Source: Burkholderiales bacterium PBB3 (GTDB taxonomy: Bacteria > Pseudomonadota > Gammaproteobacteria > Burkholderiales > Burkholderiaceae_C). Taken from it: a stretch of 64,000 nt of DNA. The notes beneath the pieces are model-generated. The model had not been told where the DNA came from. It worked only from the letters and a program-made list of their open reading frames with translations, and did no database searches. Within the stretch, counting starts at the first letter, position 1; every line of letters starts with the position of its first letter. This document shows, one piece after another, positions 1 through 64,000 of the stretch. Both the position numbers and the translations under genes were made by a program. The stretch covers positions 194,280 through 258,279 of the forward strand of contig NKIK01000003.1 in assembly GCA_002256115.1 (NCBI GenBank), in the 5' to 3' direction.

Positions 1-50
1 TCCAACTTGCAAAAAGTGCTCTTTGTTAATTGATCAAGGAGAAAATTGAA

Positions 51-485
51 ATGGCAACTGCAAAAAAACCGGTCGCAAAAAAGGCCGCTCCCGTGAAAGC
101 TGCACCCGCTAAAAAAGCGGCACCAGCTAAAAAAGTAGCTGCTAAGAAAGCTGCACCCGCTAAAAAAGCGGCACCAGCCAAAAAAGTAGCTGCTAAGAAA
201 GCTGCACCCGCTAAAAAAGCGGCACCAGCCAAAAAGGTAGCTGCAAAGAAAGCTGCACCTGCTAAAAAAGCGGCACCCGCTGCCAAGAAAGCAACCGCTA
301 AAAAGGCCGCAGTAGCGAAAAAAGCCGCTCCCGCAGCCAAGAAGCCAGCAGCCAAAAAGGCAGCCAAAAAGCCGGCTGCGAAGAAAGCCGCGAAAGCACC
401 CGCTGCAGCGCCTGCAGCACCCGCGGCCCAGACCACGTTAAACCCTCAGGCTGCGTGGCCTTTTCCAACCGCAAGCAAGCCTTAA
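51..485 (+). CDS. Lys/Ala-rich histone H1-like nucleoid protein
   Basis: ORF 30..485. AAGGAG at 37-42 followed by ATG at 51. AKKAAP-type repeats cover most of the length; C-terminal 'NPQAAWPFP' tail; hairpin terminator downstream. Confidence 0.75.
   Translation: MATAKKPVAKKAAPVKAAPAKKAAPAKKVAAKKAAPAKKAAPAKKVAAKKAAPAKKAAPAKKVAAKKAAPAKKAAPAAKKATAKKAAVAKKAAPAAKKPAAKKAAKKPAAKKAAKAPAAAPAAPAAQTTLNPQAAWPFPTASKP
95..285 (+). repeat. 51-nt tandem repeat (17 aa, KAAPAKKAAPAKKVAAK), ~3.7 units, inside the histone-like CDS
   Basis: Units start at 95, 146, 197 and 248 with only a few substitutions, read directly from the sequence. Confidence 0.85.
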
Positions 486-507
486 ACCTTCGGGTGTAAA
501 GCTACAA

Positions 508-540
508 AGCCCGGTGCTGCAAAGCCCGGGCTTTTTTTTA
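508..540 (+). terminator. Rho-independent terminator candidate
   Basis: Stem AGCCCGG (508-514) pairs with CCGGGCT (526-532), followed by a T-run at 532-539. Lies between convergent genes. Confidence 0.6.
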
Positions 541-563
541 TGCGCGCTAGCCAAAGAAATGCG

Positions 564-1697
564 TCAGGGGTAAAACGCCAGCAAGCGGTATCCACTGATC
601 CGATCTGCAGGGGTGGCGACTTTGACGTGCACGGGAATAGTCACCGTGAGATCGCCGCCTGCGACCAAGCTGCCACTGGAAGCCCCCAGATCTGCCGCCG
701 ACAGCACGTGCCGGATCATCGGCTGCTCCTGCAGGTCCGTCAGTGTCAGCTCCACTGCAGGCGCGGCAATGTCTATGGGGGCTGTGTTCTTCAGTGTGAT
801 GTTCAGGCGGTAGACATCGCCCCGCACTTTGACGAAAGCCGAATTTTCGATAACGACAGAATCGATCTGCCGGTAGGGTGAAATTTTGCAATCCAAAGCA
901 TCACACATCGCCAGCAATGCAGGACGCAAGTCTGCAATGCTGGCGGCCAAGCGCTCACGCTCATGAAAAATAACCTGGAACGCCAGCCCCAACACCAACC
1001 CGAGGGACACGGCGGCCAAACTTCGTCGCACCCAGGGTCGACTCCAGGCACTGGGGAGTTTTGCATTGCGTAAGAAACTGGGTCGCACCGTATCCAGGGG
1101 CGGCACAGGAAGTTCAGGCTCCTGCTCGTCTGCCACCGACGCTATCTCCGCAGCCGATTTTGCCGCGTTGGGAGGCTCACGCACTGCCGATGCGCCGTGA
1201 GCACCGGGCAGACTCCATTCCACTCCTGCATCCGTGGCTACCAAGGGGTAAGCATCCGCTTCGGGCGCGACACCGTCACCGGGTAGCTCAAGGTGCAAAG
1301 CGGGTTCTGCCGCCAAGGACTCGCCCGGCCGAACATCCAACAATGGATCACGGTCAAAGGCCGATGCTTCGGGCCAATCCAATTGGGCGGCCAGCTCTTG
1401 CTCTGGTGTCGACCCCAAGGCCGGTGCTGGCTCCGGGTGTTCAAAGAATTCTGGTGATGTCGGTGTCCCGGCATCGGGCTCCGCCACCGGTTCATCGTTA
1501 GGCACAGGTGCCGTTGGGACAACCAGTGCCTCGGTGGGACGCGGCGCTAAGGCCTGCGGTTCCCCCTGCAGATGCACATTGGCATCAAACACTTCATCGC
1601 ACTTGCCGCAACGCACCCAGCCCTCGGAAACGCGAAGTTGGTCAGGTACGACCTTAAATAGTGTGGTGCAGGCAGGGCAACGGGTGATCAGGCTCAT
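564..1697 (-). CDS. MJ0042-type zinc-ribbon / DUF3426-like membrane protein
   Basis: N-terminus 'CPACTTLFKV...VRCGKCDEVFDA' (two CxxC pairs), Pro/Ala-rich linker, one TM segment, C-terminal beta-rich domain typical of DUF3426. Confidence 0.7.
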   Translation of the reverse strand: MSLITRCPACTTLFKVVPDQLRVSEGWVRCGKCDEVFDANVHLQGEPQALAPRPTEALVVPTAPVPNDEPVAEPDAGTPTSPEFFEHPEPAPALGSTPEQELAAQLDWPEASAFDRDPLLDVRPGESLAAEPALHLELPGDGVAPEADAYPLVATDAGVEWSLPGAHGASAVREPPNAAKSAAEIASVADEQEPELPVPPLDTVRPSFLRNAKLPSAWSRPWVRRSLAAVSLGLVLGLAFQVIFHERERLAASIADLRPALLAMCDALDCKISPYRQIDSVVIENSAFVKVRGDVYRLNITLKNTAPIDIAAPAVELTLTDLQEQPMIRHVLSAADLGASSGSLVAGGDLTVTIPVHVKVATPADRISGYRLLAFYP

Positions 1698-1731
1698 CGT
1701 GACGCCATTGTAGAGTCGACCTCAGCCTGGC

Positions 1732-2610
1732 TCAGGGGGTGGCAGTCATCAAAATCCAGCCGTCTTCACTGTCGGTGACTTGCAATTGGCAGTAAGGTGC
1801 ATAAGCCTCTTTTAGCTCATCCGCCTGACGCGCCAAAATGCCTGCCAGTACTAGATGCCCGTGCTCAGCTACATAGGCGCGCAGCAGCGGTGCCAACACC
1901 TTCAGCGGCGTGGCGAGGATATTGGCCAGCACCAAGTTGTACGTGCCACTGGCAAGCTCGGGCAGGCCGGCTCGCAATTGCACGCCATTCGCGCTGGCGT
2001 TCAGCTCTGTCGACTCCACGGCCGCCGTGTCAATGTCCACCGCATCGACCATGGTAGCGCCAAACTTGGCGGCACCGATAGCCAGAATGCCGGAGCCACA
2101 GCCGTAATCCAGCACCCGTGCAAAACCGGGGTGCGCCGCAATCCAGCGCAAACACATGCGTGTGGTGGGGTGCGTGCCGGTGCCAAAGGCCAAGCCTGGA
2201 TCCAGACGAATGATCTGTCGGGCCTGGGCTGGCGGCTCATGCCAGGTCGGCACGATCCAAAACTCGGGCGTGATCTCGACCGGCGCAAACTGCGACTGGG
2301 TCAAGCGCACCCAATCCTGGTCTTGCAATTCCGACAAGCCCAAGACTTCGCAACCTTCAAAGAAATCTTGCGCCAGCAGCAAGACCGAGGCTTCTTCGGC
2401 CATGGCCTTGTCTGCAAACAGCGCGGTGATGCGTGAACGCTGCCAACCATCTTTGGGAGCCGGCATGCCCGGCTCGCCAAACAAGGCCACTTCGGCGTCG
2501 GTCTGAGCGTCCGCGTCTTCCACGCTGACGCTCAAAGCCTCCAACGCATCCAGCGCGTCGCTCAGCGACTCGACCCGGTCTTGCGGGCACATCAGCATCA
2601 GTTCAAACAT
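1732..2610 (-). CDS. prmA: Ribosomal protein L11 methyltransferase
   Basis: 292 aa. 'VLDYGCGSGILAI' SAM motif and conserved 'FGTGTHPTT'. Classic position downstream of accBC. Confidence 0.9.
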   Translation of the reverse strand: MFELMLMCPQDRVESLSDALDALEALSVSVEDADAQTDAEVALFGEPGMPAPKDGWQRSRITALFADKAMAEEASVLLLAQDFFEGCEVLGLSELQDQDWVRLTQSQFAPVEITPEFWIVPTWHEPPAQARQIIRLDPGLAFGTGTHPTTRMCLRWIAAHPGFARVLDYGCGSGILAIGAAKFGATMVDAVDIDTAAVESTELNASANGVQLRAGLPELASGTYNLVLANILATPLKVLAPLLRAYVAEHGHLVLAGILARQADELKEAYAPYCQLQVTDSEDGWILMTATP

Positions 2611-2618
2611 CGCGTTGC

Positions 2619-3968
2619 CTAGCGCTTGTGCTGTTCCAGCCAGTGTTCCAGGTAGTGGATATTGGTTCCACCATCCATGAACTTGGCGTCCACCAGCAGC
2701 TCACGGTGCAACGGAATATTGGTGTTGATGCCTTCGATCACGGTCTCGGCCAACGCCGTGCGCATGCGGGCCATGGCTTGCTCGCGGGTATCGCCATGCA
2801 CAATGATTTTTCCAACCATCGAATCGTAGTTGGGTGGCACAAAGTAGTTGGTGTAGATGTGGGAGTCGACACGCACACCGGGGCCGCCTGGCGCATGCCA
2901 CACGGTCACACGACCCGGCGATGGCACAAACTTGTACGGATCTTCCGCATTCACCCGGCACTCAATGGCATGGCCACGCATCACGATGTCGCGCTGGGCA
3001 AAGGGCAATTTCTCGCCCGCCGCCACCATGATCTGGGTCTTGACGATGTCCACGCCAGTCACCATTTCGGTCACGGGGTGCTCCACCTGCACGCGGGTGT
3101 TCATTTCAATGAAGTAGAACTCGCCGTCTTCGTACAGAAACTCGAAGGTGCCCGCACCGCGGTAACCAATCTTCTTGCAGGCAGCTACACAGCGCTCGCC
3201 AATGCGTTCGATCAATTTGCGATTGATGCCCGGCGCGGGAGCCTCTTCAAGAATCTTCTGGTGGCGGCGCTGCATGGAGCAATCGCGCTCGCCCAGGTAG
3301 ACCGCGTTCTTGTGCTTGTCGGCCAGAATCTGGATTTCAATATGGCGCGGATTCTGGAGAAACTTCTCCATATACACCGCCGGATTGCCAAAGGCAGCAC
3401 CGGCTTCCGCCTTGGTCATGGCCACCGCATTGATCAGCGCAGCCTCGGTATGCACCACGCGCATGCCGCGTCCACCGCCGCCACCCGCCGCCTTGATGAT
3501 GACGGGATAGCCCACGGCCTTGGCAATGCGACGAATCTGCACCGGGTCATCGGGCAACTCGCCCTCAGAACCGGGTACGCAGGGTACGCCCGCCTTGATC
3601 ATGGCTTGCTTGGCCGACACCTTGTCGCCCATGATGCGAATGGACTCGGGTGTGGGGCCAATGAACTGGAAACCGCTTTTCTCCACACGCTCGGCAAAAT
3701 CGGCGTTTTCGCTCAAAAAGCCGTAGCCAGGGTGAATCGCCTCGGCATCGGTCACTTCGGCGGCCGAGATGATGGCCGGCATATTGAGATAGCTCAAATT
3801 GGACGGTGCAGGCCCGATACAGACGGCTTCTTCGGCCAAACGCACGTATTTAGCGTCACGGTCTGCCTCGGAATACACCATGACGGCTTTAACGCCGAGC
3901 TCGCGGCAGGCGCGTTGAATCCGCAGCGCAATTTCACCGCGATTGGCAACAAGGATCTTTTTAAACAT
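2619..3968 (-). CDS. accC: Acetyl-CoA carboxylase, biotin carboxylase subunit
   Basis: 449 aa. '[17 protein letters not shown]', '[11 protein letters not shown]' ATP-grasp glycine loop, '[14 protein letters not shown]'. Confidence 0.95.
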
Positions 3969-3985
3969 GGGGTTCGGGCGATGCC

Positions 3986-4435
3986 TTATTCGATGATGAA
4001 CAGGGGTTGCCCGTATTCGACGGCCTGGCCGTTTTCGCTCAAGATTTTGGACACCGTGCCGGATTTGTCGGCCTCAATCTCATTGAGGATCTTCATGGCC
4101 TCAATGATGCAGATCGTGTCGCCTTCTTTGACGACATCACCGATTTCCACAAACGCTTTTGCCCCCGGCGACGACGACCGGTAAAAGGTGCCCACCATGG
4201 GTGACTTGACGGTATGGCCGGTTGGCACTTCTGCGACCGGCGCGCTGACAGGGGCATCGGGCGCGGCTGGAGCCATGGGCATGGCGGCATACATGGGTTG
4301 GGGTGCGTAGGCTTGCACCATGGCACCACCGCCTTTGACGATGCGCACTTTGCCTTCGGCCTCGGTAATTTCGAGCTCCGAGACATTGGACTCGGACACC
4401 AAATCGATCAGGGTTTTAAGTTTGCGTAAATCCAT
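3986..4435 (-). CDS. accB: Biotin carboxyl carrier protein
   Basis: Start set at '[13 protein letters not shown]' (ATG 4435), matching the E. coli AccB N-terminus. Biotinylation motif '[10 protein letters not shown]'. Confidence 0.9.
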
Positions 4436-4604
4436 GGAATCTCCAACAACGGCCATTTGGGCAAGCGGCGAATTTACAGCAAAACCACCGAAATGACGAT
4501 AAATTTATTTATTTTTAGCCAATTGGGCTTAAAAATTATGCAGCCCGGTAAAGACTGAGGATGAATTGCTAGCGCGTTCCGTGCCAAAATTTAGGGCGAA
4601 CACC

Positions 4605-5198
4605 CTATTTTAAACCAGCCCAGAGCGCCAACTCTTCAGGAGTTACCCGACCCATCTTGCGGTGCAAGATGGAGCCATCGGCGCTCAACACCACGCTAAA
4701 AGGCAAGCCACCGGTCAGGTTGCCCATGGCGCGTGTCAGCTCGGTGCCCGCCAAACCGGCCATACCCACCGAAAAATCCAGCGGCGACTTCTGCAAAAAG
4801 GCCTGCACCGGTTGCAGCTTGTCCACGGCCAGGCCCAGCACCTGCCAGCCATTGGCTTTATTTTTCAAATAAAAGTCATTGATCAAAGGCAGCTCTTCCA
4901 CGCACGGCGGGCACCAGGTTGCCCAAAAATTGAGCAGCAGAGGTTTACCGGCCAGGCTTTTCATGGGAAGCGTTGTGCCCTGGGGGGTGGGCCATTCGGT
5001 TTGCCAAAAACCTTCTGGCGGCGGCGTACCGGCTGGCGCAGCCACGACCGGCGGGGCGGCTTGGCGCCACCAAGCCAAACCTAGCCCAGCAACCGCAGCT
5101 GCACCCCCCACCGCAACCATGAGTGCGCGCCGCCCCGGCGCGAGCAAGGTGGACGATGCGCCGGGCGTGGCGACGGGTGGTACTGCAGGCTTCTTCAT
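4605..5198 (-). CDS. TlpA/redoxin-family thiol:disulfide oxidoreductase, exported
   Basis: 'FWATWCPPCVEELP' thioredoxin CxxC motif; N-terminal signal/TM region. Confidence 0.8.
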   Translation of the reverse strand: MKKPAVPPVATPGASSTLLAPGRRALMVAVGGAAAVAGLGLAWWRQAAPPVVAAPAGTPPPEGFWQTEWPTPQGTTLPMKSLAGKPLLLNFWATWCPPCVEELPLINDFYLKNKANGWQVLGLAVDKLQPVQAFLQKSPLDFSVGMAGLAGTELTRAMGNLTGGLPFSVVLSADGSILHRKMGRVTPEELALWAGLK

Positions 5199-5788
5199 AG
5201 GGCCTGATCATGCAGCAAACTGCGCAGGGCCGCCGCATCGCCCCGGGGACTGCGACCGCGGTGGTCGGGTTTCAGGGCGCCGCGCAGGTCGTCAAAGTCG
5301 TAAATCAGCAGGTGCACGCCCACGTGCTCCCCCAGCTCCGCGCTGCGCGCCTGGATGCTCAAGGCCTCCACCCGCTCGCCGGTAAAGCCGGTGACGGTGC
5401 TGGGGTCATAACGCACGCCCAGGTCGATCAGACCGATCTCCGCAGATTTGGGGTCATCGCAAAACAATTGCAGGTAAATATCTGAGCGGCGCGTGGCCGT
5501 GCCATGCCAGACCGCGCCGCCAATATAGGGGCGAAACCGCTGCAGCCGGTCCATCCAGCCCAATGCCAGACCGCGCAGCGCGCGCAGCTCCTGCGGCTGG
5601 GTGTCGGCACAAAACAGCGCGATGTAGTCCTCTACATGCGCTTCCAACAGCGCGTTGTCGGGCAAGGCGGTGCGCTCGGGCAGGCCGAGCTGCTTCACAG
5701 CGCGGCGTTTGGCTCCGCCATATTCCAAACCCTCTTCCACCACCAGGCGGGCGGCCACGGCGGCAATTTCTTCTTTCAAGGTATCCAT
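5195..5788 (-). CDS. Conserved hypothetical protein
   Basis: ORF 5195..5803 with coding-like composition; 4-nt overlap with the downstream redoxin gene. I recognise no motif. Start at 5803 or 5788. Confidence 0.5.
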   Translation of the reverse strand: MDTLKEEIAAVAARLVVEEGLEYGGAKRRAVKQLGLPERTALPDNALLEAHVEDYIALFCADTQPQELRALRGLALGWMDRLQRFRPYIGGAVWHGTATRRSDIYLQLFCDDPKSAEIGLIDLGVRYDPSTVTGFTGERVEALSIQARSAELGEHVGVHLLIYDFDDLRGALKPDHRGRSPRGDAAALRSLLHDQAL

Positions 5789-5837
5789 AGGAACATTGTG
5801 CATGCACTGCGTTCGACCTAGTTTGCTACAGTTTTAG

Positions 5838-6390
5838 GTTGCGGTAGGAGCGGAGGTTACCCCCCTCGCCCCCCCGCACAGATCCGTACGTGCGGAATTA
5901 CCGCATGCGGCTCTTGCCTCAGGTAGGTGACGCATAGAAACGATCCTCCGGGTAAGGGTGCAAACTGCGTATGGGTGGTATGAACCGCTGGGCAATACGG
6001 CTGAACCTGCATCATGGCATCTTGGGCTTCTGGCTTCTATGGCTTGGGGCCTTGCCTGTTCCGCCCGTGCCGCGTGGCTCGGGCACCGATGAGATCTCCC
6101 AGCTTCCGAGTAGATCGCTTCCCGGCATGCTCAGGGTCTCAGACCGCGCGGGGTCACAGCATGTCTTGCGATTGACGTCATGCTGCGTGTTGCCTTCTGG
6201 CATAGCAACACCATGGGCACCCCGATTGAATGATTTCGCGGCTCAATGGCTGGCCTGCTGGTCTCCCCTGTCAACGCTTCGATCCACACATCGCGGTGTG
6301 CAACGCATGACTCGGGGCCAGAGTGAGTTCGCTATTTTTTCCCTGTATTGGACTTCCACCAACTACGATCCACCGCCTTTGCCGGCGCAC
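5838..6390 (-). mobile_element. Group II intron-like ribozyme element, apparently ORF-less (553 nt)
   Basis: Read on the minus strand. 5' end GUGCGCCGGCAAAGGCGGUG (6390 downward) resembles the group II consensus 5' GUGCG. Domain V-like GAGCCGCAUGCGGUAAUUCCGCACGUACGGAUC at 5913..5881 has the AGC triad and AC bulge. Domain VI-like GC-rich hairpin has a GUAA loop and a bulged A 7 nt before a terminal AC at 5838. No RT/maturase ORF lies inside. Confidence 0.5.
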
Positions 6391-6456
6391 TGCTATATAT
6401 TTAATAGCTTCTCCCGCACTATCCACAGCCTGAATGGCCGGTTTGGCTTAAATCCA
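6391..6456 (+). repeat. Dispersed repeat, copy 1 (variant core CTTCTCCCGCACTATCCACAG)
   Basis: Aligns with copies 5 and 11 across the core and the right arm '...GCCTGAATGGCCGGTTTGGCTTAAATCC'. Abuts the intron 5' end. Confidence 0.8.
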
Positions 6457-6459
6457 AGG

Positions 6460-6990
6460 GGTAATCCCCCGGCTGTGCCGGGGTGACAGTAGAAGTTTGA
6501 CATTTGCGTTGGTATGGGTGTTCATCGCAGAAACTTCCAATCGTGAGCCGCCAAGCACACGAAAGGAAAAGAGGCGATGGACAAGATAGAAAACCTAAAC
6601 CACACGAAGTGGGACTGCAAGTACCACGTAGTGTCCATACCGAAGGATCGAAGAAAAGTACTGTACGGGCAATTGAGAGTGCACCTCGGAGAGGTATTTC
6701 GGGGGCTGGCCCAACACAAGGAGAGCCAGATAGAGGAAGGGCATTTAATGGCCGACCACGTCCACATGATGATCTCGATACCGCCGAAATACACGGTGTC
6801 CAACGTGGTGGGTTACATCAAGGGGAAAAGCGCGATACACCTAGCTCGGGTGTATGGGGAGAGAAAGAGAAATTTCACGGGGCAAAGCTTCTGGGCGCGG
6901 CGTTACTTTGTCTCGACCGTGGGATGAGACGAGGTATAGCCGCTTTGAGCGGCTCACAATATTGAAAACCCCCGGCTTTGCCGAGGGATG
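6460..6990 (+). mobile_element. Decayed IS200-family element
   Basis: Truncated tnpA flanked by similar subterminal hairpins: CCCCGGC-TGT-GCCGGGG (6467-6483) and CCCCGGC-TTT-GCCGAGG (6970-6986). Confidence 0.6.
6577..6927 (+). pseudogene. IS200-type Y1 (HUH) transposase TnpA, C-terminally disrupted
   Basis: 'HTKWDCKYHVVSIPKDRR', HUH motif 'DHVHMMISIPPK', 'FWARRYFVSTVG' then a stop. The usual C-terminal helix with the catalytic Tyr is missing or frameshifted ('DETRYSRFE' sits in another frame). Confidence 0.7.
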
Positions 6991-6996
6991 GTTATT

Positions 6997-8100
6997 TCAC
7001 ACCAAGCTAGCCAAGGCCGCCGGTGAAAAGTCAGACAGCTCGCTGGTGCGGCCATCGCGCACTTTCAGTGCCCAGTCCGGGTCACTGATGAGGGCGCGGC
7101 CCACGGCTACCAAGTCAAAGTCGCCGCGGTCAAAGCGGCGCATCAACTCGTCCAGCGACGCGGGCTTGGAGCTTTCGCCACCAAAGGCGGCGATGAATTC
7201 ACCGCTCAGGCCCACCGAGCCGACGGTGATGGTCGGGCGGCCAGTGAGCTTTTTGGCCCAACCGGCAAAGTTGAGGTCAGAGCCTTCAAACTCGGGCTCC
7301 CAGAAACGGCGTTGCGAGCAATGGAAGATATCCGCACCTGCGTCGGCCAGGGGCTGCAGCCAGGCGGCCATTTCATCGGGCGTTTGCGCCATGCGCGCGG
7401 TGTAGTCTTGCTGCTTCCATTGCGACAGGCGAATGATGACCGGATAGTCGGGCCCCACTTCAGCACGCACCGCTTTCAAAATATCGGCCGCAAAGCGCCC
7501 GCGTGCCACCAAGTCGCTGCCGCCGTAGCGGTCGGTGCGCGTGTTCATGCCGTCCCAGAAGAACTGGTCGATCAAGTAACCATGCGCACCGTGCAGCTCG
7601 ATGCAATCAAAACCCAGGCGCTTGGCGGCACCGGCGGCCTTGGCAAAGGCGGCAATGGTGTCGGCGATGGCCGAGTCTGTCATGGGTTCACAAAACGCCT
7701 TGCCCGGCTTGGACAGGCCAGATGGGCCGTCCCACGGCATAGGTGGCAGCCAGTCGATGCGGCGGTTAGGCACAGCGCCCACATGCCAGAGCTGCGGTGC
7801 CATCACGCCACCGGCGGCATGCACGGTGTTGATGACGTCTTGCCAACCGGCCAGCGCGTCGTCGCCCCAAAAGCGGGGCACATTGGGGTCGTTGCTAGAG
7901 GCGGGGCGCTCAATCACCGTGCCCTCGGACACGATCAAACCAACTGCCGATGCAGCGCGCTTGCGGTAATACTCGCTCACGTCCTTGGTGGGCACGCCGC
8001 CGGGTGAAAAAGAGCGTGTCATGGGGGCCATGACAATGCGGTTGGCGAGCTTGAGGCTCTTCAGGGCGAAGGGTTGGAACAGCGGTGCAGCGTTAGACAT
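6997..8100 (-). CDS. Old Yellow Enzyme family NADH:flavin oxidoreductase
   Basis: 367 aa. 'LANRIVMAPMTR', 'GFDCIELHGAHGYLIDQF' OYE signatures. Confidence 0.85.
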   Translation of the reverse strand: MSNAAPLFQPFALKSLKLANRIVMAPMTRSFSPGGVPTKDVSEYYRKRAASAVGLIVSEGTVIERPASSNDPNVPRFWGDDALAGWQDVINTVHAAGGVMAPQLWHVGAVPNRRIDWLPPMPWDGPSGLSKPGKAFCEPMTDSAIADTIAAFAKAAGAAKRLGFDCIELHGAHGYLIDQFFWDGMNTRTDRYGGSDLVARGRFAADILKAVRAEVGPDYPVIIRLSQWKQQDYTARMAQTPDEMAAWLQPLADAGADIFHCSQRRFWEPEFEGSDLNFAGWAKKLTGRPTITVGSVGLSGEFIAAFGGESSKPASLDELMRRFDRGDFDLVAVGRALISDPDWALKVRDGRTSELSDFSPAALASLV

Positions 8101-8251
8101 ACAGGCAAAAGGTGAAAGAGTTGCAGATCAAACCAGTTTACGTGGGCTGGCGGGGGCGCGTGGCGCGCAGGGTCTCCCAGGCTACAGCGGCAAACTCTCT
8201 GGTTAGACTGGCCATTACGCAGGTCATTTGAATGTCTAAGCACGCTACTCA

Positions 8252-8305
8252 TTTGATAGCTGCTCCCGCACTATCCACGGGCTGGAAGGCGTATTTCTAT
8301 ATGAA
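8252..8305 (+). repeat. Dispersed repeat, copy 2 (short left-arm form)
   Basis: 'TTTGATAGCTGCTCCCGCACTATCCACGGGCTGGAAGGCG...', 28 nt upstream of the hsdM ATG. Confidence 0.8.
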
Positions 8306-8332
8306 AACTTTAGAATTAAAACTGTCACATTC

Positions 8333-10633
8333 ATGAAAAATCTCGACGCCTTTAAGGCCCACGGCGACGTCATCTGGAACATTGCCAACCTGCTGCGCGG
8401 CCCCTACCGCCCACCGCAGTACCGCCGAGTCATGATTCCCCTCACCGTGCTGCGCAGGCTGGACTGTGTGCTGGAAGCCAGTAAAGACGCCGTCATCAAG
8501 TACCACAAGCAGCTCAAAGAGCAAACAGACAAAGACGGTAAACCCAAGTACGACACCGAAACCATTGAAAAAATGGTCTTCCACAAGTTCAAATTGGCGT
8601 TCTTCAACACCAGCGAATTCACCTTTCAAACCCTGCTGGGGGACCCCGACAAGCTAGTCGCCAACCTGGCGAACTACATGGCCGGCTTTTCCACCCGTGC
8701 CCGCAAGATCATTGAAAAGTTTAAGTTTGAGGAAGAGATCGACAAACTTGAAGAAGCCAACCGCCTGTTTGATGTGGTCAAGCAAGTGGCTGCAGTGGAC
8801 CTGCACCCTGACACCATTCCCAACATTGCCATGGGCTACTTGTTTGAGGACTTGGTGCGCCGCTTTAACGAGCAGGCCAACGAAGAGGCGGGGGACCACT
8901 TCACGCCGCGTGAAGTCATCAAGCTCATGGTGAACCTGCTGTTCACCCATGACGATCTGGTGTACCGCAAGGCCAAACTCATCAAGATTTATGACCCGAC
9001 CTGTGGCACGGGCGGCATGTTGTCGGAGTCTGAAAAGGTCATCAAAGATCCGGAGACGGGTTTGAACCCCAGCGCCGATGTGCGCCTATTCGGCCAAGAG
9101 TACAACCCCGAGTCTTATGCCATCTGCGGCTCCGACTTGATGATCAAAGATGAGGATGTCAAAAACATCGTCTTTGGCGACACGCTAGGTACCGGCAAGC
9201 TCAAGGAAGGCTTTGCTGATGGCGATGGCCACCCAGATGAGCACTTTCACTTCATGCTGGCCAATCCGCCCTTTGGCGTGGAATGGAAGCCTGAAAAAGA
9301 CTTTGTCACCAAAGAGCACGACGCCTTTGGCTTTAAGGGCCGCTTTGGCCCCGGCTTGCCGCGCATCAACGACGGCGCGCTGCTCTTTTTGATGCACATG
9401 ATCTCCAAAATGCAGCCCGCACCCGAGAAAGGTGGCGAGGGCTCGCGTATTGCCGTTGTCTTCAACGGCTCGCCGCTATTCACCGGCGATGCGGGCAGTG
9501 GCGAGAGCAACATCCGCCGCTGGATCATTGAAAACGACATGCTCGAAGCCGTCATCGGCCTGCCCGACCAGCTCTTCTACAACACCGGCATCTACACCTA
9601 TGTGTGGATCGTCACCAACCGCAAGACCGAGCAGCGCAAAGGCCGGGTGCAGCTCATCAACGCCACCGACTTTGCCTGGAAGATGAAGAAAAGCCTGGGC
9701 GACAAACGAAAGCGCATGGGCGATGGCACCGATGGCACGCCCGACCATCTGGCCGCCATCACCCGCCTGTATGGCGACTACGTCCACAACGTGCGCAAGA
9801 CCGTGGCCGAGATTCAAACCAACATCGACCAACGCGGCGAATCTAAACGCGACCAAACCAAAAGCCAATGCGTCAGCAAGATTTTTGACAACCAAGACTT
9901 TGGCTTTCTCAAGATCACCGTAGAGCGCCCTCTGCGCTTGAACTTTGCCGTGACGCCAGAGCGCATTGCCCGCGTGCAAGCCACTGACGCATTTACCGAC
10001 CTGGTAGTCTCACGCAAACGCAAAGACAAAAAAGCCATTCAAGAGCAAATTTTGGTGGGCGAAGCTGCGCAGCAGGCCATTCTGAAAGTGCTGCACGGCA
10101 TGCAAGACGCATTTGCCAATGGCGGACTGGTCAAAGATCGCAGCGTATTTGAGTCACTTGTGAATGACGCTTTTGCAGCAGACGGCATAGAACTGGACAG
10201 CAAGCTCAAAACCGCCTTCTTGTCCGCAGGTGGCTTGGCAGACAAAGACCCCAGCGCCGAAATTTGTTACAACAAAAAAGGCCAGCGCGAGCCCGACGCT
10301 GACCTGCGCGACACAGAGAACGTGCCCCTGCCCCCCGGCATCGCGCTGCCCCTGCCGCTGGACTATGAGAGCAAAAAGAACAAAGGCAAGGTGGACACCG
10401 CGCCCCTGCTGAAACTGGTGCAAGCCCACTGCGAGGCATACCTGGCCAATGAAGTGCTGCCCTACCGGCCCGATGCGTGGATAGACCACAGCAAAATCAA
10501 AGTGGGTTACGAAATTCCTTTCAATCGCCACTTCTATGAATACGAGCCTCCCCGCCCGCTGGAGGATATTGAGGCCGACATCCTGGCGCTGGAAAAAGAC
10601 ATCATGGCGATGCTGAAGGCCGTGACGGCATGA
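8333..10633 (+). CDS. hsdM: Type I R-M system, N6-adenine DNA methyltransferase subunit (long form)
   Basis: 766 aa. 'IYDPTCGTGGML' motif I, 'MLANPPFGVEW' motif IV; operon context with hsdS and hsdR. Confidence 0.9.
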   Translation: MKNLDAFKAHGDVIWNIANLLRGPYRPPQYRRVMIPLTVLRRLDCVLEASKDAVIKYHKQLKEQTDKDGKPKYDTETIEKMVFHKFKLAFFNTSEFTFQTLLGDPDKLVANLANYMAGFSTRARKIIEKFKFEEEIDKLEEANRLFDVVKQVAAVDLHPDTIPNIAMGYLFEDLVRRFNEQANEEAGDHFTPREVIKLMVNLLFTHDDLVYRKAKLIKIYDPTCGTGGMLSESEKVIKDPETGLNPSADVRLFGQEYNPESYAICGSDLMIKDEDVKNIVFGDTLGTGKLKEGFADGDGHPDEHFHFMLANPPFGVEWKPEKDFVTKEHDAFGFKGRFGPGLPRINDGALLFLMHMISKMQPAPEKGGEGSRIAVVFNGSPLFTGDAGSGESNIRRWIIENDMLEAVIGLPDQLFYNTGIYTYVWIVTNRKTEQRKGRVQLINATDFAWKMKKSLGDKRKRMGDGTDGTPDHLAAITRLYGDYVHNVRKTVAEIQTNIDQRGESKRDQTKSQCVSKIFDNQDFGFLKITVERPLRLNFAVTPERIARVQATDAFTDLVVSRKRKDKKAIQEQILVGEAAQQAILKVLHGMQDAFANGGLVKDRSVFESLVNDAFAADGIELDSKLKTAFLSAGGLADKDPSAEICYNKKGQREPDADLRDTENVPLPPGIALPLPLDYESKKNKGKVDTAPLLKLVQAHCEAYLANEVLPYRPDAWIDHSKIKVGYEIPFNRHFYEYEPPRPLEDIEADILALEKDIMAMLKAVTA

Positions 10634-10748
10634 GCGTGAATTTCATCTGCGGTGGAACATGTAAGTGCGGCTTACAAGTTCAATTCGAATCGAATTTCAG
10701 CGAGTCAGTTGTCAAGGAATCCTTGTCAACCGCCTTCAGGGGCAAACG

Positions 10749-12113
10749 ATGAATCTCGCTCCATATCCCGGCCACAAGCGCACAGGCATCGAATGGCTTG
10801 GCGCATTCCCCTCACACTGGGTTGTGAAGCGCCTTCGTTTCGCGACCGAACGCATTGAGCAAGGTTGGTCGCCCCAGTGCGACAACCAGGCAGCCGACGA
10901 TGATGCCTGGGGCGTGATGAAGGTCGGTTGCGTCAATGGCGATCAGTTCGATGCCAGTGAAAACAAGGCATTGCCACCAGAGCTAGACCCGAAAACCGAG
11001 TACGAGCTGCGCCCTGGCGATGTATTGATCAGCCGCGCCAATACCCGAGAGCTGGTGGGTAGTGCAGCAATCGTGCCCTGTGACGTGCGTTCCAAACTCT
11101 TGCTGTGCGACAAGCTGTTTCGCATCGACCTGAGCCCTGAAGTTGATGCCGCGTATTTGACGTTTTGCCTGCGAACTCAGGCAGCGAGACACCAGTACGA
11201 GCAAGAAGCAACCGGTGCGAGTGGCTCCATGCAAAACATTGGGCAGGACACCATCAAGAATTTGATATTGCCATTTCCTCCGTATTCGGAGCAACAGCAA
11301 ATCGCCGCCTTCCTCGACTGGAAGACCAGCCAGATCGACGCGCTGATTGCCAAAAAGCGAACACTGCTGGAGAAGCTCAAAGAAAAGCGCCTAGCCGTCA
11401 TCACCCAAGCCGTGACCAAGGGCCTGAACCCGGATGTGCCTATGCGCGATTCAGGTTCAGGCTGGATTGGTCAAGTGCCCTCAAATTGGGATGTTTTGAA
11501 AATCAAATTTGTGACTGAATTGGCAAGCGGGCACACGCCTTCTCGCTCCGTTGAAGAGTATTGGATTGATTGCACCATTCCTTGGGTTTCTTTGAATGAC
11601 TCAAAGATGCTCCGTGAGAAGGACGCCATTTCTGAAACGCACTACCAAATCAGCGAACTAGGCCTGGCAAACTCATCTGCAAGACTGTTGCCGGCTGGGG
11701 TTGTAGTCTTCTCGCGGGACGCTACGGTTGGACTTTGCGCAATTACTGAAGTCCCAATGGCCGTCTCGCAGCACTTCATTGCCTACATTTGCGGGGAAAA
11801 AATCAGTGGAAAGTATTTGCTATTTGTTCTCAAAGCAATGAATCAACACTTGCAGAGCCTTCAGACTGGTTCAACAATTGTCACCATTGGTATGCCGGAG
11901 GTTCGTAGTTTGATATGTCCGCTGCCGACAAGCGCAGAACAGGCTGACATAGTCGATCACATAGATTCAGTGACAGCAAGAATTGATCAAATGTTGGCAA
12001 ACGCCGAGACAGCCATCGCCCGCCTCACCGAATACCGCTCCGCCCTCATCACAGCAGCCACTACCGGCAAGATCGACGTGCGTGGCTGGCAACCTTTGGA
12101 GTCATCCCCATGA
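10749..12113 (+). CDS. hsdS: Type I R-M specificity subunit
   Basis: Start at ATG 10749 ('MNLAPYPGHK'). Two target-recognition domains separated by conserved coiled spacers ('EQQQIAAFLDWKTSQIDALI', 'EQADIVDHIDSVTARIDQML'). Confidence 0.85.
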   Translation: MNLAPYPGHKRTGIEWLGAFPSHWVVKRLRFATERIEQGWSPQCDNQAADDDAWGVMKVGCVNGDQFDASENKALPPELDPKTEYELRPGDVLISRANTRELVGSAAIVPCDVRSKLLLCDKLFRIDLSPEVDAAYLTFCLRTQAARHQYEQEATGASGSMQNIGQDTIKNLILPFPPYSEQQQIAAFLDWKTSQIDALIAKKRTLLEKLKEKRLAVITQAVTKGLNPDVPMRDSGSGWIGQVPSNWDVLKIKFVTELASGHTPSRSVEEYWIDCTIPWVSLNDSKMLREKDAISETHYQISELGLANSSARLLPAGVVVFSRDATVGLCAITEVPMAVSQHFIAYICGEKISGKYLLFVLKAMNQHLQSLQTGSTIVTIGMPEVRSLICPLPTSAEQADIVDHIDSVTARIDQMLANAETAIARLTEYRSALITAATTGKIDVRGWQPLESSP

Positions 12114-13243
12114 AATTTGAGACCTTCAAAGCGGGCACCTGGACGCCGCGCTACCAGTACAAGAGTTTTGAGCCGGTGCTGGTAGACCACGCCTGGATAT
12201 GGGAAGACTCCACCATCAACGCGCTGCTCGAATCTGCCAATCGGGCGTTGGGCGAGCTGAATGCGTTCTCACTGATCGTGCCGGACATTGACCTGTTCAT
12301 TGAAATGCACGTGGTGAAAGAAGCGCAAACCTCCAGCCGGATTGAAGGCACGCAAACCGGCATGGACGAAGCGCTGATGACCGAAGACCAGATTCAGCCC
12401 GAAAAGCGGGACGACTGGCGCGAGGTGCGCAACTATGTGGATGCCGTGAACGGTGCCATTGCCGAGCTGCAGACGCTGCCGCTGTCTAACCGCTTGTTGC
12501 GCAAAACCCATGAAATTTTGATGCGGGGCGTGCGCGGTGAGAACAAACAGCCTGGGGAGTTTCGCATCAGCCAAAACTGGATTGGCGGCTCCAGCTTGAT
12601 GGACGCGGTGTTTATTCCGCCGCACCCGGAAGGCGTGCCAGACCTGATGAGCGACTTGGAGAAGTTTTGGCACGATGAGAGCATTACCGTGCCGCACCTG
12701 ATTCGCCTGGCCATCAGCCACTACCAGTTTGAGACTATTCACCCGTTTCTGGATGGCAATGGACGCATTGGGCGACTGCTGGTGCCGCTGTATTTGGTGA
12801 GCAATGGGCTGCTGGCGAAGCCATCGCTGTACCTGTCAGACTTTTTTGAGCGTAACCGCGCCAGCTATTACGACGCACTGATGCGGGTGCGTGTGTCCAA
12901 TGACATGATTCATTGGGTGCGGTTTTTCTTGCAGGGCGTGGCGGAGACGGCCACAAAGGGTCGCAATGTATTCAAGGAAATTTTGACACTGAGGACGGAT
13001 GCTGAGCACAAATTGCTTTCATTGGGCAAGCGCGCGCCTAACGCAAAACAAGCACTCAACTTGCTATACCGGCGTCCTATGTTGAGCGCCATGGACTTGG
13101 AACGCAGCTTGGGCGTAAGCCATCCGACTGCGAATGCCTTATTGCGCGACTTCATTAGGCTGGGGTTTTTGAGAGAGATCACCGGCGCTTCTCGGCACCG
13201 CCTGTATGTGTTCGAAACTTACCTTGATCTCTTCACAAGGTAA
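12110..13243 (+). CDS. Fic-family (AMPylase-type) protein embedded in the type I R-M operon
   Basis: Fic motif 'HPFLDGNGRIGRLL'. Upstream inhibitory-helix-like 'SSRIEG' fits (S/T)xxxE(G/N). ATGA overlap with the hsdS stop (12110-12113). Confidence 0.9.
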   Translation: MKFETFKAGTWTPRYQYKSFEPVLVDHAWIWEDSTINALLESANRALGELNAFSLIVPDIDLFIEMHVVKEAQTSSRIEGTQTGMDEALMTEDQIQPEKRDDWREVRNYVDAVNGAIAELQTLPLSNRLLRKTHEILMRGVRGENKQPGEFRISQNWIGGSSLMDAVFIPPHPEGVPDLMSDLEKFWHDESITVPHLIRLAISHYQFETIHPFLDGNGRIGRLLVPLYLVSNGLLAKPSLYLSDFFERNRASYYDALMRVRVSNDMIHWVRFFLQGVAETATKGRNVFKEILTLRTDAEHKLLSLGKRAPNAKQALNLLYRRPMLSAMDLERSLGVSHPTANALLRDFIRLGFLREITGASRHRLYVFETYLDLFTR

Positions 13244-13303
13244 GGGAAATCAATTTCCCTTACATTAAGTCCAGCATAAGGTAAAGATTAGGCCTGCCTA
13301 ACC

Positions 13304-16300
13304 ATGAAAAAGCACACCGAAGCCCGGCTGGAAGATGCCATTGTGGACAGCCTGACCCGTGAGGGCGGCTTTGCGTTGGTGGACTATCGGCATGGCCCTG
13401 CCGCAGGCCGCTATGACAAGGCGCTGGCGCTGGACCCGGCGCTGGTGCTGGGCTTTATCCAAACCACCCAGCCCAAGGTATGGCACAGCCTGCATGCCAT
13501 CCACAAGGACGAAACGCCCAAGGTGGTGCTCGACCACCTGGTCAAAGAGCTGGACACCAAGGGCATGCTCAAGGTGCTGCGCCAGGGCTTCAAGTGCTAT
13601 GGCAAGAAACTGCGCGTGGCGGTGTTTGCCCCCAACAACGCCATGAACCCCGACACGCTGGCGCTGTACGGGCACAACCAACTGACGGTAACGCGCCAGC
13701 TGTATTACAGCGACGCCCACAGCAAGTCGCTGGACCTTGTGCTGTTTTTAAACGGCCTGCCCATTGCCACGGCAGAGCTGAAGAACCCGCTCTCCGGCCA
13801 AACGGTAGAAGACGCCAAGCGGCAATACAAGCGCGACCGCGATGCCCGCGAGCTGCTGTTTGAATTTAAAAAGCGTGCGCTGGTGCACTTTGCGGTAGAC
13901 CAAGACCAGGTGTTCATGGCCACGCGCCTGAGTGGCGACAAGACTTTCTTCTTGCCCTTTAACCTGGGCGATAACGGTCACCCAGGCAACCCGCCTGCGG
14001 CAGACGGCGGCTACCGCACGGCCTACCTGTGGCGCGAGGTGTGGCAGCGCGATAGCTTGCTGGACATCGTGGGCCGCTTTATGCACCTGCAGGAGGAGGA
14101 CAAGCGCATCCTCACCAACGAGGGCATCAAGAAGATTCACAAAGAGACCATGATCTTCCCGCGCTACCACCAGCTGGACGCGGTGCGCAAGCTGGTGGTC
14201 CATGCCCAAGCGCATGGGCCAGGGCGCAACTACCTGGTGCAGCACTCGGCGGGCTCGGGCAAGTCCAACTCCATCGCCTGGCTGGCGCACCGCCTGAGCA
14301 GCCTGCACGATGCGGCTGACAACAAGGTGTTTGACTCGGTGATTGTGGTGACCGACCGGCAGGTGCTAGACACGCAGTTGCAAGACACCATTTACCAGTT
14401 TGAGCACAAGCAAGGTGTGGTGCAAAAGATTGACGAAGACACGCGTCAGCTGGCCCAGGCGCTGGCGGGCGGCACGCCCATCATCATTACCACGCTGCAG
14501 AAGTTTCCGTTCATTACCGAGACGCTGGACAAGCTGCGCAAAGAGAACCACCCCGGCATTGCCATTGACACCCGGGACAAGCAGTTTGCCGTGATCGTGG
14601 ACGAGGCGCACAGCTCGCAGTCGGGCGAAAACGCCATGGAACTCAAAGGCGTACTGAACGCGCACCGCATCGAAGAAGAAGCCGCCCAATACGTGGCGGA
14701 GCAAGGGCTGGACTCGCAGGACGATGAAGACGAAGCCGACCCTCTGGCCGGCGTGGTGCGCGAGATGCGCAAGCGCGGCAAGCAAAGCAACCTGAGCTTT
14801 TTTGCATTTACCGCCACGCCCAAGTTCAAAACCAAAAAGGTGTTTGACGAGCCCGGCCCCAACGGGCAGTCCCCCTTTCACCTGTACACCATGCGGCAGG
14901 CGATTGAGGAGAAGTTCATCCTCGATGTGCTCAAGCACTACATCACCTACGAGGCGTACTTTCGCCTGGTGCAGGTGGGCGACGATGACCCGCATGTTGA
15001 GCGCAAGAAGGCAGCCCGTGCGCTGGCCCGCACGCTCACCTTCCATGAGGTGAACCTGCGCAGCAAGACCGAGGTGATGGTGGAGCACTTTCGCACCCAT
15101 GTGCGCCACAAAATCGGCGGCCGTGCCAAAGCCATGGTGGTCACCGACGGGCGCTTGCACGCGGTGCGCTACAAGCAAACGTTTGATGCCTACATTGCCG
15201 AGAAGGGCTACACCGATGTGAAAACGCTGGTGGCATTTTCAGGCATGGTGGAAGACCCGCGCTTTCCCGGCAAGAACCTGACCGAGGTGGGCATGAACGG
15301 TGGCATCAAAGAAAAAGAGCTGCCCGAAAAGTTTGAAAGCGCCGAATACCAAGTGCTGCTGGTGGCCGAGAAGTACCAAACCGGCTTTGACCAGCCCTTG
15401 CTGCACACCATGTATGTGGACAAGAAGCTCACCGGGCTGCAGGCGGTGCAAACCTTGTCGCGCCTGAACCGCAGCTGTGTAGGCAAGGAGGACACCTTCA
15501 TTCTGGACTTCAGGAATACCCCCGAAGAGATTTTTACGGCCTTCAAGCCCTATTACGAAGACACGCCCACCGATCTGCTGACGGACGCGCAGCACCTATA
15601 TCGACTGCACCACCAGATTGAAGAAACGGGGCTGATCTTTGAAGAAGAGGTGAACGCGTTTGGTGCGGTGTACTTCAAGTCGGTACGCAAACAGTCTGTA
15701 AGTGACCACGCAGCCATGAACGGCGTGCTGGACCAAGCCGTTGACCGGTTTAAGGAGCTGGATGAAGATGAGCGCGAGGAAACCAAAGCGCTGCTGGTGA
15801 ACTTTCGCAACCTGTATGCCTTTATGTCGCAGGTGATTCCCTACCAAGACTCGGATCTGGAAAAGCTCTACACCTACCTGCGCTTTTTGCTGACCAAACT
15901 GCCGCGCCGCGAGGGCGGGGGCACGGTGCAGCTGGATGAAGAGGTGGAGCTGCAGTACTACCGGCTGCAGAAGATTGGTGAAGGTCGAATCGACCTGTCT
16001 GCAGGGCAAGCACAACCACTCAAAGGCCCCAACGATGTGGGCACCGGGCAGGAGGATGCACCGATTCGACTCTCCGAACTGATCGACCTATTGAACCAGC
16101 GTTTTGGAACGGACTTTACCCAAGCTGACCAGCTGTTTTTTGATCAAATTCAAGAAGAAGCGATTGAGAGCGACGTACTGCAACAAGCGGCGGAAACCAA
16201 CTCAAAAGAGGATTTCCGCTACGTGTTTGAAAAGGCGTTTGAGGGCTTGGTCATGGAGCGCATGGAGGGGAACGAGGAAATCTTTGGCAAGCTGATGGCG

Positions 16301-16381
16301 GATGGCGAATTCCGAAAACTGGCGCTGGAGCACCTGTTGCACAAGGTGTACCAGAGTTTGAAGAATGGGAAAAAGCGTTGA
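13304..16381 (+). CDS. hsdR: Type I restriction enzyme, R (helicase/nuclease) subunit
   Basis: 1025 aa. 'HSAGSGKSNS' Walker A, 'VIVDEAHSSQSG' DEAH box, 'FAFTATPKFKT'. Confidence 0.9.
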   Translation: MKKHTEARLEDAIVDSLTREGGFALVDYRHGPAAGRYDKALALDPALVLGFIQTTQPKVWHSLHAIHKDETPKVVLDHLVKELDTKGMLKVLRQGFKCYGKKLRVAVFAPNNAMNPDTLALYGHNQLTVTRQLYYSDAHSKSLDLVLFLNGLPIATAELKNPLSGQTVEDAKRQYKRDRDARELLFEFKKRALVHFAVDQDQVFMATRLSGDKTFFLPFNLGDNGHPGNPPAADGGYRTAYLWREVWQRDSLLDIVGRFMHLQEEDKRILTNEGIKKIHKETMIFPRYHQLDAVRKLVVHAQAHGPGRNYLVQHSAGSGKSNSIAWLAHRLSSLHDAADNKVFDSVIVVTDRQVLDTQLQDTIYQFEHKQGVVQKIDEDTRQLAQALAGGTPIIITTLQKFPFITETLDKLRKENHPGIAIDTRDKQFAVIVDEAHSSQSGENAMELKGVLNAHRIEEEAAQYVAEQGLDSQDDEDEADPLAGVVREMRKRGKQSNLSFFAFTATPKFKTKKVFDEPGPNGQSPFHLYTMRQAIEEKFILDVLKHYITYEAYFRLVQVGDDDPHVERKKAARALARTLTFHEVNLRSKTEVMVEHFRTHVRHKIGGRAKAMVVTDGRLHAVRYKQTFDAYIAEKGYTDVKTLVAFSGMVEDPRFPGKNLTEVGMNGGIKEKELPEKFESAEYQVLLVAEKYQTGFDQPLLHTMYVDKKLTGLQAVQTLSRLNRSCVGKEDTFILDFRNTPEEIFTAFKPYYEDTPTDLLTDAQHLYRLHHQIEETGLIFEEEVNAFGAVYFKSVRKQSVSDHAAMNGVLDQAVDRFKELDEDEREETKALLVNFRNLYAFMSQVIPYQDSDLEKLYTYLRFLLTKLPRREGGGTVQLDEEVELQYYRLQKIGEGRIDLSAGQAQPLKGPNDVGTGQEDAPIRLSELIDLLNQRFGTDFTQADQLFFDQIQEEAIESDVLQQAAETNSKEDFRYVFEKAFEGLVMERMEGNEEIFGKLMADGEFRKLALEHLLHKVYQSLKNGKKR

Positions 16382-18717
16382 GACGCCTCCTTGCTATTCT
16401 TTTAGTAGCTGCTCCCGCACTATCCACGGCCCCAGCAGCGCATTCGGCTAGTTTTTCGGAGGTCAAAGCGGCTTACCAACCGTCGGACACGCTAATTCTG
16501 GACCGCCGAGGGGAGGTGATTCACCGCATCCGCACCGATGCCACGGTGCGCCGTGGCCAGTGGGTGGCCTTGGCGGATGTGTCGCCCGCCTTGCGCACGG
16601 CGCTGGTGTTGAGTGAAGACAAGCGTTTTTACGAACACAGCGGGGTAGATTGGCAAGCCGTGTCCAGCGCGGCCTGGGGCAATCTGTGGAACAGCAAAAC
16701 GCGCGGCGCGTCCACCATCACCATGCAGCTCAGTGGCTTGCTGGATGACGACCTGAAACGCGGTAGCGGCGGGCGCAGCGTGGTGCAAAAGTTGGGGCAA
16801 ACCGTGTCGGCCACGGTGCTGGAGCGGAGCTGGCGCAAAGATCAAATTTTGGAAGCCTACCTGAATCTGGTGCCGCTCAAAGGCGAGCTGGTGGGCATAG
16901 ACGCGCTAAGCCGCACCCTGTTTGGCAAGGCCGCGCACGGCCTGGACAACCGCGAGGCTGCCGTGGCCGCCGCCCTGGTGCGCGCGCCCAATGCCAAAGC
17001 GCCCCAAGTGGTGCAGCGCGCCTGCAGCGTGCTGCAAGCGCTGCAAAAAGCGGGCAATGCAGATTGCGAGGCGCTGGATTTGTTTGTGACTGGTGCGCTC
17101 TCGCGGCGCGACTATGAGGCCAGCAGCGGGCTGGCACCGCATGTGGCGGTGCAGGTGACGAAAGCGCTTCAAGCAGGGCCAGCAAACGGTGGGATTGGGG
17201 AAAGCTCGGCTGCGAAGTTGCCTGCCAAGTTAGTGAGAGCCAGCACCATCATCACGACGACTTTGCGCGCACCCTTGCAGCGCTTTGCCGTGCAAACCCT
17301 GCAAACCCATTTGCGTGAACTCAGTGGCCGCCATTTGGAAGACGCCGCGCTGGTCGTGCTGGACAACGCCGGCGGCGAGGTGCTGGCCTGGGTCGGGTCC
17401 TCCGGGCCACTCAGCCGCGCAGAAGACGTGGACTTTGTCACCGCGCTGCGCCAGCCAGGCTCTACGCTCAAGCCGTTTTTGTATGCGCAGGCGATTGCCG
17501 AGCGGCGCATCACCGCCGCCTCCCTCTTGGAGGACTCGGATGCCCAAATACAGACCAGCGGCGGCCTGTATATCCCGCAAAACTACGACCGCCACTTCAA
17601 AGGCTGGGTATCGACCCGCACGGCGCTAGGCGCATCGCTCAATGTGCCGGCCGTGCGCACGCTGGTCATGGTGTCGCCCGACGCGTTTCAAAAACAACTG
17701 GTGGCGCTGGGCCTGCCGCTGAAGGAAAGCGGCGACTTTTATGGCTACAGCCTGGCGCTGGGCAGCGCCGAGGTGTCGTTGCTGAATCTGAGCAATGCCT
17801 ACCGCGCTTTGGCCAATGGCGGGCGCTACAGCCCCACCCGCCTGACGCTGGCGGCACCCGTGGCTACGCAGCGCAGCACACGCACCCCACTCACTGCAGC
17901 CGCTTTGCCCCCCAGCCGCCAGGTGCTGGACCCGCGCGCGGCATTCATCGTGGGCGATATCTTGAGCGACCCCCTGGCCCGCGCCCGCAGCTTTGGCACC
18001 GACAGCGTGCTGGCCACCCGCGCCTGGACGGCCGTGAAAACCGGCACTAGCAAAGACATGCGCGACAACTGGGCCGTGGGCTACTCCCAGGCCTACACCG
18101 TGGGTGTGTGGGTGGGCAATGCCAGCGGCGCGCCGATGTGGGATGTGAGCGGCACCACCGGCGCGGCACCAATCTGGGCGGCGACGATGAACTACCTGCA
18201 CGCCAAACAGCCCAGCCGCGCGCCCAAGCCACCAGCGGGTGTGGTGCAGGCCGCAGTGCAATTTGCCAACCCCACGCCCGGCGGCGGCGCGGCTTCTGGC
18301 ACCGCAGCCCTGGTTAGCAGCACCGAAGCCGCGCGCCAGGAGTGGTTTATTGCAGGCACACAGCAAAGTGCATTTGCTATGAAAACAGGAGCTTCTCCCG
18401 CACTATCCACGGCCTACAAAGCACATAACACCAGTAACGCCCAAGACAGCGCCAGCGCCCGCATCACCAGCCCCACGCACGGCACCATCATCGCGTTGGA
18501 CCCCGACATCCCCCCCAAAGCCCAACGCCTGAGCTTCAGCGCCGAAGGCAGTGGCCTGCGCTGGAAGATGGACGGCAAAGTATTCGCCAGCGGCAACGCC
18601 GCCCAGTGGCTGCCCTGGCCGGGGCGGCATGTGGTGCAGATTGTGGACAGCAAGGGCAAGGTGCTCGATGAGATCAAACTCGAAGTGCGCGGGGCGGGGG
18701 TGGTGGCTAAGCGATAG
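16378..18717 (+). CDS. pbpC: Penicillin-binding protein 1C (bifunctional transglycosylase/transpeptidase)
   Basis: 'EDKRFYEHSGVD' GT51 motif, 'PGSTLKPF' (SxxK), 'KTGTS' (KTG). The only in-frame start is TTG 16378, which overlaps the hsdR stop. N-terminus uncertain. Confidence 0.85.
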   Translation: MRRLLAILLVAAPALSTAPAAHSASFSEVKAAYQPSDTLILDRRGEVIHRIRTDATVRRGQWVALADVSPALRTALVLSEDKRFYEHSGVDWQAVSSAAWGNLWNSKTRGASTITMQLSGLLDDDLKRGSGGRSVVQKLGQTVSATVLERSWRKDQILEAYLNLVPLKGELVGIDALSRTLFGKAAHGLDNREAAVAAALVRAPNAKAPQVVQRACSVLQALQKAGNADCEALDLFVTGALSRRDYEASSGLAPHVAVQVTKALQAGPANGGIGESSAAKLPAKLVRASTIITTTLRAPLQRFAVQTLQTHLRELSGRHLEDAALVVLDNAGGEVLAWVGSSGPLSRAEDVDFVTALRQPGSTLKPFLYAQAIAERRITAASLLEDSDAQIQTSGGLYIPQNYDRHFKGWVSTRTALGASLNVPAVRTLVMVSPDAFQKQLVALGLPLKESGDFYGYSLALGSAEVSLLNLSNAYRALANGGRYSPTRLTLAAPVATQRSTRTPLTAAALPPSRQVLDPRAAFIVGDILSDPLARARSFGTDSVLATRAWTAVKTGTSKDMRDNWAVGYSQAYTVGVWVGNASGAPMWDVSGTTGAAPIWAATMNYLHAKQPSRAPKPPAGVVQAAVQFANPTPGGGAASGTAALVSSTEAARQEWFIAGTQQSAFAMKTGASPALSTAYKAHNTSNAQDSASARITSPTHGTIIALDPDIPPKAQRLSFSAEGSGLRWKMDGKVFASGNAAQWLPWPGRHVVQIVDSKGKVLDEIKLEVRGAGVVAKR
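16400..16457 (+). repeat. Dispersed repeat, copy 3 (inside the pbpC 5' end)
   Basis: 'TTTAGTAGCTGCTCCCGCACTATCCACGGCCCCAGCAGCGCATTCGGCTAG', translated as '[18 protein letters not shown]'. Confidence 0.8.
18372..18432 (+). repeat. Dispersed repeat, copy 4 (in frame inside pbpC)
   Basis: 'TTTGCTATGAAAACAGGAGCTTCTCCCGCACTATCCACGGCCTACAAAGCAC', translated as 'FAMKTGASPALSTAYKAH'. Confidence 0.8.
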
Positions 18718-18932
18718 ATAGGGCGAAAGAGAAAGTGGCGCGGTTTAATAAACTGCGCCACTTTTGCTGGAAACTGCGCCATTTGAAGCGCTATCGGCGG
18801 CACACATGGGTGTTTGTGTGCGCTTTGGCGTCACACACCCACATCGGGATAATCCACTGAGCACAGCAGGCACTTAGTTTTAAAAGCACTATCTTGCAAC
18901 CCCTTCTAATCAACCAACCCTCCCTCCAAGGC

Positions 18933-20588
18933 ATGTGCCCCATAGCCGAGGCCGTGGATCGGCTCGCCCATGACTCAGATGGCGGTGAACGCGGGGCCGT
19001 TTTCACCCGGCGCGAGGTGGTTGATTTCATGTTGGACTTGGCGGGCTACACACCAGATCGTCCCTTGCACCAGCTGCGACTGTTGGAGCCCTCTTTTGGT
19101 AGCGGGGAGTTTTTGCTGGCGGCGGTAGAGCGGCTGCTAACGGCGTTTCAGGCGGCTGGCAGCGTGGGTGATTTGAGCTCGTGTATTCGGGCCGTGGAGT
19201 TGCACAGCAATACGTTCAATACAACCAAACACATCCTTGAAGTATTGCTTGCGCGCTTCGGCGTCCCCGAGCCAGAAGCCGCCCGCTTGCTAAACACCTG
19301 GCTCATCTCCGGTGACTTTTTACTGTCCCCCCTATCGGGTCAATTTGACTTTGTAATCGGCAACCCACCCTACGTGCGGCAAGAGCTGATACCTGCTGCG
19401 CTGATGCTGGAATATCGCAAGCGCTATGCCACGCTCTACGCCCGGGCCGACCTCTACATTCCTTTTATCGAGCGCTCGCTCGGTCTACTGGCCGACGGCG
19501 GGCAATGCGCGCTGATCTGCGCAGACCGCTGGACCAAAAACCGCTACGGTGCGCCGCTGCGCGCGCTGGTGGCGGGGGGCTTTCATTTGCGAGCCTATGT
19601 GGACATGGTGGACACACCGGCGTTCAGCACGCAGGTCATTGCTTACCCGGCTATCACGTTGATCGCAAAGGCCGCGCCTGGCCCCACGCTGGTGGCCGAG
19701 CGCCCCGCCATAGAGGTTGCCAGCCTCGCACTGCTGGCGCGTGCGCTGCTGCATGGAGTGGCCAACGACTCCCTAGGCATCTCTAGGGTCGATCATGCGA
19801 CCGCAGGCTCGCAGCCTTGGGTGCTGAGTTCTGCGCCCAAGCGCGCGCTGTTGCGCCGACTAGAGGAGCAATTTCCGCTACTGGAAGACGCGGGTTGCAA
19901 GGTAGGCATTGGCGTTGCTACTGGGGCCGACAAGGCTTTCATCGCCAAGATGGATGCACTGGACGTAGAGCCGTTTCGCAAATTGCCACTGGCAACCACT
20001 AAGGACATTGCCAGCGGCCAGGTGCATTGGTTAGGGCTGTGCGTTATCAACCCGTTTGAGGACGATGGCAAGCTGGCAAACTTAGACCATTACCCCAAGC
20101 TGCGCGCCTACCTGGAATCGCATCGCACCTTGATTGCAGGACGGCATGTTGCCAAAAAATCACCCGCCAACTGGTACCGCACCATTGACCGCATCACACC
20201 CGCATTGGCGGCACGCCCCAAGCTGCTGATACCAGATATCAAAGGCTCGGCCCATGTGGTTTATGAGCCCGGCGGTCTTTACCCGCACCACAATTTGTAT
20301 TACGTCGAATCCAACGAATGGGATTTGCGGGCGCTGCAAGCGGTGTTGCTGTCTAGCGTGGCGCGGCAGTTTGTCGCCGCGTATTCAACGACCATGCGGG
20401 GTGGCTATCTGCGGTTTCAGGCGCAATACCTGCGCCGCATTCGATTGCCATCATGGTCGGCGGTGCCCCTAGCCATGCGCGAGCGACTGGTGCGGGCGGC
20501 TGTCGCTTTTGATTTGCCCGAATGCGACCGGGCTGCAGCGGAGCTGTATGGCCTGACTGAAGATGAATCTGCCATGCTGGCGCAATAG
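18933..20588 (+). CDS. Type II N6-adenine DNA methyltransferase (gamma class, TaqI/PaeR7I-like)
   Basis: Start at ATG 18933. '[13 protein letters not shown]' motif I precedes '[11 protein letters not shown]' motif IV; large C-terminal target-recognition region. Confidence 0.8.
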
Positions 20589-20614
20589 AACTCAACTACC
20601 AAGAGAAAAAGTCA

Positions 20615-21349
20615 ATGGCACTGGATCTGAGTGACTACGAGAACAAAACCCGAGAGGCCATCAAAACCTTTTGGCAATCCCGCGCCGATGCCACCCAAAA
20701 GCAGAAAGACTCGGGCAAAACCGACCAAGGTGAGCGTGCCGGAGTAACCGGCGGCAAGAACATGGACGGCTTTGTCAATTTGATGATTGATATCGTCAAG
20801 GCCAATGGCCTGCCCCATGCCCAAGTTCACCAGAACCGAGCGATGCTTAGCTTGCCGGGTTACTTGCGCCCCACAAAGCTATGGGATTTGCTGGTGATGA
20901 ACGACGGGTATCTGGTTGCCGCGCTGGAGTTCAAAAGCAATGTCGGCCCCTCGTTTAGCAACAACTTCAACAACCGCACCGAAGAAGCTATCGGCACCTC
21001 GCATGATTTGTGGACTGCCTACCGCGAAGGCGCGTTCGGCAAGCAAACCCGACCGTTCGTGGGCTGGCTGATGGTGGTGGAAGACGCACCCGCTTCACGT
21101 GCTCCGGTCAATGGCAACTCCCCTCATTTCCCGGTGTTTAAAGAATTCATTGGTGCCTCTTATCAAAAGCGCTACGACATCCTGTGCCAGCGCCTGGCGC
21201 TGGAGCAGCTCTACAGCGCCGCAGCGGTCATAGCCACGCCGCGCTCAGCGGTTGCCAACGGTGCTTTCACAGAACTCTCATCCATGACAAGTCTCCGATC
21301 TTTTGTGGCCTCATTGGCCGGGCATATTGCCGCCGAGGCAGCGCGCTGA
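20615..21349 (+). CDS. Putative cognate type II restriction endonuclease (PD-(D/E)xK; XhoI/PaeR7I-like by size and gene order)
   Basis: 244 aa, 26 nt downstream of the methylase. Candidate catalytic 'ND-x8-EFK' in '[20 protein letters not shown]'. Family assignment is from memory only. Confidence 0.5.
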
Positions 21350-21513
21350 ATCGATATATTTCTCCCGCTACGGGTTAACCCCATATAGCCAAGCTCTGGC
21401 GCTGCACAAAATCATTTCGAATTAATCTGAAGCCTGTTGCCTTACCCCAGCAAGGCCCGGTCGATATGTTTTCAGGTTGGTTTGCTGTCACCTCAACCCA
21501 CCTCGGAGAAACC

Positions 21514-22281
21514 ATGAAAACACTGTTATTGGCCGCAACGCTGTTGACCACGGCCCTGACTTGCGCTTGGGCAGACGACAAAGCCGCCGCCGCCCACGGT
21601 ACCGCCCCGCATTGGAGCTACACCGGCCCAGCGGGTGCCATCAAATGGGGGGAGCTGCAAAAGGACTTTGCCACCTGCAAATTGGGCACCAAACAGTCAC
21701 CCATTGACATCAAAGGCGCGGCCAAAGGTAATCTGCCTGCCATCGGCTTCAACTATGGGCAAACCACCGCAGAAGTCGTCAACAACGGCCACACCATTCA
21801 GGTGAACTTGGCCGGTGGCGGTGATGTGAAAGTCGCCAGCGGCGGCTACAAGCTGCTGCAGTTCCACTTTCATACACCCAGCGAAGAAAAGATCAATGGC
21901 AAGCCCTACCCCATGGTGGCCCACCTGGTGCACAAGAGCGACGCGGGCAAGCTGGCGGTGGTCGCTGTGCTCTTCAAAGAAGGCAAAAAGAATGAGGTGC
22001 TAGAGAAAGTGTTTGCCGCCATGCCCGCCAAAGCCGATGGCAAGGTCGAACTGGCGGGCGGCGTGAATGTGGCGAATTTGTTGCCCACCAAGCGCGCGTA
22101 CTGGGCATTTGAAGGCTCTCTGACCACCCCGCCTTGCAGCGAAGAGGTGCAATGGCATGTGCTCAAAGACCCGGTAGAGATGTCCAAAACCCAGCTCGCG
22201 GCCTTCAAGAAGCTCTACCCCATGAACGCCCGCCCGGTGCAGCCGCTCAATGGCCGCAGCCTGCAGGAAAGCGCCTCCTGA
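21514..22281 (+). CDS. Alpha-class carbonic anhydrase, periplasmic
   Basis: Signal peptide 'MKTLLLAATLLTTALTCAWA'. 'SPIDI', 'QFHFHTPSEE', 'GSLTTPPCSE' alpha-CA signatures. Confidence 0.9.
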   Translation: MKTLLLAATLLTTALTCAWADDKAAAAHGTAPHWSYTGPAGAIKWGELQKDFATCKLGTKQSPIDIKGAAKGNLPAIGFNYGQTTAEVVNNGHTIQVNLAGGGDVKVASGGYKLLQFHFHTPSEEKINGKPYPMVAHLVHKSDAGKLAVVAVLFKEGKKNEVLEKVFAAMPAKADGKVELAGGVNVANLLPTKRAYWAFEGSLTTPPCSEEVQWHVLKDPVEMSKTQLAAFKKLYPMNARPVQPLNGRSLQESAS

Positions 22282-22376
22282 AGGCGTAAGCATTACGGCC
22301 ACCGCTGCACGCCGGGGACGGCGGCGGTGGCCGGGGCATTCGGGTCTATGATTACCAAAAACCAACCGAGAATCCC

Positions 22377-23327
22377 ATGTTTTTTAAGGCACTTTGCCAT
22401 TGGGCCACCCCCCTTAGGCGCACCCTGTTCACACGGGCGGCGCTGCTTACGAGTTTGGCAGCGCTGTCGGCACACGGCGCATTCGCTGCAGACAGTAGCC
22501 CGAATGCTGCTGACTATGATGGCAAAGCCATCGACCGGATTGCCCCGCGTTTTGTGTTGTCGGCCCAGCGCCCGCTCTGGCCCAATGCCCAGATTAATTA
22601 CTACTACAACCCCCAAGACCAACCGGCCGGCATTAGCACCGCCGACATGGAAGGCCTGCTGCGCAGCGCCGCGCGTAAGTGGGAAAACGTCTGCAATGTG
22701 CGGTTTAACTACCTGGGCACCACCGCCGTGCGGCCCAACCTGGCCGCCACCTTTGAGACCACAGACCGCGTAAATGTGGTGGGCTGGGAATTGCTCACGG
22801 GTAGCCAGGCACAGTTCTCGGGCTATGTGTCGTGGTGGTACCAAAACCAGGGCAACGCCATGATTGATGCGGACATGTTCCTCAACATCAGCGGCGGTGC
22901 GCAGTTTGCCCGCAACAAGCCCGGCCTGGGTGCGCTGCTGACGCACGAGATGGGGCACATGCTGGCCATCAGCCACTCCAATGTGCAACAGTCCGTGATG
23001 TTTGCTGAGCCCTACAACGACTTCACCTACCAAGCCACCCTGCGTGGCGACGACGCGGCCGCATGTACCACCATGTATGGTCCCAGCGCAAAAATCGACG
23101 CCAACCGTATCTTTAACTGGACCGAGCAAACCTTCACCCAGTTTTTAAGCCCCGTGGGCTCTACGTCACAAGACCTAGAGGGCTACCACTACCGCTTTTA
23201 CCCTAGCACCAACAGCTACATCGCCGAACGCAATGGGGTTTTGTACTACCTGCCCGTGGGGGGCAGTGTCATCACGCTGGGCACCGTAACGCAGTTCATG
23301 CCATCGGCATCCGGCGCAGGCTTTTGA
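22377..23327 (+). CDS. Secreted metzincin-like zinc metalloprotease
   Basis: Signal peptide; 'LLTHEMGHMLAISH' (HExxHxxxxxH). Confidence 0.6.
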   Translation: MFFKALCHWATPLRRTLFTRAALLTSLAALSAHGAFAADSSPNAADYDGKAIDRIAPRFVLSAQRPLWPNAQINYYYNPQDQPAGISTADMEGLLRSAARKWENVCNVRFNYLGTTAVRPNLAATFETTDRVNVVGWELLTGSQAQFSGYVSWWYQNQGNAMIDADMFLNISGGAQFARNKPGLGALLTHEMGHMLAISHSNVQQSVMFAEPYNDFTYQATLRGDDAAACTTMYGPSAKIDANRIFNWTEQTFTQFLSPVGSTSQDLEGYHYRFYPSTNSYIAERNGVLYYLPVGGSVITLGTVTQFMPSASGAGF

Positions 23328-23436
23328 CCGGCGGCGACACACTCTGCGGTTAGCATGGCAGCACGCCTGACGCACGCGCAGGCGCTCTCGGAAACAGTAG
23401 TAAGTAGCAATCATCAGCAACCAACCAGGAAATACC

Positions 23437-23841
23437 ATGAGCATTTTTAGCAGCATCCTCTCCAAACTCGGCTTTGGCGACAAAAAGGACGACGCAGCCG
23501 CAGTGGCCCCCGCACCGGCGGCGGATACCCCTGTGACCTCGATTGCACCCGTGGCCCCTGCCGCACCCGTCGCTATCAGCGAGGTCGATGTGGTCGCCAA
23601 GCTGACCGCTCTGGCCGCAGCCCATGCCGAAAAATTGAACTGGAAGACCTCCATCGTCGATTTGATGAAGCTCTTGGGCCTGGACAGCAGCCTGGCCGTG
23701 CGCAAAGAATTGGCCACCGAACTGGGCTGCCCCGCAGAGAAGATGGGCGACTCCGCCCAAATGAATATGTGGCTGCACAAAACAGTGCTGCAAAAGCTGG
23801 CAGCCAACGGCGGCAATATCCCAGCGGATATGTTGGACTGA
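23437..23841 (+). CDS. DUF3597-like small protein
   Basis: 'MSIFSSILSKLGFG' N-terminus, Ala/Pro linker, conserved C-terminal 'WKTSIVDLMKLLGLDSS...'. Confidence 0.6.
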   Translation: MSIFSSILSKLGFGDKKDDAAAVAPAPAADTPVTSIAPVAPAAPVAISEVDVVAKLTALAAAHAEKLNWKTSIVDLMKLLGLDSSLAVRKELATELGCPAEKMGDSAQMNMWLHKTVLQKLAANGGNIPADMLD

Positions 23842-23849
23842 GCACCTCC

Positions 23850-24431
23850 ATGCCCGCAGACCTTTTGCGCAGGGCCACGCCGTGGCACAAGGTCTGCGGT
23901 GTCTCTGGGGCCTTGCGCGCCAGCGCCGCCTGCACGCTTGGCGTGGCGCTGATCAGCCTGGTGGGCTGCGCCAGCGCCCCCAGCCTCAACCAAACCCCCT
24001 CCCCCAACAGCGGCACCACAGCCGCCAATGTGCCCAACCCCGTAGGCAAGCTCACCCCCGGCCAGGCCCAGGATGTGACCCTGTACGCCATGACCCTGGT
24101 GGGCACGCCCTACCGCTATGGTGGCAACACGCCCGAGGGCGGCTTTGACTGTAGTGGGCTGATTGGCCATGTGTACCAAACCAATGCCGGTCTGCAGCCC
24201 CCGCGCACTACGGCCAAGCTTCAGTTTTGGGGCAATGCGGTGGCCTTGGAGCAGGTGCGGATGGGGGATTTGGTCGTTTTTTTGAATAGCAACAACACGG
24301 CGAACCACGCGGGTATTTACGTGGGTAGTAATCGCTTTGTGCATGCGCCGTCCACGGGCGGGGTAGTGCGGCTGGATTCCTTGGCTGGCAAGCATTGGGC
24401 TGCGCAGACAGTGGTGGTGCGTCGGCCTTAG
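23850..24431 (+). CDS. NlpC/P60 (C40) peptidoglycan endopeptidase lipoprotein
   Basis: Start at ATG 23850. Lipobox 'LVGC'. 'TPYRYGGNTPEGGFDCSGLIGHVY' catalytic Cys motif and 'HAGIYVG...FVHAP'. Confidence 0.85.
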   Translation: MPADLLRRATPWHKVCGVSGALRASAACTLGVALISLVGCASAPSLNQTPSPNSGTTAANVPNPVGKLTPGQAQDVTLYAMTLVGTPYRYGGNTPEGGFDCSGLIGHVYQTNAGLQPPRTTAKLQFWGNAVALEQVRMGDLVVFLNSNNTANHAGIYVGSNRFVHAPSTGGVVRLDSLAGKHWAAQTVVVRRP

Positions 24432-24626
24432 TTTCGACAAGTGCGCCCGAAGAGCGCGGGCTCGGTGTTGGTGCTGGTGCTGGTCCGCACTGAATACCGT
24501 GCGGAAATTATTTCAAACGCGCGCTGTCGCATTTCACGCCGGAGTCAGGGGCGCGGCAGGTCTGTCGCCGTACTATATCGGGCATGCGTTGTGCGCTCCC
24601 CAAAAACACCCTGAGACACCCCCACC

Positions 24627-25772
24627 ATGACTGTCATTACCACCATTGAAGACCTGCGCGTATTGGCCGAAAAACGCGTGCCACGCATGTTCTATGACTA
24701 CGCCGATTCGGGCTCGTGGACAGAATCGACCTACCGCGCCAATGAGAGCGATTTTCAGAAGATCAAGCTGCGCCAGCGCGTGGCGGTGAACATGGAAAAC
24801 CGCAGCACCGCCACCAAAATGATTGGCATCGACGCCAAGATGCCGGTGGCCATCGCGCCCGTGGGCTTATGCGGCATGCAAAATGCCGATGGTGAAATCA
24901 AGGCAGCCAAGGCGGCCGAGAAATTTGGTATTCCGTTCACGCTGTCGACCATGAGCATTTGCTCGATTGAAGACATTGCCGAGAACACTACAGCGCCCTT
25001 CTGGTTTCAGCTGTACATGATGCGGGACCGCGGTGCCATGGTGAAGATGATTGAACGCGCCCGCGCGGCGCGCTGCAGTGCACTGGTGCTGACGCTGGAC
25101 TTGCAGGTGATTGGCCAGCGGCACAAGGATTTGAAGAACGGACTGACCGCACCGCCTAAGCCGACACTGGCCAACATCATCAACCTGATGACCAAGCCGC
25201 GCTGGTGCCTCGGCATGGCGGGCACCAAGCGCCACACGTTCCGCAATCTGGTCGGGCATGTGGAGGCAGTAAGCAATATGTCGTCGCTGGCGTCGTGGAC
25301 CAATGAGCAGTTTGACCCGCGCCTGTCGTGGTCCGATGTGGCTTGGGTCAAAGAGAAATGGGGCGGCAAGCTGATTCTCAAAGGCATTCAGGATTTGGAA
25401 GACGCGCACCTGGCCGTGGCCAGCGGAGCCGATGCGATTGTGGTCAGCAACCACGGCGGTCGCCAACTGGATGGCGCGCCCAGCAGCATCAGCGCGCTGC
25501 CCGAGATTGCGCAGGCCGTGGGCGACAAGATCGAAGTGTGGATGGATGGCGGCATTCGCAGCGGCCAAGACGTGCTGAAGGCCTGGGCTCTGGGTGCCAA
25601 GGGCACGATGATTGGCCGCGCCATGGTCTACGGCCTGGGTGCGATGGGCGAGGCGGGTGTGACCAAGGCACTGCAGATCATCCACAAAGAGCTAGACATC
25701 ACCATGGCCTTTTGCGGCCACACCAATATTCAAACCGTGGACAAAGGCATCCTGATTGCGGGCACTTACTGA
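24627..25772 (+). CDS. lldD: FMN-dependent L-lactate/alpha-hydroxyacid dehydrogenase
   Basis: Collinear with E. coli LldD: 'MPVAIAPVGLCGM', 'IVVSNHGGRQLDG', 'GGIRSGQDV'. Confidence 0.85.
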   Translation: MTVITTIEDLRVLAEKRVPRMFYDYADSGSWTESTYRANESDFQKIKLRQRVAVNMENRSTATKMIGIDAKMPVAIAPVGLCGMQNADGEIKAAKAAEKFGIPFTLSTMSICSIEDIAENTTAPFWFQLYMMRDRGAMVKMIERARAARCSALVLTLDLQVIGQRHKDLKNGLTAPPKPTLANIINLMTKPRWCLGMAGTKRHTFRNLVGHVEAVSNMSSLASWTNEQFDPRLSWSDVAWVKEKWGGKLILKGIQDLEDAHLAVASGADAIVVSNHGGRQLDGAPSSISALPEIAQAVGDKIEVWMDGGIRSGQDVLKAWALGAKGTMIGRAMVYGLGAMGEAGVTKALQIIHKELDITMAFCGHTNIQTVDKGILIAGTY

Positions 25773-25784
25773 TCGACCGGCCCC

Positions 25785-26309
25785 ATGAACCCTGAAAACT
25801 CCCCCGCTTCCTCAACACCGCCCCAAGGCGTGAGCCCCTGGTGGCGTGCGGGCGCGTACGCACTGTTGGTCGTGCTGGCCACCGGCATTGCCACCACCAT
25901 GAGTTTGTTCGCGCAATTTCAGACGCAGATCGCACATCTGCAAAACCAGCTCACACAAACCGCGCAGATCGCCCACATTGCCGTGCTGCTGGATGACAAA
26001 GCGGCCCCGGCCCTGCTGGTGACTTTTGCGCCGCAAGAAGGGGCTTTGCAATTGCAGCGGCTCAATGCCGTGAAGGAAGGCCGCGAGGACAGCATGCAGC
26101 TCTGGGCGCTGCGCGCGGGTGCTGCACCACAGTCCTTGGGCGTTATCACCAGCAAAGCCGCCACGCTGCGTTTGCCTGCTGCGGCCACGGCACTGCAGGG
26201 CATCGACCAATTGGCCATCAGCGTGGAAGACAGGGGCGGTGTAGACCCGGCGCGTGGGCCGCGTTTGCCGTATCTGTTTCAGGGTGCGTTGGTGAGGAAG
26301 GCTTTGTAG
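25785..26309 (+). CDS. RskA-like (anti-sigma-K C-terminal domain) membrane protein
   Basis: One TM segment, then 'QLWALRAGAAPQSLGVI...LAISVEDRGGV', typical of the RskA domain. No N-terminal zinc-finger anti-sigma domain. Confidence 0.45.
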   Translation: MNPENSPASSTPPQGVSPWWRAGAYALLVVLATGIATTMSLFAQFQTQIAHLQNQLTQTAQIAHIAVLLDDKAAPALLVTFAPQEGALQLQRLNAVKEGREDSMQLWALRAGAAPQSLGVITSKAATLRLPAAATALQGIDQLAISVEDRGGVDPARGPRLPYLFQGALVRKAL

Positions 26310-26370
26310 TTCTGGAGCTAGGTATATGCGCAGGAGCCTGGTCGGCAAAGCGCTCTGCTCCGTGTCCCCC

Positions 26371-26395
26371 GCCCGCTTCGCGGGCTCCTCCTTTT
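26371..26395 (+). terminator. Hairpin terminator candidate between convergent genes
   Basis: GCCCGC-TTC-GCGGGC followed by TCCTCCTTTT. Nested in a larger imperfect palindrome (26345-26359 / 26401-26415). Confidence 0.35.
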
Positions 26396-26459
26396 ACCTA
26401 CGCAGAACACTCTGCCGCCCAAGCTCCCGGGGCCGCGCAGCGCGGGGCGCTAGTTGTGT

Positions 26460-27140
26460 CTATTTGCTTAAGTGCAACACGTAGCGGCTGCCCAATCGGG
26501 CCTTAAAGATTTTGGCCAACTCGCCATTCCTCTGCAGCTCCGCCAGGCCGCGCACCAACTCCTGCCCCAGCTCTGGCTCCAAACCCGGAGACAGCATCAA
26601 CCACACCGGTTTGGATGCCAACACCAAGCGCTGGGCATCTGCAAAACTGGCTTCCAAACCCGTGCTGGACAAGGCATCGAGCAAAGATTCATTTACCGTA
26701 CAAAAGCCATCGATCCGCCGTGCCTGCAACATGCGCACACCTGACTCCTGCGACTGAAGTTCCTGAAACCGCCAGGGCACGGCGCGGTCGTCACTCAGCT
26801 CTTGGCAGCCACCGTTCATGCGGCCCAGCGCCAAGGGTGCCAAATCACCGCGCCCGGCCACCAGCGCAGCCGCACGGGCAAAGGGCACGACCTCCACCCG
26901 TATCACCCGCCCTGTTTGTTGGGACAAGGCTGCCGCAATGTCCGGGTAAATTCCCTGCGGGCGGCCACTGGCGTCTATCCAGCCAAACGGCTTGGCCTGC
27001 AAAACCGGCATAGAGAGCGCACGCTCGGTTGCTAGCAGAGGCGCGCACCATACCAACGCCCAACACGCCAACAAAGCCCGGCGCAGCGCTGCAGCAGTAG
27101 AAACGGCGAAGGGGAATGGCATGGAGACATCGTAGTCCAA
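26460..27140 (-). CDS. Periplasmic solute-binding-protein-like (family 3) protein, divergent
   Basis: Signal peptide; 'FGWIDASGRPQGIYPDIAAAL' resembles SBP_bac_3. Short, with weak similarity. Confidence 0.4.
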   Translation of the reverse strand: MDYDVSMPFPFAVSTAAALRRALLACWALVWCAPLLATERALSMPVLQAKPFGWIDASGRPQGIYPDIAAALSQQTGRVIRVEVVPFARAAALVAGRGDLAPLALGRMNGGCQELSDDRAVPWRFQELQSQESGVRMLQARRIDGFCTVNESLLDALSSTGLEASFADAQRLVLASKPVWLMLSPGLEPELGQELVRGLAELQRNGELAKIFKARLGSRYVLHLSK

Positions 27141-28471
27141 TCACGGGGGTCTGGGCTTGCTATCCTTGTCCCGTGCCATCGCCCTCCCCCACCATCCGCC
27201 GCATTGCCCACCTGGACATGGACGCGTTTTACGCGTCGGTAGAGCTGCTGCGCTACCCGCAACTCAAAGACCTGCCGGTGGTGATAGGCGGTGGGCGCGC
27301 GAATGTGGCGGCAGCCCTGGAGGTACTGCGCCAGCAAGCCGCAGAAGACGCGCCCGAGCTGGAGTGGGATGCCGCCGCGCAGCGCGCCGCACTGCGCCGC
27401 ATTCCCATCGATGCGTTTGCTCGCCTGGCGGACTACACCGGCCGCGGTGTGATCACCACCGCCACCTATGCCGCGCGCCAGTTTGGTGTGGGCTCGGCCA
27501 TGGGTCTGATGAAGGCCGCCAAGCTGTGCCCGCAGGCCATTCTTTTGCCGGTAGATTTTGAAGAATACCGGCGCTACTCGCGCCTGTTCAAATCCATCAT
27601 CACCGAGATTGCACCGCTGATGGAGGACCGCGGCGTGGACGAGGTCTACATCGACTTCACCGACGTGCCCGGCGGCCAGCGCGAGGGCGGCCGCGTGCTG
27701 GCGCGTCTGATTCAAAAGGCGATTTTGGACGCGACTGGTCTGACTTGCTCAGTGGGCGTGGCACCCAACAAACTGCTGGCCAAGATGGCCAGCGAATTCA
27801 ACAAGCCGCGCGGCATCTCTATCGTGTTTGAGGCCGATGTGCCGACCAAGGTGTGGCCGCTGGCCTGCCGCAAGATCAACGGCATTGGCCCTAAGGCGGA
27901 CGAGAAGCTCAAGCGCTTTGGTATTGAAACGATTGGCCAACTGGCCGAGCGTGATTTGCAGTGGCTGATGGATACCTTTGGCCAGCGCACTGGAGCCTGG
28001 CTGCACGCCGCCAGCCACGGCCAGGACGACCGCCCGGTGGTGACGGAAAGCGAACCCGTGAGCCTGAGCCGCGAGACAACTTTTGAGCGCGACCTGCACG
28101 CCGTGCGCGACCGCGCCGAGCTGGGGGCAGTCTTCACCCGCCTGTGCGAGCAGGTGGCGGCCGACCTGCAGCGCAAGGGCTACGTCGGCAAAACTATCGG
28201 CATCAAGCTGCGCTATGACGATTTCAGCGGCGTGACGCGCGACCTGACGGTGGAGCAGTACACCGACGATGCAAAAACCATCCGCCAACTGGCTGGCCAG
28301 TGCCTGAAACGCGCGCCGCTGCAGAAGAAGCTGCGGCTGCTGGGTGTGCGCGTGGGGGCGCTGGCAAACCGTGCCGACCTCCCTGGATTAATAGCCAAAA
28401 GTGCCTTGCAGGCCGTGGATAGTGCGGGAGCAGCTCCTGAATTAATAGCGGTTAACGGGGAGCTCTTTTAA
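27116..28471 (+). CDS. dinB: DNA polymerase IV (Y-family)
   Basis: 'IAHLDMDAFYASVELL', 'VDEVYIDFT', 'SVGVAPNKLLAKMAS'. The last ~25 codons run through repeat copy 5. Confidence 0.9.
   Translation: MAWRHRSPITGVWACYPCPVPSPSPTIRRIAHLDMDAFYASVELLRYPQLKDLPVVIGGGRANVAAALEVLRQQAAEDAPELEWDAAAQRAALRRIPIDAFARLADYTGRGVITTATYAARQFGVGSAMGLMKAAKLCPQAILLPVDFEEYRRYSRLFKSIITEIAPLMEDRGVDEVYIDFTDVPGGQREGGRVLARLIQKAILDATGLTCSVGVAPNKLLAKMASEFNKPRGISIVFEADVPTKVWPLACRKINGIGPKADEKLKRFGIETIGQLAERDLQWLMDTFGQRTGAWLHAASHGQDDRPVVTESEPVSLSRETTFERDLHAVRDRAELGAVFTRLCEQVAADLQRKGYVGKTIGIKLRYDDFSGVTRDLTVEQYTDDAKTIRQLAGQCLKRAPLQKKLRLLGVRVGALANRADLPGLIAKSALQAVDSAGAAPELIAVNGELF
28381..28462 (-). repeat. Dispersed repeat, copy 5 (full-length form, inverted orientation)
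   Basis: 'CCCTGGATTAATAGCCAAAAGTGCCTTGCAGGCCGTGGATAGTGCGGGAGCAGCTCCTGAATTAATAGCGGTTAACGGGGAG'. Confidence 0.85.
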
Positions 28472-28479
28472 AAACCCGC

Positions 28480-30981
28480 TCAAGCCGTGCCACTGATGCG
28501 CAAAAGTCGATCCACCAATGCCAATAACAGCGTGACATCGATGGGCTTGGTGACATAGCCGTCCAGGCCCGCAGCGGCGCCCTCTGCCTGTTCGCCTGGC
28601 GTTGAGTTGGCCGTAACAGCGATAACCGGAATGGTCTTGGTGCGCCCATAAGACTTGAGCACCTCCAGTACTTGGTAGCCATCCATACCGGGCATGTTGA
28701 TATCCAGCAAAATCAAGTCCGGCTGCTGAGCCAGCGCAATGTTCAGGCCCTCGCCCGGCGTCAGCGCTGTGGTCAGCCGCAGCTGGGGTCGCCTTTTTAG
28801 TATCACCCTTATCAGCTTCAGGTTGACCGGGTTGTCATCAATGCACAGCACATGCAACAGGCGCTCAATGGCGATTTCTTGCACCCCGTTGCCCCCAACT
28901 TCCTCAGTCATGGCTTGGTCGGGCAACGCACTTGCCGCCAGTTCCACCCAAAACATGGCCCCCGCGCCCAGGGTGCTTTGCACGCCCACTTGCCCCCCCA
29001 TCCGGCGCACGAGCTGATCGGTGATGCTCAGGCCGAGGTGGGTTCCGTCAGGACTGGACGGGTCACCCAACTGGTCAAAGGGCGCAAATACATGTTTCAG
29101 CCGCTGGGGCTCGATACCCGGCCCCGTGTCTTGTACCTCTACACGCAGCTTGTCAGCCCCCCACCGCAGCACCCGCACGCCAACATCGCCGCCCGTGGGG
29201 CTGTAATGGATGGCGTTGGTCAAGAGGTTGAGCAAAACTTGCTTGAGTCGCATCCGGTCCGCCTGCACCACAAGTCCCGGTGCAATCTCGCTGTGAAACG
29301 TCAGGGACTGTGCTTTTGCCAACGGAGCCACCAGACTCCAGCACTCCGCAATTGCGCGGCCCAGGTCGACCGGCTCCAACGTCAAACCCACCGCCCCGGA
29401 CTCGATCCTGGCCAAGTCCATCACCTCGTTGATTAGCTTGAGCAGGTGGGTGCCACCGCTGGTAATTTGGGCGATGCTGTCGCTCTGGTCTTTGGTGAGC
29501 CGCTCATCCAATTGCAACACCTGAGCGAAGCCCAGCACCGCATTCAGAGGGGTGCGCAGCTCGTGGCTCATGCCAGAAATAAACTGCGTCTTGGCCAGAC
29601 TGGCTTCCTCGGCCTGCACCTTGGCCTGCCGCAACTCCTCTTGCTGGGCCAATACGCCGCTCAGGTCGCTAAAAATGTTGAAGATGTACTGTATTTCCCG
29701 TTGTGGGCCAAGCACAGCACCAATCGAGCTTTGCGAGAGACAACGGCTGCCGTCTTTGCGCTGAAACGGCAAAGGTCCGCTCCAGCGACCGGTGGCAACC
29801 ATGGACGCTTTGATCTCAGACTCCAGCCTGGCTGCCACATCGGGCGGGAAGGCACGCGTAAACGGTGCCCCTTTGACCTCCGAATCGCTGTAGCCCAAAA
29901 GCCGCTTATGTGCCGCATTTTGGTAAAAACCGTGTCCCGTGGCATCTGTAATCACCACGCACTGGCTGCTGGCATCAATCACCCGGTGAAACAGGTTGAG
30001 CTCTTTTTGCGCTTCTTTGCGTTGGCTAATGTCGGTCACAAAGGCCGTCACTACCTGCCCGTTGCCACGCGAAGATCGCGTGAGGGCAATTTCCACCGGA
30101 ATTTGCGCACCGCTGCGGGTGGCCATCAGCATTTCTGCGCGCCCGGCCTTGGTTGAACCCGACTGCCCCAACAACTCGGACACAGACCTGCGCTGCGCAG
30201 TGTCGGGTTGGAATATCTCGACCACATCGTCAAACGGCCAGCCCTGTATCTCCTGAAACCCCCAACCCAAAAGGGTCTCCGCCTTGGGGTTCCAGCCAAT
30301 GATTTTGCCATCACGATCTACCGTGATAACCGCATCTTGCGCATTGTCCAAAATACCCTGCAGGCGCAACTGGGACTCTGTTTGTTTTTGCAATATCCGG
30401 GCCAATTCCGAGCCCACCAACACAATAAGCACCATGCCGACCAGCAACTCCACACCGACCAGCTGCGGCGCGCCTGTGCGCGTCAGCAGTGCGGCCAGTG
30501 CAGGTGGCAAGAGCACCAGCACCGTAAAGATCTGCATGGCCCGCTGGATATACGACATTGACAGCATGGCGATCACGCATACAGCCAAAAGTGCGGTTAC
30601 CAGCATCGCACTGAACTGGAAACCTGCCTGCGACAGCAGCCACGCGGGCACTGCAGACCAGCTCAACGCAGCCAGTGCGGACTGCGCCGTGAATAACGTC
30701 CGCCAACGCACAATGGCTTTGCCCTGCGGCGCTGCCTTTTTGAAACTGCGGCACTCCCACACACCCAGCGCCGACCCCAACCAGATGGCAGCCACCCAGA
30801 TGATCAACACTTCAGGCAAAAAGAATTGCCAAAACAGTGCGCCACCTACAGGGGCTACCACGGCCGCCGTGGTTACGTTCAAAGGTTTGCGGGCATACGC
30901 CTCGTAGAGCAGGTGCTGCTCTACGTCCAGATGGGTGGACGGGCGGGTCAGAAAGGAAAAATCCATGGGCTGTGTCAACAA
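28480..30981 (-). CDS. Hybrid sensor histidine kinase (multi-TM sensor, PAS x2, HisKA, HATPase, REC)
   Basis: 'SGMSHELRTPLNAV' H-box, 'GTHLGLSI' G2 box, C-terminal REC 'LILLDINMPGMDGY'. Confidence 0.85.
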   Translation of the reverse strand: MLTQPMDFSFLTRPSTHLDVEQHLLYEAYARKPLNVTTAAVVAPVGGALFWQFFLPEVLIIWVAAIWLGSALGVWECRSFKKAAPQGKAIVRWRTLFTAQSALAALSWSAVPAWLLSQAGFQFSAMLVTALLAVCVIAMLSMSYIQRAMQIFTVLVLLPPALAALLTRTGAPQLVGVELLVGMVLIVLVGSELARILQKQTESQLRLQGILDNAQDAVITVDRDGKIIGWNPKAETLLGWGFQEIQGWPFDDVVEIFQPDTAQRRSVSELLGQSGSTKAGRAEMLMATRSGAQIPVEIALTRSSRGNGQVVTAFVTDISQRKEAQKELNLFHRVIDASSQCVVITDATGHGFYQNAAHKRLLGYSDSEVKGAPFTRAFPPDVAARLESEIKASMVATGRWSGPLPFQRKDGSRCLSQSSIGAVLGPQREIQYIFNIFSDLSGVLAQQEELRQAKVQAEEASLAKTQFISGMSHELRTPLNAVLGFAQVLQLDERLTKDQSDSIAQITSGGTHLLKLINEVMDLARIESGAVGLTLEPVDLGRAIAECWSLVAPLAKAQSLTFHSEIAPGLVVQADRMRLKQVLLNLLTNAIHYSPTGGDVGVRVLRWGADKLRVEVQDTGPGIEPQRLKHVFAPFDQLGDPSSPDGTHLGLSITDQLVRRMGGQVGVQSTLGAGAMFWVELAASALPDQAMTEEVGGNGVQEIAIERLLHVLCIDDNPVNLKLIRVILKRRPQLRLTTALTPGEGLNIALAQQPDLILLDINMPGMDGYQVLEVLKSYGRTKTIPVIAVTANSTPGEQAEGAAAGLDGYVTKPIDVTLLLALVDRLLRISGTA

Positions 30982-32030
30982 TCTAACAAGCTATTGCGGA
31001 TAGCCAGCAGCGCGGGCAGGCAGAGCTGAAAGTGGCGAATGACCTCGGGGTCAAAGTGCGCGCCGCTTTGTGAAACTAAAAATTCAACAGCCGCATCCAC
31101 GCTCCAGGCGGCTTTGTAGGGCCGCTCAGACGTAAGGGCATCAAACACATCGGCCACGGCCACAATGCGGGCCGCCAGGGGTATGGCCTCACCCTCCAAG
31201 CCGGCCGGGTAGCCAGTGCCGTCCCACTTTTCGTGGTGATTTAGCGCAATTTTCTGGGCCAACTGCAGCAGATCGGATTCGTCATCATCGGCCAATATCA
31301 TGGCCCCGATAGCGGCGTGCGTTTGCATCGTGGCCCACTCGGCCGCGTCCAGCTTGCCTGGCTTGAGCAGGATGCTGTCAGGGATGCCAATCTTGCCCAC
31401 ATCGTGCATGGGGCTGGCGTGCAGTAGCAGGTCGCACCGCTCAATACTCCAGCCCATGCTGTTGGCTATGCACTCTGCAAACCGGCTCATGCGAATGGTG
31501 TGCAAGCCGGTTTCGTTGTCGCGGTACTCCGCGGCGCGGCCCAGGCGCTGCACCACTTGCAGACGCGTCTTGTTAAGGGCCTCGGTGCGCTCGCGCACGC
31601 GCTCTTCCAGCACTGCCTTTTGGTCAAACACCATGCGGTGTGCCAGCTGCGCGTCCAGCAAATTGCGCACCCGCATGAGCAGCTCAGCGCGGTCAAAGGG
31701 CTTGCCAATGAAGTCCCGCGCGCCACTGTTGAGCGCCTTGAGCAAGGCATCGCGCCCGTGCTGCGCTGTCATAACTACCACCGGGGGCAGCATGGAATCC
31801 TCCAGATTTTTGAGCTGCTCCATGACCGCGTAGCCATCCAGGTGCGGCATGTTGATGTCGAGCAAGATCAGGTCCGGGCGGCCCTCTTGGTAGCGCGGCA
31901 GCACCTCACGCGGGTCCTGCAAGAGTACGAGCTGGGTGTAGCCCTGTCCGGTGAGCAGTTTGTCGAGCAGCTTAAGATTGACCGGCTCGTCGTCCACCAC
32001 AAAAATGCGGGCTGGGTTGGTCTGGGTCAC
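30975..32030 (-). CDS. Response regulator with HD-GYP c-di-GMP phosphodiesterase domain (RpfG-like)
   Basis: REC 'IFVVDDEPVN...LILLDINMPHLDGY'; 'HDVGKIGIPD', 'HHEKWDGTGYP'. Overlaps both neighbouring kinase genes. Confidence 0.9.
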   Translation of the reverse strand: MTQTNPARIFVVDDEPVNLKLLDKLLTGQGYTQLVLLQDPREVLPRYQEGRPDLILLDINMPHLDGYAVMEQLKNLEDSMLPPVVVMTAQHGRDALLKALNSGARDFIGKPFDRAELLMRVRNLLDAQLAHRMVFDQKAVLEERVRERTEALNKTRLQVVQRLGRAAEYRDNETGLHTIRMSRFAECIANSMGWSIERCDLLLHASPMHDVGKIGIPDSILLKPGKLDAAEWATMQTHAAIGAMILADDDESDLLQLAQKIALNHHEKWDGTGYPAGLEGEAIPLAARIVAVADVFDALTSERPYKAAWSVDAAVEFLVSQSGAHFDPEVIRHFQLCLPALLAIRNSLLDC

Positions 32031-34561
32031 AAGGTGGTCTCTGTTGGGCTACTTTGCAGTAAATCGTCCATGGTCCAAAGGAGTACCCGCACATCCACCG
32101 GCTTGGTCAGATAGCCGTCGAAGCCGGCAGCCAGGCCCCGCGCCACATCGGCTGGCATGGCGTTGGCCGTCACGGCAACAAAGGGTACGTGCCGGAATCG
32201 CGCGTCCGCTTTCAGAATGCCCAAGACCTGGTAGCCGTCGAGTCTTGGCATATCGATATCCAGCAAAACAATGTCAGGCGTGTTGGCCAACGCCAGTTCT
32301 ATGCCTTGCTCCGGCTCGGCGGCAGACGTCAGTTTGAAGTTGGGCCGACGCGCCAATACGACTTCAATCAAGCGCAAGTTGATGGGGTTGTCGTCAATCG
32401 AGAGTACCCGGACCGTGCGCTCCAATGCGCCAGACTCCGTGGCGCAGGCGAAACCCACCTCGCAATCATCCTCGGCAGGCAGCACATCGGGGCCTTGCGG
32501 CAACACAATGCTGAACGTCGTACCCACCCCCACGGTGCTGTGCACCTCCACCGTGCCGCCCATCAGTTCGACCAAGCGCCGCGTGATGGTCAGGCCAATG
32601 CCAGTGCCTTCCACCGTGCCGGTATCGGCACCCAAACGATTAAAGGGTTGAAACAAGTCGCCCAGGCGCTCGGGGGCAATACCCGCACCCGTGTCACTGA
32701 CTGCAATGCACAGCAAGCCCTCTGGCATGACTTGTACCGACGCGGTAACGCTGCCACCGACTCGGTTGTATTTCACGGCGTTAGACAACAGGTTGATCAA
32801 CGCCTGCTTGAGCTTGGTGTGGTCGGCCCGCGCTGTCAGCCCGGCGGGTACCGCAAACTCCAGGCGCACGTTGTGTGCAGTCGCCAGGGTCTGGATCAGG
32901 TCGCGGCAGTCTTTCAGCAGTTCGGCCAGAATCACGCTTTCCAGCGATACATCCAGTTTGCCGGATTCGATTTTGGCCAGGTCCAGCACTTCATTGATCA
33001 AAGCCAACAAGTGCTGCCCGGCCTTCATGATTTCCTGCACACTGTCTTGCTGGTCGGCGTTCAGATCCTGGTCATATTCCAGCATCTGCGCAAATCCCAA
33101 AATGGCATTCATGGGCGTGCGCAACTCATGGCTCATGCTCGACAAAAAATCGGACTTGGCCAGATTGGCCCGCTCGGCCTCGTCTTTGGCCCCGGCCAAC
33201 TCCGCACGGCGCGCCAGTTCGGCGCTGAAGTCGGTAAATATATTGAAAGAGTACTGCACCCTGCCGTCGTCATCACGAATAAACCCCACATTGCTGGCCG
33301 ACGTAAAAACGGAGCCGTCTTTGCGCTGGATAGTCAGTTGGCCCATCCAGCCACGCTCGGAGGCAACCGCGTCCCGCGAAGCCAGTTTGAATGCCTCTTT
33401 TGCTTCCTTTGGCACTACTTTGGAGAAGTGTTGCCCCAAAATTTCTCCATCGCGGTAACCCAGTTCTTTTGCCTGCGCCTGGTTTTGATAGACCACGATG
33501 CCTTTGGCATCGGCAATGCCCACGCACTGATCACTGGAATCAAACACGCGTCTGAATAGTTTCAAGCGCTCCTGGACCTTCTTACGCTCTGAAATATCGG
33601 TCAAAAATGCCGTGTAACTGAGCTTGCGGTCATGTTGTAGCGGTGTGACCACCAGCTCGACCGGGAACACTTCGCCGTTTTTACGCTGGGCAGTGGCCTC
33701 TATTCTTTGACCCGGCGTAGTCATGCCAACGGCCTTGCGCCCAGGCACCAAATGGCGGTAGATACCGCGTTGGCTGGTGGGATCAAACCGCTCGGCCTCA
33801 GGCACCAACGTGCTTTGCACTGTAGCCCCCACGGCATCTTCCGCCGTCCAGCCAAATATGGTCTCGGCCCGGTGGTTCCAGGCGGTGATGTGCCCTTGCG
33901 CATCGATGCCCACCACTGCGTCGGGCACATCTGCCAACACGGCCTTGAGGTGCAGTTGCGACTCCTGCAGCTGCCAGGCGGTTTGATGCGACGCGCGCCC
34001 TACCACAATCAGCGCCGCTATACCCGCCAGCAAGACCAGCGCCACCAAACGGTCAACATCACCGCCGGTGACCAGGCCGACAGTCGCCGTGGGCAACAAA
34101 GCCCCCACCACAAAGCCCGCCATGGCCATGCGCTGCTCTGACACCGAAGCGACGATAACCGCGCTGACACAAAACAACATACTCACAAACAAGACCGCAT
34201 AGGGGCCATCAATGGGCCACATCATCAGCGCAGGCCCCACGGACCAGCACAGGCCGGAGACGGTGATCTGCAGCGCAAATACGCGCTGCCAAAAGACGAT
34301 ATTTTGTCCGGACGGAGCCGCCCTAAAGAATGCCCAACAGTTGAAACCGGCCGCTAGACACATGCAAGCCATGGCGCTGACCCAGATCACTTTGGGCTGG
34401 TGCGGCAGGTAGGGCCAAAGGACCCACGCACCAACAATGGTTGCAACGGCCGACATGGCCACATCCAACACATTTCTTCTGTAGGCCAGATACAGAAGCG
34501 CCGATTCAACGGACAAGTCGCGGTGGGGCTGGGGCATCGTTTGATGATACCCACGCACCAC
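32027..34561 (-). CDS. Hybrid sensor histidine kinase, paralogue of 28480..30981
   Basis: Same architecture: 'SSMSHELRTPMNAI', 'GTGIGLTI', REC 'IVLLDIDMPRLDGY'. Confidence 0.85.
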   Translation of the reverse strand: MVRGYHQTMPQPHRDLSVESALLYLAYRRNVLDVAMSAVATIVGAWVLWPYLPHQPKVIWVSAMACMCLAAGFNCWAFFRAAPSGQNIVFWQRVFALQITVSGLCWSVGPALMMWPIDGPYAVLFVSMLFCVSAVIVASVSEQRMAMAGFVVGALLPTATVGLVTGGDVDRLVALVLLAGIAALIVVGRASHQTAWQLQESQLHLKAVLADVPDAVVGIDAQGHITAWNHRAETIFGWTAEDAVGATVQSTLVPEAERFDPTSQRGIYRHLVPGRKAVGMTTPGQRIEATAQRKNGEVFPVELVVTPLQHDRKLSYTAFLTDISERKKVQERLKLFRRVFDSSDQCVGIADAKGIVVYQNQAQAKELGYRDGEILGQHFSKVVPKEAKEAFKLASRDAVASERGWMGQLTIQRKDGSVFTSASNVGFIRDDDGRVQYSFNIFTDFSAELARRAELAGAKDEAERANLAKSDFLSSMSHELRTPMNAILGFAQMLEYDQDLNADQQDSVQEIMKAGQHLLALINEVLDLAKIESGKLDVSLESVILAELLKDCRDLIQTLATAHNVRLEFAVPAGLTARADHTKLKQALINLLSNAVKYNRVGGSVTASVQVMPEGLLCIAVSDTGAGIAPERLGDLFQPFNRLGADTGTVEGTGIGLTITRRLVELMGGTVEVHSTVGVGTTFSIVLPQGPDVLPAEDDCEVGFACATESGALERTVRVLSIDDNPINLRLIEVVLARRPNFKLTSAAEPEQGIELALANTPDIVLLDIDMPRLDGYQVLGILKADARFRHVPFVAVTANAMPADVARGLAAGFDGYLTKPVDVRVLLWTMDDLLQSSPTETTL

Positions 34562-34577
34562 GTCAGCACAGCGTAAG

Positions 34578-34922
34578 CTACTGGTCTGTGGCGACGCCCA
34601 GCCGCCACAGCGACGTCACCTCTTTGGAGCGTGCTGCGTGCGGCGGGTCGGTGGCCACGATCCGGCCGATTCCCCGGCGCGCCAGCACCGCCAACAAAAC
34701 ACCGGTGCCCGTGCCAATATCAAAGGCGCACAGGGCCGCCACCGAAGCCACGCTAACGGCGCCGGGTGGGCCCCAGGCCTCTGCACAAGCCTGACGCGCA
34801 TCGGGGCTGCGCTTCAGAGGGACACTGTAGTCAGCCTCAAAGCCAATCAACAGCATGCCCAGCACGCGAGAGCGCTGGGCTTGGCGATGCAGATGGAAGC
34901 CTGCGGCAAAACTAAGTGCCAA
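34578..34922 (-). pseudogene. Decayed copy of the methyltransferase gene at 47407..48756
   Basis: The translation matches three separate blocks of the 467-aa protein ('FHLHRQAQ..VLGMLLIGFEADY', 'FDIGTGTGVL.AVLARRG', 'HAAR..EVTSLWRL'), with two large internal deletions and no N-terminal third. Confidence 0.65.
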
Positions 34923-34986
34923 ATCGGCCTTTGAAGCCGTGGATAGTGCGGGAGCAGCTCCTGAATTAATAGCGGTTAACGGGGAG
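34906..34986 (-). repeat. Dispersed repeat, copy 6
   Basis: 34936-34986 is identical (51/51 nt) to 28412-28462 of copy 5. Confidence 0.85.
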
Positions 34987-35020
34987 TTGTTTTAGCTTGT
35001 GGTGCATCTGCGCATCAGCA

Positions 35021-36373
35021 TCACGACGGCCGCACAGGCTTCTTGCCGCGCTTGGGCGCCAGCAATACCGACTCACCCACTCTTGCAGTGGCGAATTTCT
35101 GGGGTGGTGATGGCTCCATCACCCCCGCCTCTTGAGTGAGCTTTGTCATTTCTGGCACCTGGATTTGAATGCGCTCGTTCAGTCGATTGAGCCCTGCGTT
35201 CCAGTGCCACAGCATCCTCGCGCCCACCGCGTCAAACCCTGGCGTGTGCTTCATGCGTTGAATCAATTCCGGCACGGTCGCCGCCACGGCGGTGCACACC
35301 AGCTCAGCGAGTTCGCGTTGGCGCGGGGGGTCGATACCCAGAAACACTTGCATGAATTGCCACAAGGGCTTCAGATGGGTCCAGCTCTTGCGGCCATCGA
35401 TGGACATGCCTGGCGGGTTATCCGCGTAGCTGTCATAGGCCACGATGGTCAGCATGTCGTAGATGGGCGCGACATGCACATCCTCCAAGCCGGTGTACAA
35501 AAAAGCAAGATTCTTGGTGTGGCAGTCTGAGTTGCCAAGTGCGTGCGTCAACAGCAGTGTCACGGCCAGTTGCTCGTAGGACGCGCGGCGGCCCTGGGGT
35601 GGCACATAGTTGCGCACAAGGCGCGCGGCGCGCTCCCAGGTGCCGTCGTACTTTTGCTCGGCACCCATGCCCAGCATGCTGCAAAAGTCTTCAAAACCCA
35701 GCCGCTCGCCAGTGAGCGGATCAATGTCAAAGCGCTCGACCACGAGGATCTGACCGTCGTCGGAAACCACTGTTTCTGCAACCGCGAAGCCGGTGGCTTT
35801 GGCCGCTTGCATACACAGGTGCTCGTTGAGCCCCACAAGCGGTTGCTTGTCTGAGCTAGCTTTGACGATGTGGCGCTCTGTGGATACGGTGCCTTTGCGG
35901 AACAGTGCTTTGGTCTCTGGCGTCAGAAATTTGGGGACCACCCCCGACACGCCTGAGGCCGCGTACTGGCTCATCAATTGCAGAAACACTTCGCGCGAAG
36001 ACTCACCATGCAACAGTCCATCGAGTTCATTGGCGGCGAGTTGCGGATTGGGACTACTGCCTGCGCTTACCTGAACGCGACCGATCATGTTGTGCCCCAC
36101 CACCGACAGCAGATCCATGGGACTTGCTCCCAGATGCGGCCCCAACTGCTCTTTGAGGACGGACAGTAAAAACCCCTCCGGCAGACTCACCTGAAAGAAA
36201 GGGTGCAGATTGGGCCACTCCCAGCTGGGGGACTGCACGGGCATGAGCAGCGACACAAAATCCTCGGGAGGGGTTCCGTGCAGGTAGGTCAGGTAATGCT
36301 CAAACCCTGCGGGGCTCTGCAACACCGCCACATGTCTGCCGTTCACGAAGACATTGAGTTCTGCCTTGCTCAT
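35021..36373 (-). CDS. hipA: HipA-family Ser/Thr kinase toxin
   Basis: 450 aa. N-terminal HipA coupling region; catalytic loop 'GNSDCHTKNLAFL' (DxHxKN); overlaps the upstream HTH gene. Confidence 0.85.
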   Translation of the reverse strand: MSKAELNVFVNGRHVAVLQSPAGFEHYLTYLHGTPPEDFVSLLMPVQSPSWEWPNLHPFFQVSLPEGFLLSVLKEQLGPHLGASPMDLLSVVGHNMIGRVQVSAGSSPNPQLAANELDGLLHGESSREVFLQLMSQYAASGVSGVVPKFLTPETKALFRKGTVSTERHIVKASSDKQPLVGLNEHLCMQAAKATGFAVAETVVSDDGQILVVERFDIDPLTGERLGFEDFCSMLGMGAEQKYDGTWERAARLVRNYVPPQGRRASYEQLAVTLLLTHALGNSDCHTKNLAFLYTGLEDVHVAPIYDMLTIVAYDSYADNPPGMSIDGRKSWTHLKPLWQFMQVFLGIDPPRQRELAELVCTAVAATVPELIQRMKHTPGFDAVGARMLWHWNAGLNRLNERIQIQVPEMTKLTQEAGVMEPSPPQKFATARVGESVLLAPKRGKKPVRPS

Positions 36374-36669
36374 GGCTTGCCGGACGCTCCGTGCGAAGCA
36401 TTGCGCAGTTCTTGCTGCAAGTCGTTCAAATTGGGGCGGCGGGTAGCGGGCACAAACTCCATCTCCACATCCAACACCTGCAACAAACGCAAGAGCTTGC
36501 CTGCGGATAGATCGCTGGAGGCCCCCGTCTCAAAGCGCGACAGCGTCTCTTGTCGCAATCCGGCAGCTGCTGCTACCTCAGTCTGCGTCTTGCCCGCTGC
36601 CTTGCGCAGCTGCTTGTACCGCGCACCAACGTCGGGCAGTGTTAATAAGGGATTTGCGTTTGGCATCAT
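36370..36669 (-). CDS. hipB: XRE-family HTH antitoxin (HipB-like)
   Basis: 'YKQLRKAAGKTQTEVAAAAGLRQETLSRFETG' HTH. ATGA-type overlap with hipA. Start taken at ATG 36669; the ORF extends to TTG 36690. Confidence 0.75.
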   Translation of the reverse strand: MMPNANPLLTLPDVGARYKQLRKAAGKTQTEVAAAAGLRQETLSRFETGASSDLSAGKLLRLLQVLDVEMEFVPATRRPNLNDLQQELRNASHGASGKP

Positions 36670-36706
36670 AAATTGGAGAAAATTTTCCAAATCATGCTGT
36701 TCATTG

Positions 36707-36787
36707 CATATTTCGTCAATCCAAAATATGTTTTTCAGATCAAACTATTTGTAATTTTTGTAGAAATATGATTTGAATAGCATATTT
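36707..36787 (-). promoter_or_regulatory. Candidate hipBA operator/promoter region with two dyads
   Basis: CATATTT-N10-AAATATG (36707-36730) and AAATATG-N10-CATATTT (36764-36787) lie in AT-rich DNA just upstream of hipB. Confidence 0.4.
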
Positions 36788-36842
36788 TGGGCAAGGGAAG
36801 AAACGGCCAATGCTGGGTAAGCGCGCTGGCAACCGTGCCGAT

Positions 36843-36913
36843 CCCCCTAGATTAGTGGCCAAAAGTGCCTTTCAACCGGCGATAGTGCGGGGGCAGCTCC
36901 TGAATTAGTAGCA
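36843..36913 (-). repeat. Dispersed repeat, copy 7 (degenerate)
   Basis: 'CCCCCTAGATTAGTGGCCAAAAGTGCCTTTCAACCGGCGATAGTGCGGGGGCAGCTCCTGAATTAGTAGC'. Confidence 0.75.
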
Positions 36914-37092
36914 ATTCGCGCAGATAAAGACTCGGCATCATGTACTGCATGGACATATCGGCAGCCAACGGCTATTGGAGGCTCATTTCGGTCTTTGCAG
37001 CCTCTCCGAAGCGGTCGGTCAAAATGCAGTTTTAACGTTGGAGGCCAGGCGCGGCTGAAGGCCGTCGCCTCTGGGCCGACCAGTTAGATTTC

Positions 37093-37578
37093 TTATAGGC
37101 CAAGAACATCACAGTGAAGTGGCCTGAGGTGAAACTTGCGGCGTTCGCGGCCCTGCCACTCACGCGGTACTTTGTCGAGTTCGCAGTTGAGTGTGACGCT
37201 GTTGACAATGCCAAACCCCAAAGCTACCCACTCAAACTCTCGCGAGTCTGATCCTGCATTTACCTTAAACCAGAATGCCTGTGTCGGGTCGCTTGAACTG
37301 GGAGGCATGCCAGGGTATCGCACCGGGGTCGCTTTCCCGGTAGCCACAACGACAAGGGCAGTACCCCGCGCGTCGGTAGTCGCGTAAATTGGGCGTTCGC
37401 AATCATCCGAGCCCAAGCTTCTGTAATCCAGGCACGTTGAGATGCCTGCAGCTCGCACTGGCTTTCCCGACTTTGTCAGCGTCACAGTAATCGGCGTAAG
37501 GACGACGTTCTCCGCATAAGCGGCAGGTACAGCCAAAGCGAGTGCTAAGGCGATATGAATGTGCCGAACGTAATACAT
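37093..37578 (-). CDS. Small secreted hypothetical protein in a low-GC patch
   Basis: Start moved to ATG 37578 ('MYYVRHIHIALALALAVPAAYA|EN' signal peptide). The longer ORF to 37917 would overlap the HKD gene. Confidence 0.4.
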   Translation of the reverse strand: MYYVRHIHIALALALAVPAAYAENVVLTPITVTLTKSGKPVRAAGISTCLDYRSLGSDDCERPIYATTDARGTALVVVATGKATPVRYPGMPPSSSDPTQAFWFKVNAGSDSREFEWVALGFGIVNSVTLNCELDKVPREWQGRERRKFHLRPLHCDVLGL

Positions 37579-37849
37579 GCTCGCGTGAAATCTACTTAAT
37601 GTCCAGAGCACCAATAAGTGCTCGATAAACTGGCTGATGCACGATATTCTGGTCATCAAATCCTCCCGAAAGTGGCTTGCAGCCTCACTTTCACTGTTTT
37701 TCGACTTTGTTAAATGGATATCGATATTCTGGCAGACCTGCCGAGACTGGCGGATACAAAACCATGTCCACAGACTCCATGAGACTGAAATTGGGTGACC
37801 GTCCTGAACGACAGCTATCACCCACAGATCGCAACGAGCAGGCTGAATC

Positions 37850-38566
37850 TCAATCGCCCAACTTTCCCCACAACTGATCAAACGCCCCCTGAAACTGCCG
37901 CACCAACGCAGCGTCATTCGTCACAACCACGTTCTCTTCGTTATGAGCCGCAGCACTGCGCGTCCAGTTGTAGCTGCCGTTCAGCAGCCACTGCCCATCA
38001 AAGATCGCAAACTTGTGGTGCATGTGCGCATCGGTGCGGTCCACGGCGGTGGGCACACCGGCGGCGCGCAGTCGGGTCACATCGCTGCCGGAGTCGGTTT
38101 CTTTGTCGTTGTCGGTGATGAAGCGCAGGGCCACGCCGCGTGCATGCGCGGCCAGCACCTCTTGGGCGATGCGGTCGTCGGACACGGTGAACACACAAAA
38201 ATCTACGCTGCGGTGGGCGCTGCGGAAGTGCTCGACGATGGTGTTCAGGCAAGCTTCACCAGGGCTAAAGAATGCGCTGGAGCGAATGGCTTGCGCTGGC
38301 GTACGGGCCACGTCCAGCGCGCGCACCACGGCCTCCGTCCAGCGCAGCACGGCCATGGGGTCTTGCTGTTCGGCCAACCGGTTGCGCGCCAGTGTGAAAG
38401 CATGGTTGCGCAGTTGGCGAAAGCCGTCTTCCGGCGGCTGGGCCTGGCGCAGGGTTTGGGCCAGGCTGTGTTTCTCTTCGTCGTCCAAGCGCAGGTCGGC
38501 CAGAGAGGCTTCCAACTGGCCTAGCAAGTTTTCCATGTCTGCGGGTGTGGCAGTCATCGTTTCCAC
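37850..38566 (-). CDS. Single-HKD phospholipase D-family protein (Nuc-like nuclease/phosphodiesterase)
   Basis: 'HMHHKFAIFDGQWLLNGSYNWTRSAA' HKD motif near the C-terminus, after a ~90-aa helical N-terminal extension. Starts 2 nt after the giant gene's stop. Confidence 0.85.
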   Translation of the reverse strand: METMTATPADMENLLGQLEASLADLRLDDEEKHSLAQTLRQAQPPEDGFRQLRNHAFTLARNRLAEQQDPMAVLRWTEAVVRALDVARTPAQAIRSSAFFSPGEACLNTIVEHFRSAHRSVDFCVFTVSDDRIAQEVLAAHARGVALRFITDNDKETDSGSDVTRLRAAGVPTAVDRTDAHMHHKFAIFDGQWLLNGSYNWTRSAAAHNEENVVVTNDAALVRQFQGAFDQLWGKLGD

Positions 38567-38568
38567 AC

Positions 38569-41500
38569 TCAGCCCTCGGTCTTCTTGCCACCGCCCTGGG
38601 CACGCGGTGCCCGTGGCTCGTTGGCTTTGGCCAGCAGCAGCTCCAGCCGTTTACTGATGCTGTGGTCCAGGTCCATGCGCTTCTCCGTCGCGGCGATCAG
38701 CGGCATGATGACTTTGCGGTATGTCACCGCCAACTGCAGCACGGCCTCAGCCATTTGCGCTCCCTCACTGGGTTCTTTGGGTCCCGCTGCCGGGCGCAAC
38801 TCATCAACCGACCGGCTCACATCCAGCAGTGCATTGGCAATGCGCGTAGAGCCGTCCGCATCCGCCCCACCCGCTTTGCGCTGGCGCACAAATTCGGCGC
38901 AGATGGCCTGCCAACGCGCATCCTCCTCGGGGCTTGCGGTGCCCATCAGTTGGGCCAGCTTGAGTAGGTTTTCTTGCGTGCCGGTGGTCAGGGTCTGGGC
39001 CTCACCCCGGTAGTGGTCGCGCAGCAGGGCGTCCAGTTCATCCTCATGCATCAGCCCGGTGATCTGGGCAGCCAGCTTGGTCATATTGCGGTAGCTGCCC
39101 TGTAGCTTGAAAGCGGGCTCGGTGCGGTAGTCGTCACGCTGGGCGGCTGAATCGATATAGGCCTGGTTCACCTTCAGCAGCAGATCGCGCGCGCGGAACA
39201 GCCTTTGCATGAGTGCTTTAAGCTCTTCCAGTTCGGCACTACTGTAAGCATGGGCAAAGTCGCCGCTGGCCACCTCATCCCCCTGGGCCAGGCGCACCAG
39301 CAATTGCACATCGCGCGGGTCGCGCGATGACAGGGGTGCCAGCACCGGATTGCTGGTCAGGCTGTTCTCAATATACGACTGGGCGAACAGGGCTTCGCGC
39401 CCAGCCAACACATCGCCCAGGTTGTAGATATCGGCCCGGTTGGCCAGCATGTCCGGGATCTTGAAGACCTCGCCCGACTCGGTATACGGGTTGCCCGCCA
39501 TGGCGATGGCAAAGCGCTTACCGCGCAAGTCGTAGCTGCGCGCCTGGCCTTGCCACATGCCTTCAATGCGGCGCGTGCCATCGGCCAGGCCGATGAACTT
39601 CTGCAAAAACTCCGCACTGGTGTGCTGAATGTCGTCCAGGTAGAGCATCACATTGCTGCCCATGGCCAGGCCCAGGTTCAGCTTCTCCAGCTCTTGGCGG
39701 GCAGCGCTGTTGCTGGCCGACGCAGGGTCAAGCGCCGTCACGTCATGGCCCAGTGCGGGGCAGTTGATGCGCACAAACACCAGCCCCAGCCGGTCGGCCA
39801 CATATTCCATCAGCGTGGTCTTGCCATAGCCAGGCGGCGAAATCAGCAACAACAGCCCCATGCGGTCCGTACGGCTGGTGGCACCGGTGGTGCCAATCTG
39901 CTTGGCCAGGTTGTCGCCAATCATCGGCAGGTACACCTCGTCGATCAGACGGTTGCGCACAAAAGATGACAAAGGCTTGGCCTGGAACTGGGATAAACCG
40001 AGGCGCGATTTTTCTGCGCTCAGCAGTTCGTGGTGCAAGCTTTTGAGCGCTGCAAACGCGGGCACCACCGTTTCGGCATGCGCGCGGTAGCGGCTCCAGA
40101 AGTCATTCAAATTGATCTGCAAGCTGCCTTGATTGATGCGGGCGTGTTCGCTGCGCAAACCGGTCACCGTGGCATCCAGCACCACATTCACCCTGCGGCG
40201 CTGGCCTGGCACAGCCAATACGCAGGCGGCATCGTCTACCCATGCGATGGCGGTCGGCTGGTGCGCCAGTGCAAAGGCATGCATCCAGGCACGCGCCAGC
40301 AACCAACGCTCGGCGGGTGTGGATGCATCCAGGCTGTGTTGCCAATCCAGCGCTTGGCCCAGGCGCTCCAGCTCGCGCTGCAGTGCGCTGGCCATGTCTT
40401 CGCCCGCGCCGCTGATAACCCAGGCCTGCTCTGTACCTGCAGCCCCAATCTCCCGCAGCCAATAGCTCGCGGCTTGATGGCACGCGGTCTGGTGATGCCC
40501 GTTATCAACGGACACTGGCGACAACGCGAAGCCGCTCTCTTCGGCAAACTGCAGCACGCTGTGCGCGGCCTCCACTTCCAGTTTTTGCAGGCTATCGCCA
40601 GCGCCAAAGAGGTGTTGCACTTGCAGCGCTGCACGCGCACGCCGCCGCCAAGACGCCTGCGCCTCACCCGAGCCCAAGTGCTGCCAAACCAATGTCGCCA
40701 GCGCGCGCTCTGTGGGGCCCCAAGTCAGCAAGCCTGCCTGCTCTTGCATGGGCACCAAAGCAGCAACCAAGCGCACCGCATCTTCGTCGTGCACGCCCTT
40801 TTCGTACCCTTCTTGATAACGGGCTGCGGCAAATTGGCGCACGCCCTCCAGCAGCGCCGCATGGCCGTCTTCACCTTGCGCCACCAGCGCCAGAGTTTGT
40901 GCCCAGGTCAGTGTGGCCTGCCCTTTTAGAACCTCTTCAATCCAACTTGCCGCCAAGTACTCTGCGCGGCTGATCAGCGCGGTCTCAGACGGCAGGGCTT
41001 GTTGCCAATACGGGCGATACGCGTCCAGCCGCGCGTCTTGCAGCGGTGCCCGGTAATCCGTGCCCGTCAGGTAAAAGGCCATGCTGTCGCCCAGCGGAGC
41101 CAGTGTGAGCTCCAGCGGCTGGCGGCTGATGGTGAAAGCGTGGCGGCCCAGGCGCAAATGGTTGCCGCCCTCAGACACCAGCTCGCGCTGATCACGCACC
41201 GCGCGCAAGGCGTGGTCGCGGCAAGTCTTGAGGCGCGTGTCCAGATCATCCGCAGCCACCTGGTCACCCAGGCCCCGCATGTCTGCAATCAGAGTGCGCA
41301 GCTTGGCAATCAGCAAGTCCGCCGCAAAGTAGCTGTGCACTTCTTCCAAGCCACTGAGCTGGGCCACACGGCGCTGCGCCCCGTCCAAAATGCGACCGGC
41401 CGCTGCAGCCAGAGCCTGCACGCGCTGCTGGCGCGCTTGCACCAGCGTTTGCTTGCGCGCGGTCAGCGCTTCGTAGACGGCCTCGCGTTTCTCTGTCACA

Positions 41501-43743
41501 TCGGCCAAGAACTCAGCGTGCTCGGCAAAGCGGCCCTCCAGCTCTTCCAGTTGGGCCAGCAGGCGGGTCAATGCGTCATCGCATTTTTCGGGGGTGTCGG
41601 CAAAGTCCAGCGCGTTCTCCACCGCTTGGCCAAACAATTTGAACTGGGCCTGAAACTCGGCTGCCGCCTCGCGCGAGCCCAGTGCCTTGCGTCGGTTACG
41701 CGCATCGGCTCGCAAGCGGTTGATGTCGGTGTACAGCGCAGAAATGCGCTCCAGAATGCCAGTGCGCTGCACGGCATCGCCGCCGGGCAAACCACCCAGC
41801 TGTTCGGTCAGCAGGTCCAGGCCTGCGGCCGTATCGTCCAGCCCCTGCAGAATGCTTTGTAGGCCCTGGCTGGTGGATACCTTGGGCAGCTCAGTGGCCA
41901 CTTGTGCCAGTTGCTGCTGGTGGGCGTGGAAGGCCTTTGCATCGGCCATGAAGGCCATGGCGCGCTCACCCACGCGCTGCTGCTCGGCCACCAGCTCGGT
42001 GTGCATGGCCTCTATGCGGGGCAGATCGGTGTAGCGCAGTTCTTTCAGGGTTTCCAGGTGGCCGCGGCGTTCGCGCAGGCGGCCCAGCGCCGCCACAAAG
42101 TCTTCGGGCTTGCGCCATAGCGTGCTGGCAATATCCACCACCAGTGCCTTGTGCTGGGCCTGTGCTTCGTCCAGGGCCTTGGCGGTCTCCTTGCGGATTT
42201 GCTCTACCTTCTCAAACTCGGCCAGCGTGGTGCGCGCCGCATCGCCAATGCCTTGCAGGTCTTGCAGCAAAGCACCCGCCTCGGGGTCGGCCAGCCAAAA
42301 ATAAGCGTCTGTGACGCGTCCGCATTGGCGAATCAAATCCTCATAGGCGGTGCGGGTGGGCGCTTGCTCTTGCAAGGCGCGCGCAATGCCCATCAACTCG
42401 GCAATACCGCGCACCAGCTCCGCATTGCCGATACGGCTGAAAAAGCCGGTGCCCGCATTCGCGCCGCCCGCGTACTCCTCGCTAAAAAACGGGGTTTGCC
42501 ACAGCTGCATCGGGTGCAGCCGCGTGGGCTCACCCATGCCCGCCTGAAACACCAGCACCTTGCCATCGGCAAACAGCGCGTAGCCATTGGCCACGATCGG
42601 CGCGGCCAAGGATTTATCGATCAGGTTGTAGGTAAACAGCGCATAGTGGCCGCTGACCGGCTGGTAAAACAGATACAGCACATCCTCGCCATTGGGCGAG
42701 CGCAGCATGCGCTTGAAGCGCAAATTGCGTGCAACATCTTCAGGCAAATCAAAGTGCTTGAACTCGCCCGACTGCAGGTAATAGCCACCCGGAAACACAA
42801 TGCCGTGGTCCTCCGGCAACTGCACACACGACAAGCCAATGGCATCAATGCGCGCTACCTGCAGCGTGCGCTGGTTGAAGACCAGATAGCGGGTAGTTTG
42901 TTCGCGATAGGGCCGCACGCGCAGCAAAATGAGTGCGCCCAGCTTGGCGTAGGCCACCTCGGCATCGGTGAGCGACTGGCTCTTGTCGTCCACCGGCTCG
43001 CTGTAAATGCCCAGTCCGGTTTCGGTGTTGTTCTCTACCTTAACGGTCAGGTCGCCACCCACCGTCTCCACGAATACCGTGTCCAGAATATTGATATGCG
43101 GATGCTTGCCGTCCACATGGTTTTCACGGGTGGTTGGCGTCCATTCAAAGTCGTGGCTAGGCGGTAGCGCAATGTCGCGCTCGCCACGGTTGTCCAGATA
43201 CTGCAGCGTGCCATCTGGCGACAACTGCCAGCGGAACACGCGCACGTCGTGCACTTGCTGACCTATCTGAAAAGCCGCCAGCAGCTTACCCTGCGTGACC
43301 CGCAGTTGCAGCAGTTGGGCTTGCTTGTAATAGGCGTAAAGCTCTTTGAAGTCGGATGCGAAACGCGCGTCTTCCAGAAAGCTGCCAGCCAGAGGCACAT
43401 CTTCCAGATCCTGCTCGGTACCCATGCGGTACAGCGCAAAAACATCCCCCACGCTGGTCTCTTTGCGCAGGCCAATGAAAACGTTATAGCCAAACAGCAG
43501 CAGATCGCCAATGCGCACGATGTCGCGGGCGACACAGTTGTTTTGGGTGCGGGCACGGGTGCGCAGTACCAGCGTTTGCTCGGACTTGCCAAACTCTAGC
43601 GTGCGGGCGGCATTGAGCGTTTGTGCTTTTTTAAGCAGCACTTCGCCCTGCACGGTCAGGCGATTCTTCAGCAGCTCGTAGCTATTGCTGCCAGCGACCA
43701 GACTCTCAGTGGAGTCTGCCGCCGCGGATGTGTCAGAAGGCAT
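38569..43743 (-). CDS. 1,724-aa protein with one C-terminal AAA+ (MoxR/AAA_5-like) module; N-terminal 1,300 aa unassigned
   Basis: Walker A 'SPPGYGKTT' (nt 39814-39837), Walker B 'VMLYLDD' (nt 39631-39648), 'AMAGNPYTESGEVFKIPDMLANRADIY'. Residues ~480-900 are Ala/Leu/Gln/Arg-rich and coiled-coil-like. Uninterrupted ORF with coding-like composition. Confidence 0.85.
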   Translation of the reverse strand: MPSDTSAAADSTESLVAGSNSYELLKNRLTVQGEVLLKKAQTLNAARTLEFGKSEQTLVLRTRARTQNNCVARDIVRIGDLLLFGYNVFIGLRKETSVGDVFALYRMGTEQDLEDVPLAGSFLEDARFASDFKELYAYYKQAQLLQLRVTQGKLLAAFQIGQQVHDVRVFRWQLSPDGTLQYLDNRGERDIALPPSHDFEWTPTTRENHVDGKHPHINILDTVFVETVGGDLTVKVENNTETGLGIYSEPVDDKSQSLTDAEVAYAKLGALILLRVRPYREQTTRYLVFNQRTLQVARIDAIGLSCVQLPEDHGIVFPGGYYLQSGEFKHFDLPEDVARNLRFKRMLRSPNGEDVLYLFYQPVSGHYALFTYNLIDKSLAAPIVANGYALFADGKVLVFQAGMGEPTRLHPMQLWQTPFFSEEYAGGANAGTGFFSRIGNAELVRGIAELMGIARALQEQAPTRTAYEDLIRQCGRVTDAYFWLADPEAGALLQDLQGIGDAARTTLAEFEKVEQIRKETAKALDEAQAQHKALVVDIASTLWRKPEDFVAALGRLRERRGHLETLKELRYTDLPRIEAMHTELVAEQQRVGERAMAFMADAKAFHAHQQQLAQVATELPKVSTSQGLQSILQGLDDTAAGLDLLTEQLGGLPGGDAVQRTGILERISALYTDINRLRADARNRRKALGSREAAAEFQAQFKLFGQAVENALDFADTPEKCDDALTRLLAQLEELEGRFAEHAEFLADVTEKREAVYEALTARKQTLVQARQQRVQALAAAAGRILDGAQRRVAQLSGLEEVHSYFAADLLIAKLRTLIADMRGLGDQVAADDLDTRLKTCRDHALRAVRDQRELVSEGGNHLRLGRHAFTISRQPLELTLAPLGDSMAFYLTGTDYRAPLQDARLDAYRPYWQQALPSETALISRAEYLAASWIEEVLKGQATLTWAQTLALVAQGEDGHAALLEGVRQFAAARYQEGYEKGVHDEDAVRLVAALVPMQEQAGLLTWGPTERALATLVWQHLGSGEAQASWRRRARAALQVQHLFGAGDSLQKLEVEAAHSVLQFAEESGFALSPVSVDNGHHQTACHQAASYWLREIGAAGTEQAWVISGAGEDMASALQRELERLGQALDWQHSLDASTPAERWLLARAWMHAFALAHQPTAIAWVDDAACVLAVPGQRRRVNVVLDATVTGLRSEHARINQGSLQINLNDFWSRYRAHAETVVPAFAALKSLHHELLSAEKSRLGLSQFQAKPLSSFVRNRLIDEVYLPMIGDNLAKQIGTTGATSRTDRMGLLLLISPPGYGKTTLMEYVADRLGLVFVRINCPALGHDVTALDPASASNSAARQELEKLNLGLAMGSNVMLYLDDIQHTSAEFLQKFIGLADGTRRIEGMWQGQARSYDLRGKRFAIAMAGNPYTESGEVFKIPDMLANRADIYNLGDVLAGREALFAQSYIENSLTSNPVLAPLSSRDPRDVQLLVRLAQGDEVASGDFAHAYSSAELEELKALMQRLFRARDLLLKVNQAYIDSAAQRDDYRTEPAFKLQGSYRNMTKLAAQITGLMHEDELDALLRDHYRGEAQTLTTGTQENLLKLAQLMGTASPEEDARWQAICAEFVRQRKAGGADADGSTRIANALLDVSRSVDELRPAAGPKEPSEGAQMAEAVLQLAVTYRKVIMPLIAATEKRMDLDHSISKRLELLLAKANEPRAPRAQGGGKKTEG

Positions 43744-43751
43744 GCAGACCC

Positions 43752-44288
43752 TTACCAGTCAGCACGCAACAAGGCGACTAGCTCGTCACGGCCTGGCTGC
43801 GCCTGAAGCCACTGGCGAATGCGTGCCAGCTCATCCATGGTCTCAGCGCCGTGGCGTTGGCGCAGCACGGCTTCGCGTCCTTGGCGCAACTCGTTAGTCT
43901 GCAATTGGCGCTGCCAAGCATCGGTCAGAATCTCGTCGAGCCGGCTGCCCAGACCTGCTGCCACAAATGCCTGCCACTCGCCGCGGGCAAACCAGACGTT
44001 CTGGCACGCAGCGCAACGGTCCACGCGGAAGTCGGGCTGCGCGCCTACGCGGAAACGCTGCATCAGGCGCGCGCACGCAGGGCAATGCCGGGCGATCGGG
44101 TCTTCATCGGCAGCGATGGCTTGCGCCACCGGCGGCACCGGTGTTTTGTCGCGCCAGGCGCGGTAGTCGTCGAGTTGTAAAAGCTGGCCTTCACAACTGA
44201 CGCATTCCAGGCCCTGCAGTCCGGGTGCCAATTCGCAGACTGTGAGTTCGGTGTGGGCCTCGCAGCCGCAGCGCAGTGTTGATTTCAT
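43752..44288 (-). CDS. Double zinc-ribbon protein (zf-TFIIB-like)
   Basis: 'CPACARLMQRF...VDRCAACQNVWFARGEW' matches the CPxC...DxCxxCxGxWxDxGE pattern. A degenerate first copy is 'CGCEAH...CVSCEG'. 8 nt upstream of the giant gene. Confidence 0.65.
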   Translation of the reverse strand: MKSTLRCGCEAHTELTVCELAPGLQGLECVSCEGQLLQLDDYRAWRDKTPVPPVAQAIAADEDPIARHCPACARLMQRFRVGAQPDFRVDRCAACQNVWFARGEWQAFVAAGLGSRLDEILTDAWQRQLQTNELRQGREAVLRQRHGAETMDELARIRQWLQAQPGRDELVALLRADW

Positions 44289-44303
44289 GGGTGTGCTCCT
44301 GCG

Positions 44304-46466
44304 TTACTCGGGTTTCTGGCCACTTTTGTTGGTCTTGGACAGCAAGGAGGCAATCGCCAGGTCTTTCAGCTCGCCCGACGAGTTGCCGAGCGACCCGACC
44401 AGTTGCCCCAGGTCGTCCACCATATTGCGTTTGCCCGACAGGTGATCTTTCAGCCCGATCTTCAGCGTATCGCTCTTGGCGATAGCGCCGTCGATGCCCT
44501 TGCCCACCGCCAGCGCACTGACGAAACGCTCGAAGTAGCTGCCGTCGCCGCCCACCATCTCGATCTTGGCATTGGCCAGTGCTTTGCCCAGGACTTCGGC
44601 CTGCTCTTTGGCGATGGCGGTTTGTGCATCGATGCCCTTGAGGGTCTCGGTATGCGCCATCTCCAGCCGCATGCGGTATTCCTCGTGGTCGCGCGTTTCG
44701 CTGCTCATGGCCTTCATGGCTTCAAACTTCTCGCGCAGGCCCTTGGCCTCTGCAGAGAAGCGTGCTTGCACGTTCTGGGCATCAGCTTCGCCTGCCTTGA
44801 TCGTGGCTTCGGCTCCGGCGGTGCGCACAGCCACTTCGGCCAGGCCCAGTTTCTCTTTGCCTTGCGCTTCAGCTTCCAGTTTGGCCTGCAGGCCCGTGGC
44901 TTCGGCTTGCGCGCGCGCTTCGATCACCTGCGCGTCTGCCAGGCCGGCTTTGATGGTGGCTTCCACGCCCGCTGTACGCACCGCCACATCGGCCAGGCCC
45001 AGCTTCTCTTTGCCTTGCGCTTCAGCCTGGTTACGCGCCTCAATCACATGCACATCCGACAGACCCTTTTTCTCGGTGGCGTCGGCAGTCACCATCATCA
45101 CGCGGGCGGCCGCCAGGCCAGGGGCGGCACTCACTGCCTCCATGCCTTCCGCCTCCCGCTTTTTGGACTCGGCGTTCTTCTCTGACACCTTGAGTCGCGC
45201 ATCCGCCATGGCGACTTCTTCGCTAGCTTTGTGGCGTGCACTGCGTTCTTGCGACTCTGCCGCCTTCACTTCCGCAATCATTTTTTCTTCGGCCTGACCT
45301 TCAGCCAGGATGATGGTGGAGCGCTTGGTGCGCTCTGCCTCCGCTACCACGCGCAGTTCCTTGATGGCTTCTTCTTGCTCGGCCACGGTGCGGTCCACCA
45401 CGATGCGTTCGCGGATCACGTCGGCAATGGCTTTCTTTTGCACCTCCAGCGCGCGTTCTTTGTCGATCTTCTGCAGGGCCACTTCTTTCTCGCGGTCCAC
45501 CACTTCCAGGTCGCGCGCACGAATCACTTTTTCTTCTTCAATGGCCACCGCGCGCTTGCGGTTGTTCTCGGCCACTTCTTTTTCGCGCAATGCGTTTTCG
45601 TTTTGCACTGCTACCTGCTGCTCGCCTTGCAGGCGCGCCATCTCGGATTTGGTGCGTTCCTCAGATTGGATCTTGGAAGTCTCGGCCTCTTCGCGAGCGC
45701 GCATGGTGGCCACTTCCCGCTGCTGGCGGGCTTGGGCGTCGGCGGCCTGGCGATCCAGCTCCAGCATGGTCTCCTGGGTTTCCACGTTTTTCTTCTTGAT
45801 CTGCATCTCTTCGTTGCGGCGCAGCTCGTTGGTGCGCACGCTCTCCACCGCCGTCAGCTCGGTGATTTTCTTGATGCCCTGGGCGTCCAGAATATTGCTC
45901 GCGTCCAGCTTGGACACCGGTGTTTGCTCCAGGTAGTCAATGGCAGCATCTTCGAGCACATAGCCCGACAGGTCGTCGCCAATCTGGCGAATGATTTCGT
46001 CGCGGAAATGGTCGCGCGCCTGGTACAGGTCCACAAATTCCATGGACTTGCCCACGGTTTTGAGCGCCTCTGAAAACTTGGAGGAGAACAGGTCTTCCAA
46101 CGCATCCTGGTTGGAGGCTCGCTCGCAGCCCACGCCTTGGGCGACCTTCAAAACGTCTTCCGCGGTTTTGTTGACGCGTACGAAAAACTTGACCTTGATG
46201 TCGGCGCGGATGTTGTCCTTGCAGATCAGCCCTTCGCGGCCCGAACGGTCAATCTCAATGGTCTTGACCGAGATGTCCATCAACTCGGCCTTGTGGATGA
46301 TGGGGTAGACCATGCAGCCTGTGAAAGTGACCGTAGGCTCAGCGCGCATGGTGTTCACGATCAGGGCGTGGCCCTGCTCAATCTTCCGGTAAAAGCGCGC
46401 AAACAATACAAACATGCCGAACACGATGACCGTGATGACGGCTGCTGCGACGATGATGGGTTCCAT
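44304..46466 (-). CDS. yqiK: Flotillin-like SPFH (band 7) protein
   Basis: N-terminal TM 'IIVAAAVITVIVFGMFVLFARFYRK', SPFH domain, long Glu/Ala/Arg coiled coil. Internal 153-nt duplication ('QGKEKLGLA(D/E)VAVRTAG.EATIKAG' twice, period 44838 vs 44991). Confidence 0.9.
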   Translation of the reverse strand: MEPIIVAAAVITVIVFGMFVLFARFYRKIEQGHALIVNTMRAEPTVTFTGCMVYPIIHKAELMDISVKTIEIDRSGREGLICKDNIRADIKVKFFVRVNKTAEDVLKVAQGVGCERASNQDALEDLFSSKFSEALKTVGKSMEFVDLYQARDHFRDEIIRQIGDDLSGYVLEDAAIDYLEQTPVSKLDASNILDAQGIKKITELTAVESVRTNELRRNEEMQIKKKNVETQETMLELDRQAADAQARQQREVATMRAREEAETSKIQSEERTKSEMARLQGEQQVAVQNENALREKEVAENNRKRAVAIEEEKVIRARDLEVVDREKEVALQKIDKERALEVQKKAIADVIRERIVVDRTVAEQEEAIKELRVVAEAERTKRSTIILAEGQAEEKMIAEVKAAESQERSARHKASEEVAMADARLKVSEKNAESKKREAEGMEAVSAAPGLAAARVMMVTADATEKKGLSDVHVIEARNQAEAQGKEKLGLADVAVRTAGVEATIKAGLADAQVIEARAQAEATGLQAKLEAEAQGKEKLGLAEVAVRTAGAEATIKAGEADAQNVQARFSAEAKGLREKFEAMKAMSSETRDHEEYRMRLEMAHTETLKGIDAQTAIAKEQAEVLGKALANAKIEMVGGDGSYFERFVSALAVGKGIDGAIAKSDTLKIGLKDHLSGKRNMVDDLGQLVGSLGNSSGELKDLAIASLLSKTNKSGQKPE

Positions 46467-46523
46467 GAAAACTCCCTAGTGAAACAAATTACTTAAACGA
46501 TCGAAGAGGCAGTGCGCAGGGCG

Positions 46524-47153
46524 CTAAGGCTCCGCCACCACCTTGTAGCGTGCTGTCTTTTCGTCATAGCCCACGATGCGTGCACTGCTACCGCGTGCCA
46601 GTGCATTGGGCACAGGCGTCCAGATGCGAATATTGATGCTGGCACCGTGCTGGGCCACCTCGGCGCGGCCCATCTGCTCATCCACCGTTTGGGTCAGCAC
46701 TTTGCAGGTCTGCCCCACCAGCGATGCATTGTTGATGGCAGCGTGGGTGACGAACAAACCACGCAGCGGCCGAATCATGCGGGCACTGACCGTGACCGCC
46801 AAAGACAGGCTGGCCAGGGCCAACACAGCACCCGCGCCGTAGTTGGCTGCGGCACCACCCAACCAGGGCAGCACCCACATGGCCCCCAGGCAGCTCAGTG
46901 TCCAAGCGACCAATATGACCAGGCTGACCGCGATAGAAAATGGAACCCCGTGCAGGCCGAAAGCGACCACATAGCTGGCCACCGTGCTGATCTCGTAGCC
47001 GTCCACATCGGCGGCAGAGCCAGGCTCCAGGTCCAGAGACTCTAAATCGACCACGCCCAGCAGGGCCAGCAGCCAGTAAAAGATCACGACCCCTAAAAAA
47101 GTCGTGAAGAGTGCGGTGGGAAATGCGACCACCGCGTCCAAAAAGCTCAGCAT
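46524..47153 (-). CDS. yqiJ: YqiJ-like inner-membrane protein with C-terminal NfeD-type OB fold
   Basis: 209 aa, which I recall is about the size of E. coli YqiJ. Multiple TM segments, then a beta-rich 'LVGQTCKVLTQTVDEQMGRAEV...' domain. Directly upstream of the flotillin gene, as in yqiJK. Confidence 0.7.
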   Translation of the reverse strand: MLSFLDAVVAFPTALFTTFLGVVIFYWLLALLGVVDLESLDLEPGSAADVDGYEISTVASYVVAFGLHGVPFSIAVSLVILVAWTLSCLGAMWVLPWLGGAAANYGAGAVLALASLSLAVTVSARMIRPLRGLFVTHAAINNASLVGQTCKVLTQTVDEQMGRAEVAQHGASINIRIWTPVPNALARGSSARIVGYDEKTARYKVVAEP

Positions 47154-47311
47154 TGTTCTCCCTCTTATATGGCTAAGCGCCGTTTTGCCGCGATGTTAGC
47201 CAATCTGGCCCGCGGCGGGCCCGTTTTCTACGGGCTTGCGGATATTGTGTGCAATAAATTGGCCCCACAGCGCAAAAGCCATCTTGGGCTTAGGGGCCTT
47301 GGCAGCCGCGC

Positions 47312-47382
47312 AATTTAAATGAATTCAAGCTGTAGAGCCCATGGATAGTGCGGGAGCAGCTTCTGAATTGATAGCAATCAAT
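47312..47382 (-). repeat. Dispersed repeat, copy 8
   Basis: '...GAGCCCATGGATAGTGCGGGAGCAGCTTCTGAATTGATAGCAATC'. Confidence 0.8.
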
Positions 47383-47406
47383 AACAACGAATGGCCAACT
47401 GCGGGG

Positions 47407-48756
47407 CTAGCGTGCGGGTGCCACCGCCAACCGCCACAGCGAGGTGACCTCTAGCGCACGCGCCGCGTGCAGCGGGTCGGCCGCATCAAAGGCCTTGCCA
47501 TGCACCGGCTTGGTATCCAGCCGCCCCAGCACCTGCAGGCCCGCGCCAGCAATCGCGTCCAACAATTCAGCGCGGCTGCGCAGGCCCAGGTGTTCGGCCA
47601 AATCCGAGAGGATCAGCCAGCCCTCGCCCTGCGGCTCCAAGTGCGCGGCCAGGCCCGCCAAAAAGCCCAGCAGCATAGCGCTGCCTTCGTCATACACCGC
47701 GTGCTCTATGGGTGAGCTGGGCCGGGCGGGTAGCCACGGCGGGTTGCACACGATCAGATGCGCCAGCCCTGGCGGGAATAGGGATGTCTGCAACAACTGC
47801 ACCGGCGAATCAGCGCGGCCCGCCACGCCCAGCCTCTGCAAATTTTCAGCCGCGCAGGCCAGGGCGCGCGGGTCCAGATCGGTGGCCACGATATGGCCCA
47901 CACCCCGGCGCGCCAGCACCGCAGATAACACGCCCGTGCCCACACCAATGTCAAACGCCGTCAGCTTGGCGGCGGCCTGCGCACCGTGGGCTCCTTGGAC
48001 TCCTTGGACTACTTGGACACTTGGCAGCGGTGCCTGCTGCACCAAGCTCACATACTCACCCCGCTGCGGAGAAAACACGCCGTAGTGCGGGTGGATGCGG
48101 TTGTGGGGCGCAGCGCCCAGGGCGGGCACTTCCACACCGTTTTTGCGCCACTCGTGCGCGCTGATCAGGCCCAGCAGCTCACGCAATGACGCTACCGAAG
48201 CCACAGCGTCCGCACCCGGCGGGCCCCAAGCCTCAGCACAGGCCTGGCGCGCATCGGGGGCGCGCTTGAGTGCGATACCGTAATCCGCCTCAAAGCCAAT
48301 CAGAAGCATGCCCAGCACGCGCGCACGCTGCGCCTGGGCTTGGCGGTGCAAATGAAAGGCAGTGGCCGGATTCGATGCCTTTTCGGCCACTGAGGCCGTG
48401 GATAGTGCGGGAGCAGCTCCTGAATTAATAGCATTGCGCTCTGGCGCGCCCGCTAGTTGCTTTGCCCTCTTGATGGCCTTGGCACCCTTGGCGGCTTTGC
48501 CGCTGGGGCCCGACGCATCGGCCCGCCGCGCGAGCGCCTGCAGCATCTGCCGCGCGTTTTGAAAATCACCCCGCCACAGCAGCGCCGTGCCTTCGCAGGC
48601 CAGGCGGTAAGCGACATCGGCGCTCAGGGTGTCATCGGCCAGCACCACGCGCTTGGGTGGGCTGACACCACGCTCTGAGCGCCACTGCGCGCTGCAGGGC
48701 TGGCCGGCTTCTTGCCAGTGGATGCGGGCTTCGCCCGATGTTGGTGAAGTCGTCAT
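47407..48756 (-). CDS. Class I SAM-dependent methyltransferase (NPPW motif; HemK/RsmC-like) with a long N-terminal extension
   Basis: 'FDIGVGTGVLSAVLARRG' motif I, 'LIVCNPPWLPA' motif IV. Start ambiguous (48756, 48771 or 48810). Contains repeat copy 9 in frame. Confidence 0.75.
   Translation of the reverse strand: MTTSPTSGEARIHWQEAGQPCSAQWRSERGVSPPKRVVLADDTLSADVAYRLACEGTALLWRGDFQNARQMLQALARRADASGPSGKAAKGAKAIKRAKQLAGAPERNAINSGAAPALSTASVAEKASNPATAFHLHRQAQAQRARVLGMLLIGFEADYGIALKRAPDARQACAEAWGPPGADAVASVASLRELLGLISAHEWRKNGVEVPALGAAPHNRIHPHYGVFSPQRGEYVSLVQQAPLPSVQVVQGVQGAHGAQAAAKLTAFDIGVGTGVLSAVLARRGVGHIVATDLDPRALACAAENLQRLGVAGRADSPVQLLQTSLFPPGLAHLIVCNPPWLPARPSSPIEHAVYDEGSAMLLGFLAGLAAHLEPQGEGWLILSDLAEHLGLRSRAELLDAIAGAGLQVLGRLDTKPVHGKAFDAADPLHAARALEVTSLWRLAVAPAR
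48366..48433 (-). repeat. Dispersed repeat, copy 9 (in frame inside the methyltransferase)
   Basis: '...GAGGCCGTGGATAGTGCGGGAGCAGCTCCTGAATTAATAGC', translated on the minus strand as '[19 protein letters not shown]'. Confidence 0.8.
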
Positions 48757-48760
48757 AAGT

Positions 48761-49075
48761 TCAGTAGCCATGGAGGGCGTATTCCAGGGCGTCCCAAATG
48801 GCTTCGGCATCGCCTTGCAGGTTGGCTACTGGGCGGCGCAGATCGCCGGGCTCATGGGAGGTAATCGCCAAAGTCTCCAACACAAGCATTTCACCCGCAA
48901 CACTCAGCCAGGGATTCAGTGTGGTGGGAGGCGCTGTTTGCGTATCCGGGCGCGCCAACGCCACGGTGATCACCGCTACGGGGCGTTTCAGAAAATTGCT
49001 TTGAATGCCGACGACGAAGGGATGACTGTCGCGCAACTCTTCGACCGGGTTGGGGTACACATCGAACTGAGCCAT
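48761..49075 (-). CDS. ccdB: CcdB-family toxin
   Basis: 104 aa. 'MAQFDVYPNP......PFVVGIQSNFL' matches the CcdB N-terminal pattern. 1-nt overlap (TGATG) with the upstream antitoxin gene. Confidence 0.7.
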   Translation of the reverse strand: MAQFDVYPNPVEELRDSHPFVVGIQSNFLKRPVAVITVALARPDTQTAPPTTLNPWLSVAGEMLVLETLAITSHEPGDLRRPVANLQGDAEAIWDALEYALHGY

Positions 49076-49488
49076 CAGTTGGCTTCACCTGTGGAAGCTG
49101 CAGCGGGGCTTTGCTTCTTCAGCGCCTTGGCCTTACGCCATTCGTGAATACGTATCCCCATCGATCCAATCTTTGCCATTCGCCGGTTCATGGCCTCAAT
49201 GGCCTCTTTGTTCTCATCCTCCCATTGCGTACGGGCCGCTTCCACTTCAGCAGGGCTACGGGCTGCTGCCGCTGCGCGACGGGCTATGCGCTCTGGCGTA
49301 AGCCAGCCGTTGCCCGCAGCATTCACTTTGTAGGTGGCGCTCTCCTCCTGGACGCTGGGGGTGACGGGCACGACTTTGACCGGTTGCATGACGATGCTGC
49401 CATCGGCCTGCACGGTCAGATCAAACAGCTGACCCGCGTACTTTTTACCCAGCGATATCTGGCCGCTGGCGCCCACTTCTTTCAGCAT
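49075..49488 (-). CDS. ccdA: CcdA-like antitoxin with an N-terminal AbrB/SpoVT-like swapped-hairpin segment
   Basis: Start at ATG 49488 ('MLKEVGASGQISLGKKYAG...'). C-terminal 'WEDENKEAIEAMNRRMAKIGS' resembles the CcdA signature. Confidence 0.6.
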   Translation of the reverse strand: MLKEVGASGQISLGKKYAGQLFDLTVQADGSIVMQPVKVVPVTPSVQEESATYKVNAAGNGWLTPERIARRAAAAARSPAEVEAARTQWEDENKEAIEAMNRRMAKIGSMGIRIHEWRKAKALKKQSPAAASTGEAN

Positions 49489-49629
49489 GGTGATGCTCCT
49501 GCAAAAACAATTCATGCCATCATGCCGCATGAATGCAGCCTGTCAAGCTGCCATGGCGCGGCGCACATGCACTAAAGTTCGCCCACCCCATCACTAACCC
49601 TCACCACCCCTCATTCACCCTCGCCCACC

Positions 49630-50475
49630 ATGATCGACCTCACCTGCTTCACCCTCACCGAATCCGCCCACATTGCCCACCTGGTGCTGAACAAGCCCGA
49701 GGCCATGAACACCATGCACCCTACCTTCTGGCGCGAGCTGGATGCGGCGCTGACCCATATCCACGCCCAAGGCACGGCGCGTGCGCTGGTGATCAGCAGC
49801 ACAGGCAAGCACTTCAGCGCCGGCATGGCGCTGGAGACCTTTGCTGGCGCGATTCAGATGGACGACCAAAGCCCCGAAGGCCGCGCCGCCATCTTTGATG
49901 TGCTGACCGACATGCAGGCCACCTTCACCAAGATTGAAAACCTGCGCATCCCGGTGATCGCCGCCATCCAGGGCGGCTGCATTGGCGGCGCGGTGGATAT
50001 GGTGACGGCCTGCTGCATCCGCTACGCGTCTGCCGATGCCTTCTTTTGTATTCAAGAAATCAACATCGGCATGGTGGCCGATGTGGGCACGCTGCAGCGC
50101 CTGCCCAAGCTGATCCCACTGGCCATCGCCAAAGAGCTGGCCTACACCGGTCGGCGCATGCCCGCCACGCAGGCTCTGCAATACGGCCTGGTCAACGCCG
50201 TGCTGGAAACGCCCGAGGCCGCCACCGCAGCCGCGCTGCAGTGCGCCGCCGAGATCGCCAGCAAGCCGCCCATCGCCCAATGGGGCACCAAGCAAGCCCT
50301 GCACTATGCGCGTGACCATTCGGTGGAAGATTCACTCAAACAAATGGGCTGGCTGCAAGGCGCTATCTGGAGCAACCGCCATGTGATGGAAGCCGTGACC
50401 GCCATGAAGACCAAGCGCCCGGGCGACTTCCCAGCGCTCAAAACCCTGCACCGGTTTAACGATCTCGGGCAATGA
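49630..50475 (+). CDS. Enoyl-CoA hydratase/isomerase (crotonase) family protein
   Basis: 'GKHFSAGMAL', 'PVIAAIQGGCIGGAVDM' crotonase oxyanion-hole motifs. Confidence 0.85.
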   Translation: MIDLTCFTLTESAHIAHLVLNKPEAMNTMHPTFWRELDAALTHIHAQGTARALVISSTGKHFSAGMALETFAGAIQMDDQSPEGRAAIFDVLTDMQATFTKIENLRIPVIAAIQGGCIGGAVDMVTACCIRYASADAFFCIQEINIGMVADVGTLQRLPKLIPLAIAKELAYTGRRMPATQALQYGLVNAVLETPEAATAAALQCAAEIASKPPIAQWGTKQALHYARDHSVEDSLKQMGWLQGAIWSNRHVMEAVTAMKTKRPGDFPALKTLHRFNDLGQ

Positions 50476-50621
50476 AGCAAGGGCGCGCGGGACGCCACAA
50501 GTCGGGCACCAATCCGCAACGCCTGAAGCTAGAGCTGACCGAAAGCAAGCTGGTGGACGATGGGGAGGACATCATTTCCAGAATGAATGCCATCAAGCGC
50601 TGGGCACTTGACCAGCTCTAA
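50472..50621 (+). CDS. Possible 49-aa small protein (speculative)
   Basis: ATG overlaps the crotonase stop (ATGA at 50472-50475). 'MKQGRAGRHKSGTNPQRLKLELTESKLVDDGEDIISRMNAIKRWALDQL'. No homology is known to me. Confidence 0.25.
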   Translation: MKQGRAGRHKSGTNPQRLKLELTESKLVDDGEDIISRMNAIKRWALDQL

Positions 50622-50732
50622 ATTGACCAGGCTTTTGGACGCGATAAGCGCAATGACGCGAGTGATGCGATGACTGCCGAAGGCGCGGAGACGGCCGACC
50701 CTGCAGTGGTATCCGCCTGAAGGGTTTCGGCG

Positions 50733-51653
50733 CTACTGGCGCGCGGTGCGGGTATTGCGCGGCAAGGCCTGCGGGTGGCTGGTGCGAAAGGGGTTGATGT
50801 CCAAACCACCGCGGCGTGTGTAGCGCGCGTACACCGCCAGCTTCATGGGTTTGCAGCGGGTCCAGATGTCCATGAAGATGCGCTCCACACACTGCTCATG
50901 AAACTCGTTGTGGTTGCGAAAACTCACGAGGTACTGCAACAAGCCAGCTTGGTTAATCTGATCACCGGTGTAGCTGATCTGCACACTGCCCCAGTCCGGC
51001 TGGCCGGTGACCAGGCAATTGCTTTTGAGCAAATTGCTGACAAACACTTCGGACACCGGCGCTTCATCCGGCGTCGCGCTCAAGAGCTGCGGCGCAGGCG
51101 TGTAGTGCTCAAAGTCCATGTCCAGCCGGTCCAGACTCAGGCCATCCAGCTCATGCACGGGCTCTTTGTCAAACGCGTCCATGCCGAACACTGTGACGCC
51201 AATAGAGGCGTGGGTGGACACTATCCGTTCTCCCTGAGCCTGTCGAAGGGCTCCGACGGGCTCAGCCCGAACGGCCGTCGAATCTTCAGTCGCCGTGTCC
51301 CGCCACACCGCTTCTGAAATATCGGCGCGCAGCCGTTCCTTCACTGCCTGCGCATCGGCAAAGCGGGTGTTGTTAAAGCTGTTGAGATAGAGCTTGAAGG
51401 ACTTGCTCTCTACGATGTTCAGCGTCTCACACGGAATGGTGAAGTGGGCCAGCGCCACCTGGGGCTTGCCGCGCAGGTTCAGCCAGCTCAGCTCAAACGC
51501 GGTCCACATATCGGCACCCAAAAACGGGGTGGTGCCAGCAATGCCAATCTCTTCCCGTTTGCCCGCGCGGGGAATGGGAAACAGCAGCGTGGGGTCGTAC
51601 TGGTCGATATAGGCGCTGGACTTGCCCAGTTGCGATTGCTCGGGCGTGTTCAT
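50733..51653 (-). CDS. queF: NADPH-dependent 7-cyano-7-deazaguanine (preQ0) reductase, two-domain type
   Basis: Collinear with E. coli QueF: '[18 protein letters not shown]', '[19 protein letters not shown]', '[17 protein letters not shown]', '[14 protein letters not shown]'. Confidence 0.9.
51225..51274. repeat. 50-nt imperfect palindromic element inserted in frame in queF
   Basis: Arms 51225-51245 and 51254-51274 are complementary at 17/21 positions (CCGTTCTCCCTGAGCCTGTCG / CGACGGGCTCAGCCCGAACGG). Encodes '[15 protein letters not shown]', absent from E. coli QueF at this position. Confidence 0.6.
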
Positions 51654-52549
51654 GGCCGCGTGCCTAACAAGTGCGAGGTCAGGGCCTCCACAATTTGGCG
51701 CACCGGCTCGGGCGGCAGATCGTGGCCCATGCCGTCAATGGTGAGCAGGCGTGCGCCGGGAATGCGGCGTGCCGTGTCTTCGCCATTGCCCAGCGGCACC
51801 AGGGGGTCCGCCTTGCCATGGATCACCAAGGTGCGGCTGGTGATGGACGCCAAGGCCTCCGCCCGCCCGGTGTCGGCCACGATGGCCAGCATCTGGCGCA
51901 GCGTGCCCACCGGGTGAAAACTGCGCTTAACGCCGATGGCAATGCGCTCGCGCATTTCGGTCTCGGGCACCGGGTAGGCCGGGCTGCCAATGATTTTGAA
52001 CAAGGCGACAAAATGGTCCATGGCTGCCGCCGGGTTGCGGGCGGGGCGCTTGAGCATGGCGCGCAGCACTTCTGGCCGGGCCTGGGGCAGGCCGCGTGCA
52101 CCGCTGCTGCTCATGATGCTGGTCAGACTCAGCACCCGCTTGGGCGCGGCGATGGCCACGCGCTGGGCAATCATGCCGCCCATGCTGACGCCCACCACAT
52201 GGGCGTATTTGATTTTTAGGGTGTCGAGCACGCCAATGGCGTCCTGCGCCATATCAGTCAGGGTGTAAGGGGGCTTGGTGCCCAGGCCCAGCTTGAATTT
52301 CAAGGTAGCCCACAGCAGGCTGGGTTTGCCCAGGTGGTCAAAGTGCTGGCTCAGGCCAATGTCGCGGTTGTCCATGCGGATCACGCGAAAGCCCGCGTCC
52401 ACCAGCGCCTGCACCATCTGCGGCGGCCAGGCCACCAGTTGCATGCCCAGCCCCATGATCAGCAAGACCACCGGTTGGCTGGCCGATGCGGGCTTGCCGT
52501 TGGCACTGTCTTCAATCTCGATATCGATACCATTTGCTCTGATTTTCAT
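51650..52549 (-). CDS. Alpha/beta-fold hydrolase
   Basis: '[13 protein letters not shown]' nucleophile elbow; 'HGKADPLVP', 'GMGHDLP'. Confidence 0.8.
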
Positions 52550-52600
52550 AGCTGCTCCCGCATATTTACAGGGCCTTACAGCCCGATTGGGTTAAAAATT
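52545..52600 (+). repeat. Dispersed repeat, copy 10 (degenerate)
   Basis: 'TTTTCATAGCTGCTCCCGCATATTTACAGGGCCTTACAGCCCGATTGGGTTAAAAATT'. Contains the hydrolase start codon (52547-52549) and the GGGAG 5 nt upstream of it. Confidence 0.7.
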
Positions 52601-52623
52601 GAGTACTGCTGAACCCAAGGGGT

Positions 52624-53394
52624 TCACGCCTTGCGCCGAAAGACAAGGCGCTGGGGTGTGGACTCAGGCGCAGTCCAGCGGTAGCCCTCCAGGTCAAAGG
52701 CGCGCAACTGGTCGGGCATGGTCAAGCGGTGCGTGGTGGCATAGCGCGCCATCAGGCCCCGGGCGCGTTTGGCAAAAAAGCTGATGACTTTGTACTGCCC
52801 GGCCTTGTGCTCCTGAAACACACACTCCACCACCCCGGCTTTCAGGGCCTTGATGTTCACTGCCCGGTAGTACTCGGTAGACGCCAGGTTAATGACCACG
52901 GGGCTGATGTCTTTGCGCAGCCGGGTGTTCAGGTAGTCCGAAATCTGGCTGCCCCAATATTGGTAGAGGTCTTTGCCCTGCGCGGTGGGCAGGCGCGTGC
53001 CCATCTCCAGGCGGTAGGGCTGCATCAGGTCCAGGGGGCGCAGCACGCCATACAGGCCGCTCAAGATGCACACATGGTCCTGGGCCCAGGCCAAGTCGTC
53101 GGGGCCTAGGGTCTTGGCATCCAGGCCACCATACACATCACCATCAAAGGCCAGCGCCGCCTGGCGCGCGTTTTTGGGTGTGGCCCGGCTCGACCAAGCC
53201 TGGTAGCGCGCTACGTTCAGGCTAGACAGCGCGTCGCTCAAGTCCATCAGCTCCGAGATCTGGGGCGGTGAGTACGTGCGCAGCACATCAATGAGGGCTT
53301 TGCTTTGTTTGACGAACAACGGGGCGGTGTGGGGCTGGCCGACAAGCGGGGTGTCGTAGTCCAAAGATTTAGCGGGCGAGAGGAGAAAAAGCAT
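52624..53394 (-). CDS. yaaA: Peroxide stress protein YaaA (UPF0246/DUF328)
   Basis: 'MLFLLSPAKSLDYDTP' hallmark N-terminus; 256 aa. Confidence 0.9.
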   Translation of the reverse strand: MLFLLSPAKSLDYDTPLVGQPHTAPLFVKQSKALIDVLRTYSPPQISELMDLSDALSSLNVARYQAWSSRATPKNARQAALAFDGDVYGGLDAKTLGPDDLAWAQDHVCILSGLYGVLRPLDLMQPYRLEMGTRLPTAQGKDLYQYWGSQISDYLNTRLRKDISPVVINLASTEYYRAVNIKALKAGVVECVFQEHKAGQYKVISFFAKRARGLMARYATTHRLTMPDQLRAFDLEGYRWTAPESTPQRLVFRRKA

Positions 53395-53480
53395 GCGGCA
53401 TTATCCCGATTGGCAGGCACCCCAACGCGGCCCCGGCCCGTGCCCTGGAGTGTTGCCAGGCGCAGAATCGGCCACCCAGG

Positions 53481-53552
53481 CCCTCAAATTTAAGCCAAAT
53501 CAGCCGTTCAGGCCGTGGATAGTGCGGGAGCAGCTCCTATTTTTATAGCAAT
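53481..53552 (-). repeat. Dispersed repeat, copy 11
   Basis: 'CCCTCAAATTTAAGCCAAATCAGCCGTTCAGGCCGTGGATAGTGCGGGAGCAGCTCCTATTTTTATAGCA'. Confidence 0.85.
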
Positions 53553-53606
53553 CGATGCTACACATCGGCACCGGTAAAATCATCGGTCGCTCACAAGAGA
53601 ACCCCC

Positions 53607-56600
53607 ATGTCTGATAACGCCACCCCCCCATTGCCCACAACGCCCGCTGCTGCCCTGGAGCAGCCCGGCCTGCAGTCCCTGTCCAAATCCTTCGAGCCCG
53701 TCGCGCTGGAAGCACACTGGGGCCCCGAGTGGGAAAAGCGTGGCTATGGCGTGGCGGGCTACCGTGGCACCAGCGCCCCTGATGCGGCCGCTGCAGCCCA
53801 GAGCAAAAACTTCTGCATCCAGTTGCCGCCGCCCAATGTGACCGGCACGCTGCACATGGGCCATGCGTTCAACCAAACCATCATGGACAGCTTGACGCGC
53901 TACCACCGCATGGCCGGTTTCAACACCGCGTGGATTCCCGGCACCGACCACGCCGGCATTGCCACCCAGATCGTGGTGGAGCGCCAGCTGCAAGAGCAAA
54001 AAATCAGCCGCCACGACCTGGGTCGCGAGGCCTTCACTGCCAAGGTGTGGGAGTGGAAAGAGAAATCCGGCAACATCATCACCAACCAGATGCGCCGCAT
54101 GGGCGACACCGTAGACTGGAGCCGCGAGTACTTCACCATGGACCCCAAGCTGTCCAAAACGGTGACCGAGACCTTTGTGCAGCTGTACCAGCAAGGCCTG
54201 ATCTACCGCGGCAAGCGCCTGGTGAACTGGGACCCGATTCTGATGAGCGCCGTGAGCGATCTGGAAGTGGAGAGCGAAGAGGAAGACGGCTCGCTCTGGC
54301 ACATCCGCTACGACTTTGTGGATGGCCCGCAAACAGTGAACGGTGAAACCGTGCAGGGCTTGGTGGTGGCAACTACTCGCCCCGAGACCATGCTTGGCGA
54401 CGTGGCCGTCATGGTGCACCCAGAGGACGAGCGCTACATGCATTTAATTGGCAAGCAAGTGAAGCTGCCCTTGTGCAACCGCAACATACCAATCATTGCT
54501 GACGACTACGTGGACAAGGCCTTTGGTACGGGCGTGGTCAAAGTTACACCGGCACACGACCAAAACGACTATGCCGTGGGCAAGCGCCACAACTTGGAGC
54601 CCATTTGTGTCTTAACCCTAGACGCAAAGATCATCAGCAATGACATTGTTGCTGCGGGCCAAGGCTGGGAAAAATATACGGCTCCACTTGAGGGTGGCGG
54701 CAAGATCAGCCGAGTGAGTCCTGGCATCTCCTCTTTGGCGGTTGACGTGGGTATTCCGGAAAACCTGCAGGGGCTTGATCGTTTTGTTGCGCGCAAGCAA
54801 GTTGTAAAGGACTTGGAAACCTTGGGTCTTCTAGTCGAAGTGAAGAAACATAAACTGATGGTGCCGCGCTGCGCGCGCACCGGCCAGGTGATCGAACCCA
54901 TGCTGACTGACCAATGGTTTGTCGCCATGAACCAAGTGGGTGCAGGCGACGCTACCGGCAAATCCATCGCGCAAAAAGCCATCGACGCGGTGCAGAGCGG
55001 CGAAGTGAAGTTCGTGCCCGAGAACTGGGTCAACACCTACAACCAGTGGATGAACAACATTCAGGACTGGTGCATCAGCCGCCAGCTCTGGTGGGGCCAC
55101 CAGATTCCGGCTTGGTACGACGAAGACGGCAAGGTTTACGTCGCACGCAACGAAGCGGAAGCCCAGGCGCAAGCCCTTGGCAAGACACTCAAGCGCGACC
55201 CGGATGTGCTGGACACCTGGTACTCCTCCGCATTAGTTCCTTTCAGCACCATGGGTTGGGGCAATAGCGACAACGTAGCTGGCGAGTGTGCCGGTGTCGG
55301 CCGCAGCGACTTGGCAAGCGCAGCGCCTCTGAGCAAGGCCGATTCCGGCACCCTCGCCAGCGGGGCCAAGGCCGAAAGCCTCGATGACTTCGACCTGTAC
55401 CTGCCCTCTAGCGTCCTGGTCACCGGCTACGACATCATCTTCTTCTGGGTCGCCCGAATGATCATGATGACCACGCACTTCACCGGCCAGGTGCCGTTCA
55501 AGCACGTCTACATCCACGGCCTGGTGAAAGACGCGCAGGGCAAAAAGATGAGCAAGTCCGAGGGCAATGTGCTGGACCCGGTGGACCTGATTGACGGCAT
55601 CGAGCTCGGCCCCCTGCTGGCCAAACGATCCGAAGGCCTGCGCAAGCCCGAGACCGCACCCCAGGTGCGCAAAAACACCGAAAAAGAATTCCCCGAAGGC
55701 ATCCCCGCCTACGGTGCCGACGCTTTGCGTTTCACCTTTGCAGCGCTCGCATCGCTGGGCCGTGGCATCAACTTCGACAGCAAGCGCTGCGAGGGCTACC
55801 GCAATTTCTGCAACAAGCTGTGGAACGCCACCCGCTTTGTGCTGATGAACTGCGAAGGCAATGACTGTGGGCTGAACGAGCACACCAAAGAGCAGTGCGA
55901 ACCCGGTGGCGAAGCCCATGGCTACCTGGAGTTCAGCCAGGCCGACCGCTGGATCGTCTCGCTGCTGCAGAAGACCGAGGCTGAAGTGGCCCAGGGCTTC
56001 ACCGACTACCGCCTGGACAACGTGGCCAACACGATTTACGACTTCGTGTGGAACGAGTTCTGCGACTGGTACCTGGAAATTGCCAAGGTGCAAATCAACA
56101 CCGGCAGCGATGCACAAAAGCGCGCCACCCGCCGCACGCTGATCCGCACGCTCGAGACCATCCTGCGCCTGATCCACCCCATCACGCCCTTCATCTCCGA
56201 AGAGCTGTGGCAAAAGGTGGCGCCCGTTGCGGGGCGTCAGGGTCCGTCTGTAGCTATCGCTGCTTACCCCGTGGCCCAGCCCGAGCGCATTGACGAAGCC
56301 GCCATCGCGCATGTGGTCAAGCTCAAAGCCCTGGTGGATGCCTGCCGCACCCTGCGCGGCGAAATGAGCGTGTCGCCTGCCACCCGTCTGCCCTTGTATG
56401 TGGTGGCGCAGACCGCAGCAGAGAGCGAATTCCTGCAGTCGTCCGCAGCGGTACTGCAAGCGCTGGCTAAGCTCAGCGAAGTGAAGGTATTTGCTGATGA
56501 AGCCAGTTGGCAGGCAGCGGCGCAATCTGCACCTGTGGCGGTGGTGGGCGAAGCCCGCGTCTGCCTGTTTGTAGAAGTGGACATAGCGGCTGAAAAAATC

Positions 56601-56783
56601 CGCCTGGGCAAGGAAGTAGCGCGCCTGGAAGAGCAAATCGGCAAGGCCCAGATCAAGCTGAGCAACGAAGCCTTTGTGGCCAAAGCCCCAGCCGCCGTGC
56701 TGGAGCAGGAACGCAAGCGTGTGGCCGACTTTGTAGCCACGCTCAGCAAGGTGCGAGAGCAATTGGCCCGCTTGGGCACATAA
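53607..56783 (+). CDS. valS: Valyl-tRNA synthetase
   Basis: '[15 protein letters not shown]' (HIGH), 'KMSKSEGN' (KMSKS), C-terminal coiled coil. 1058 aa, with an extra segment at 55261-55392. Confidence 0.95.
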
Positions 56784-56815
56784 AAAAAGGGCGACCTAAG
56801 GGTCGCCCTTTTTCT
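56784..56815 (+). terminator. Rho-independent terminator (potentially bidirectional)
   Basis: AAAAAAAGGGCGACC-TAA-GGGTCGCCCTTTTTC, immediately after the valS stop. Confidence 0.8.
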
Positions 56816-56831
56816 TGGGGTGGCGTGGCGA

Positions 56832-57059
56832 CTAGCGACGGCGCATTACATGGATGTACTCTTCGCCCAGCGTTTCCTGATGGATCAGCTCGTTCCCGGT
56901 TTGTTTGGCAAAAGCCTGAAAGTCCCGCGTCGAGCCTGAATCGGTGGCCACGACCTTCAGCGTTTCACCACTGGCCATATCGGCCAAAGCCTTCTTGGCT
57001 TTCAAAATGGGCAGGGGGCAATTCAAACCACGGGTGTCGAGTTCTCGGTCAATGTGCAT
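56832..57059 (-). CDS. TusA/SirA-family sulfur-carrier protein
   Basis: 75 aa from ATG 57059. 'LDTRGLNCPLPILKAKKAL' conserved Cys-Pro motif. Confidence 0.8.
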   Translation of the reverse strand: MHIDRELDTRGLNCPLPILKAKKALADMASGETLKVVATDSGSTRDFQAFAKQTGNELIHQETLGEEYIHVMRRR

Positions 57060-57103
57060 GTCAGGTCCTTTGTTTTGAATTGTAGGTGTGCGCTCGTGCA
57101 GGC

Positions 57104-57634
57104 TCAATCCCGCTTGGGAAACTCCACAAAGCTGGGGGTATGCCCGCGCGATTTCAACCAATCGGCCAGCGCATAGCCAGTGCCTGCCGGCCAGCATTTC
57201 ACGGTTTCTGGCGTGTAGAGCCGGTAATCGACCAACTCCGCCGACAAACGCACATCCCCATGGCAAACCGCGTGGTAGGCAATGATGATTTGGTTCATAC
57301 GCTGAAAGTCGTAGACGCCAATCAAATTCAGGTCCGTGGTGACCAGGCTGGTTTCCTCGGCAATCTCACGCGTAATGCCTTCTTGGGGCGTTTCACCCGC
57401 CTCCATAAACCCGGTGATCAGCGCATACATCTTGCCGGGCCATGCGGCGTTGCGGGCTAGCAAAATGTGGCCGTTGTACTCAATGACGGCGGCCAACACC
57501 GGCGTGGGATTGTTCCAGTGCGTGAAGTCGCAGGCCGGGCAGCGCAGGCGGGCCTTTTCGCCCCCATCTTCCACCTGGGTGATGAGGGCCAAGGGTGTGG
57601 CGCACTGTGGGCAAAATTTAAAGGCAGATGTCAT
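57104..57634 (-). CDS. NUDIX hydrolase with an N-terminal zinc ribbon
   Basis: 'CPQCATPL...CPACDFTHWNNP' and Nudix box 'GFMEAGETPQEGITREIAEETSL'. Confidence 0.8.
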   Translation of the reverse strand: MTSAFKFCPQCATPLALITQVEDGGEKARLRCPACDFTHWNNPTPVLAAVIEYNGHILLARNAAWPGKMYALITGFMEAGETPQEGITREIAEETSLVTTDLNLIGVYDFQRMNQIIIAYHAVCHGDVRLSAELVDYRLYTPETVKCWPAGTGYALADWLKSRGHTPSFVEFPKRD

Positions 57635-58533
57635 GCAGGGAAAACTCCGGTAGAGAGGTAGCGGTCACCCCGGTCACACACTATGAAGACGATGGTGGCA
57701 TTGGCGTCGCGCTTGGCAATCTCTTGCGCCACCCAGCAGGCACCCGCTGCCGATACGCCAGCAAAAATGCCCTCTTCGCGCGCCATGCGGCGGCACATGT
57801 CCTCGGCATCTGCCTGGCTCACATACACCAGCTCATCCACATTGGCAGGGTCGTAGATTTTGGGCAAATAGGCCTCGGGCCATTTGCGAATGCCGGGAAT
57901 GCGCGAGCCCTCAGACGGCTGCGCACCGATGATGCGGATGGCGGGGTTCTTTTCCTTCAGGAACCGTGCCACACCGGTGATGGTGCCCGTGGTGCCCATG
58001 GCGCTCACAAAGTGGGTAATCTGCCCGCCGGTTTGCTCCCAAATCTCGGGGCCCGTGGTCTCGTAGTGGATGCGCGGATTGTCCTGGTTGGCAAATTGGT
58101 CCAACACCCGGCCTTTGCCATCGCGCTGCATTTGTTCGGCCAGATCACGGGCGTATTCCATACCACCGCTCTTGGGCGTCAGGATCAGCTCTGCGCCAAA
58201 GGCTTTCATAGTCTGCACGCGCTCGATGGACAAGTCCTCCGGCATGATCAACACCATGCGGTAGCCCTTGATGGCTGCCGCCATGGCCAGCGCAATGCCG
58301 GTGTTGCCCGAGGTAGCCTCCAGCAAAGTGTCGCCCGGCTTGATTTCACCGCGCTCCTGGGCCCGCTGGATCATCGACAAGGCGGGCCGGTCTTTGACTG
58401 AGCCCGCAGGGTTATTGCCCTCCAATTTGCCCAAAACCACGGTCTTGCGGGCCGTGTTTTCAGTGGCACCAATGCGTTGCAGGGCGACCAAGGGGGTTTT
58501 TCCGATTGCGTCTTCAATAGTTGGATAGATCAT
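57631..58533 (-). CDS. cysM: Cysteine synthase B
   Basis: Collinear with E. coli CysM: 'KLEGNNPAGSVKDRPALSMI', 'EATSGNTGIALAM', 'GTTGTITGV'. Confidence 0.9.
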   Translation of the reverse strand: MIYPTIEDAIGKTPLVALQRIGATENTARKTVVLGKLEGNNPAGSVKDRPALSMIQRAQERGEIKPGDTLLEATSGNTGIALAMAAAIKGYRMVLIMPEDLSIERVQTMKAFGAELILTPKSGGMEYARDLAEQMQRDGKGRVLDQFANQDNPRIHYETTGPEIWEQTGGQITHFVSAMGTTGTITGVARFLKEKNPAIRIIGAQPSEGSRIPGIRKWPEAYLPKIYDPANVDELVYVSQADAEDMCRRMAREEGIFAGVSAAGACWVAQEIAKRDANATIVFIVCDRGDRYLSTGVFPA

Positions 58534-58575
58534 GTCCGTAAATGTGCCATAATTCAGGGCTTACGTATTAGCGTC

Positions 58576-58660
58576 GCCCGGGTGGTGGAATTGGTAGACG
58601 CACGGGACTCAAAATCCCGCGCCGCAAGGCGTGCCGGTTCGATTCCGGCCCCGGGCACCA
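58576..58660 (+). tRNA. tRNA-Leu (anticodon CAA), class II with long variable arm, encoded CCA
   Basis: Acceptor GCCCGGG/CCCGGGC; anticodon stem-loop CGGGA-CUCAAAA-UCCCG; T-arm GCCGG-TTCGATT-CCGGC. Confidence 0.9.
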
Positions 58661-58666
58661 CATTGA

Positions 58667-58699
58667 AAGCCAGACAACACCTTGTTGTCTGGCTTTTTC
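58667..58699 (+). terminator. Rho-independent terminator after tRNA-Leu
   Basis: AGCCAGACAAC-ACCT-GTTGTCTGGCT followed by TTTTT. Confidence 0.75.
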
Positions 58700-58743
58700 T
58701 TTGCGCTGGATTATTCTTGGCGCCAATGGCATCCTAGGGTCCC

Positions 58744-59457
58744 ATGCAAACTACCGTCCTGTCCAATGTAACTGCCCCGCAGCCCCAGGCGAAAACACCC
58801 GCGCTGTTTTGGGCCGTGTTGGTCGTGTTTGTGGTGTTCGCCCTCATTCCCACCCTCTGGACCGATGTGGATCTGGCTGCAGCGGGTCTCTTTGCTGGCC
58901 AAAGCAAGCAGTTGGACGCTGGCCCTTGGCCTTGGGTGGTGTGGATCAATGCGCAGATTCCGACCGTTTTTCGCTTCGTGGTGCTGGCCGCCTTTGCGGG
59001 CTGGCTGTTCACCAGTTTCAGCCGCTACGGCAAGCAGTGGCGCTTGCAGCTGGCATTCCTGGCATTGGCTGGCACCTTGGGACCTGGGCTCGTAGTGAAC
59101 CATGTGTTCAAAGACAACTGGCAACGTGCCCGGCCCTACCAAGTAGCGCAGTTTGGTGGCCCGCAACAATTCACCCGCGCTGCGGTCATGACCGACCAGT
59201 GCGACAACAACTGCTCTTTTGTCAGCGGCCATGTGGCTTGCGGCTTCTTTTTTGCCAGCCTGATGCTGGTCCACCGTCGGCGTCGTGTGGCGTGGGCCGT
59301 CACGGGCGTCACCAGCGGCTTGGTCATCGGCTTTGCCCGCATGGCAGATGTAGCCCATTGGCTCAGTGACGTGCTGTGGGCCTGCCCAATCACCTTGTTG
59401 TGCAGTTGGGTCGTATGGAAACTGCTTTTACTTCTATACAAGCCACCCAAGTTTTAG
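58744..59457 (+). CDS. PAP2-family membrane phosphatase
   Basis: 'KDNWQRARP', 'SFVSGH', 'ARMADVAHWLSD' (KxxxxxxRP / SGH / RxxxxxHxxxD). Confidence 0.8.
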   Translation: MQTTVLSNVTAPQPQAKTPALFWAVLVVFVVFALIPTLWTDVDLAAAGLFAGQSKQLDAGPWPWVVWINAQIPTVFRFVVLAAFAGWLFTSFSRYGKQWRLQLAFLALAGTLGPGLVVNHVFKDNWQRARPYQVAQFGGPQQFTRAAVMTDQCDNNCSFVSGHVACGFFFASLMLVHRRRRVAWAVTGVTSGLVIGFARMADVAHWLSDVLWACPITLLCSWVVWKLLLLLYKPPKF

Positions 59458-59504
59458 TATCAGGGCACAATGCATTGAAATAATCCGTTGGACCGCGAGG
59501 CGAG

Positions 59505-61091
59505 GTGAACGCCCGCGACAAAGCCCAGGAGTCCTTGATGGAAATGCTCTTTGCAGACGAGGCGCCCGCACCCACCCCTGATGCCACTACGTTTGGCAAG
59601 AAGAGTTGGTGCGTTCTCATGGTGGATGACGATGAAGAGGTGCACACCGTCACCCGTTTGGCTCTGCGCAATTTTGACTTTCAGGGCCAGGAGTTGGAGC
59701 TGATCAGCGCCTACTCTGCCAAAGAGGGCCGGGCTATTTTTGAGAGCCGCGATGACATCGCTCTGGCCATCATCGATGTGGTCATGGAAACCGAACACGC
59801 CGGCTTGGACCTGGTGCACTACGTGCGCAACACCCTGGAAAACAACCGCACCCGCCTGGTGATGCGCACCGGCCAGCCCGGACAGGCACCGCAGGACCAG
59901 GTGATCCGCGAGTACGACATCGACGACTACAAAGAAAAAACGGAGATGACCATCCAGAAGCTGCGCACCCTGCTCTACAGCAAGCTGCGCGCTTACCGGG
60001 ATTTATGTGTCATTGAAGAGCAGCGCGACGGGCTGACCCGCGTATTGCGCGCCACCGAGAAGGTTCAGACCTCCGAGTCACTCACTCTGTTTGCCACGGC
60101 CGTCTTAGAGCAGTTGACGTCGCTGTTGCACCTAGACATCTCCGCGCTGTATTGCACCGTCTTGCCCTCCACCCATGCGAGGCAACAGGCATCGCGCACG
60201 CTGGCGGCCACTGGGGAGTACGTCAAATACAGCACGGGTACGCAATTTGACGATTTGCCAGCCGTTGTCGCAGAGCGCTTTCAAAAAGTGCTGGATGCCA
60301 AAGCGCCTCTGCACTTCGAGGACGCCTATGTGGTCTATAGCGCGGGCGACCGGGGCTCCAGCAATCTGCTGTACGTGACGCACTCCTCGACACTGGACAA
60401 ACTGGATCGTCAGCTATTGGAGATTTATACCCAAAGTGTGGCGATCACCTTTGAGAACATCAACCTGCAGGAAGACCTGCGTGACACCCAAAAAGAGCTG
60501 GTGTACATCCTGGCCGATGCTGTGGAGGCGCGCAGCAAAGAGACGGGTGCCCATGTCAAACGGGTGGCCTTGGGCAGTGAAATGCTGGCCCGCTTGTGCG
60601 GACTGCCCGAAGACCAGGTGCTGTTGATCAAGCATGCGTCTCCGCTGCATGACATTGGCAAAGTGGCCATTCCGGATGCGATCCTGCATAAGCCCGGCAA
60701 GCTGGATGCGCAGGAGTGGGCCTTGATGCAAAAGCATGCGCAGTTCGGTTTGGACATTCTGCAAAGATCGGATCGACCGCTGATGAAACTGGGTGCCGAA
60801 ATCGCTATCACCCACCACGAAAAATGGGATGGCACGGGCTACCCCAACGGCATGCAGGGTGGTGCCATTCCTATCTCAGGGCGCATTACGGCGCTCATTG
60901 ATGTGTTTGATGCCTTGGGCTCTAAACGCAGTTACAAAGGTGCGTGGTCCGATGATCTGGTTATGGAACACATTGTTGCGGGGTCGGGCACGCAGTTTGA
61001 CCCCGTGTTGGTAGAACTCCTGGTGGCCAATCGTGAAGCCTTTCAGGCATTGCGCCTGCAATATCCCGACCTTGAAGAGCCACACGCCTAG
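59505..61091 (+). CDS. Response regulator with middle domain and HD-GYP phosphodiesterase domain
   Basis: REC 'VLMVDDDEEVH...AIIDVVMETEHAGLD'; 'HDIGKVAIPD', 'HHEKWDGTGYP'. Confidence 0.85.
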   Translation: MNARDKAQESLMEMLFADEAPAPTPDATTFGKKSWCVLMVDDDEEVHTVTRLALRNFDFQGQELELISAYSAKEGRAIFESRDDIALAIIDVVMETEHAGLDLVHYVRNTLENNRTRLVMRTGQPGQAPQDQVIREYDIDDYKEKTEMTIQKLRTLLYSKLRAYRDLCVIEEQRDGLTRVLRATEKVQTSESLTLFATAVLEQLTSLLHLDISALYCTVLPSTHARQQASRTLAATGEYVKYSTGTQFDDLPAVVAERFQKVLDAKAPLHFEDAYVVYSAGDRGSSNLLYVTHSSTLDKLDRQLLEIYTQSVAITFENINLQEDLRDTQKELVYILADAVEARSKETGAHVKRVALGSEMLARLCGLPEDQVLLIKHASPLHDIGKVAIPDAILHKPGKLDAQEWALMQKHAQFGLDILQRSDRPLMKLGAEIAITHHEKWDGTGYPNGMQGGAIPISGRITALIDVFDALGSKRSYKGAWSDDLVMEHIVAGSGTQFDPVLVELLVANREAFQALRLQYPDLEEPHA

Positions 61092-61101
61092 AACGTGGCG
61101 C

Positions 61102-62013
61102 TCAGACTAGACCCGTGTGGACACTGGGGTAGCGCAACTTCAAGCCGAGTTCGCGCTTCATTCGCATGTTCACCAATCGACGCGACTCCCCCATAAAGCT
61201 CAATTGCATGGGCGATAGCAAAGCCGCCGCCTCAGCCCGCGTCACGCGCGGCGGCTTGCTAAGCCCATACAAGCCTGCCGCCAAATCAAAGTAGTCGCCC
61301 ATCTTGAGATCGGAGTCATCACAGACGTTGTAGGCCCGTTGGGGCTTGCCCAGCCACAGCGCCCGTACGCAAGCCCTGGCCAGGTCGTCCGCGTGGATGT
61401 GATTGGTATACACATCCTGTGCGGCCTCCAAAACCGGCAGCCCTTTCTGCAAACGCGCGCGCGGGGTGCCACCCTCGCGGTCCGGTGCGTAGATGCCGGG
61501 GATGCGCAAAATGCAAATGGTCGCGGCGGTTGCGCGGCCCCAATGCCGCAGCCGGTCCTCTGCATCCACCCGACGCCGAGCCCGTTCCGTGCCAGCGTTA
61601 ACTGCACGCAACTCTGATACCCAAGTGCCTCCGCAATCCCCGTAAACACCGCTGGTGGAGCCATAGACCAAGGCGCGCGGCTTAGAACGACCTCGCAATG
61701 CCTTCAGCAGGGCCGCGGTGCGACCATCCGCGCTACCGGTGGGCGCTGGAGGGGCCAGATGAATGATGCGGTGGGCCAAGCCTGCCAGCCGTTGCAAGCT
61801 CGTTGGTCCATCCAAATTGCCTAGCAACGGGACAATGCCCGCAGCACGCAATGGCGTCATACGCTCCATGGTAGAAGTCAGTGCCAGCACACGGGTACGC
61901 CCCGCTAGCTGGTGCGCAATCCGCATACCAATATCGCCACATCCAATGATCAAGACGCGCTGCCGACGAAAACGGGAAGGTAGTGCCCCCAGTGGGCTTT
62001 GGATTGAGGGCAA
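61102..62013 (-). CDS. NAD(P)-binding SDR/epimerase-family protein
   Basis: Rossmann 'VLIIGCGDIGMRIA'; size and layout of atypical SDR epimerases. Confidence 0.65.
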   Translation of the reverse strand: MPSIQSPLGALPSRFRRQRVLIIGCGDIGMRIAHQLAGRTRVLALTSTMERMTPLRAAGIVPLLGNLDGPTSLQRLAGLAHRIIHLAPPAPTGSADGRTAALLKALRGRSKPRALVYGSTSGVYGDCGGTWVSELRAVNAGTERARRRVDAEDRLRHWGRATAATICILRIPGIYAPDREGGTPRARLQKGLPVLEAAQDVYTNHIHADDLARACVRALWLGKPQRAYNVCDDSDLKMGDYFDLAAGLYGLSKPPRVTRAEAAALLSPMQLSFMGESRRLVNMRMKRELGLKLRYPSVHTGLV

Positions 62014-62061
62014 AATCGACGCCTTGTGAATTCAACTGTCCGCAAGGATACTTAAAAAACT

Positions 62062-63114
62062 ATGACGGCTGCTGCAGGTGCGCAATCCTTCTTTTCTGTC
62101 ACAGTACAGCCCAGTGGGCGCAGCTTTACGGTACCCAACGGGGACACCGTACTGGCGGCAGGGATCAACCAGGGTATTGGCCTTCCCTATGGCTGCAAAG
62201 ACGGGGCCTGCGGTTCGTGCAAATGCAAAATGCTCAGCGGAGCTGTAGTGCATGGCAATCACCAAAGCAAGGCGCTGAGCCCGGAAGAAGAAGCCAGCGG
62301 CTATGTGCTGACCTGCTGCGCCATGCCCCAATCGGATCTGGTATTGGAGTCACGCCAGGTGACCGAGGCCGGTTCTCTGCCCATCAAAAAAATGCCCACC
62401 CGCGTGAGCAGCATGCGCAAAGCGTCTGACGACGTAATGGTCATTCAACTGCAACTCCCGGCCAACGACATGTTTGCGTACCGGGCGGGCCAGTATGTGG
62501 AATTCATTTTGCGCGACGGCGCACGGCGCAGCTATTCGATGGCCAATGCACCGCACCTGGGGCCCGGGGTCGAGTTGCACATCCGACACATGCCTGGCGG
62601 CAAATTTACCGACCATGTGTTTGGCGCTATGAAGGAAAAAGAGATTCTGCGCATTGAGGGCCCCTTCGGCTCATTCTTCTTGCGTGAGGACTCTGACAAG
62701 CCCATTATTTTGTTGGCCTCAGGCACGGGCTTTGCGCCCGTCAAGGCTTTAATCGAGCATATGCAGCACCAGGGTATTGCACGCAAGGTGGTGCTGTACT
62801 GGGGGGCACGCAAGCCCTCGGATTTGTATATGCAAGACTGGGTTCAGAATCAGTTGGCGACCATACCCACGCTCAGCTTTGTACCGGTGGTCTCGGATGC
62901 CTCGGAAAGCGATGCCTGGTCAGGCCGCACGGGCTTTGTGCATCAAGCCGTAATGCAAGACTTTCCGGATATGCGGGCCTATCAGGTCTATGCCTGTGGC
63001 GCGCCCATCGTGGTGGAGTCTGCACGCGCAGACTTTGTGGCGCTGTGCGGGCTCGACTCCGACGAGTTCTTCGCCGACGCATTCACCTCAGAGGCGGACA
63101 AGCTGGCCCCTTAA
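62062..63114 (+). CDS. 2Fe-2S ferredoxin fused to an FNR-type flavin reductase (AscD/Fre-like)
   Basis: 'CKDGACGSCKCK' plant-type ferredoxin cysteines, 'RSYSMAN' FAD motif, 'LLASGTGFAPV' NAD(P)H motif. Confidence 0.8.
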   Translation: MTAAAGAQSFFSVTVQPSGRSFTVPNGDTVLAAGINQGIGLPYGCKDGACGSCKCKMLSGAVVHGNHQSKALSPEEEASGYVLTCCAMPQSDLVLESRQVTEAGSLPIKKMPTRVSSMRKASDDVMVIQLQLPANDMFAYRAGQYVEFILRDGARRSYSMANAPHLGPGVELHIRHMPGGKFTDHVFGAMKEKEILRIEGPFGSFFLREDSDKPIILLASGTGFAPVKALIEHMQHQGIARKVVLYWGARKPSDLYMQDWVQNQLATIPTLSFVPVVSDASESDAWSGRTGFVHQAVMQDFPDMRAYQVYACGAPIVVESARADFVALCGLDSDEFFADAFTSEADKLAP

Positions 63115-63120
63115 AGTTGC

Positions 63121-63954
63121 TCATGCGCGTTTTCGGGTCGGGTACTCGCTCATCACCACGGCAATGACCACCAGAGCCGCACCGATAGAGGCCTGCAAAG
63201 CCAGTGCCTCGCCGAGCCATAGCCATGCAAACACGGCGGCAAATACCGGCTCCGTGGCGTAGACCAAGGCGGCTTTGTCGGCAGTAACATGGCGCTGGGC
63301 AATCGCTTGCAAAAAGAGCATACCCGCAGTGGCTATCACGCCCAAGTACACCAATCCTGCAAACACTTGCCAATCCATTCTGTCGGGCAAAGTAGCCAAG
63401 CTGTCGGTGCCAACGGACGCCAACACCATCCACACGCCACCCAAGCCAGCCATCCAGACCACCTGCGTAGCCGCCAAATGTTTGGGGTTATGGCGCACCG
63501 CCCATTTTGACAAGATGATGACGTCTATTGCATACGCCAAGGCACCCAAAATGGTTGCAGCATCTGCCCACCAATGGGCACCGCCCTCCCACGACATCAA
63601 GCCAATGCCAACACAGGCGAGGGCTGCGGCAGCCCATACTAGCCAACTCGGGCGTGCACCCAGCACGAAGCCCAACATGGGAACCATCAGCACATTGAGA
63701 CTGGTGAGGAAGGCACTGCGGTTAGACGAGATGTGTTCCAAGCCATAGGCCTGCGCCACATAAGACGCCAGCACGATGACGCCCAGCACACCACCATCTC
63801 TCCAGGCTTGCTTAGGCGCGCGCACTGCAAAAGGCAGCATCAGCGCCGCTGCAATGAACCTATTTCCGGCAGTTGAAGCTACTAAAACCTGCTGCAAGTT
63901 AGACTGGGAGCCGAGTTCAACGAATTTGTAGAGGTCACCAAATGGGTGAAGCAA
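63121..63954 (-). CDS. EamA/DMT-family transporter
   Basis: About 10 hydrophobic segments in two EamA-like halves. The true start may lie slightly upstream of 63954. Confidence 0.75.
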   Translation of the reverse strand: MLHPFGDLYKFVELGSQSNLQQVLVASTAGNRFIAAALMLPFAVRAPKQAWRDGGVLGVIVLASYVAQAYGLEHISSNRSAFLTSLNVLMVPMLGFVLGARPSWLVWAAAALACVGIGLMSWEGGAHWWADAATILGALAYAIDVIILSKWAVRHNPKHLAATQVVWMAGLGGVWMVLASVGTDSLATLPDRMDWQVFAGLVYLGVIATAGMLFLQAIAQRHVTADKAALVYATEPVFAAVFAWLWLGEALALQASIGAALVVIAVVMSEYPTRKRA

Positions 63955-64000
63955 AAAGACGTCAATTGGCTGCGCAAGCGCAAGCCATGGATGTCATGTT

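Follow-up and report, generated by a model that had tools for sequence, protein, structure and literature searches.

The bacABCDEF operon of Pseudomonas aeruginosa, a biofilm-associated cluster (PA3732–PA3727, PA14_16140–16200), was described by Macé 2008, as cited in PMC10948618. The genes bacA–F are transcribed as one unit and their products are co-regulated; biofilm, rhamnolipid, swarming, and virulence traits are lost in bacA and bacB mutants (PMC10948618). PA3728–PA3732 are switched on by phage infection, as "phage shock proteins". The same operon was described by Ravi et al. (2024, mSystems; PMC11237479), who filed it under the PspA envelope-stress network as a class comprising CesT/Tir-PspA, a band-7/flotillin protein, a β-propeller/coiled-coil AAA+ protein, and YqiJ/YuaF, with a PLD/HKD hydrolase added "in some Proteobacteria". 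According to these authors, abbreviated operons without PspA are widespread (PMC11237479).

The stretch of DNA that we analysed (64 kb, hereafter the window) carries five minus-strand ORFs at positions 37850–47153, with intergenic gaps of 57, 15, 8, and 2 nt, and these five genes, which we call g1 to g5, are a real operon. Its P. aeruginosa counterpart was identified through a P. aeruginosa-type contig (L100) that encodes DUF2170, PspA, 213-aa, 688-aa, 1746-aa DUF3686/AAA, and 235-aa PLD proteins; primers published for PA14 have their sites in the flotillin and g4 homologues, and L100 exactly reproduces the published 557-bp amplicon. Protein comparison shows orthology of g1 with bacC (31% identity, E 2e-24), g2 with bacD (54%), g4 with bacE (48%), and g5 with bacF (49%), in each case over the full length. 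The statement of the earlier note that no named defence or stress system has this gene set does not hold, since the class of Ravi et al. 2024 and the bac operon (PMC10948618) are the same system. What is new here is that BacE is recognised as the DUF3686 giant ATPase and BacF as a PLD; the published work (PMC10948618) gives no account of the domains or functions of these two proteins.

The gene g1 (46524–47153), preceded by the ribosome-binding site GAGGGAG, encodes a 209-aa YqiJ/YuaF (short NfeD-like) membrane protein whose N-terminal TM segments are followed by a soluble C-terminal domain; it corresponds to the 3TM protein encoded first in Bac/PSP operons. The Pfam search gave no match for g1 and pairwise comparison with E. 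coli YqiJ detected no similarity, but a g1 profile of 45 sequences aligns to YqiJ with an hhalign probability of 91.5% (E 8.6e-7). The product of g2 (44304–46466), 720 aa, is a flotillin of the SPFH2/YqiK type, 27% identical to E. coli YqiK by BLASTP (E 4e-39), with the SPFH region inside the match; the Pfam Flot match is weak. After an N-terminal TM segment come an SPFH domain, a long coiled coil rich in Glu, Lys, and Ala, and a C-terminal region of the flotillin type; this is the TM, band-7/SPFH, coiled-coil, and flotillin arrangement of the Bac/PSP operon, and by sequence the protein is the orthologue of BacD/PaFlo3.

The giant ATPase of the BacE family is encoded by g4 (38569–43743, 1724 aa). 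An N-terminal helix is followed by a β-propeller (aa 57–416, the core of DUF3686; 42496–43575), helical bundles, DUF7902, a long coiled coil, a MoxR-class AAA+ module, and a C-terminal helical domain. The AAA+ module is single; its α/β core occupies about aa 1265–1445 (39409–39951) and contains Walker A (PPGYGKTT, 39814–39837) and Walker B (MLYLDD, 39631–39648). The fold belongs to the MoxR/dynein/midasin clade, the closest proteins being CbbQ and NorQ. Like the giant AAA+ protein of the Bac/PSP operon, g4 joins an N-terminal β-propeller to a coiled coil and lies downstream of the flotillin gene. We found no peptidase domain or TM segment in g4, nor was a DNA-binding or nuclease domain detected in it. 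VWA partners are the rule for MoxR ATPases; no VWA domain was found in the five proteins or among the recurrent neighbours of homologous loci. It should be noted that databases annotate g4 as "DNA repair ATPase" (Pfam DUF3686 description, NCBI names), a label without a traceable experimental basis, because the searched literature does not mention DUF3686.

The last gene, g5 (37850–38566), encodes a single-HKD PLD of 238 aa from a GTG start, or of 235 aa from the ATG 9 nt further in that the public gene call uses, and it is the optional downstream PLD (HKD) hydrolase of the Bac/PSP operon. It matches PLDc_2 at 4e-30, and the motif HxK(x4)D(x6)GSxN, read from the sequence at about 37967–38020, is intact. 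The closest solved relatives are MitoPLD/Zucchini (E 4e-27 for 9lkx and 6e-25 for 4ggj), well ahead of Nuc (1e-8) and NucT (6e-6). The N-terminal extension of ~100 aa is helical and charged; inspection of the first 100 aa revealed no hydrophobic segment and hence no MitoPLD-type N-terminal TM anchor. The HKD domain also matches defence PLDs weakly (MkoB 1e-8, DpdK 2e-8, DrmC 3e-7), at the domain level only in PADLOC and NCBIfam models (DrmC, 32 bits against a cut-off of 133). The partner genes of DISARM (DrmA/B with methylase), Mokosh (MkoA helicase), and the Dpd cluster were not found in the operon. With sub-cut-off scores and no partner genes, g5 was rejected as DrmC of DISARM, MkoB/C of Mokosh, or DpdK of Dpd.

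Between the flotillin and ATPase genes lies g3 (43752–44288), whose 178-aa product has two zinc ribbons at about aa 7–32 and 68–107 and a conserved, helical C-terminal domain. It matches Zn_ribbon_TFIIB of Pfam at 2e-6, and the second ribbon, an N-terminal CxC...CxxC, is kept across 13 homologues. A g3 homologue occupies this place in 11 of 70 loci (~16%), all Burkholderiales-type, and is absent from the closest relatives L087 and L088; g3 is a lineage-specific insertion.

Overall, the protein-level description given in the earlier note agrees well with these data: the yqiJ–yqiK likeness of the first two genes (for YqiK by BLASTP, for YqiJ by profile only), the double zf-TFIIB-type zinc ribbon (Pfam match and Cys pattern), the single MoxR-like AAA+ module of the 1,724-aa protein with its Walker motifs where it had placed them, and the single-HKD PLD-family protein (PLDc_2 match and intact motif). 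The same applies to the co-directional arrangement with its short gaps and to the surroundings of the operon: hipBA lies at 35021–36690, an intact methyltransferase ORF lies at 47407–48810 and a decayed copy at about 34590–34976, and repeat copies at 36881 and 47344 flank the operon. The bracketing by two copies says little, because the repeat occurs 8 times in the 64 kb. In this lineage, toxin–antitoxin genes adjoin the locus (hipBA here, PIN-MazE in L088), and relatives at 79% identity have differing flanks. Variable DNA of this kind, together with such neighbours and flanks, fits an accessory gene set.

A sigma-54 promoter has been proposed for bacA of P. aeruginosa, whereas in the window the region 47154–47406 contains no match to TGGCAC-N5-TTGCW with two or fewer mismatches, and match counts across the window are at chance level. 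A sigma-54-like site with three mismatches, near 47250–47266, was spotted by eye only.

The comparison of homologous loci gives a clear picture of what is conserved. In 70 of the 70 loci with enough upstream sequence, homologues of g1 and g2 immediately precede the g4 homologue and share its strand, and these loci span at least five phyla (Pseudomonadota, Actinomycetota, Myxococcota, Acidobacteriota, and Clostridia). The NfeD-like protein, the flotillin, and the giant ATPase are an obligate triad, co-linear in all these phyla, to which the PLD, the zinc ribbon, or the DUF2170-PspA pair may be added. A PLD gene stands directly 3' of the g4 homologue in 16 of 67 loci (~24%), PspA_IM30 is encoded in 22 of 68, and the DUF2170-PspA pair is located just upstream in about 32%. 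Co-occurrence of the yqiJK-type pair with the giant protein, which the earlier note proposed to test, is therefore invariant, but the HKD gene does not share it, and with the zinc ribbon in 11/70 loci the five genes are not the conserved unit. The commonest partner of the triad is PspA, which with DUF2170, rhomboid, and TelA/TerB/CorA-like genes makes up the commonest extra neighbours, and these optional partners are all membrane- or envelope-related. On pQBR103, a complete yjf-type PspA operon runs on into the triad.

The conserved gene order supports the idea that the HKD enzyme acts together with the flotillin and the giant AAA+ protein at the membrane. Data on a role in envelope stress, biofilm, or virulence are confined to bacA and bacB mutants of P. 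aeruginosa, and we infer each mechanistic step. In our opinion, the operon is probably a PspA-less, zinc-ribbon-bearing member of the PSP/bac family, in which the AAA+ protein would act as a remodeller of flotillin assemblies with a Zucchini/MitoPLD-like enzyme alongside. On the cytoplasmic side of the inner membrane, the flotillin and its NfeD partner would form an oligomeric scaffold or cage. The giant protein would oligomerise by means of its one AAA+ module, presumably into a hexamer as other MoxR ATPases do, and would contact the flotillin assembly, and PspA in other genomes, with its long coiled-coil arms and β-propellers. ATP would be spent to assemble, remodel, or dismantle the flotillin assembly during membrane stress. 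The HKD enzyme, where present, would act at the same site. Its substrate is most plausibly an anionic phospholipid, for example cardiolipin, but may instead be a nucleic acid, given that nucleases occur among the MitoPLD/Zucchini relatives. The zinc-ribbon protein may be a lineage-specific adaptor, parallel to YdjG of the B. subtilis PspA–flotillin (ydj) operon. Counted against this model are the lack of PspA/DUF2170, of a convincing sigma-54 promoter, and of a VWA partner, and the accessory-looking setting.

A more specific version, which we put forward tentatively, is that the BacE family is the dedicated ATP-driven assembly/disassembly motor of cytoplasmic flotillin/NfeD cages, and of PspA polymers where present, as a bacterial counterpart of Vps4/ESCRT-III. 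Six coiled-coil arms with β-propellers might grip the cage, and the PLD might locally make phosphatidic acid from cardiolipin, promoting repair or curvature. If this were true, the flotillins of bacteria would pass through a cycle that consumes energy, and direct tests of their function, long unclear, would become possible.

The 70/70 linkage also bears on a different assignment of the substrate, in which the flotillin/NfeD cage is a platform and the giant AAA+ protein extracts, unfolds, or matures membrane-protein clients, damaged or nascent, held in the microdomain, as a protease-less analogue of HflK/C-FtsH. We regard this as rather unlikely, with several observations in its favour: the fold is MoxR-class, CbbQ and NorQ are maturation/remodelling chaperones for other complexes, β-propellers are typical substrate- or partner-binding modules, and Ravi et al. 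proposed a chaperone-like role in assembling membrane-linked complexes (PMC11237479). In S. aureus, moreover, FloA-NfeD is reported to confine unfolded proteins to membrane microdomains and to stabilise them there. The operon, however, encodes no client, VWA adaptor, or protease domain, and the strict linkage fits equally well with the flotillin itself as the substrate.

The conflict/defence system proposed in the earlier note would be a membrane-anchored anti-phage or anti-plasmid device acting by abortive infection, with the flotillin gating an AAA+ sensor that frees an HKD nuclease or phospholipase effector. The weak HKD matches to MkoB, DpdK, and DrmC, the toxin–antitoxin modules adjoining the locus here and in L088, and the flanks that vary among close relatives speak for it, but about three quarters of loci lack the putative effector, whereas the triad never varies. 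Induction of the P. aeruginosa orthologues by phage, another point in its favour, is the expected behaviour of a membrane-stress (phage-shock) regulon, and PspA is the commonest partner. PADLOC gave no system-level match for the five genes, as had been predicted. The enrichment in defence islands for which the earlier note proposed to survey homologue neighbourhoods was not observed: in a sample of about 70 loci, taken with no matched control, PADLOC models matched only 2 of the 135 flanking proteins at 1e-10, the top Pfam families were sigma factors, CoA-transferases, GGDEF, and response regulators, and no integrase, transposase, or restriction-modification family was among the top 25. Flanking families recur between congeneric species in five genera (Variovorax, Pseudomonas, Stenotrophomonas, Comamonas, and Nonomuraea). 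None of 50,697 phage records contains the family, and among 72,556 plasmid records only 13 do. The triad, chromosomal and with housekeeping or regulatory flanks, thus largely behaves as a syntenic core locus without defence-island association, and a defence function appears improbable.

It is very improbable that the "DNA repair ATPase" label is correct, with the HKD enzyme as a nuclease partner, as the single-HKD nucleases Nuc and NucT might suggest: beyond the database names themselves, g4 offers only weak RuvB matches that cover the P-loop and lie far below cut-offs, its fold is MoxR-class with no DNA-binding or nuclease domain detected, and the flotillin adjacency is not incidental because the linkage to two membrane proteins is invariant.

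Returning to the remodelling of flotillin assemblies as the preferred reading, several known systems share parts of this architecture. HflK/C-FtsH has in common with the locus the principle of an SPFH scaffold with an AAA+ machine, but as an analogy only, since g4 is neither membrane-anchored nor equipped with a protease domain. Among MoxR chaperones (CbbQ, NorQ, RavA), CbbQ and NorQ come closest to g4 in their AAA+ fold, whereas g4 is about six times larger than these, adds a β-propeller and a coiled coil, and has no VWA partner. MitoPLD/Zucchini (PLD6), the best solved relatives of g5, also have a single HKD motif and act at the membrane surface; g5 has a soluble helical N-terminal extension where MitoPLD has its described TM anchor. 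The NfeD–flotillin pairs yqiJK of E. coli and yuaF-floT of B. subtilis (SPFH2) are homologous to g1–g2, but yqiJK comes without a giant ATPase, zinc ribbon, or PLD. As described in the literature, pspA-ydjGHI of B. subtilis combines a flotillin-type SPFH protein and the two-zinc-ribbon protein YdjG in a PspA-linked membrane-repair operon; it lacks an AAA+ protein and a PLD, and the likeness of g3 to YdjG is an analogy only.

The class of Ravi et al. 2024 (PMC11237479) agrees with the window in its set of genes and in their domain architectures. Nowhere in the 64-kb window was a homologue of PspA or DUF2170 found, so that the CesT/Tir (DUF2170)-PspA dyad of the full-length form is missing and the locus has the abbreviated operon form of these authors; their purely computational description mentions no zinc-ribbon gene, and the window represents an abbreviated form with one. 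Compared with the bac operon, which has bacA (DUF2170) and bacB (PspA), the window lacks both and has the extra zinc-ribbon gene between the flotillin and ATPase genes, while the remaining genes are full-length orthologues in the same order and orientation. Taken together, our results indicate that the operon is most likely a member of a described, widely conserved membrane-stress cluster, without PspA and with an additional zinc ribbon.

The five open reading frames proposed in the earlier note lie on the minus strand exactly as claimed, with intergenic gaps of 57, 15, 8 and 2 nt. In operon order they are g1 (46524–47153, 209 aa), g2 (44304–46466, 720 aa), g3 (43752–44288, 178 aa), g4 (38569–43743, 1724 aa) and g5 (37850–38566, 238 aa); the public gene call uses an alternative ATG start of g5, with which the g4–g5 gap is 11 nt. 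The domain assignments of that note were also borne out. The flotillin g2, for which Pfam returns a weak Flot match alone, aligns with YqiK at 27% identity (E 4e-39) from the TM/SPFH region onward and, judged by this similarity, is a true YqiK homologue. The membrane protein g1 is equal in length to YqiJ yet shows no pairwise similarity to it; its YqiJ-like character was recovered by profile alignment of 45 g1 homologues (hhalign 91.5%, E 8.6e-7), spanning both the TM and C-terminal domains. Pfam gave no NfeD or DUF1449 match for g1 or these 45 homologues, the PDB profile search with g1 gave no meaningful match, and PDB sequence searches with g4 and g2 returned zero matches.

The double zinc ribbon of g3 consists of a Zn_ribbon_TFIIB match (2e-6, Pfam) and an N-terminal second ribbon whose CxC...CxxC pattern is kept in 13 homologues. 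The giant protein g4 matches DUF3686 (4.5e-197), DUF7902 and one AAA/AAA_5 module, with Walker A at 39814–39837 and Walker B at 39631–39648, both correctly located beforehand and both invariant in alignments of diverse homologues; g5 is an HKD protein of the PLDc_2 family (4e-30). Scans for sigma-70 promoters and terminators, as well as for sigma-54 promoters, remained at chance level. Another ORF, 187 aa long (37093–37656, minus strand) and with a signal-peptide-like N-terminus, starts 193 nt beyond the PLD gene; Pfam gives no match for it, and other genomes have no counterpart 3' of the operon.

The g4 family comprises more than 5,171 matches in a 90%-identity protein collection, mostly named "DNA repair ATPase", and 861 clusters at 50% identity, with a uniform architecture across this membership and full-length members typically of 1,600–1,900 aa. 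The "DNA repair" label is misleading and finds no backing in the literature searched, and a full-text search for DUF3686 returned zero papers. Scanning a single genome per species showed that at least 586 species carry a g4 relative. From these we took 80 loci, including Burkholderiales, Pseudomonas, Xanthomonadales, Enterobacterales and marine Gammaproteobacteria among the Pseudomonadota, together with Myxococcota, Actinomycetota, Acidobacteriota and one Clostridia MAG, and counted gene order by iterative searches over all their ORFs.

Co-occurrence of the five genes in other genomes held for three of them. Homologues of g1 and g2 lie directly 5' of the g4 homologue on the same strand in all 70 loci with sufficient upstream sequence, and in seven loci the flotillin and ATPase genes overlap by a few bases. 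The other two genes are optional: a PLD gene directly follows the g4 homologue in 16 of 67 loci, and a zinc-ribbon gene separates flotillin and ATPase in 11 of 70, all of Burkholderiales type. Since the zinc ribbon is missing even in the closest relatives (79% identity), one of which also lacks the PLD, the conserved unit is the triad of NfeD-like protein, flotillin and giant ATPase, and the five-gene set is one lineage-specific elaboration of it. The constant pairing of a giant AAA+ protein with flotillin/NfeD in at least five phyla offers an experimental handle on the role of bacterial flotillins.

Neighbouring families were defined by ORF clustering and Pfam. A PspA/IM30 gene lies near the triad in 22 of 68 loci, and a co-directional DUF2170 (YjfI) gene lies directly upstream in 16 loci; less common are genes for a rhomboid protease (7 loci) and for proteins with weak similarity to TelA, TerB and CorA. 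The megaplasmid pQBR103 carries the triad as an immediate extension of an operon of PspA, rhomboid, DUF2491, DUF350, DUF1190 and glutathionylspermidine-synthase genes. The partner genes are of membrane or envelope-stress function throughout. It should be noted that pQBR103 (P. fluorescens SBW25; L086, NC_009444.1 85446–104350), with its yjf-type operon and triad, is among the few clearly plasmid-borne copies.

Two further small genes were seen in the surveyed loci. In Variovorax, Eleftheria and Aquabacterium (L001 15983–16765; L003, L007, L061, L067), the PLD gene is followed by a sixth gene encoding about 260 aa, with a C-terminal two-TM 'GMN' CorA-like region and a weak Pfam CorA match (8e-4); the window lacks this gene, and a 274-aa ORF overlapping the end of g5 bears no relation to it. 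Several loci from Pseudomonas and related bacteria (L024 9640–9879; L026, L033, L036) have, beside the gene for the giant ATPase, a small gene (about 79 aa) whose product is weakly TerB/EF-hand-like, sometimes in the slot of the Burkholderiales zinc ribbon.

AlphaFold2 models of g4, built from diverse alignments, give residues 1–560 at pLDDT 88, with a long N-terminal helix (6–51), a β-rich domain of about 26 strands (57–416) and then helical bundles; the middle part consists of DUF7902 and several hundred coiled-coil residues. The domain search of g4 revealed no DNA-binding, nuclease, VWA, TM or protease domain. For g5, the closest match is mitochondrial cardiolipin hydrolase (MitoPLD/Zucchini, E 4e-27), far ahead of the nucleases Nuc (1e-8) and NucT (6e-6), and its helical N-terminal extension is conserved and common to BacF.

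We propose the following mechanism, in analogy to solved SPFH/NfeD cages and to B. subtilis, where PspA recruitment depends on flotillin. The NfeD-like protein and flotillin would form an oligomeric scaffold at the cytoplasmic side of the membrane. The MoxR-type ATPase would oligomerise through its AAA+ ring and, by means of its coiled-coil arms and propellers, build up, remodel or take apart this scaffold. The Zucchini-like PLD would act on a local substrate, plausibly cardiolipin, and the zinc-ribbon protein may serve as a lineage-specific adaptor. Alternatively, the ATPase may process clients held in the flotillin/NfeD scaffold. Membership of the family and functional linkage within the triad have good support, which cannot be said of the PLD substrate or of the direction in which the giant ATPase acts, as in the remodelling proposed here.

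The reading of the operon as a conflict or defence system fares worse. As the earlier note had predicted, PADLOC finds no system in the five genes, giving weak domain-level matches only; the LmuB/SMC-like match of g4 is spurious because of its long coiled coil. Two of 135 flanking proteins (the nearest two per side at about 70 loci) matched a PADLOC model at 1e-10, and the leading Pfam families were sigma-70 factors, CoA-transferases, GGDEF proteins, response regulators, β-lactamases and MFS transporters; some flank families recur among species of the same genus (Variovorax, Pseudomonas, Stenotrophomonas, Comamonas, Nonomuraea). A tblastn search of 50,697 phage records gave no member of the g4 family; of 72,556 plasmid records 13 carried one, and most of these were megaplasmids, chromids or mislabelled chromosomes. 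Triad neighbourhoods do not look like defence islands, and nothing in these data points to a new defence system.

The variable location of the operon, also noted beforehand, was confirmed. It is flanked by hipBA (35021–36690) on one side and a methyltransferase ORF (47407–48810) on the other, with a decayed copy of the latter at ~34590–34976. The flanks differ among 79%-identity relatives, one of which has a PIN-MazE pair beside the locus, so in this lineage the locus lies in variable DNA; this does not make the operon a defence system. A dispersed repeat of ~55–60 nt, with the core TTCAGGAGCTGCTCCCGCACTATCCACGGCC, occurs in 8 copies in 64 kb versus 0 expected by chance, at 16401 and 18384 on the plus strand and at 28418, 34942, 36881, 47344, 48401 and 53518 on the minus strand; most copies are intergenic, two bracket the operon as described in the earlier note, and one lies inside the methyltransferase ORF. 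The repeat may be a REP- or MITE-like element or a regulatory site. We rejected the reading of the flanking repeats as mobile-element ends because of this copy number and the copy within another ORF.

The decayed methyltransferase copy, just beyond hipA, is a partial duplicate (64–77% identity in three pieces) that carries the repeat, and L005, a public 12.4-kb contig of identical sequence, terminates at both duplicates. In the 467-aa methyltransferase ORF, the repeat occupies 48401–48424 (about aa 129–136); the MTS domain begins near aa 282, and therefore the N-terminal ~200 aa may be over-called. Further away (28480–34561, minus strand), two paralogous PAS/HisKA/HATPase/receiver hybrid histidine kinases of 833 and 844 aa enclose a receiver-HD (HD_5) response regulator in an RpfG-like arrangement, which looks like a duplicated two-component module.

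The claim that no named system has this gene set did not hold either, so that of the earlier interpretation the gene calls and functional coupling stand, but the defence reading and the novelty do not. Ravi et al. 2024 (mSystems; bioRxiv 2020; PMC11237479) described an operon of CesT/Tir(DUF2170)-PspA plus three more genes, including a 3TM protein with YqiJ and YuaF as prototypes, and reported that abbreviated operons without PspA are spread more widely than the full form. In P. aeruginosa, the "biofilm-associated cluster" bacA–F (PA14_16140–16200) is a single transcript with a proposed sigma-54 promoter; every Bac protein is more abundant in a bacA mutant, and mutation of bacA or bacB impairs biofilm, rhamnolipids, swarming and virulence (PMC10948618). 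PA14_16160 and PA14_16180 are named in the literature as a short NfeD and an SPFH protein, and phage infection induces PA3728–PA3732. The bac papers do not describe BacE or BacF.

In other Pseudomonas loci, published PA14 RT-PCR primers match the 3' end of the flotillin gene at 19–20 of 20 bases and, towards the 5' end of the g4 homologue, the conserved "NNC" motif at 15–16 of 21. When metagenomes were scanned with the PA14 reverse primer from the literature there was no match; scanning with the bacE/F forward primer yielded contigs carrying several PA14 primers exactly. One P. aeruginosa-type locus (L100, part of a 4.99-Mb contig) encodes DUF2170 (206 aa), PspA (231 aa), 213-aa and 688-aa proteins, a 1746-aa DUF3686/DUF7902/AAA protein and a 235-aa PLDc_2 protein, and its bacD/E amplicon is 557 bp, exactly the published length. 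The PA14_16180/90 reverse primer (supplementary primer table of PMC10948618) matches L100 4641–4661 at 16 of 21 bases and differs at 5, which may be a table typo or a strain difference; the 16190/16200 pair spans 174 bp in L100 versus the published 501 bp.

It is now clear that BacE is a β-propeller/MoxR-AAA+ giant and BacF a Zucchini-like PLD. The discovery claim is modest; an uncharacterised Burkholderiales locus is now tied to an operon that affects biofilm and virulence in P. aeruginosa. Since g1, g2, g4 and g5 match BacC (31% identity), BacD (54%), BacE (48%, full length) and BacF (49%, full length) of L100, the window operon corresponds to bacCDEF plus a zinc-ribbon gene, that is, an abbreviated Bac/PSP-associated flotillin operon of an already published class. 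It differs from P. aeruginosa bac in the absence of bacAB, across the whole 64-kb window, and in its extra zinc-ribbon gene, an insertion that the published operon description does not mention.

Follow-up and report, generated by a model that had tools for sequence, protein, structure and literature searches.

A widespread flotillin-linked AAA+ ATPase family with a predicted propeller-like domain, represented by a 1,724-residue protein of Burkholderiales bacterium PBB3

A five-gene operon at the locus

The window analyzed here, a stretch of 64,000 nucleotides from Burkholderiales bacterium PBB3, carries an open reading frame on the minus strand (38569..43743) that starts with ATG and encodes a protein of 1,724 amino acids, as originally predicted. 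The gene is the fourth of a tight operon on the same strand, in which genes for an NfeD-like protein, a flotillin-like protein, a zinc-ribbon protein, the ATPase and a PLD6/Zucchini-like HKD enzyme follow each other with intergenic gaps of 57, 15, 8 and about 0–11 bp. The ATPase, composed of DUF3686, DUF7902 and AAA regions, is a cytoplasmic protein; a hydropathy scan found no transmembrane (TM) segment in it, and such segments in both the flotillin-like and the NfeD-like protein.

The first gene (46524..47153, minus strand) encodes the NfeD-like membrane protein of 209 amino acids, which is probably of the YqiJ/YuaF type. It contains 3–4 hydrophobic, TM-like segments according to the hydropathy scan, and its C-terminal segment reads like an NfeD β-barrel. 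Neither this protein, even at E ≤ 1, nor three of its orthologues matched a Pfam family; the Hymenobacter orthologue is annotated as DUF1449. The second gene (44304..46466, minus strand), directly upstream of the zinc-ribbon gene, encodes a protein of 720 amino acids with a TM segment (residues 1–28), a divergent Band-7 region, a long coiled-coil rich in Glu, Ala, Lys and Arg with an internal duplication of ~54 amino acids, and a conserved C-terminal region. Its direct Pfam result is a weak Flot match (E 0.009), and neither the protein nor a profile of 17 orthologues matched an entry of the PDB. However, orthologues with 41–58% identity match Band_7 (3/17, best 7.6e-11) or are annotated as "SPFH domain-containing" or "flotillin family", and on this orthology the protein is probably SPFH/flotillin-like.

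The two remaining genes can be regarded as accessory. A zinc-ribbon protein of 178 amino acids with a CPxC...CxxC motif and a helical C-terminus (43752..44288, minus strand; Pfam Zn_ribbon_TFIIB, E 2.1e-6) is encoded by the gene that ends 8 bp from the ATPase start. The last gene (37850..38566, minus strand; probable ATG start at 38557) encodes a phospholipase-D-superfamily protein of 235/238 amino acids (Pfam PLDc_2, E 4e-30) with a single intact HxKxxxxD motif at residue 183. Its best PDB matches are entries named "mitochondrial cardiolipin hydrolase" (9lkx, 4e-27; 4ggj, 6e-25), compared with 1.4e-8 for Nuc. Like PLD6/MitoPLD/Zucchini it is a single-HKD protein, and the similarity spans its residues 98–235; in contrast to these proteins it lacks an N-terminal membrane anchor in the hydropathy scan and has a helical N-terminal extension of ~100 amino acids instead. 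For Zucchini/PLD6 proteins, activity as single-strand nucleases is better established than activity as lipases, which speaks against a role confined to membrane lipids.

The operon stands amid restriction-modification (R-M) and toxin-antitoxin genes. Its neighbors in the window include a type I R-M system with a Fic gene, a type II R-M pair, hipBA and an orphan mad2-like methyltransferase, and the wider flanks show no synteny with related loci.

Domain architecture of the ATPase

The N-terminal and central parts of the ATPase had been considered unknown, with ~1,300 unassignable residues in front of the AAA+ module. This was an overstatement. Residues 36–482 match DUF3686 (PF12458) over profile positions 2–448 of 448 (E 4.5e-197; 655 bits versus a cut-off of 25) and residues 603–686 match DUF7902 (E 6e-23), both being curated Pfam families of unknown function, and the whole architecture has already been described (PMC11237479). 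Matches to AAA, AAA_5 and AAA_22 cover residues 1295–1425. For residues 861–1290 and 1440–1724 (~700 in total), no Pfam family was found, including searches with sub-segments at E ≤ 10. These regions combine a confidently predicted structure with a lack of detectable relatives.

Two AlphaFold (AF2) models of ATPase segments (pLDDT 85 and 83) predict a layout of an N-terminal helix, a divergent, 6–7-bladed β-propeller-like domain, helical regions, the AAA+ core and a helical tail, so that both the β-rich N-terminal region and the helical tail of the original prediction are recovered. A long helix (residues 6–51) and the propeller-like domain (57–416), together residues 6–416 (42496..43728, minus strand, as for all parts of the protein), make up the bulk of DUF3686. 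The N-terminal model (pLDDT 85.4, pTM 0.82) gave 194 Foldseek matches in the PDB at E ≤ 1e-3, of which the best 50 were almost all β-propeller proteins, for example Elp1 (5.6e-8), DCAF1, KLHDC3, CyRPA, prolyl oligopeptidase and YncE, with low TM-scores of 0.2–0.4. The helix and propeller part is 44–59% conserved in distant homologues, and the two peptides quoted earlier from the β-region lie in place (LVFNQRTLQVARIDAIG at 287–303, GGYYLQSGEFKHF at 319–331).

The helical region that follows (residues 434–860; 41164..42444) includes DUF7902. In the AF2 model, helices 434–519 form a bundle with helix 6–51, whereas residues 520–860 are rich in Ala, Leu, Gln, Arg and Glu with an amphipathic helical periodicity and are presumed to form a coiled-coil; model, composition and periodicity thus agree with the helix-like, Ala/Leu/Gln/Arg-rich middle noted before. 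Residues 861–1283 (39895..41163) belong to no known family. They are modeled with a pLDDT mostly >90 as a small β-unit (861–901), an all-α domain (926–1177), a second small β-unit (1180–1211) and long helices (1212–1283); neither sequence profiles nor Foldseek matched this region to the PDB, and conservation is lowest at residues 1051–1200. Behind the AAA+ module, the C-terminal helical domain or domains (residues 1491–1724; 38572..39273) are defined by the AF2 model and by conservation, with a conserved stretch at 1501–1600 and a variable, low-confidence end of ~75 residues. Foldseek returned nothing for the ~600 non-AAA residues of the C-terminal model. Searching the ATPase against the PDB by sequence and profile yielded P-loop-level matches to RuvB, p97 and Rpt3 (E 0.005–0.05) and one coiled-coil match, TEX12, none of which is informative on function.

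The claim of a single AAA+ module held up: the protein has only one pair of Walker A and Walker B motifs, and a motif scan for a second, degenerate P-loop found none. The module (residues 1297–1490; 39274..39855) is delimited by Pfam AAA, AAA_22, AAA_5 and RuvB_N and by the AF2 model. All peptides quoted for it are found where they had been placed (SPPGYGKTT at 1302–1310, VMLYLDD at 1365–1371, AGNPYTESGEVFKIPDMLANRADIY at 1416–1440). Walker A reads SPPGYGKT (K1308), Walker B LYLDD (D1370/D1371), and N1418 represents sensor-1; the AF2 model adds a pre-sensor-1 β-hairpin (1392–1405) and a helical lid (1434–1486). The module further contains the invariant loop TESGEVFKIPDMLANR, and R1436 is a candidate arginine finger. 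K1308, D1370, D1371 and N1418 are invariant in 76/76 aligned sequences and R1436 is conserved in 75/76, which suggests a catalytically intact module and an active ATPase. Reading the sequence reveals no evident aromatic pore-loop motif between β2 and α2, and hence no indication of a classical threading unfoldase mechanism. In line with the earlier reading, searches detected no helicase, nuclease, SMC or ABC domain. Foldseek assigned to the AAA+ core only generic AAA+ matches with weak scores (E about 1e-3 to 1e-4), the top ones including ClpX, ClpA and RuvB.

Distribution of the family and conserved neighbors

The open reading frame is genuine and encodes a full-length member of a widespread, conserved bacterial family of ~1,600–1,800-aa proteins. 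Its Pfam architecture is common to >5,000 sequence clusters and, in precomputed form, identical in 240 matches. DUF3686 was matched by only 734 of 1.84 billion cluster representatives and is practically restricted to this architecture, lying nearly always at the N-terminus of proteins of 1,600–1,800 aa. More than 100 genomes have full-length collinear homologues, and with 40–49% identity full-length homologues occur in four further groups, namely Deinococcota, Actinomycetota, Bacteroidota and Gammaproteobacteria. The 75 homologues that we aligned (13 from searches and 62 distant cluster representatives) are collinear with 32–80% identity; the distant representatives are so over the whole length, at 32–54%. 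Homologues from Bacteroidota and Betaproteobacteria still share 42% identity over ~1,650 aa. An identical protein was also assembled independently from run SRR5749613. Together with the full-length collinear homologues, this rules out a fusion artefact. The other finding that would have counted against the original prediction, homology to a family with a characterised but unrelated role, was likewise not made.

The ATPase is present at ≥69% identity in many Hymenobacter and Variovorax species, and homologues also reside on large plasmids. They were absent from phage records and from complete E. coli genomes. The recurrence in many species of these two genera and the lack of phage copies are more in keeping with a housekeeping or stress function than with a mobile function that evolves fast.

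Next, we surveyed the neighborhood of 84 ATPase loci, giving each count over evaluable loci only. In 75/77 loci, the gene immediately upstream of the ATPase is flotillin-like, and an NfeD-like orthologue takes the same position as in the window in 73/76. The triad of NfeD-like, flotillin-like and ATPase genes is found in Deinococcus, Streptomyces, Hymenobacter and Pontibacter as well. The adjacency to SPFH genes raised by the original prediction is therefore very strongly borne out, in the window and beyond it, and the ATPase family almost never occurs without an adjoining flotillin-like gene. Further upstream, tblastn detected PspA in 55/74 loci and a YjfI/CesT-like gene in at least 28/74; with two PspA and two CesT-like queries, neither was found in the window. 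Other neighbors are less constant. A zinc-ribbon homologue is present in 31/67 loci, where it lies downstream of the PLD gene or, as in the window, separates the flotillin gene from the ATPase. The adjacency to HKD genes, also raised before, holds in the window but as a constant link only for about half of the loci, since an HKD homologue follows the ATPase in 33/71 and is absent from 38/71. A gene for a rhomboid-family protease comes after the ATPase in 21/73 loci and also belongs to the cluster on pQBR103; this gene is absent from the window and from all Burkholderiales loci. We also considered the upstream 467-aa mad2-like methyltransferase, hipBA and orf274 as parts of the system and rejected them, because they stand beside the ATPase in none of the 84 loci.

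Possible function and relation to known systems

We lean, with somewhat better than even confidence, towards the ATPase being a cytoplasmic AAA+ remodeller that works with a flotillin/NfeD (and PspA) scaffold in membrane maintenance under envelope stress. It would use ATP to drive remodelling or assembly and would dock on the cytoplasmic side of the flotillin/NfeD scaffold and, where pspA precedes the operon, also on PspA, a bacterial ESCRT-III relative. The propeller and the helical regions might provide a partner- or substrate-binding platform and a spacer, and an oligomeric AAA+ ring might be the motor. The HKD enzyme, the zinc-ribbon protein and, in other genomes, the rhomboid protease could be optional effectors or adaptors, while the system as a whole would serve the maintenance of membranes during envelope stress. 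The original prediction had proposed a sensor or mechanochemical switch rather than an enzyme of central metabolism. The latter exclusion is supported, but the data are better explained by a motor or remodeller attached to a membrane scaffold than by a sensor. Gene linkage alone would be compatible both with an ATPase that acts on the scaffold and with a scaffold that localises the ATPase.

A bolder proposal, which we regard as doubtful, is a membrane-remodelling or membrane-protein-dislocation machine. Here, a megadalton, propeller-tipped AAA+ ring would sit on a dome of flotillin, with flotillin/PspA polymers or their clients as its targets and the HKD enzyme and the rhomboid of other genomes as effectors. 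If true, bacteria would possess a counterpart of Vps4/ESCRT-III or of p97 together with rhomboid/Derlin and Erlin, and bacterial flotillins would gain their first defined enzymatic partner.

The AAA+ ring might also serve quality control by extracting proteins that are damaged or misassembled from membrane patches organised by flotillin, with the rhomboid as its proteolytic partner, a possibility that we consider improbable. Eukaryotic ERAD, in which p97 works with rhomboid-family and Erlin (SPFH) proteins, offers a possible analogy. The near-obligate SPFH neighbor and the rhomboid gene that follows the ATPase at part of the loci and on pQBR103 would suit such a machine, as would the pre-sensor-1 β-hairpin and the Foldseek matches to RuvB and the unfoldases ClpX and ClpA. 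However, these matches are weak, the ATPase has neither a protease domain nor an evident classical aromatic pore loop, and the window and all other Burkholderiales loci lack the rhomboid gene. A further analogy, to HflK/C–FtsH and prohibitin/m-AAA, comes from literature cited in PMC2636767; here, too, the likeness is functional, with no homology past the AAA+ core.

A role in anti-phage defence or abortive infection seems to us equally improbable. In this case flotillin/NfeD (and PspA) would sense a perturbation of the membrane during infection, the large ATPase would pass the signal on, and nucleic acid would be degraded by the Zucchini-like HKD nuclease. The closest solved relatives of the HKD protein, Zucchini/PLD6, its weak matches to the defence PLD proteins MkoB (1e-8), DpdK (2e-8) and DrmC (3e-7), the R-M, Fic, hipBA and mad2-like genes around the operon, its non-syntenic flanks and the plasmid-borne homologues all point in this direction. 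Against this stands that no model of PADLOC-DB 2.0 matches the flotillin-like, NfeD-like or zinc-ribbon protein and that the PADLOC matches of the ATPase are marginal (LmuB, 5.6e-4, in the coiled-coil region; IetA, 2.6e-3, and mad8, 3.6e-3, at the P-loop). The presumed HKD effector is missing from more than half of the evaluable loci, phage-borne copies were not found, and the high conservation between Bacteroidota and Betaproteobacteria and the recurrence across whole genera are unlike typical defence genes. A literature search for SPFH, anti-phage and AAA gave nothing relevant.

A RuvB-related ATPase for DNA repair or recombination, as the Pfam title of DUF3686 and the NCBI product name have it, is very improbable: the RuvB similarity is confined to ~50 residues around the P-loop and scores far below the cut-offs (RuvB_N 19.3–22.8 bits versus 27; NCBIfam RuvB models 18–20 versus 282–299) despite RuvB being among the top Foldseek matches, the other ~1,500 residues hold no DNA-binding, nuclease or helicase domain, neither a RuvA or RuvC context nor conserved repair genes lie nearby, the conserved neighbors being membrane proteins, and the literature searched does not support the name (no publications on DUF3686 or PF12458, nothing relevant for "DNA repair ATPase" with flotillin). 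"DNA repair ATPase" is therefore likely a misleading product name, which has spread to thousands of records.

Among AAA+ proteins, the resemblance to MoxR/AAA_5 proposed earlier is supported. AAA_5, the family of NorQ, CbbQ and RavA, is the only Pfam AAA model that spans the whole core of the ATPase, and it does so above its gathering score (24.7–28.1 bits versus 22; positions 2–127 of 139); NorQ and CbbQ also give the highest target-normalised TM-scores with the AAA+ model (0.47–0.55). MoxR proteins carry the pattern NP...LPxAxLDR after sensor 1, which the NP...IPDMLANR of the ATPase resembles. The MoxR clade is defined by a helix-2 insert and a pre-sensor-1 β-hairpin. The hairpin of the ATPase model is shared with MoxR and RuvB, but this single AF2 model shows no clear β-insert between β2 (1322–1327) and α2 (1346–1361). 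In addition, typical MoxR proteins have ~300–500 aa compared with 1,724 here, their Walker B ends in DE instead of DD, and their VWA/MIDAS partner has no equivalent, as no operon gene or neighbor encodes a VWA domain.

The role of bacterial flotillins is still open, with often weak deletion phenotypes (e.g. PMC13086221), and the ATPase is not mentioned in PMC9239133 or PMC13086221. A large, conserved, flotillin-linked ATPase family thus gives research on flotillins and PspA a concrete enzyme to work with. SPFH assemblies are known to pair with AAA+ machines, namely HflK/C with FtsH and prohibitin with the m-AAA protease, according to literature cited in PMC2636767. The window is comparable in that an SPFH membrane scaffold appears to be coupled to an AAA+ ATPase on the cytoplasmic side of the membrane, here known from gene linkage. 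In contrast to FtsH, the ATPase lacks a TM segment and a protease domain, is four to five times larger than the FtsH AAA module and shares only the generic AAA+ core with it. Similarly, Vps4 acts with ESCRT-III and PspF with PspA, and the ATPase gene is linked to one for a PspA/ESCRT-III-superfamily protein at the PspA-containing loci of our survey; the ESCRT analogy was drawn by Ravi et al. (PMC11237479).

The closest precedent is the operon type that Ravi, Anantharaman et al. (mSystems 2024; PMC11237479) described in silico without naming DUF3686. There, a "Betapropeller+Coiled-coil+AAA-ATPase" adjoins Band-7/flotillin and YqiJ/YuaF genes, the latter being their name (YqiJ-YuaF) for the NfeD-like partner, and sometimes an HKD gene, as exemplified by the neighborhood of IS97_2772 in Dokdonia donghaensis; a role in sub-membrane dynamics was proposed. 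The order of domains, β-propeller, coiled-coil (inferred at 520–860) and AAA+, is that of the ATPase in the window, as is the order of the two membrane partners. The upstream 720-aa gene represents the Band-7/flotillin partner, and the NfeD-like gene fits YqiJ/YuaF by position, size and TM topology, though not by a Pfam match. Their HKD hydrolase is optional ("in some Proteobacteria"), whereas the zinc-ribbon gene between flotillin gene and ATPase is an addition in the window. The full form has a CesT/Tir-PspA dyad upstream, and the window, lacking this dyad, fits their "abbreviated" operon. Both the operon type and the architecture of the ATPase are thus already known from comparative genomics (PMC11237479), and our survey of 84 loci reproduces the pattern.

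Gene integrity, domain anatomy and the AAA+ site of the ATPase

The ATPase gene occupies 38569..43743 (-), starts with ATG and encodes 1,724 aa as originally predicted, and all peptides quoted in that prediction were recovered in place: SPPGYGKTT (residues 1302–1310), VMLYLDD (1365–1371), AGNPYTESGEVFKIPDMLANRADIY (1416–1440), LVFNQRTLQVARIDAIG (287–303) and GGYYLQSGEFKHF (319–331). A motif scan returned one Walker A/Walker B pair only, matching the single P-loop described, and Pfam likewise detected no helicase, nuclease, SMC or ABC domain. The roughly 1,300 aa preceding the AAA+ module had been called unassignable. This description failed for the N-terminal and central parts, which contain DUF3686 (residues 36–482, whole profile aligned, E 4.5e-197) and DUF7902 (603–686, E 6e-23), both Pfam families of unknown function; it stood for residues 861–1290, which together with 1440–1724 gave zero Pfam matches even at E<=10. 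About 700 residues have no detectable relatives. The ATPase belongs to curated DUF families and is less mysterious than first stated, and our literature search on DUF3686 and PF12458 retrieved no paper mentioning either.

An artefactual fusion of several genes, considered at the outset, is ruled out by homologues of the same architecture, collinear alignments and an independent assembly. The DUF3686-DUF7902-AAA arrangement recurs in thousands of homologues. Full-length homologues with 40–49% identity are found on 13 large plasmids or mis-filed chromosomes (from Proteus, Deinococcus, Streptomyces, Nonomuraea, Pseudomonas, Halomonas, Hymenobacter, Photobacterium and Vibrio), and 62 distant cluster representatives align collinearly at 32–54% identity. 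The nearest genome match is a Rhodoferax MAG (79% identity), which places the origin of the window in a Comamonadaceae-like betaproteobacterium; an identical ATPase within the same gene block was independently assembled from run SRR5749613.

Two AlphaFold2 models were built from an alignment of 52 Burkholderiales and Hymenobacteraceae homologues. In the model of residues 1–520 (pLDDT 85.4, pTM 0.82), a long helix (6–51) is followed by ~26 strands arranged in six to seven four-stranded units between 57 and 416, and then by helices (434–519). The model of residues 861–1724 (pLDDT 83, pTM 0.72) shows a small beta unit (861–901), an all-alpha domain (926–1177), a second small beta unit (1180–1211), long helices (1212–1283) and the AAA+ alpha/beta core with beta1 at 1297–1300, beta2 at 1322–1327, beta3/Walker B at 1365–1370 and beta4 at 1411–1416. 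A beta-hairpin between alpha3 and beta4 (1392–1405) represents the pre-sensor-1 hairpin, and a helical lid and further helical domains extend to about residue 1707. Residues 520–860, lying outside both models, are rich in Ala, Leu, Gln, Arg and Glu, poor in Gly and Pro, and in parts show an amphipathic 3.5-residue periodicity, in keeping with the term “coiled-coil” that Ravi, Anantharaman et al. (PMC11237479; mSystems 2024) apply to it. A hydropathy scan predicted no TM segment in the ATPase. Across 75 homologues, the AAA+ module is the most conserved part, with 65–72% of sequences sharing the residue of the window protein, followed by the propeller blades at 201–400 (47–59%) and by 1501–1600 (about 52%); residues 1051–1200 and the last 75 residues are least conserved.

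Within the nucleotide site, G1305, G1307, K1308, T1309, D1370, D1371, H1374, N1418 and P1419 are invariant (76/76 sequences), and N1435 and R1436 are kept in 75/76, which argues that the site is under selection as an active NTPase. The invariant stretch 1421–1437 (TESGEVFKIPDMLANRA) was modelled by AlphaFold2 at low confidence, as may be expected if it becomes ordered only at a subunit interface. Walker A is of the AAA type, (S)PPGxGKT, and Walker B reads hhhhDD, not DE; since DnaA likewise carries DD in its Walker B, this is no argument against hydrolysis. PF00004 aligns over the P-loop only (positions 1–38 of 131). The MoxR/AAA_5 resemblance first noticed by eye is borne out by AAA_5, which aligns across the core (2–127 of 139) with 24.7–28.1 bits against a cut-off of 22, and RuvB_N scores under its cut-off. 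Foldseek gave generic AAA+ matches only (ClpX, RuvB, MCM, ClpA, spastin, NorQ and CbbQ; E 3e-4 to 4e-3), the top target-normalised TM-scores belonging to the MoxR-type NorQ (0.47–0.55) and to CbbQ (0.39–0.47). Based on the AAA_5 alignment, these TM-scores and the hairpin, the core is thus placed in the pre-sensor-1-hairpin AAA+ group as MoxR/AAA_5-like. Overall, models and alignments portray a conserved, apparently soluble AAA+ protein with intact catalytic residues and a predicted propeller-like head.

Operon composition and linkage across genomes

The operon comprises, all on the minus strand, genes for an NfeD-like membrane protein (46524–47153, 209 aa), a flotillin-like protein (44304–46466, 720 aa), a zinc-ribbon protein (43752–44288, 178 aa), the ATPase and a single-HKD protein (37850–38566, 235/238 aa). 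The successive gaps measure 57, 15, 8 and about 0–11 bp, and the NfeD-like gene is preceded by a 253-bp gap. Scans for consensus promoters and terminators were uninformative, with counts near those of shuffled sequence.

We surveyed the neighbours of the ATPase gene at 84 loci, namely 80 GTDB species genomes, all from Beta- or Gammaproteobacteria, and four plasmids (Pseudomonas, Deinococcus, Streptomyces and Hymenobacter), counting in each case only loci with enough flanking sequence. The original prediction had raised adjacency to SPFH and HKD genes: the former is essentially universal, a flotillin-like gene lying immediately upstream in 75/77 loci, and the latter applies to about half (33/71, downstream). 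Upstream we further found NfeD-like genes (73/76), PspA of the yjfJ type (55/74) and a YjfI/CesT-like chaperone (at least 28/74); zinc-ribbon genes occur on either side (31/67) and rhomboid protease genes downstream (21/73). Genetic linkage of the ATPase to the flotillin-like/NfeD-like membrane pair is near-obligate, and linkage to PspA is frequent. Flotillin/NfeD pairs commonly occur without the ATPase (PMC11237479, PMC2636767), whereas the ATPase is almost never found without a flotillin-like gene, an asymmetry that speaks for dependence of the ATPase on the scaffold.

The two loci at which the ATPase gene has neither a flotillin nor an NfeD neighbour come from an Azoarcus MAG (L029, 1–8000) and a Methyloprofundus MAG, the latter with an apparent transposase ORF upstream of the ATPase gene. 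Judged from ORF N-termini alone, the solitary Azoarcus gene lies beside apparent type I-F-like CRISPR-Cas (Csy/Cas6f) genes and a transketolase-like gene. In a Pontibacter locus (L086), the gene between those for flotillin and the ATPase encodes a PH_40-domain protein (7147–7875) instead of a zinc-ribbon protein, and an Apyc1-like metallo-beta-lactamase-fold gene and two more Band_7 genes follow downstream (13156–16145). Where present in gammaproteobacterial loci (L041–L084), the rhomboid-family intramembrane protease gene follows the ATPase gene at ~300–900 bp, often preceding the HKD gene. By analogy only, SPFH, rhomboid and AAA+ proteins in one cluster bring to mind the Erlin, Derlin/RHBDL4 and p97 of ERAD in eukaryotes.

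Partner proteins and flanking genes

The window copy of the flotillin-like protein matches Pfam Flot weakly (E 0.009); Band_7 is matched by 3/17 orthologues (best 7.6e-11), and orthologues at 41–58% identity are annotated SPFH or flotillin. A hydropathy scan indicates one N-terminal TM segment, and the Glu/Ala/Lys/Gln-rich coiled-coil contains an internal ~54-aa duplication with the unit AEAQGKEKLGLA[DE]VAVRTAG[VA]EATIKAG..., for which TRF called no tandem repeat in the DNA. The composition of this coiled-coil accounts for the strongly negative AT skew (-0.33) at 44001–46000. The NfeD-like protein has 3–4 hydrophobic segments and matches no Pfam model; the “-like” reflects an identity based on position, topology, one orthologue's annotation and the literature (PMC11237479; PMC2636767), YqiJ/YuaF being NfeD homologues (PMC2636767). 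The HKD protein has one intact HxKxxxxD motif and no membrane anchor in a hydropathy scan. Among solved structures it is nearest to PLD6/MitoPLD/Zucchini by a wide margin (4e-27, 6e-25, compared with 1.4e-8 for Nuc and 6e-6 for NucT).

Beyond the operon, the window carries a type I restriction-modification operon (hsdM, hsdS, hsdR; 8333–16381, +), with a Fic/DOC-family gene with MarR-type HTH (12110–13243) inserted between hsdS and hsdR. At 18894–21349 (+), an Eco57I/TaqI-like N6-adenine methyltransferase gene precedes an XhoI-family restriction endonuclease gene (Pfam XhoI, E 3.5e-96), and the two look like a type II R-M pair. Close to the operon's downstream end, at 35021–36690 (-), are genes for a hipB-like HTH protein (106 aa) and the toxin kinase HipA (450 aa). 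The spacer between the HKD gene and hipB (37093–37917, -) has lower GC (0.538 over 36–38 kb) and contains a ~187-aa ORF that is not conserved and whose N-terminus resembles a signal peptide; the longer 274-aa reading (orf274), overlapping the HKD gene, looks spurious. Upstream, a 467-aa protein (47407–48810, -) has a C-terminal HemK/PrmC-like methyltransferase domain and a PADLOC mad2 match (E 1.3e-15); with no further MADS component detected around it and no copy at any of the 84 related loci, it is regarded as an orphan methyltransferase. Since neither this methyltransferase nor orf274 nor hipBA was ever found next to the ATPase elsewhere (84 loci), we rejected all three as parts of the system. 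No synteny of the operon's wider flanks with related loci was found. The 12,402-bp Logan contig from SRR5749613 (L085), matching window ~35,021–47,358, begins some 200 bp before the NfeD-like gene and stops shortly beyond hipA; these ends coincide with the operon-plus-hipBA block, and the flanks may vary between strains.

Possible roles and relation to known systems

The likeliest explanation is that the ATPase is a remodeller docked on a membrane scaffold. It would oligomerise via its AAA+ module, the propeller and helical regions might bring it to the flotillin assembly on the cytoplasmic side, and ATP could drive the assembly, remodelling or disassembly of flotillin/PspA polymers or of their clients in envelope stress. 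Interchangeable accessories, in this view, would be the HKD, zinc-ribbon, PH-domain and rhomboid proteins. As a whole, we give this model a slightly better than even chance. The rhomboid linkage and the precedent of HflK/C-FtsH would also suit a machine for membrane-protein extraction or quality control, which we consider improbable. Just as improbable is a so far unrecognised phage-defence system in which the Zucchini-like HKD protein would act as a nuclease effector: the surroundings in the window are defence-rich and the HKD protein weakly matches PLD-protein models from Mokosh, DISARM and Dpd, but no PADLOC system was matched, the effector is absent from over half of the loci, conservation of the ATPase is high and genus-wide, and the phage records searched hold no phage-borne copy. 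The database name, “DNA repair ATPase”, is very unlikely to describe the function, and the family is probably misnamed in thousands of records.

The ATPase departs from typical MoxR proteins in having no VWA partner and in not being a stand-alone protein of ~300 aa, and no clear helix-2 insert is seen in a single AlphaFold2 model. The window operon is the same system as the operon described with a CesT/Tir-PspA dyad by Ravi et al. using comparative genomics, which includes an ATPase with beta-propeller, coiled-coil and AAA+ parts, a Band-7/flotillin protein, a YqiJ/YuaF 3TM protein and, in some Proteobacteria, a phospholipase D (HKD) hydrolase, and for which a chaperone-like, ESCRT-analogous role in sub-membrane dynamics was proposed on computational grounds (PMC11237479). 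PspA-less, abbreviated operons are more widely distributed (PMC11237479), and the window represents this abbreviated form with added zinc-ribbon and HKD genes.
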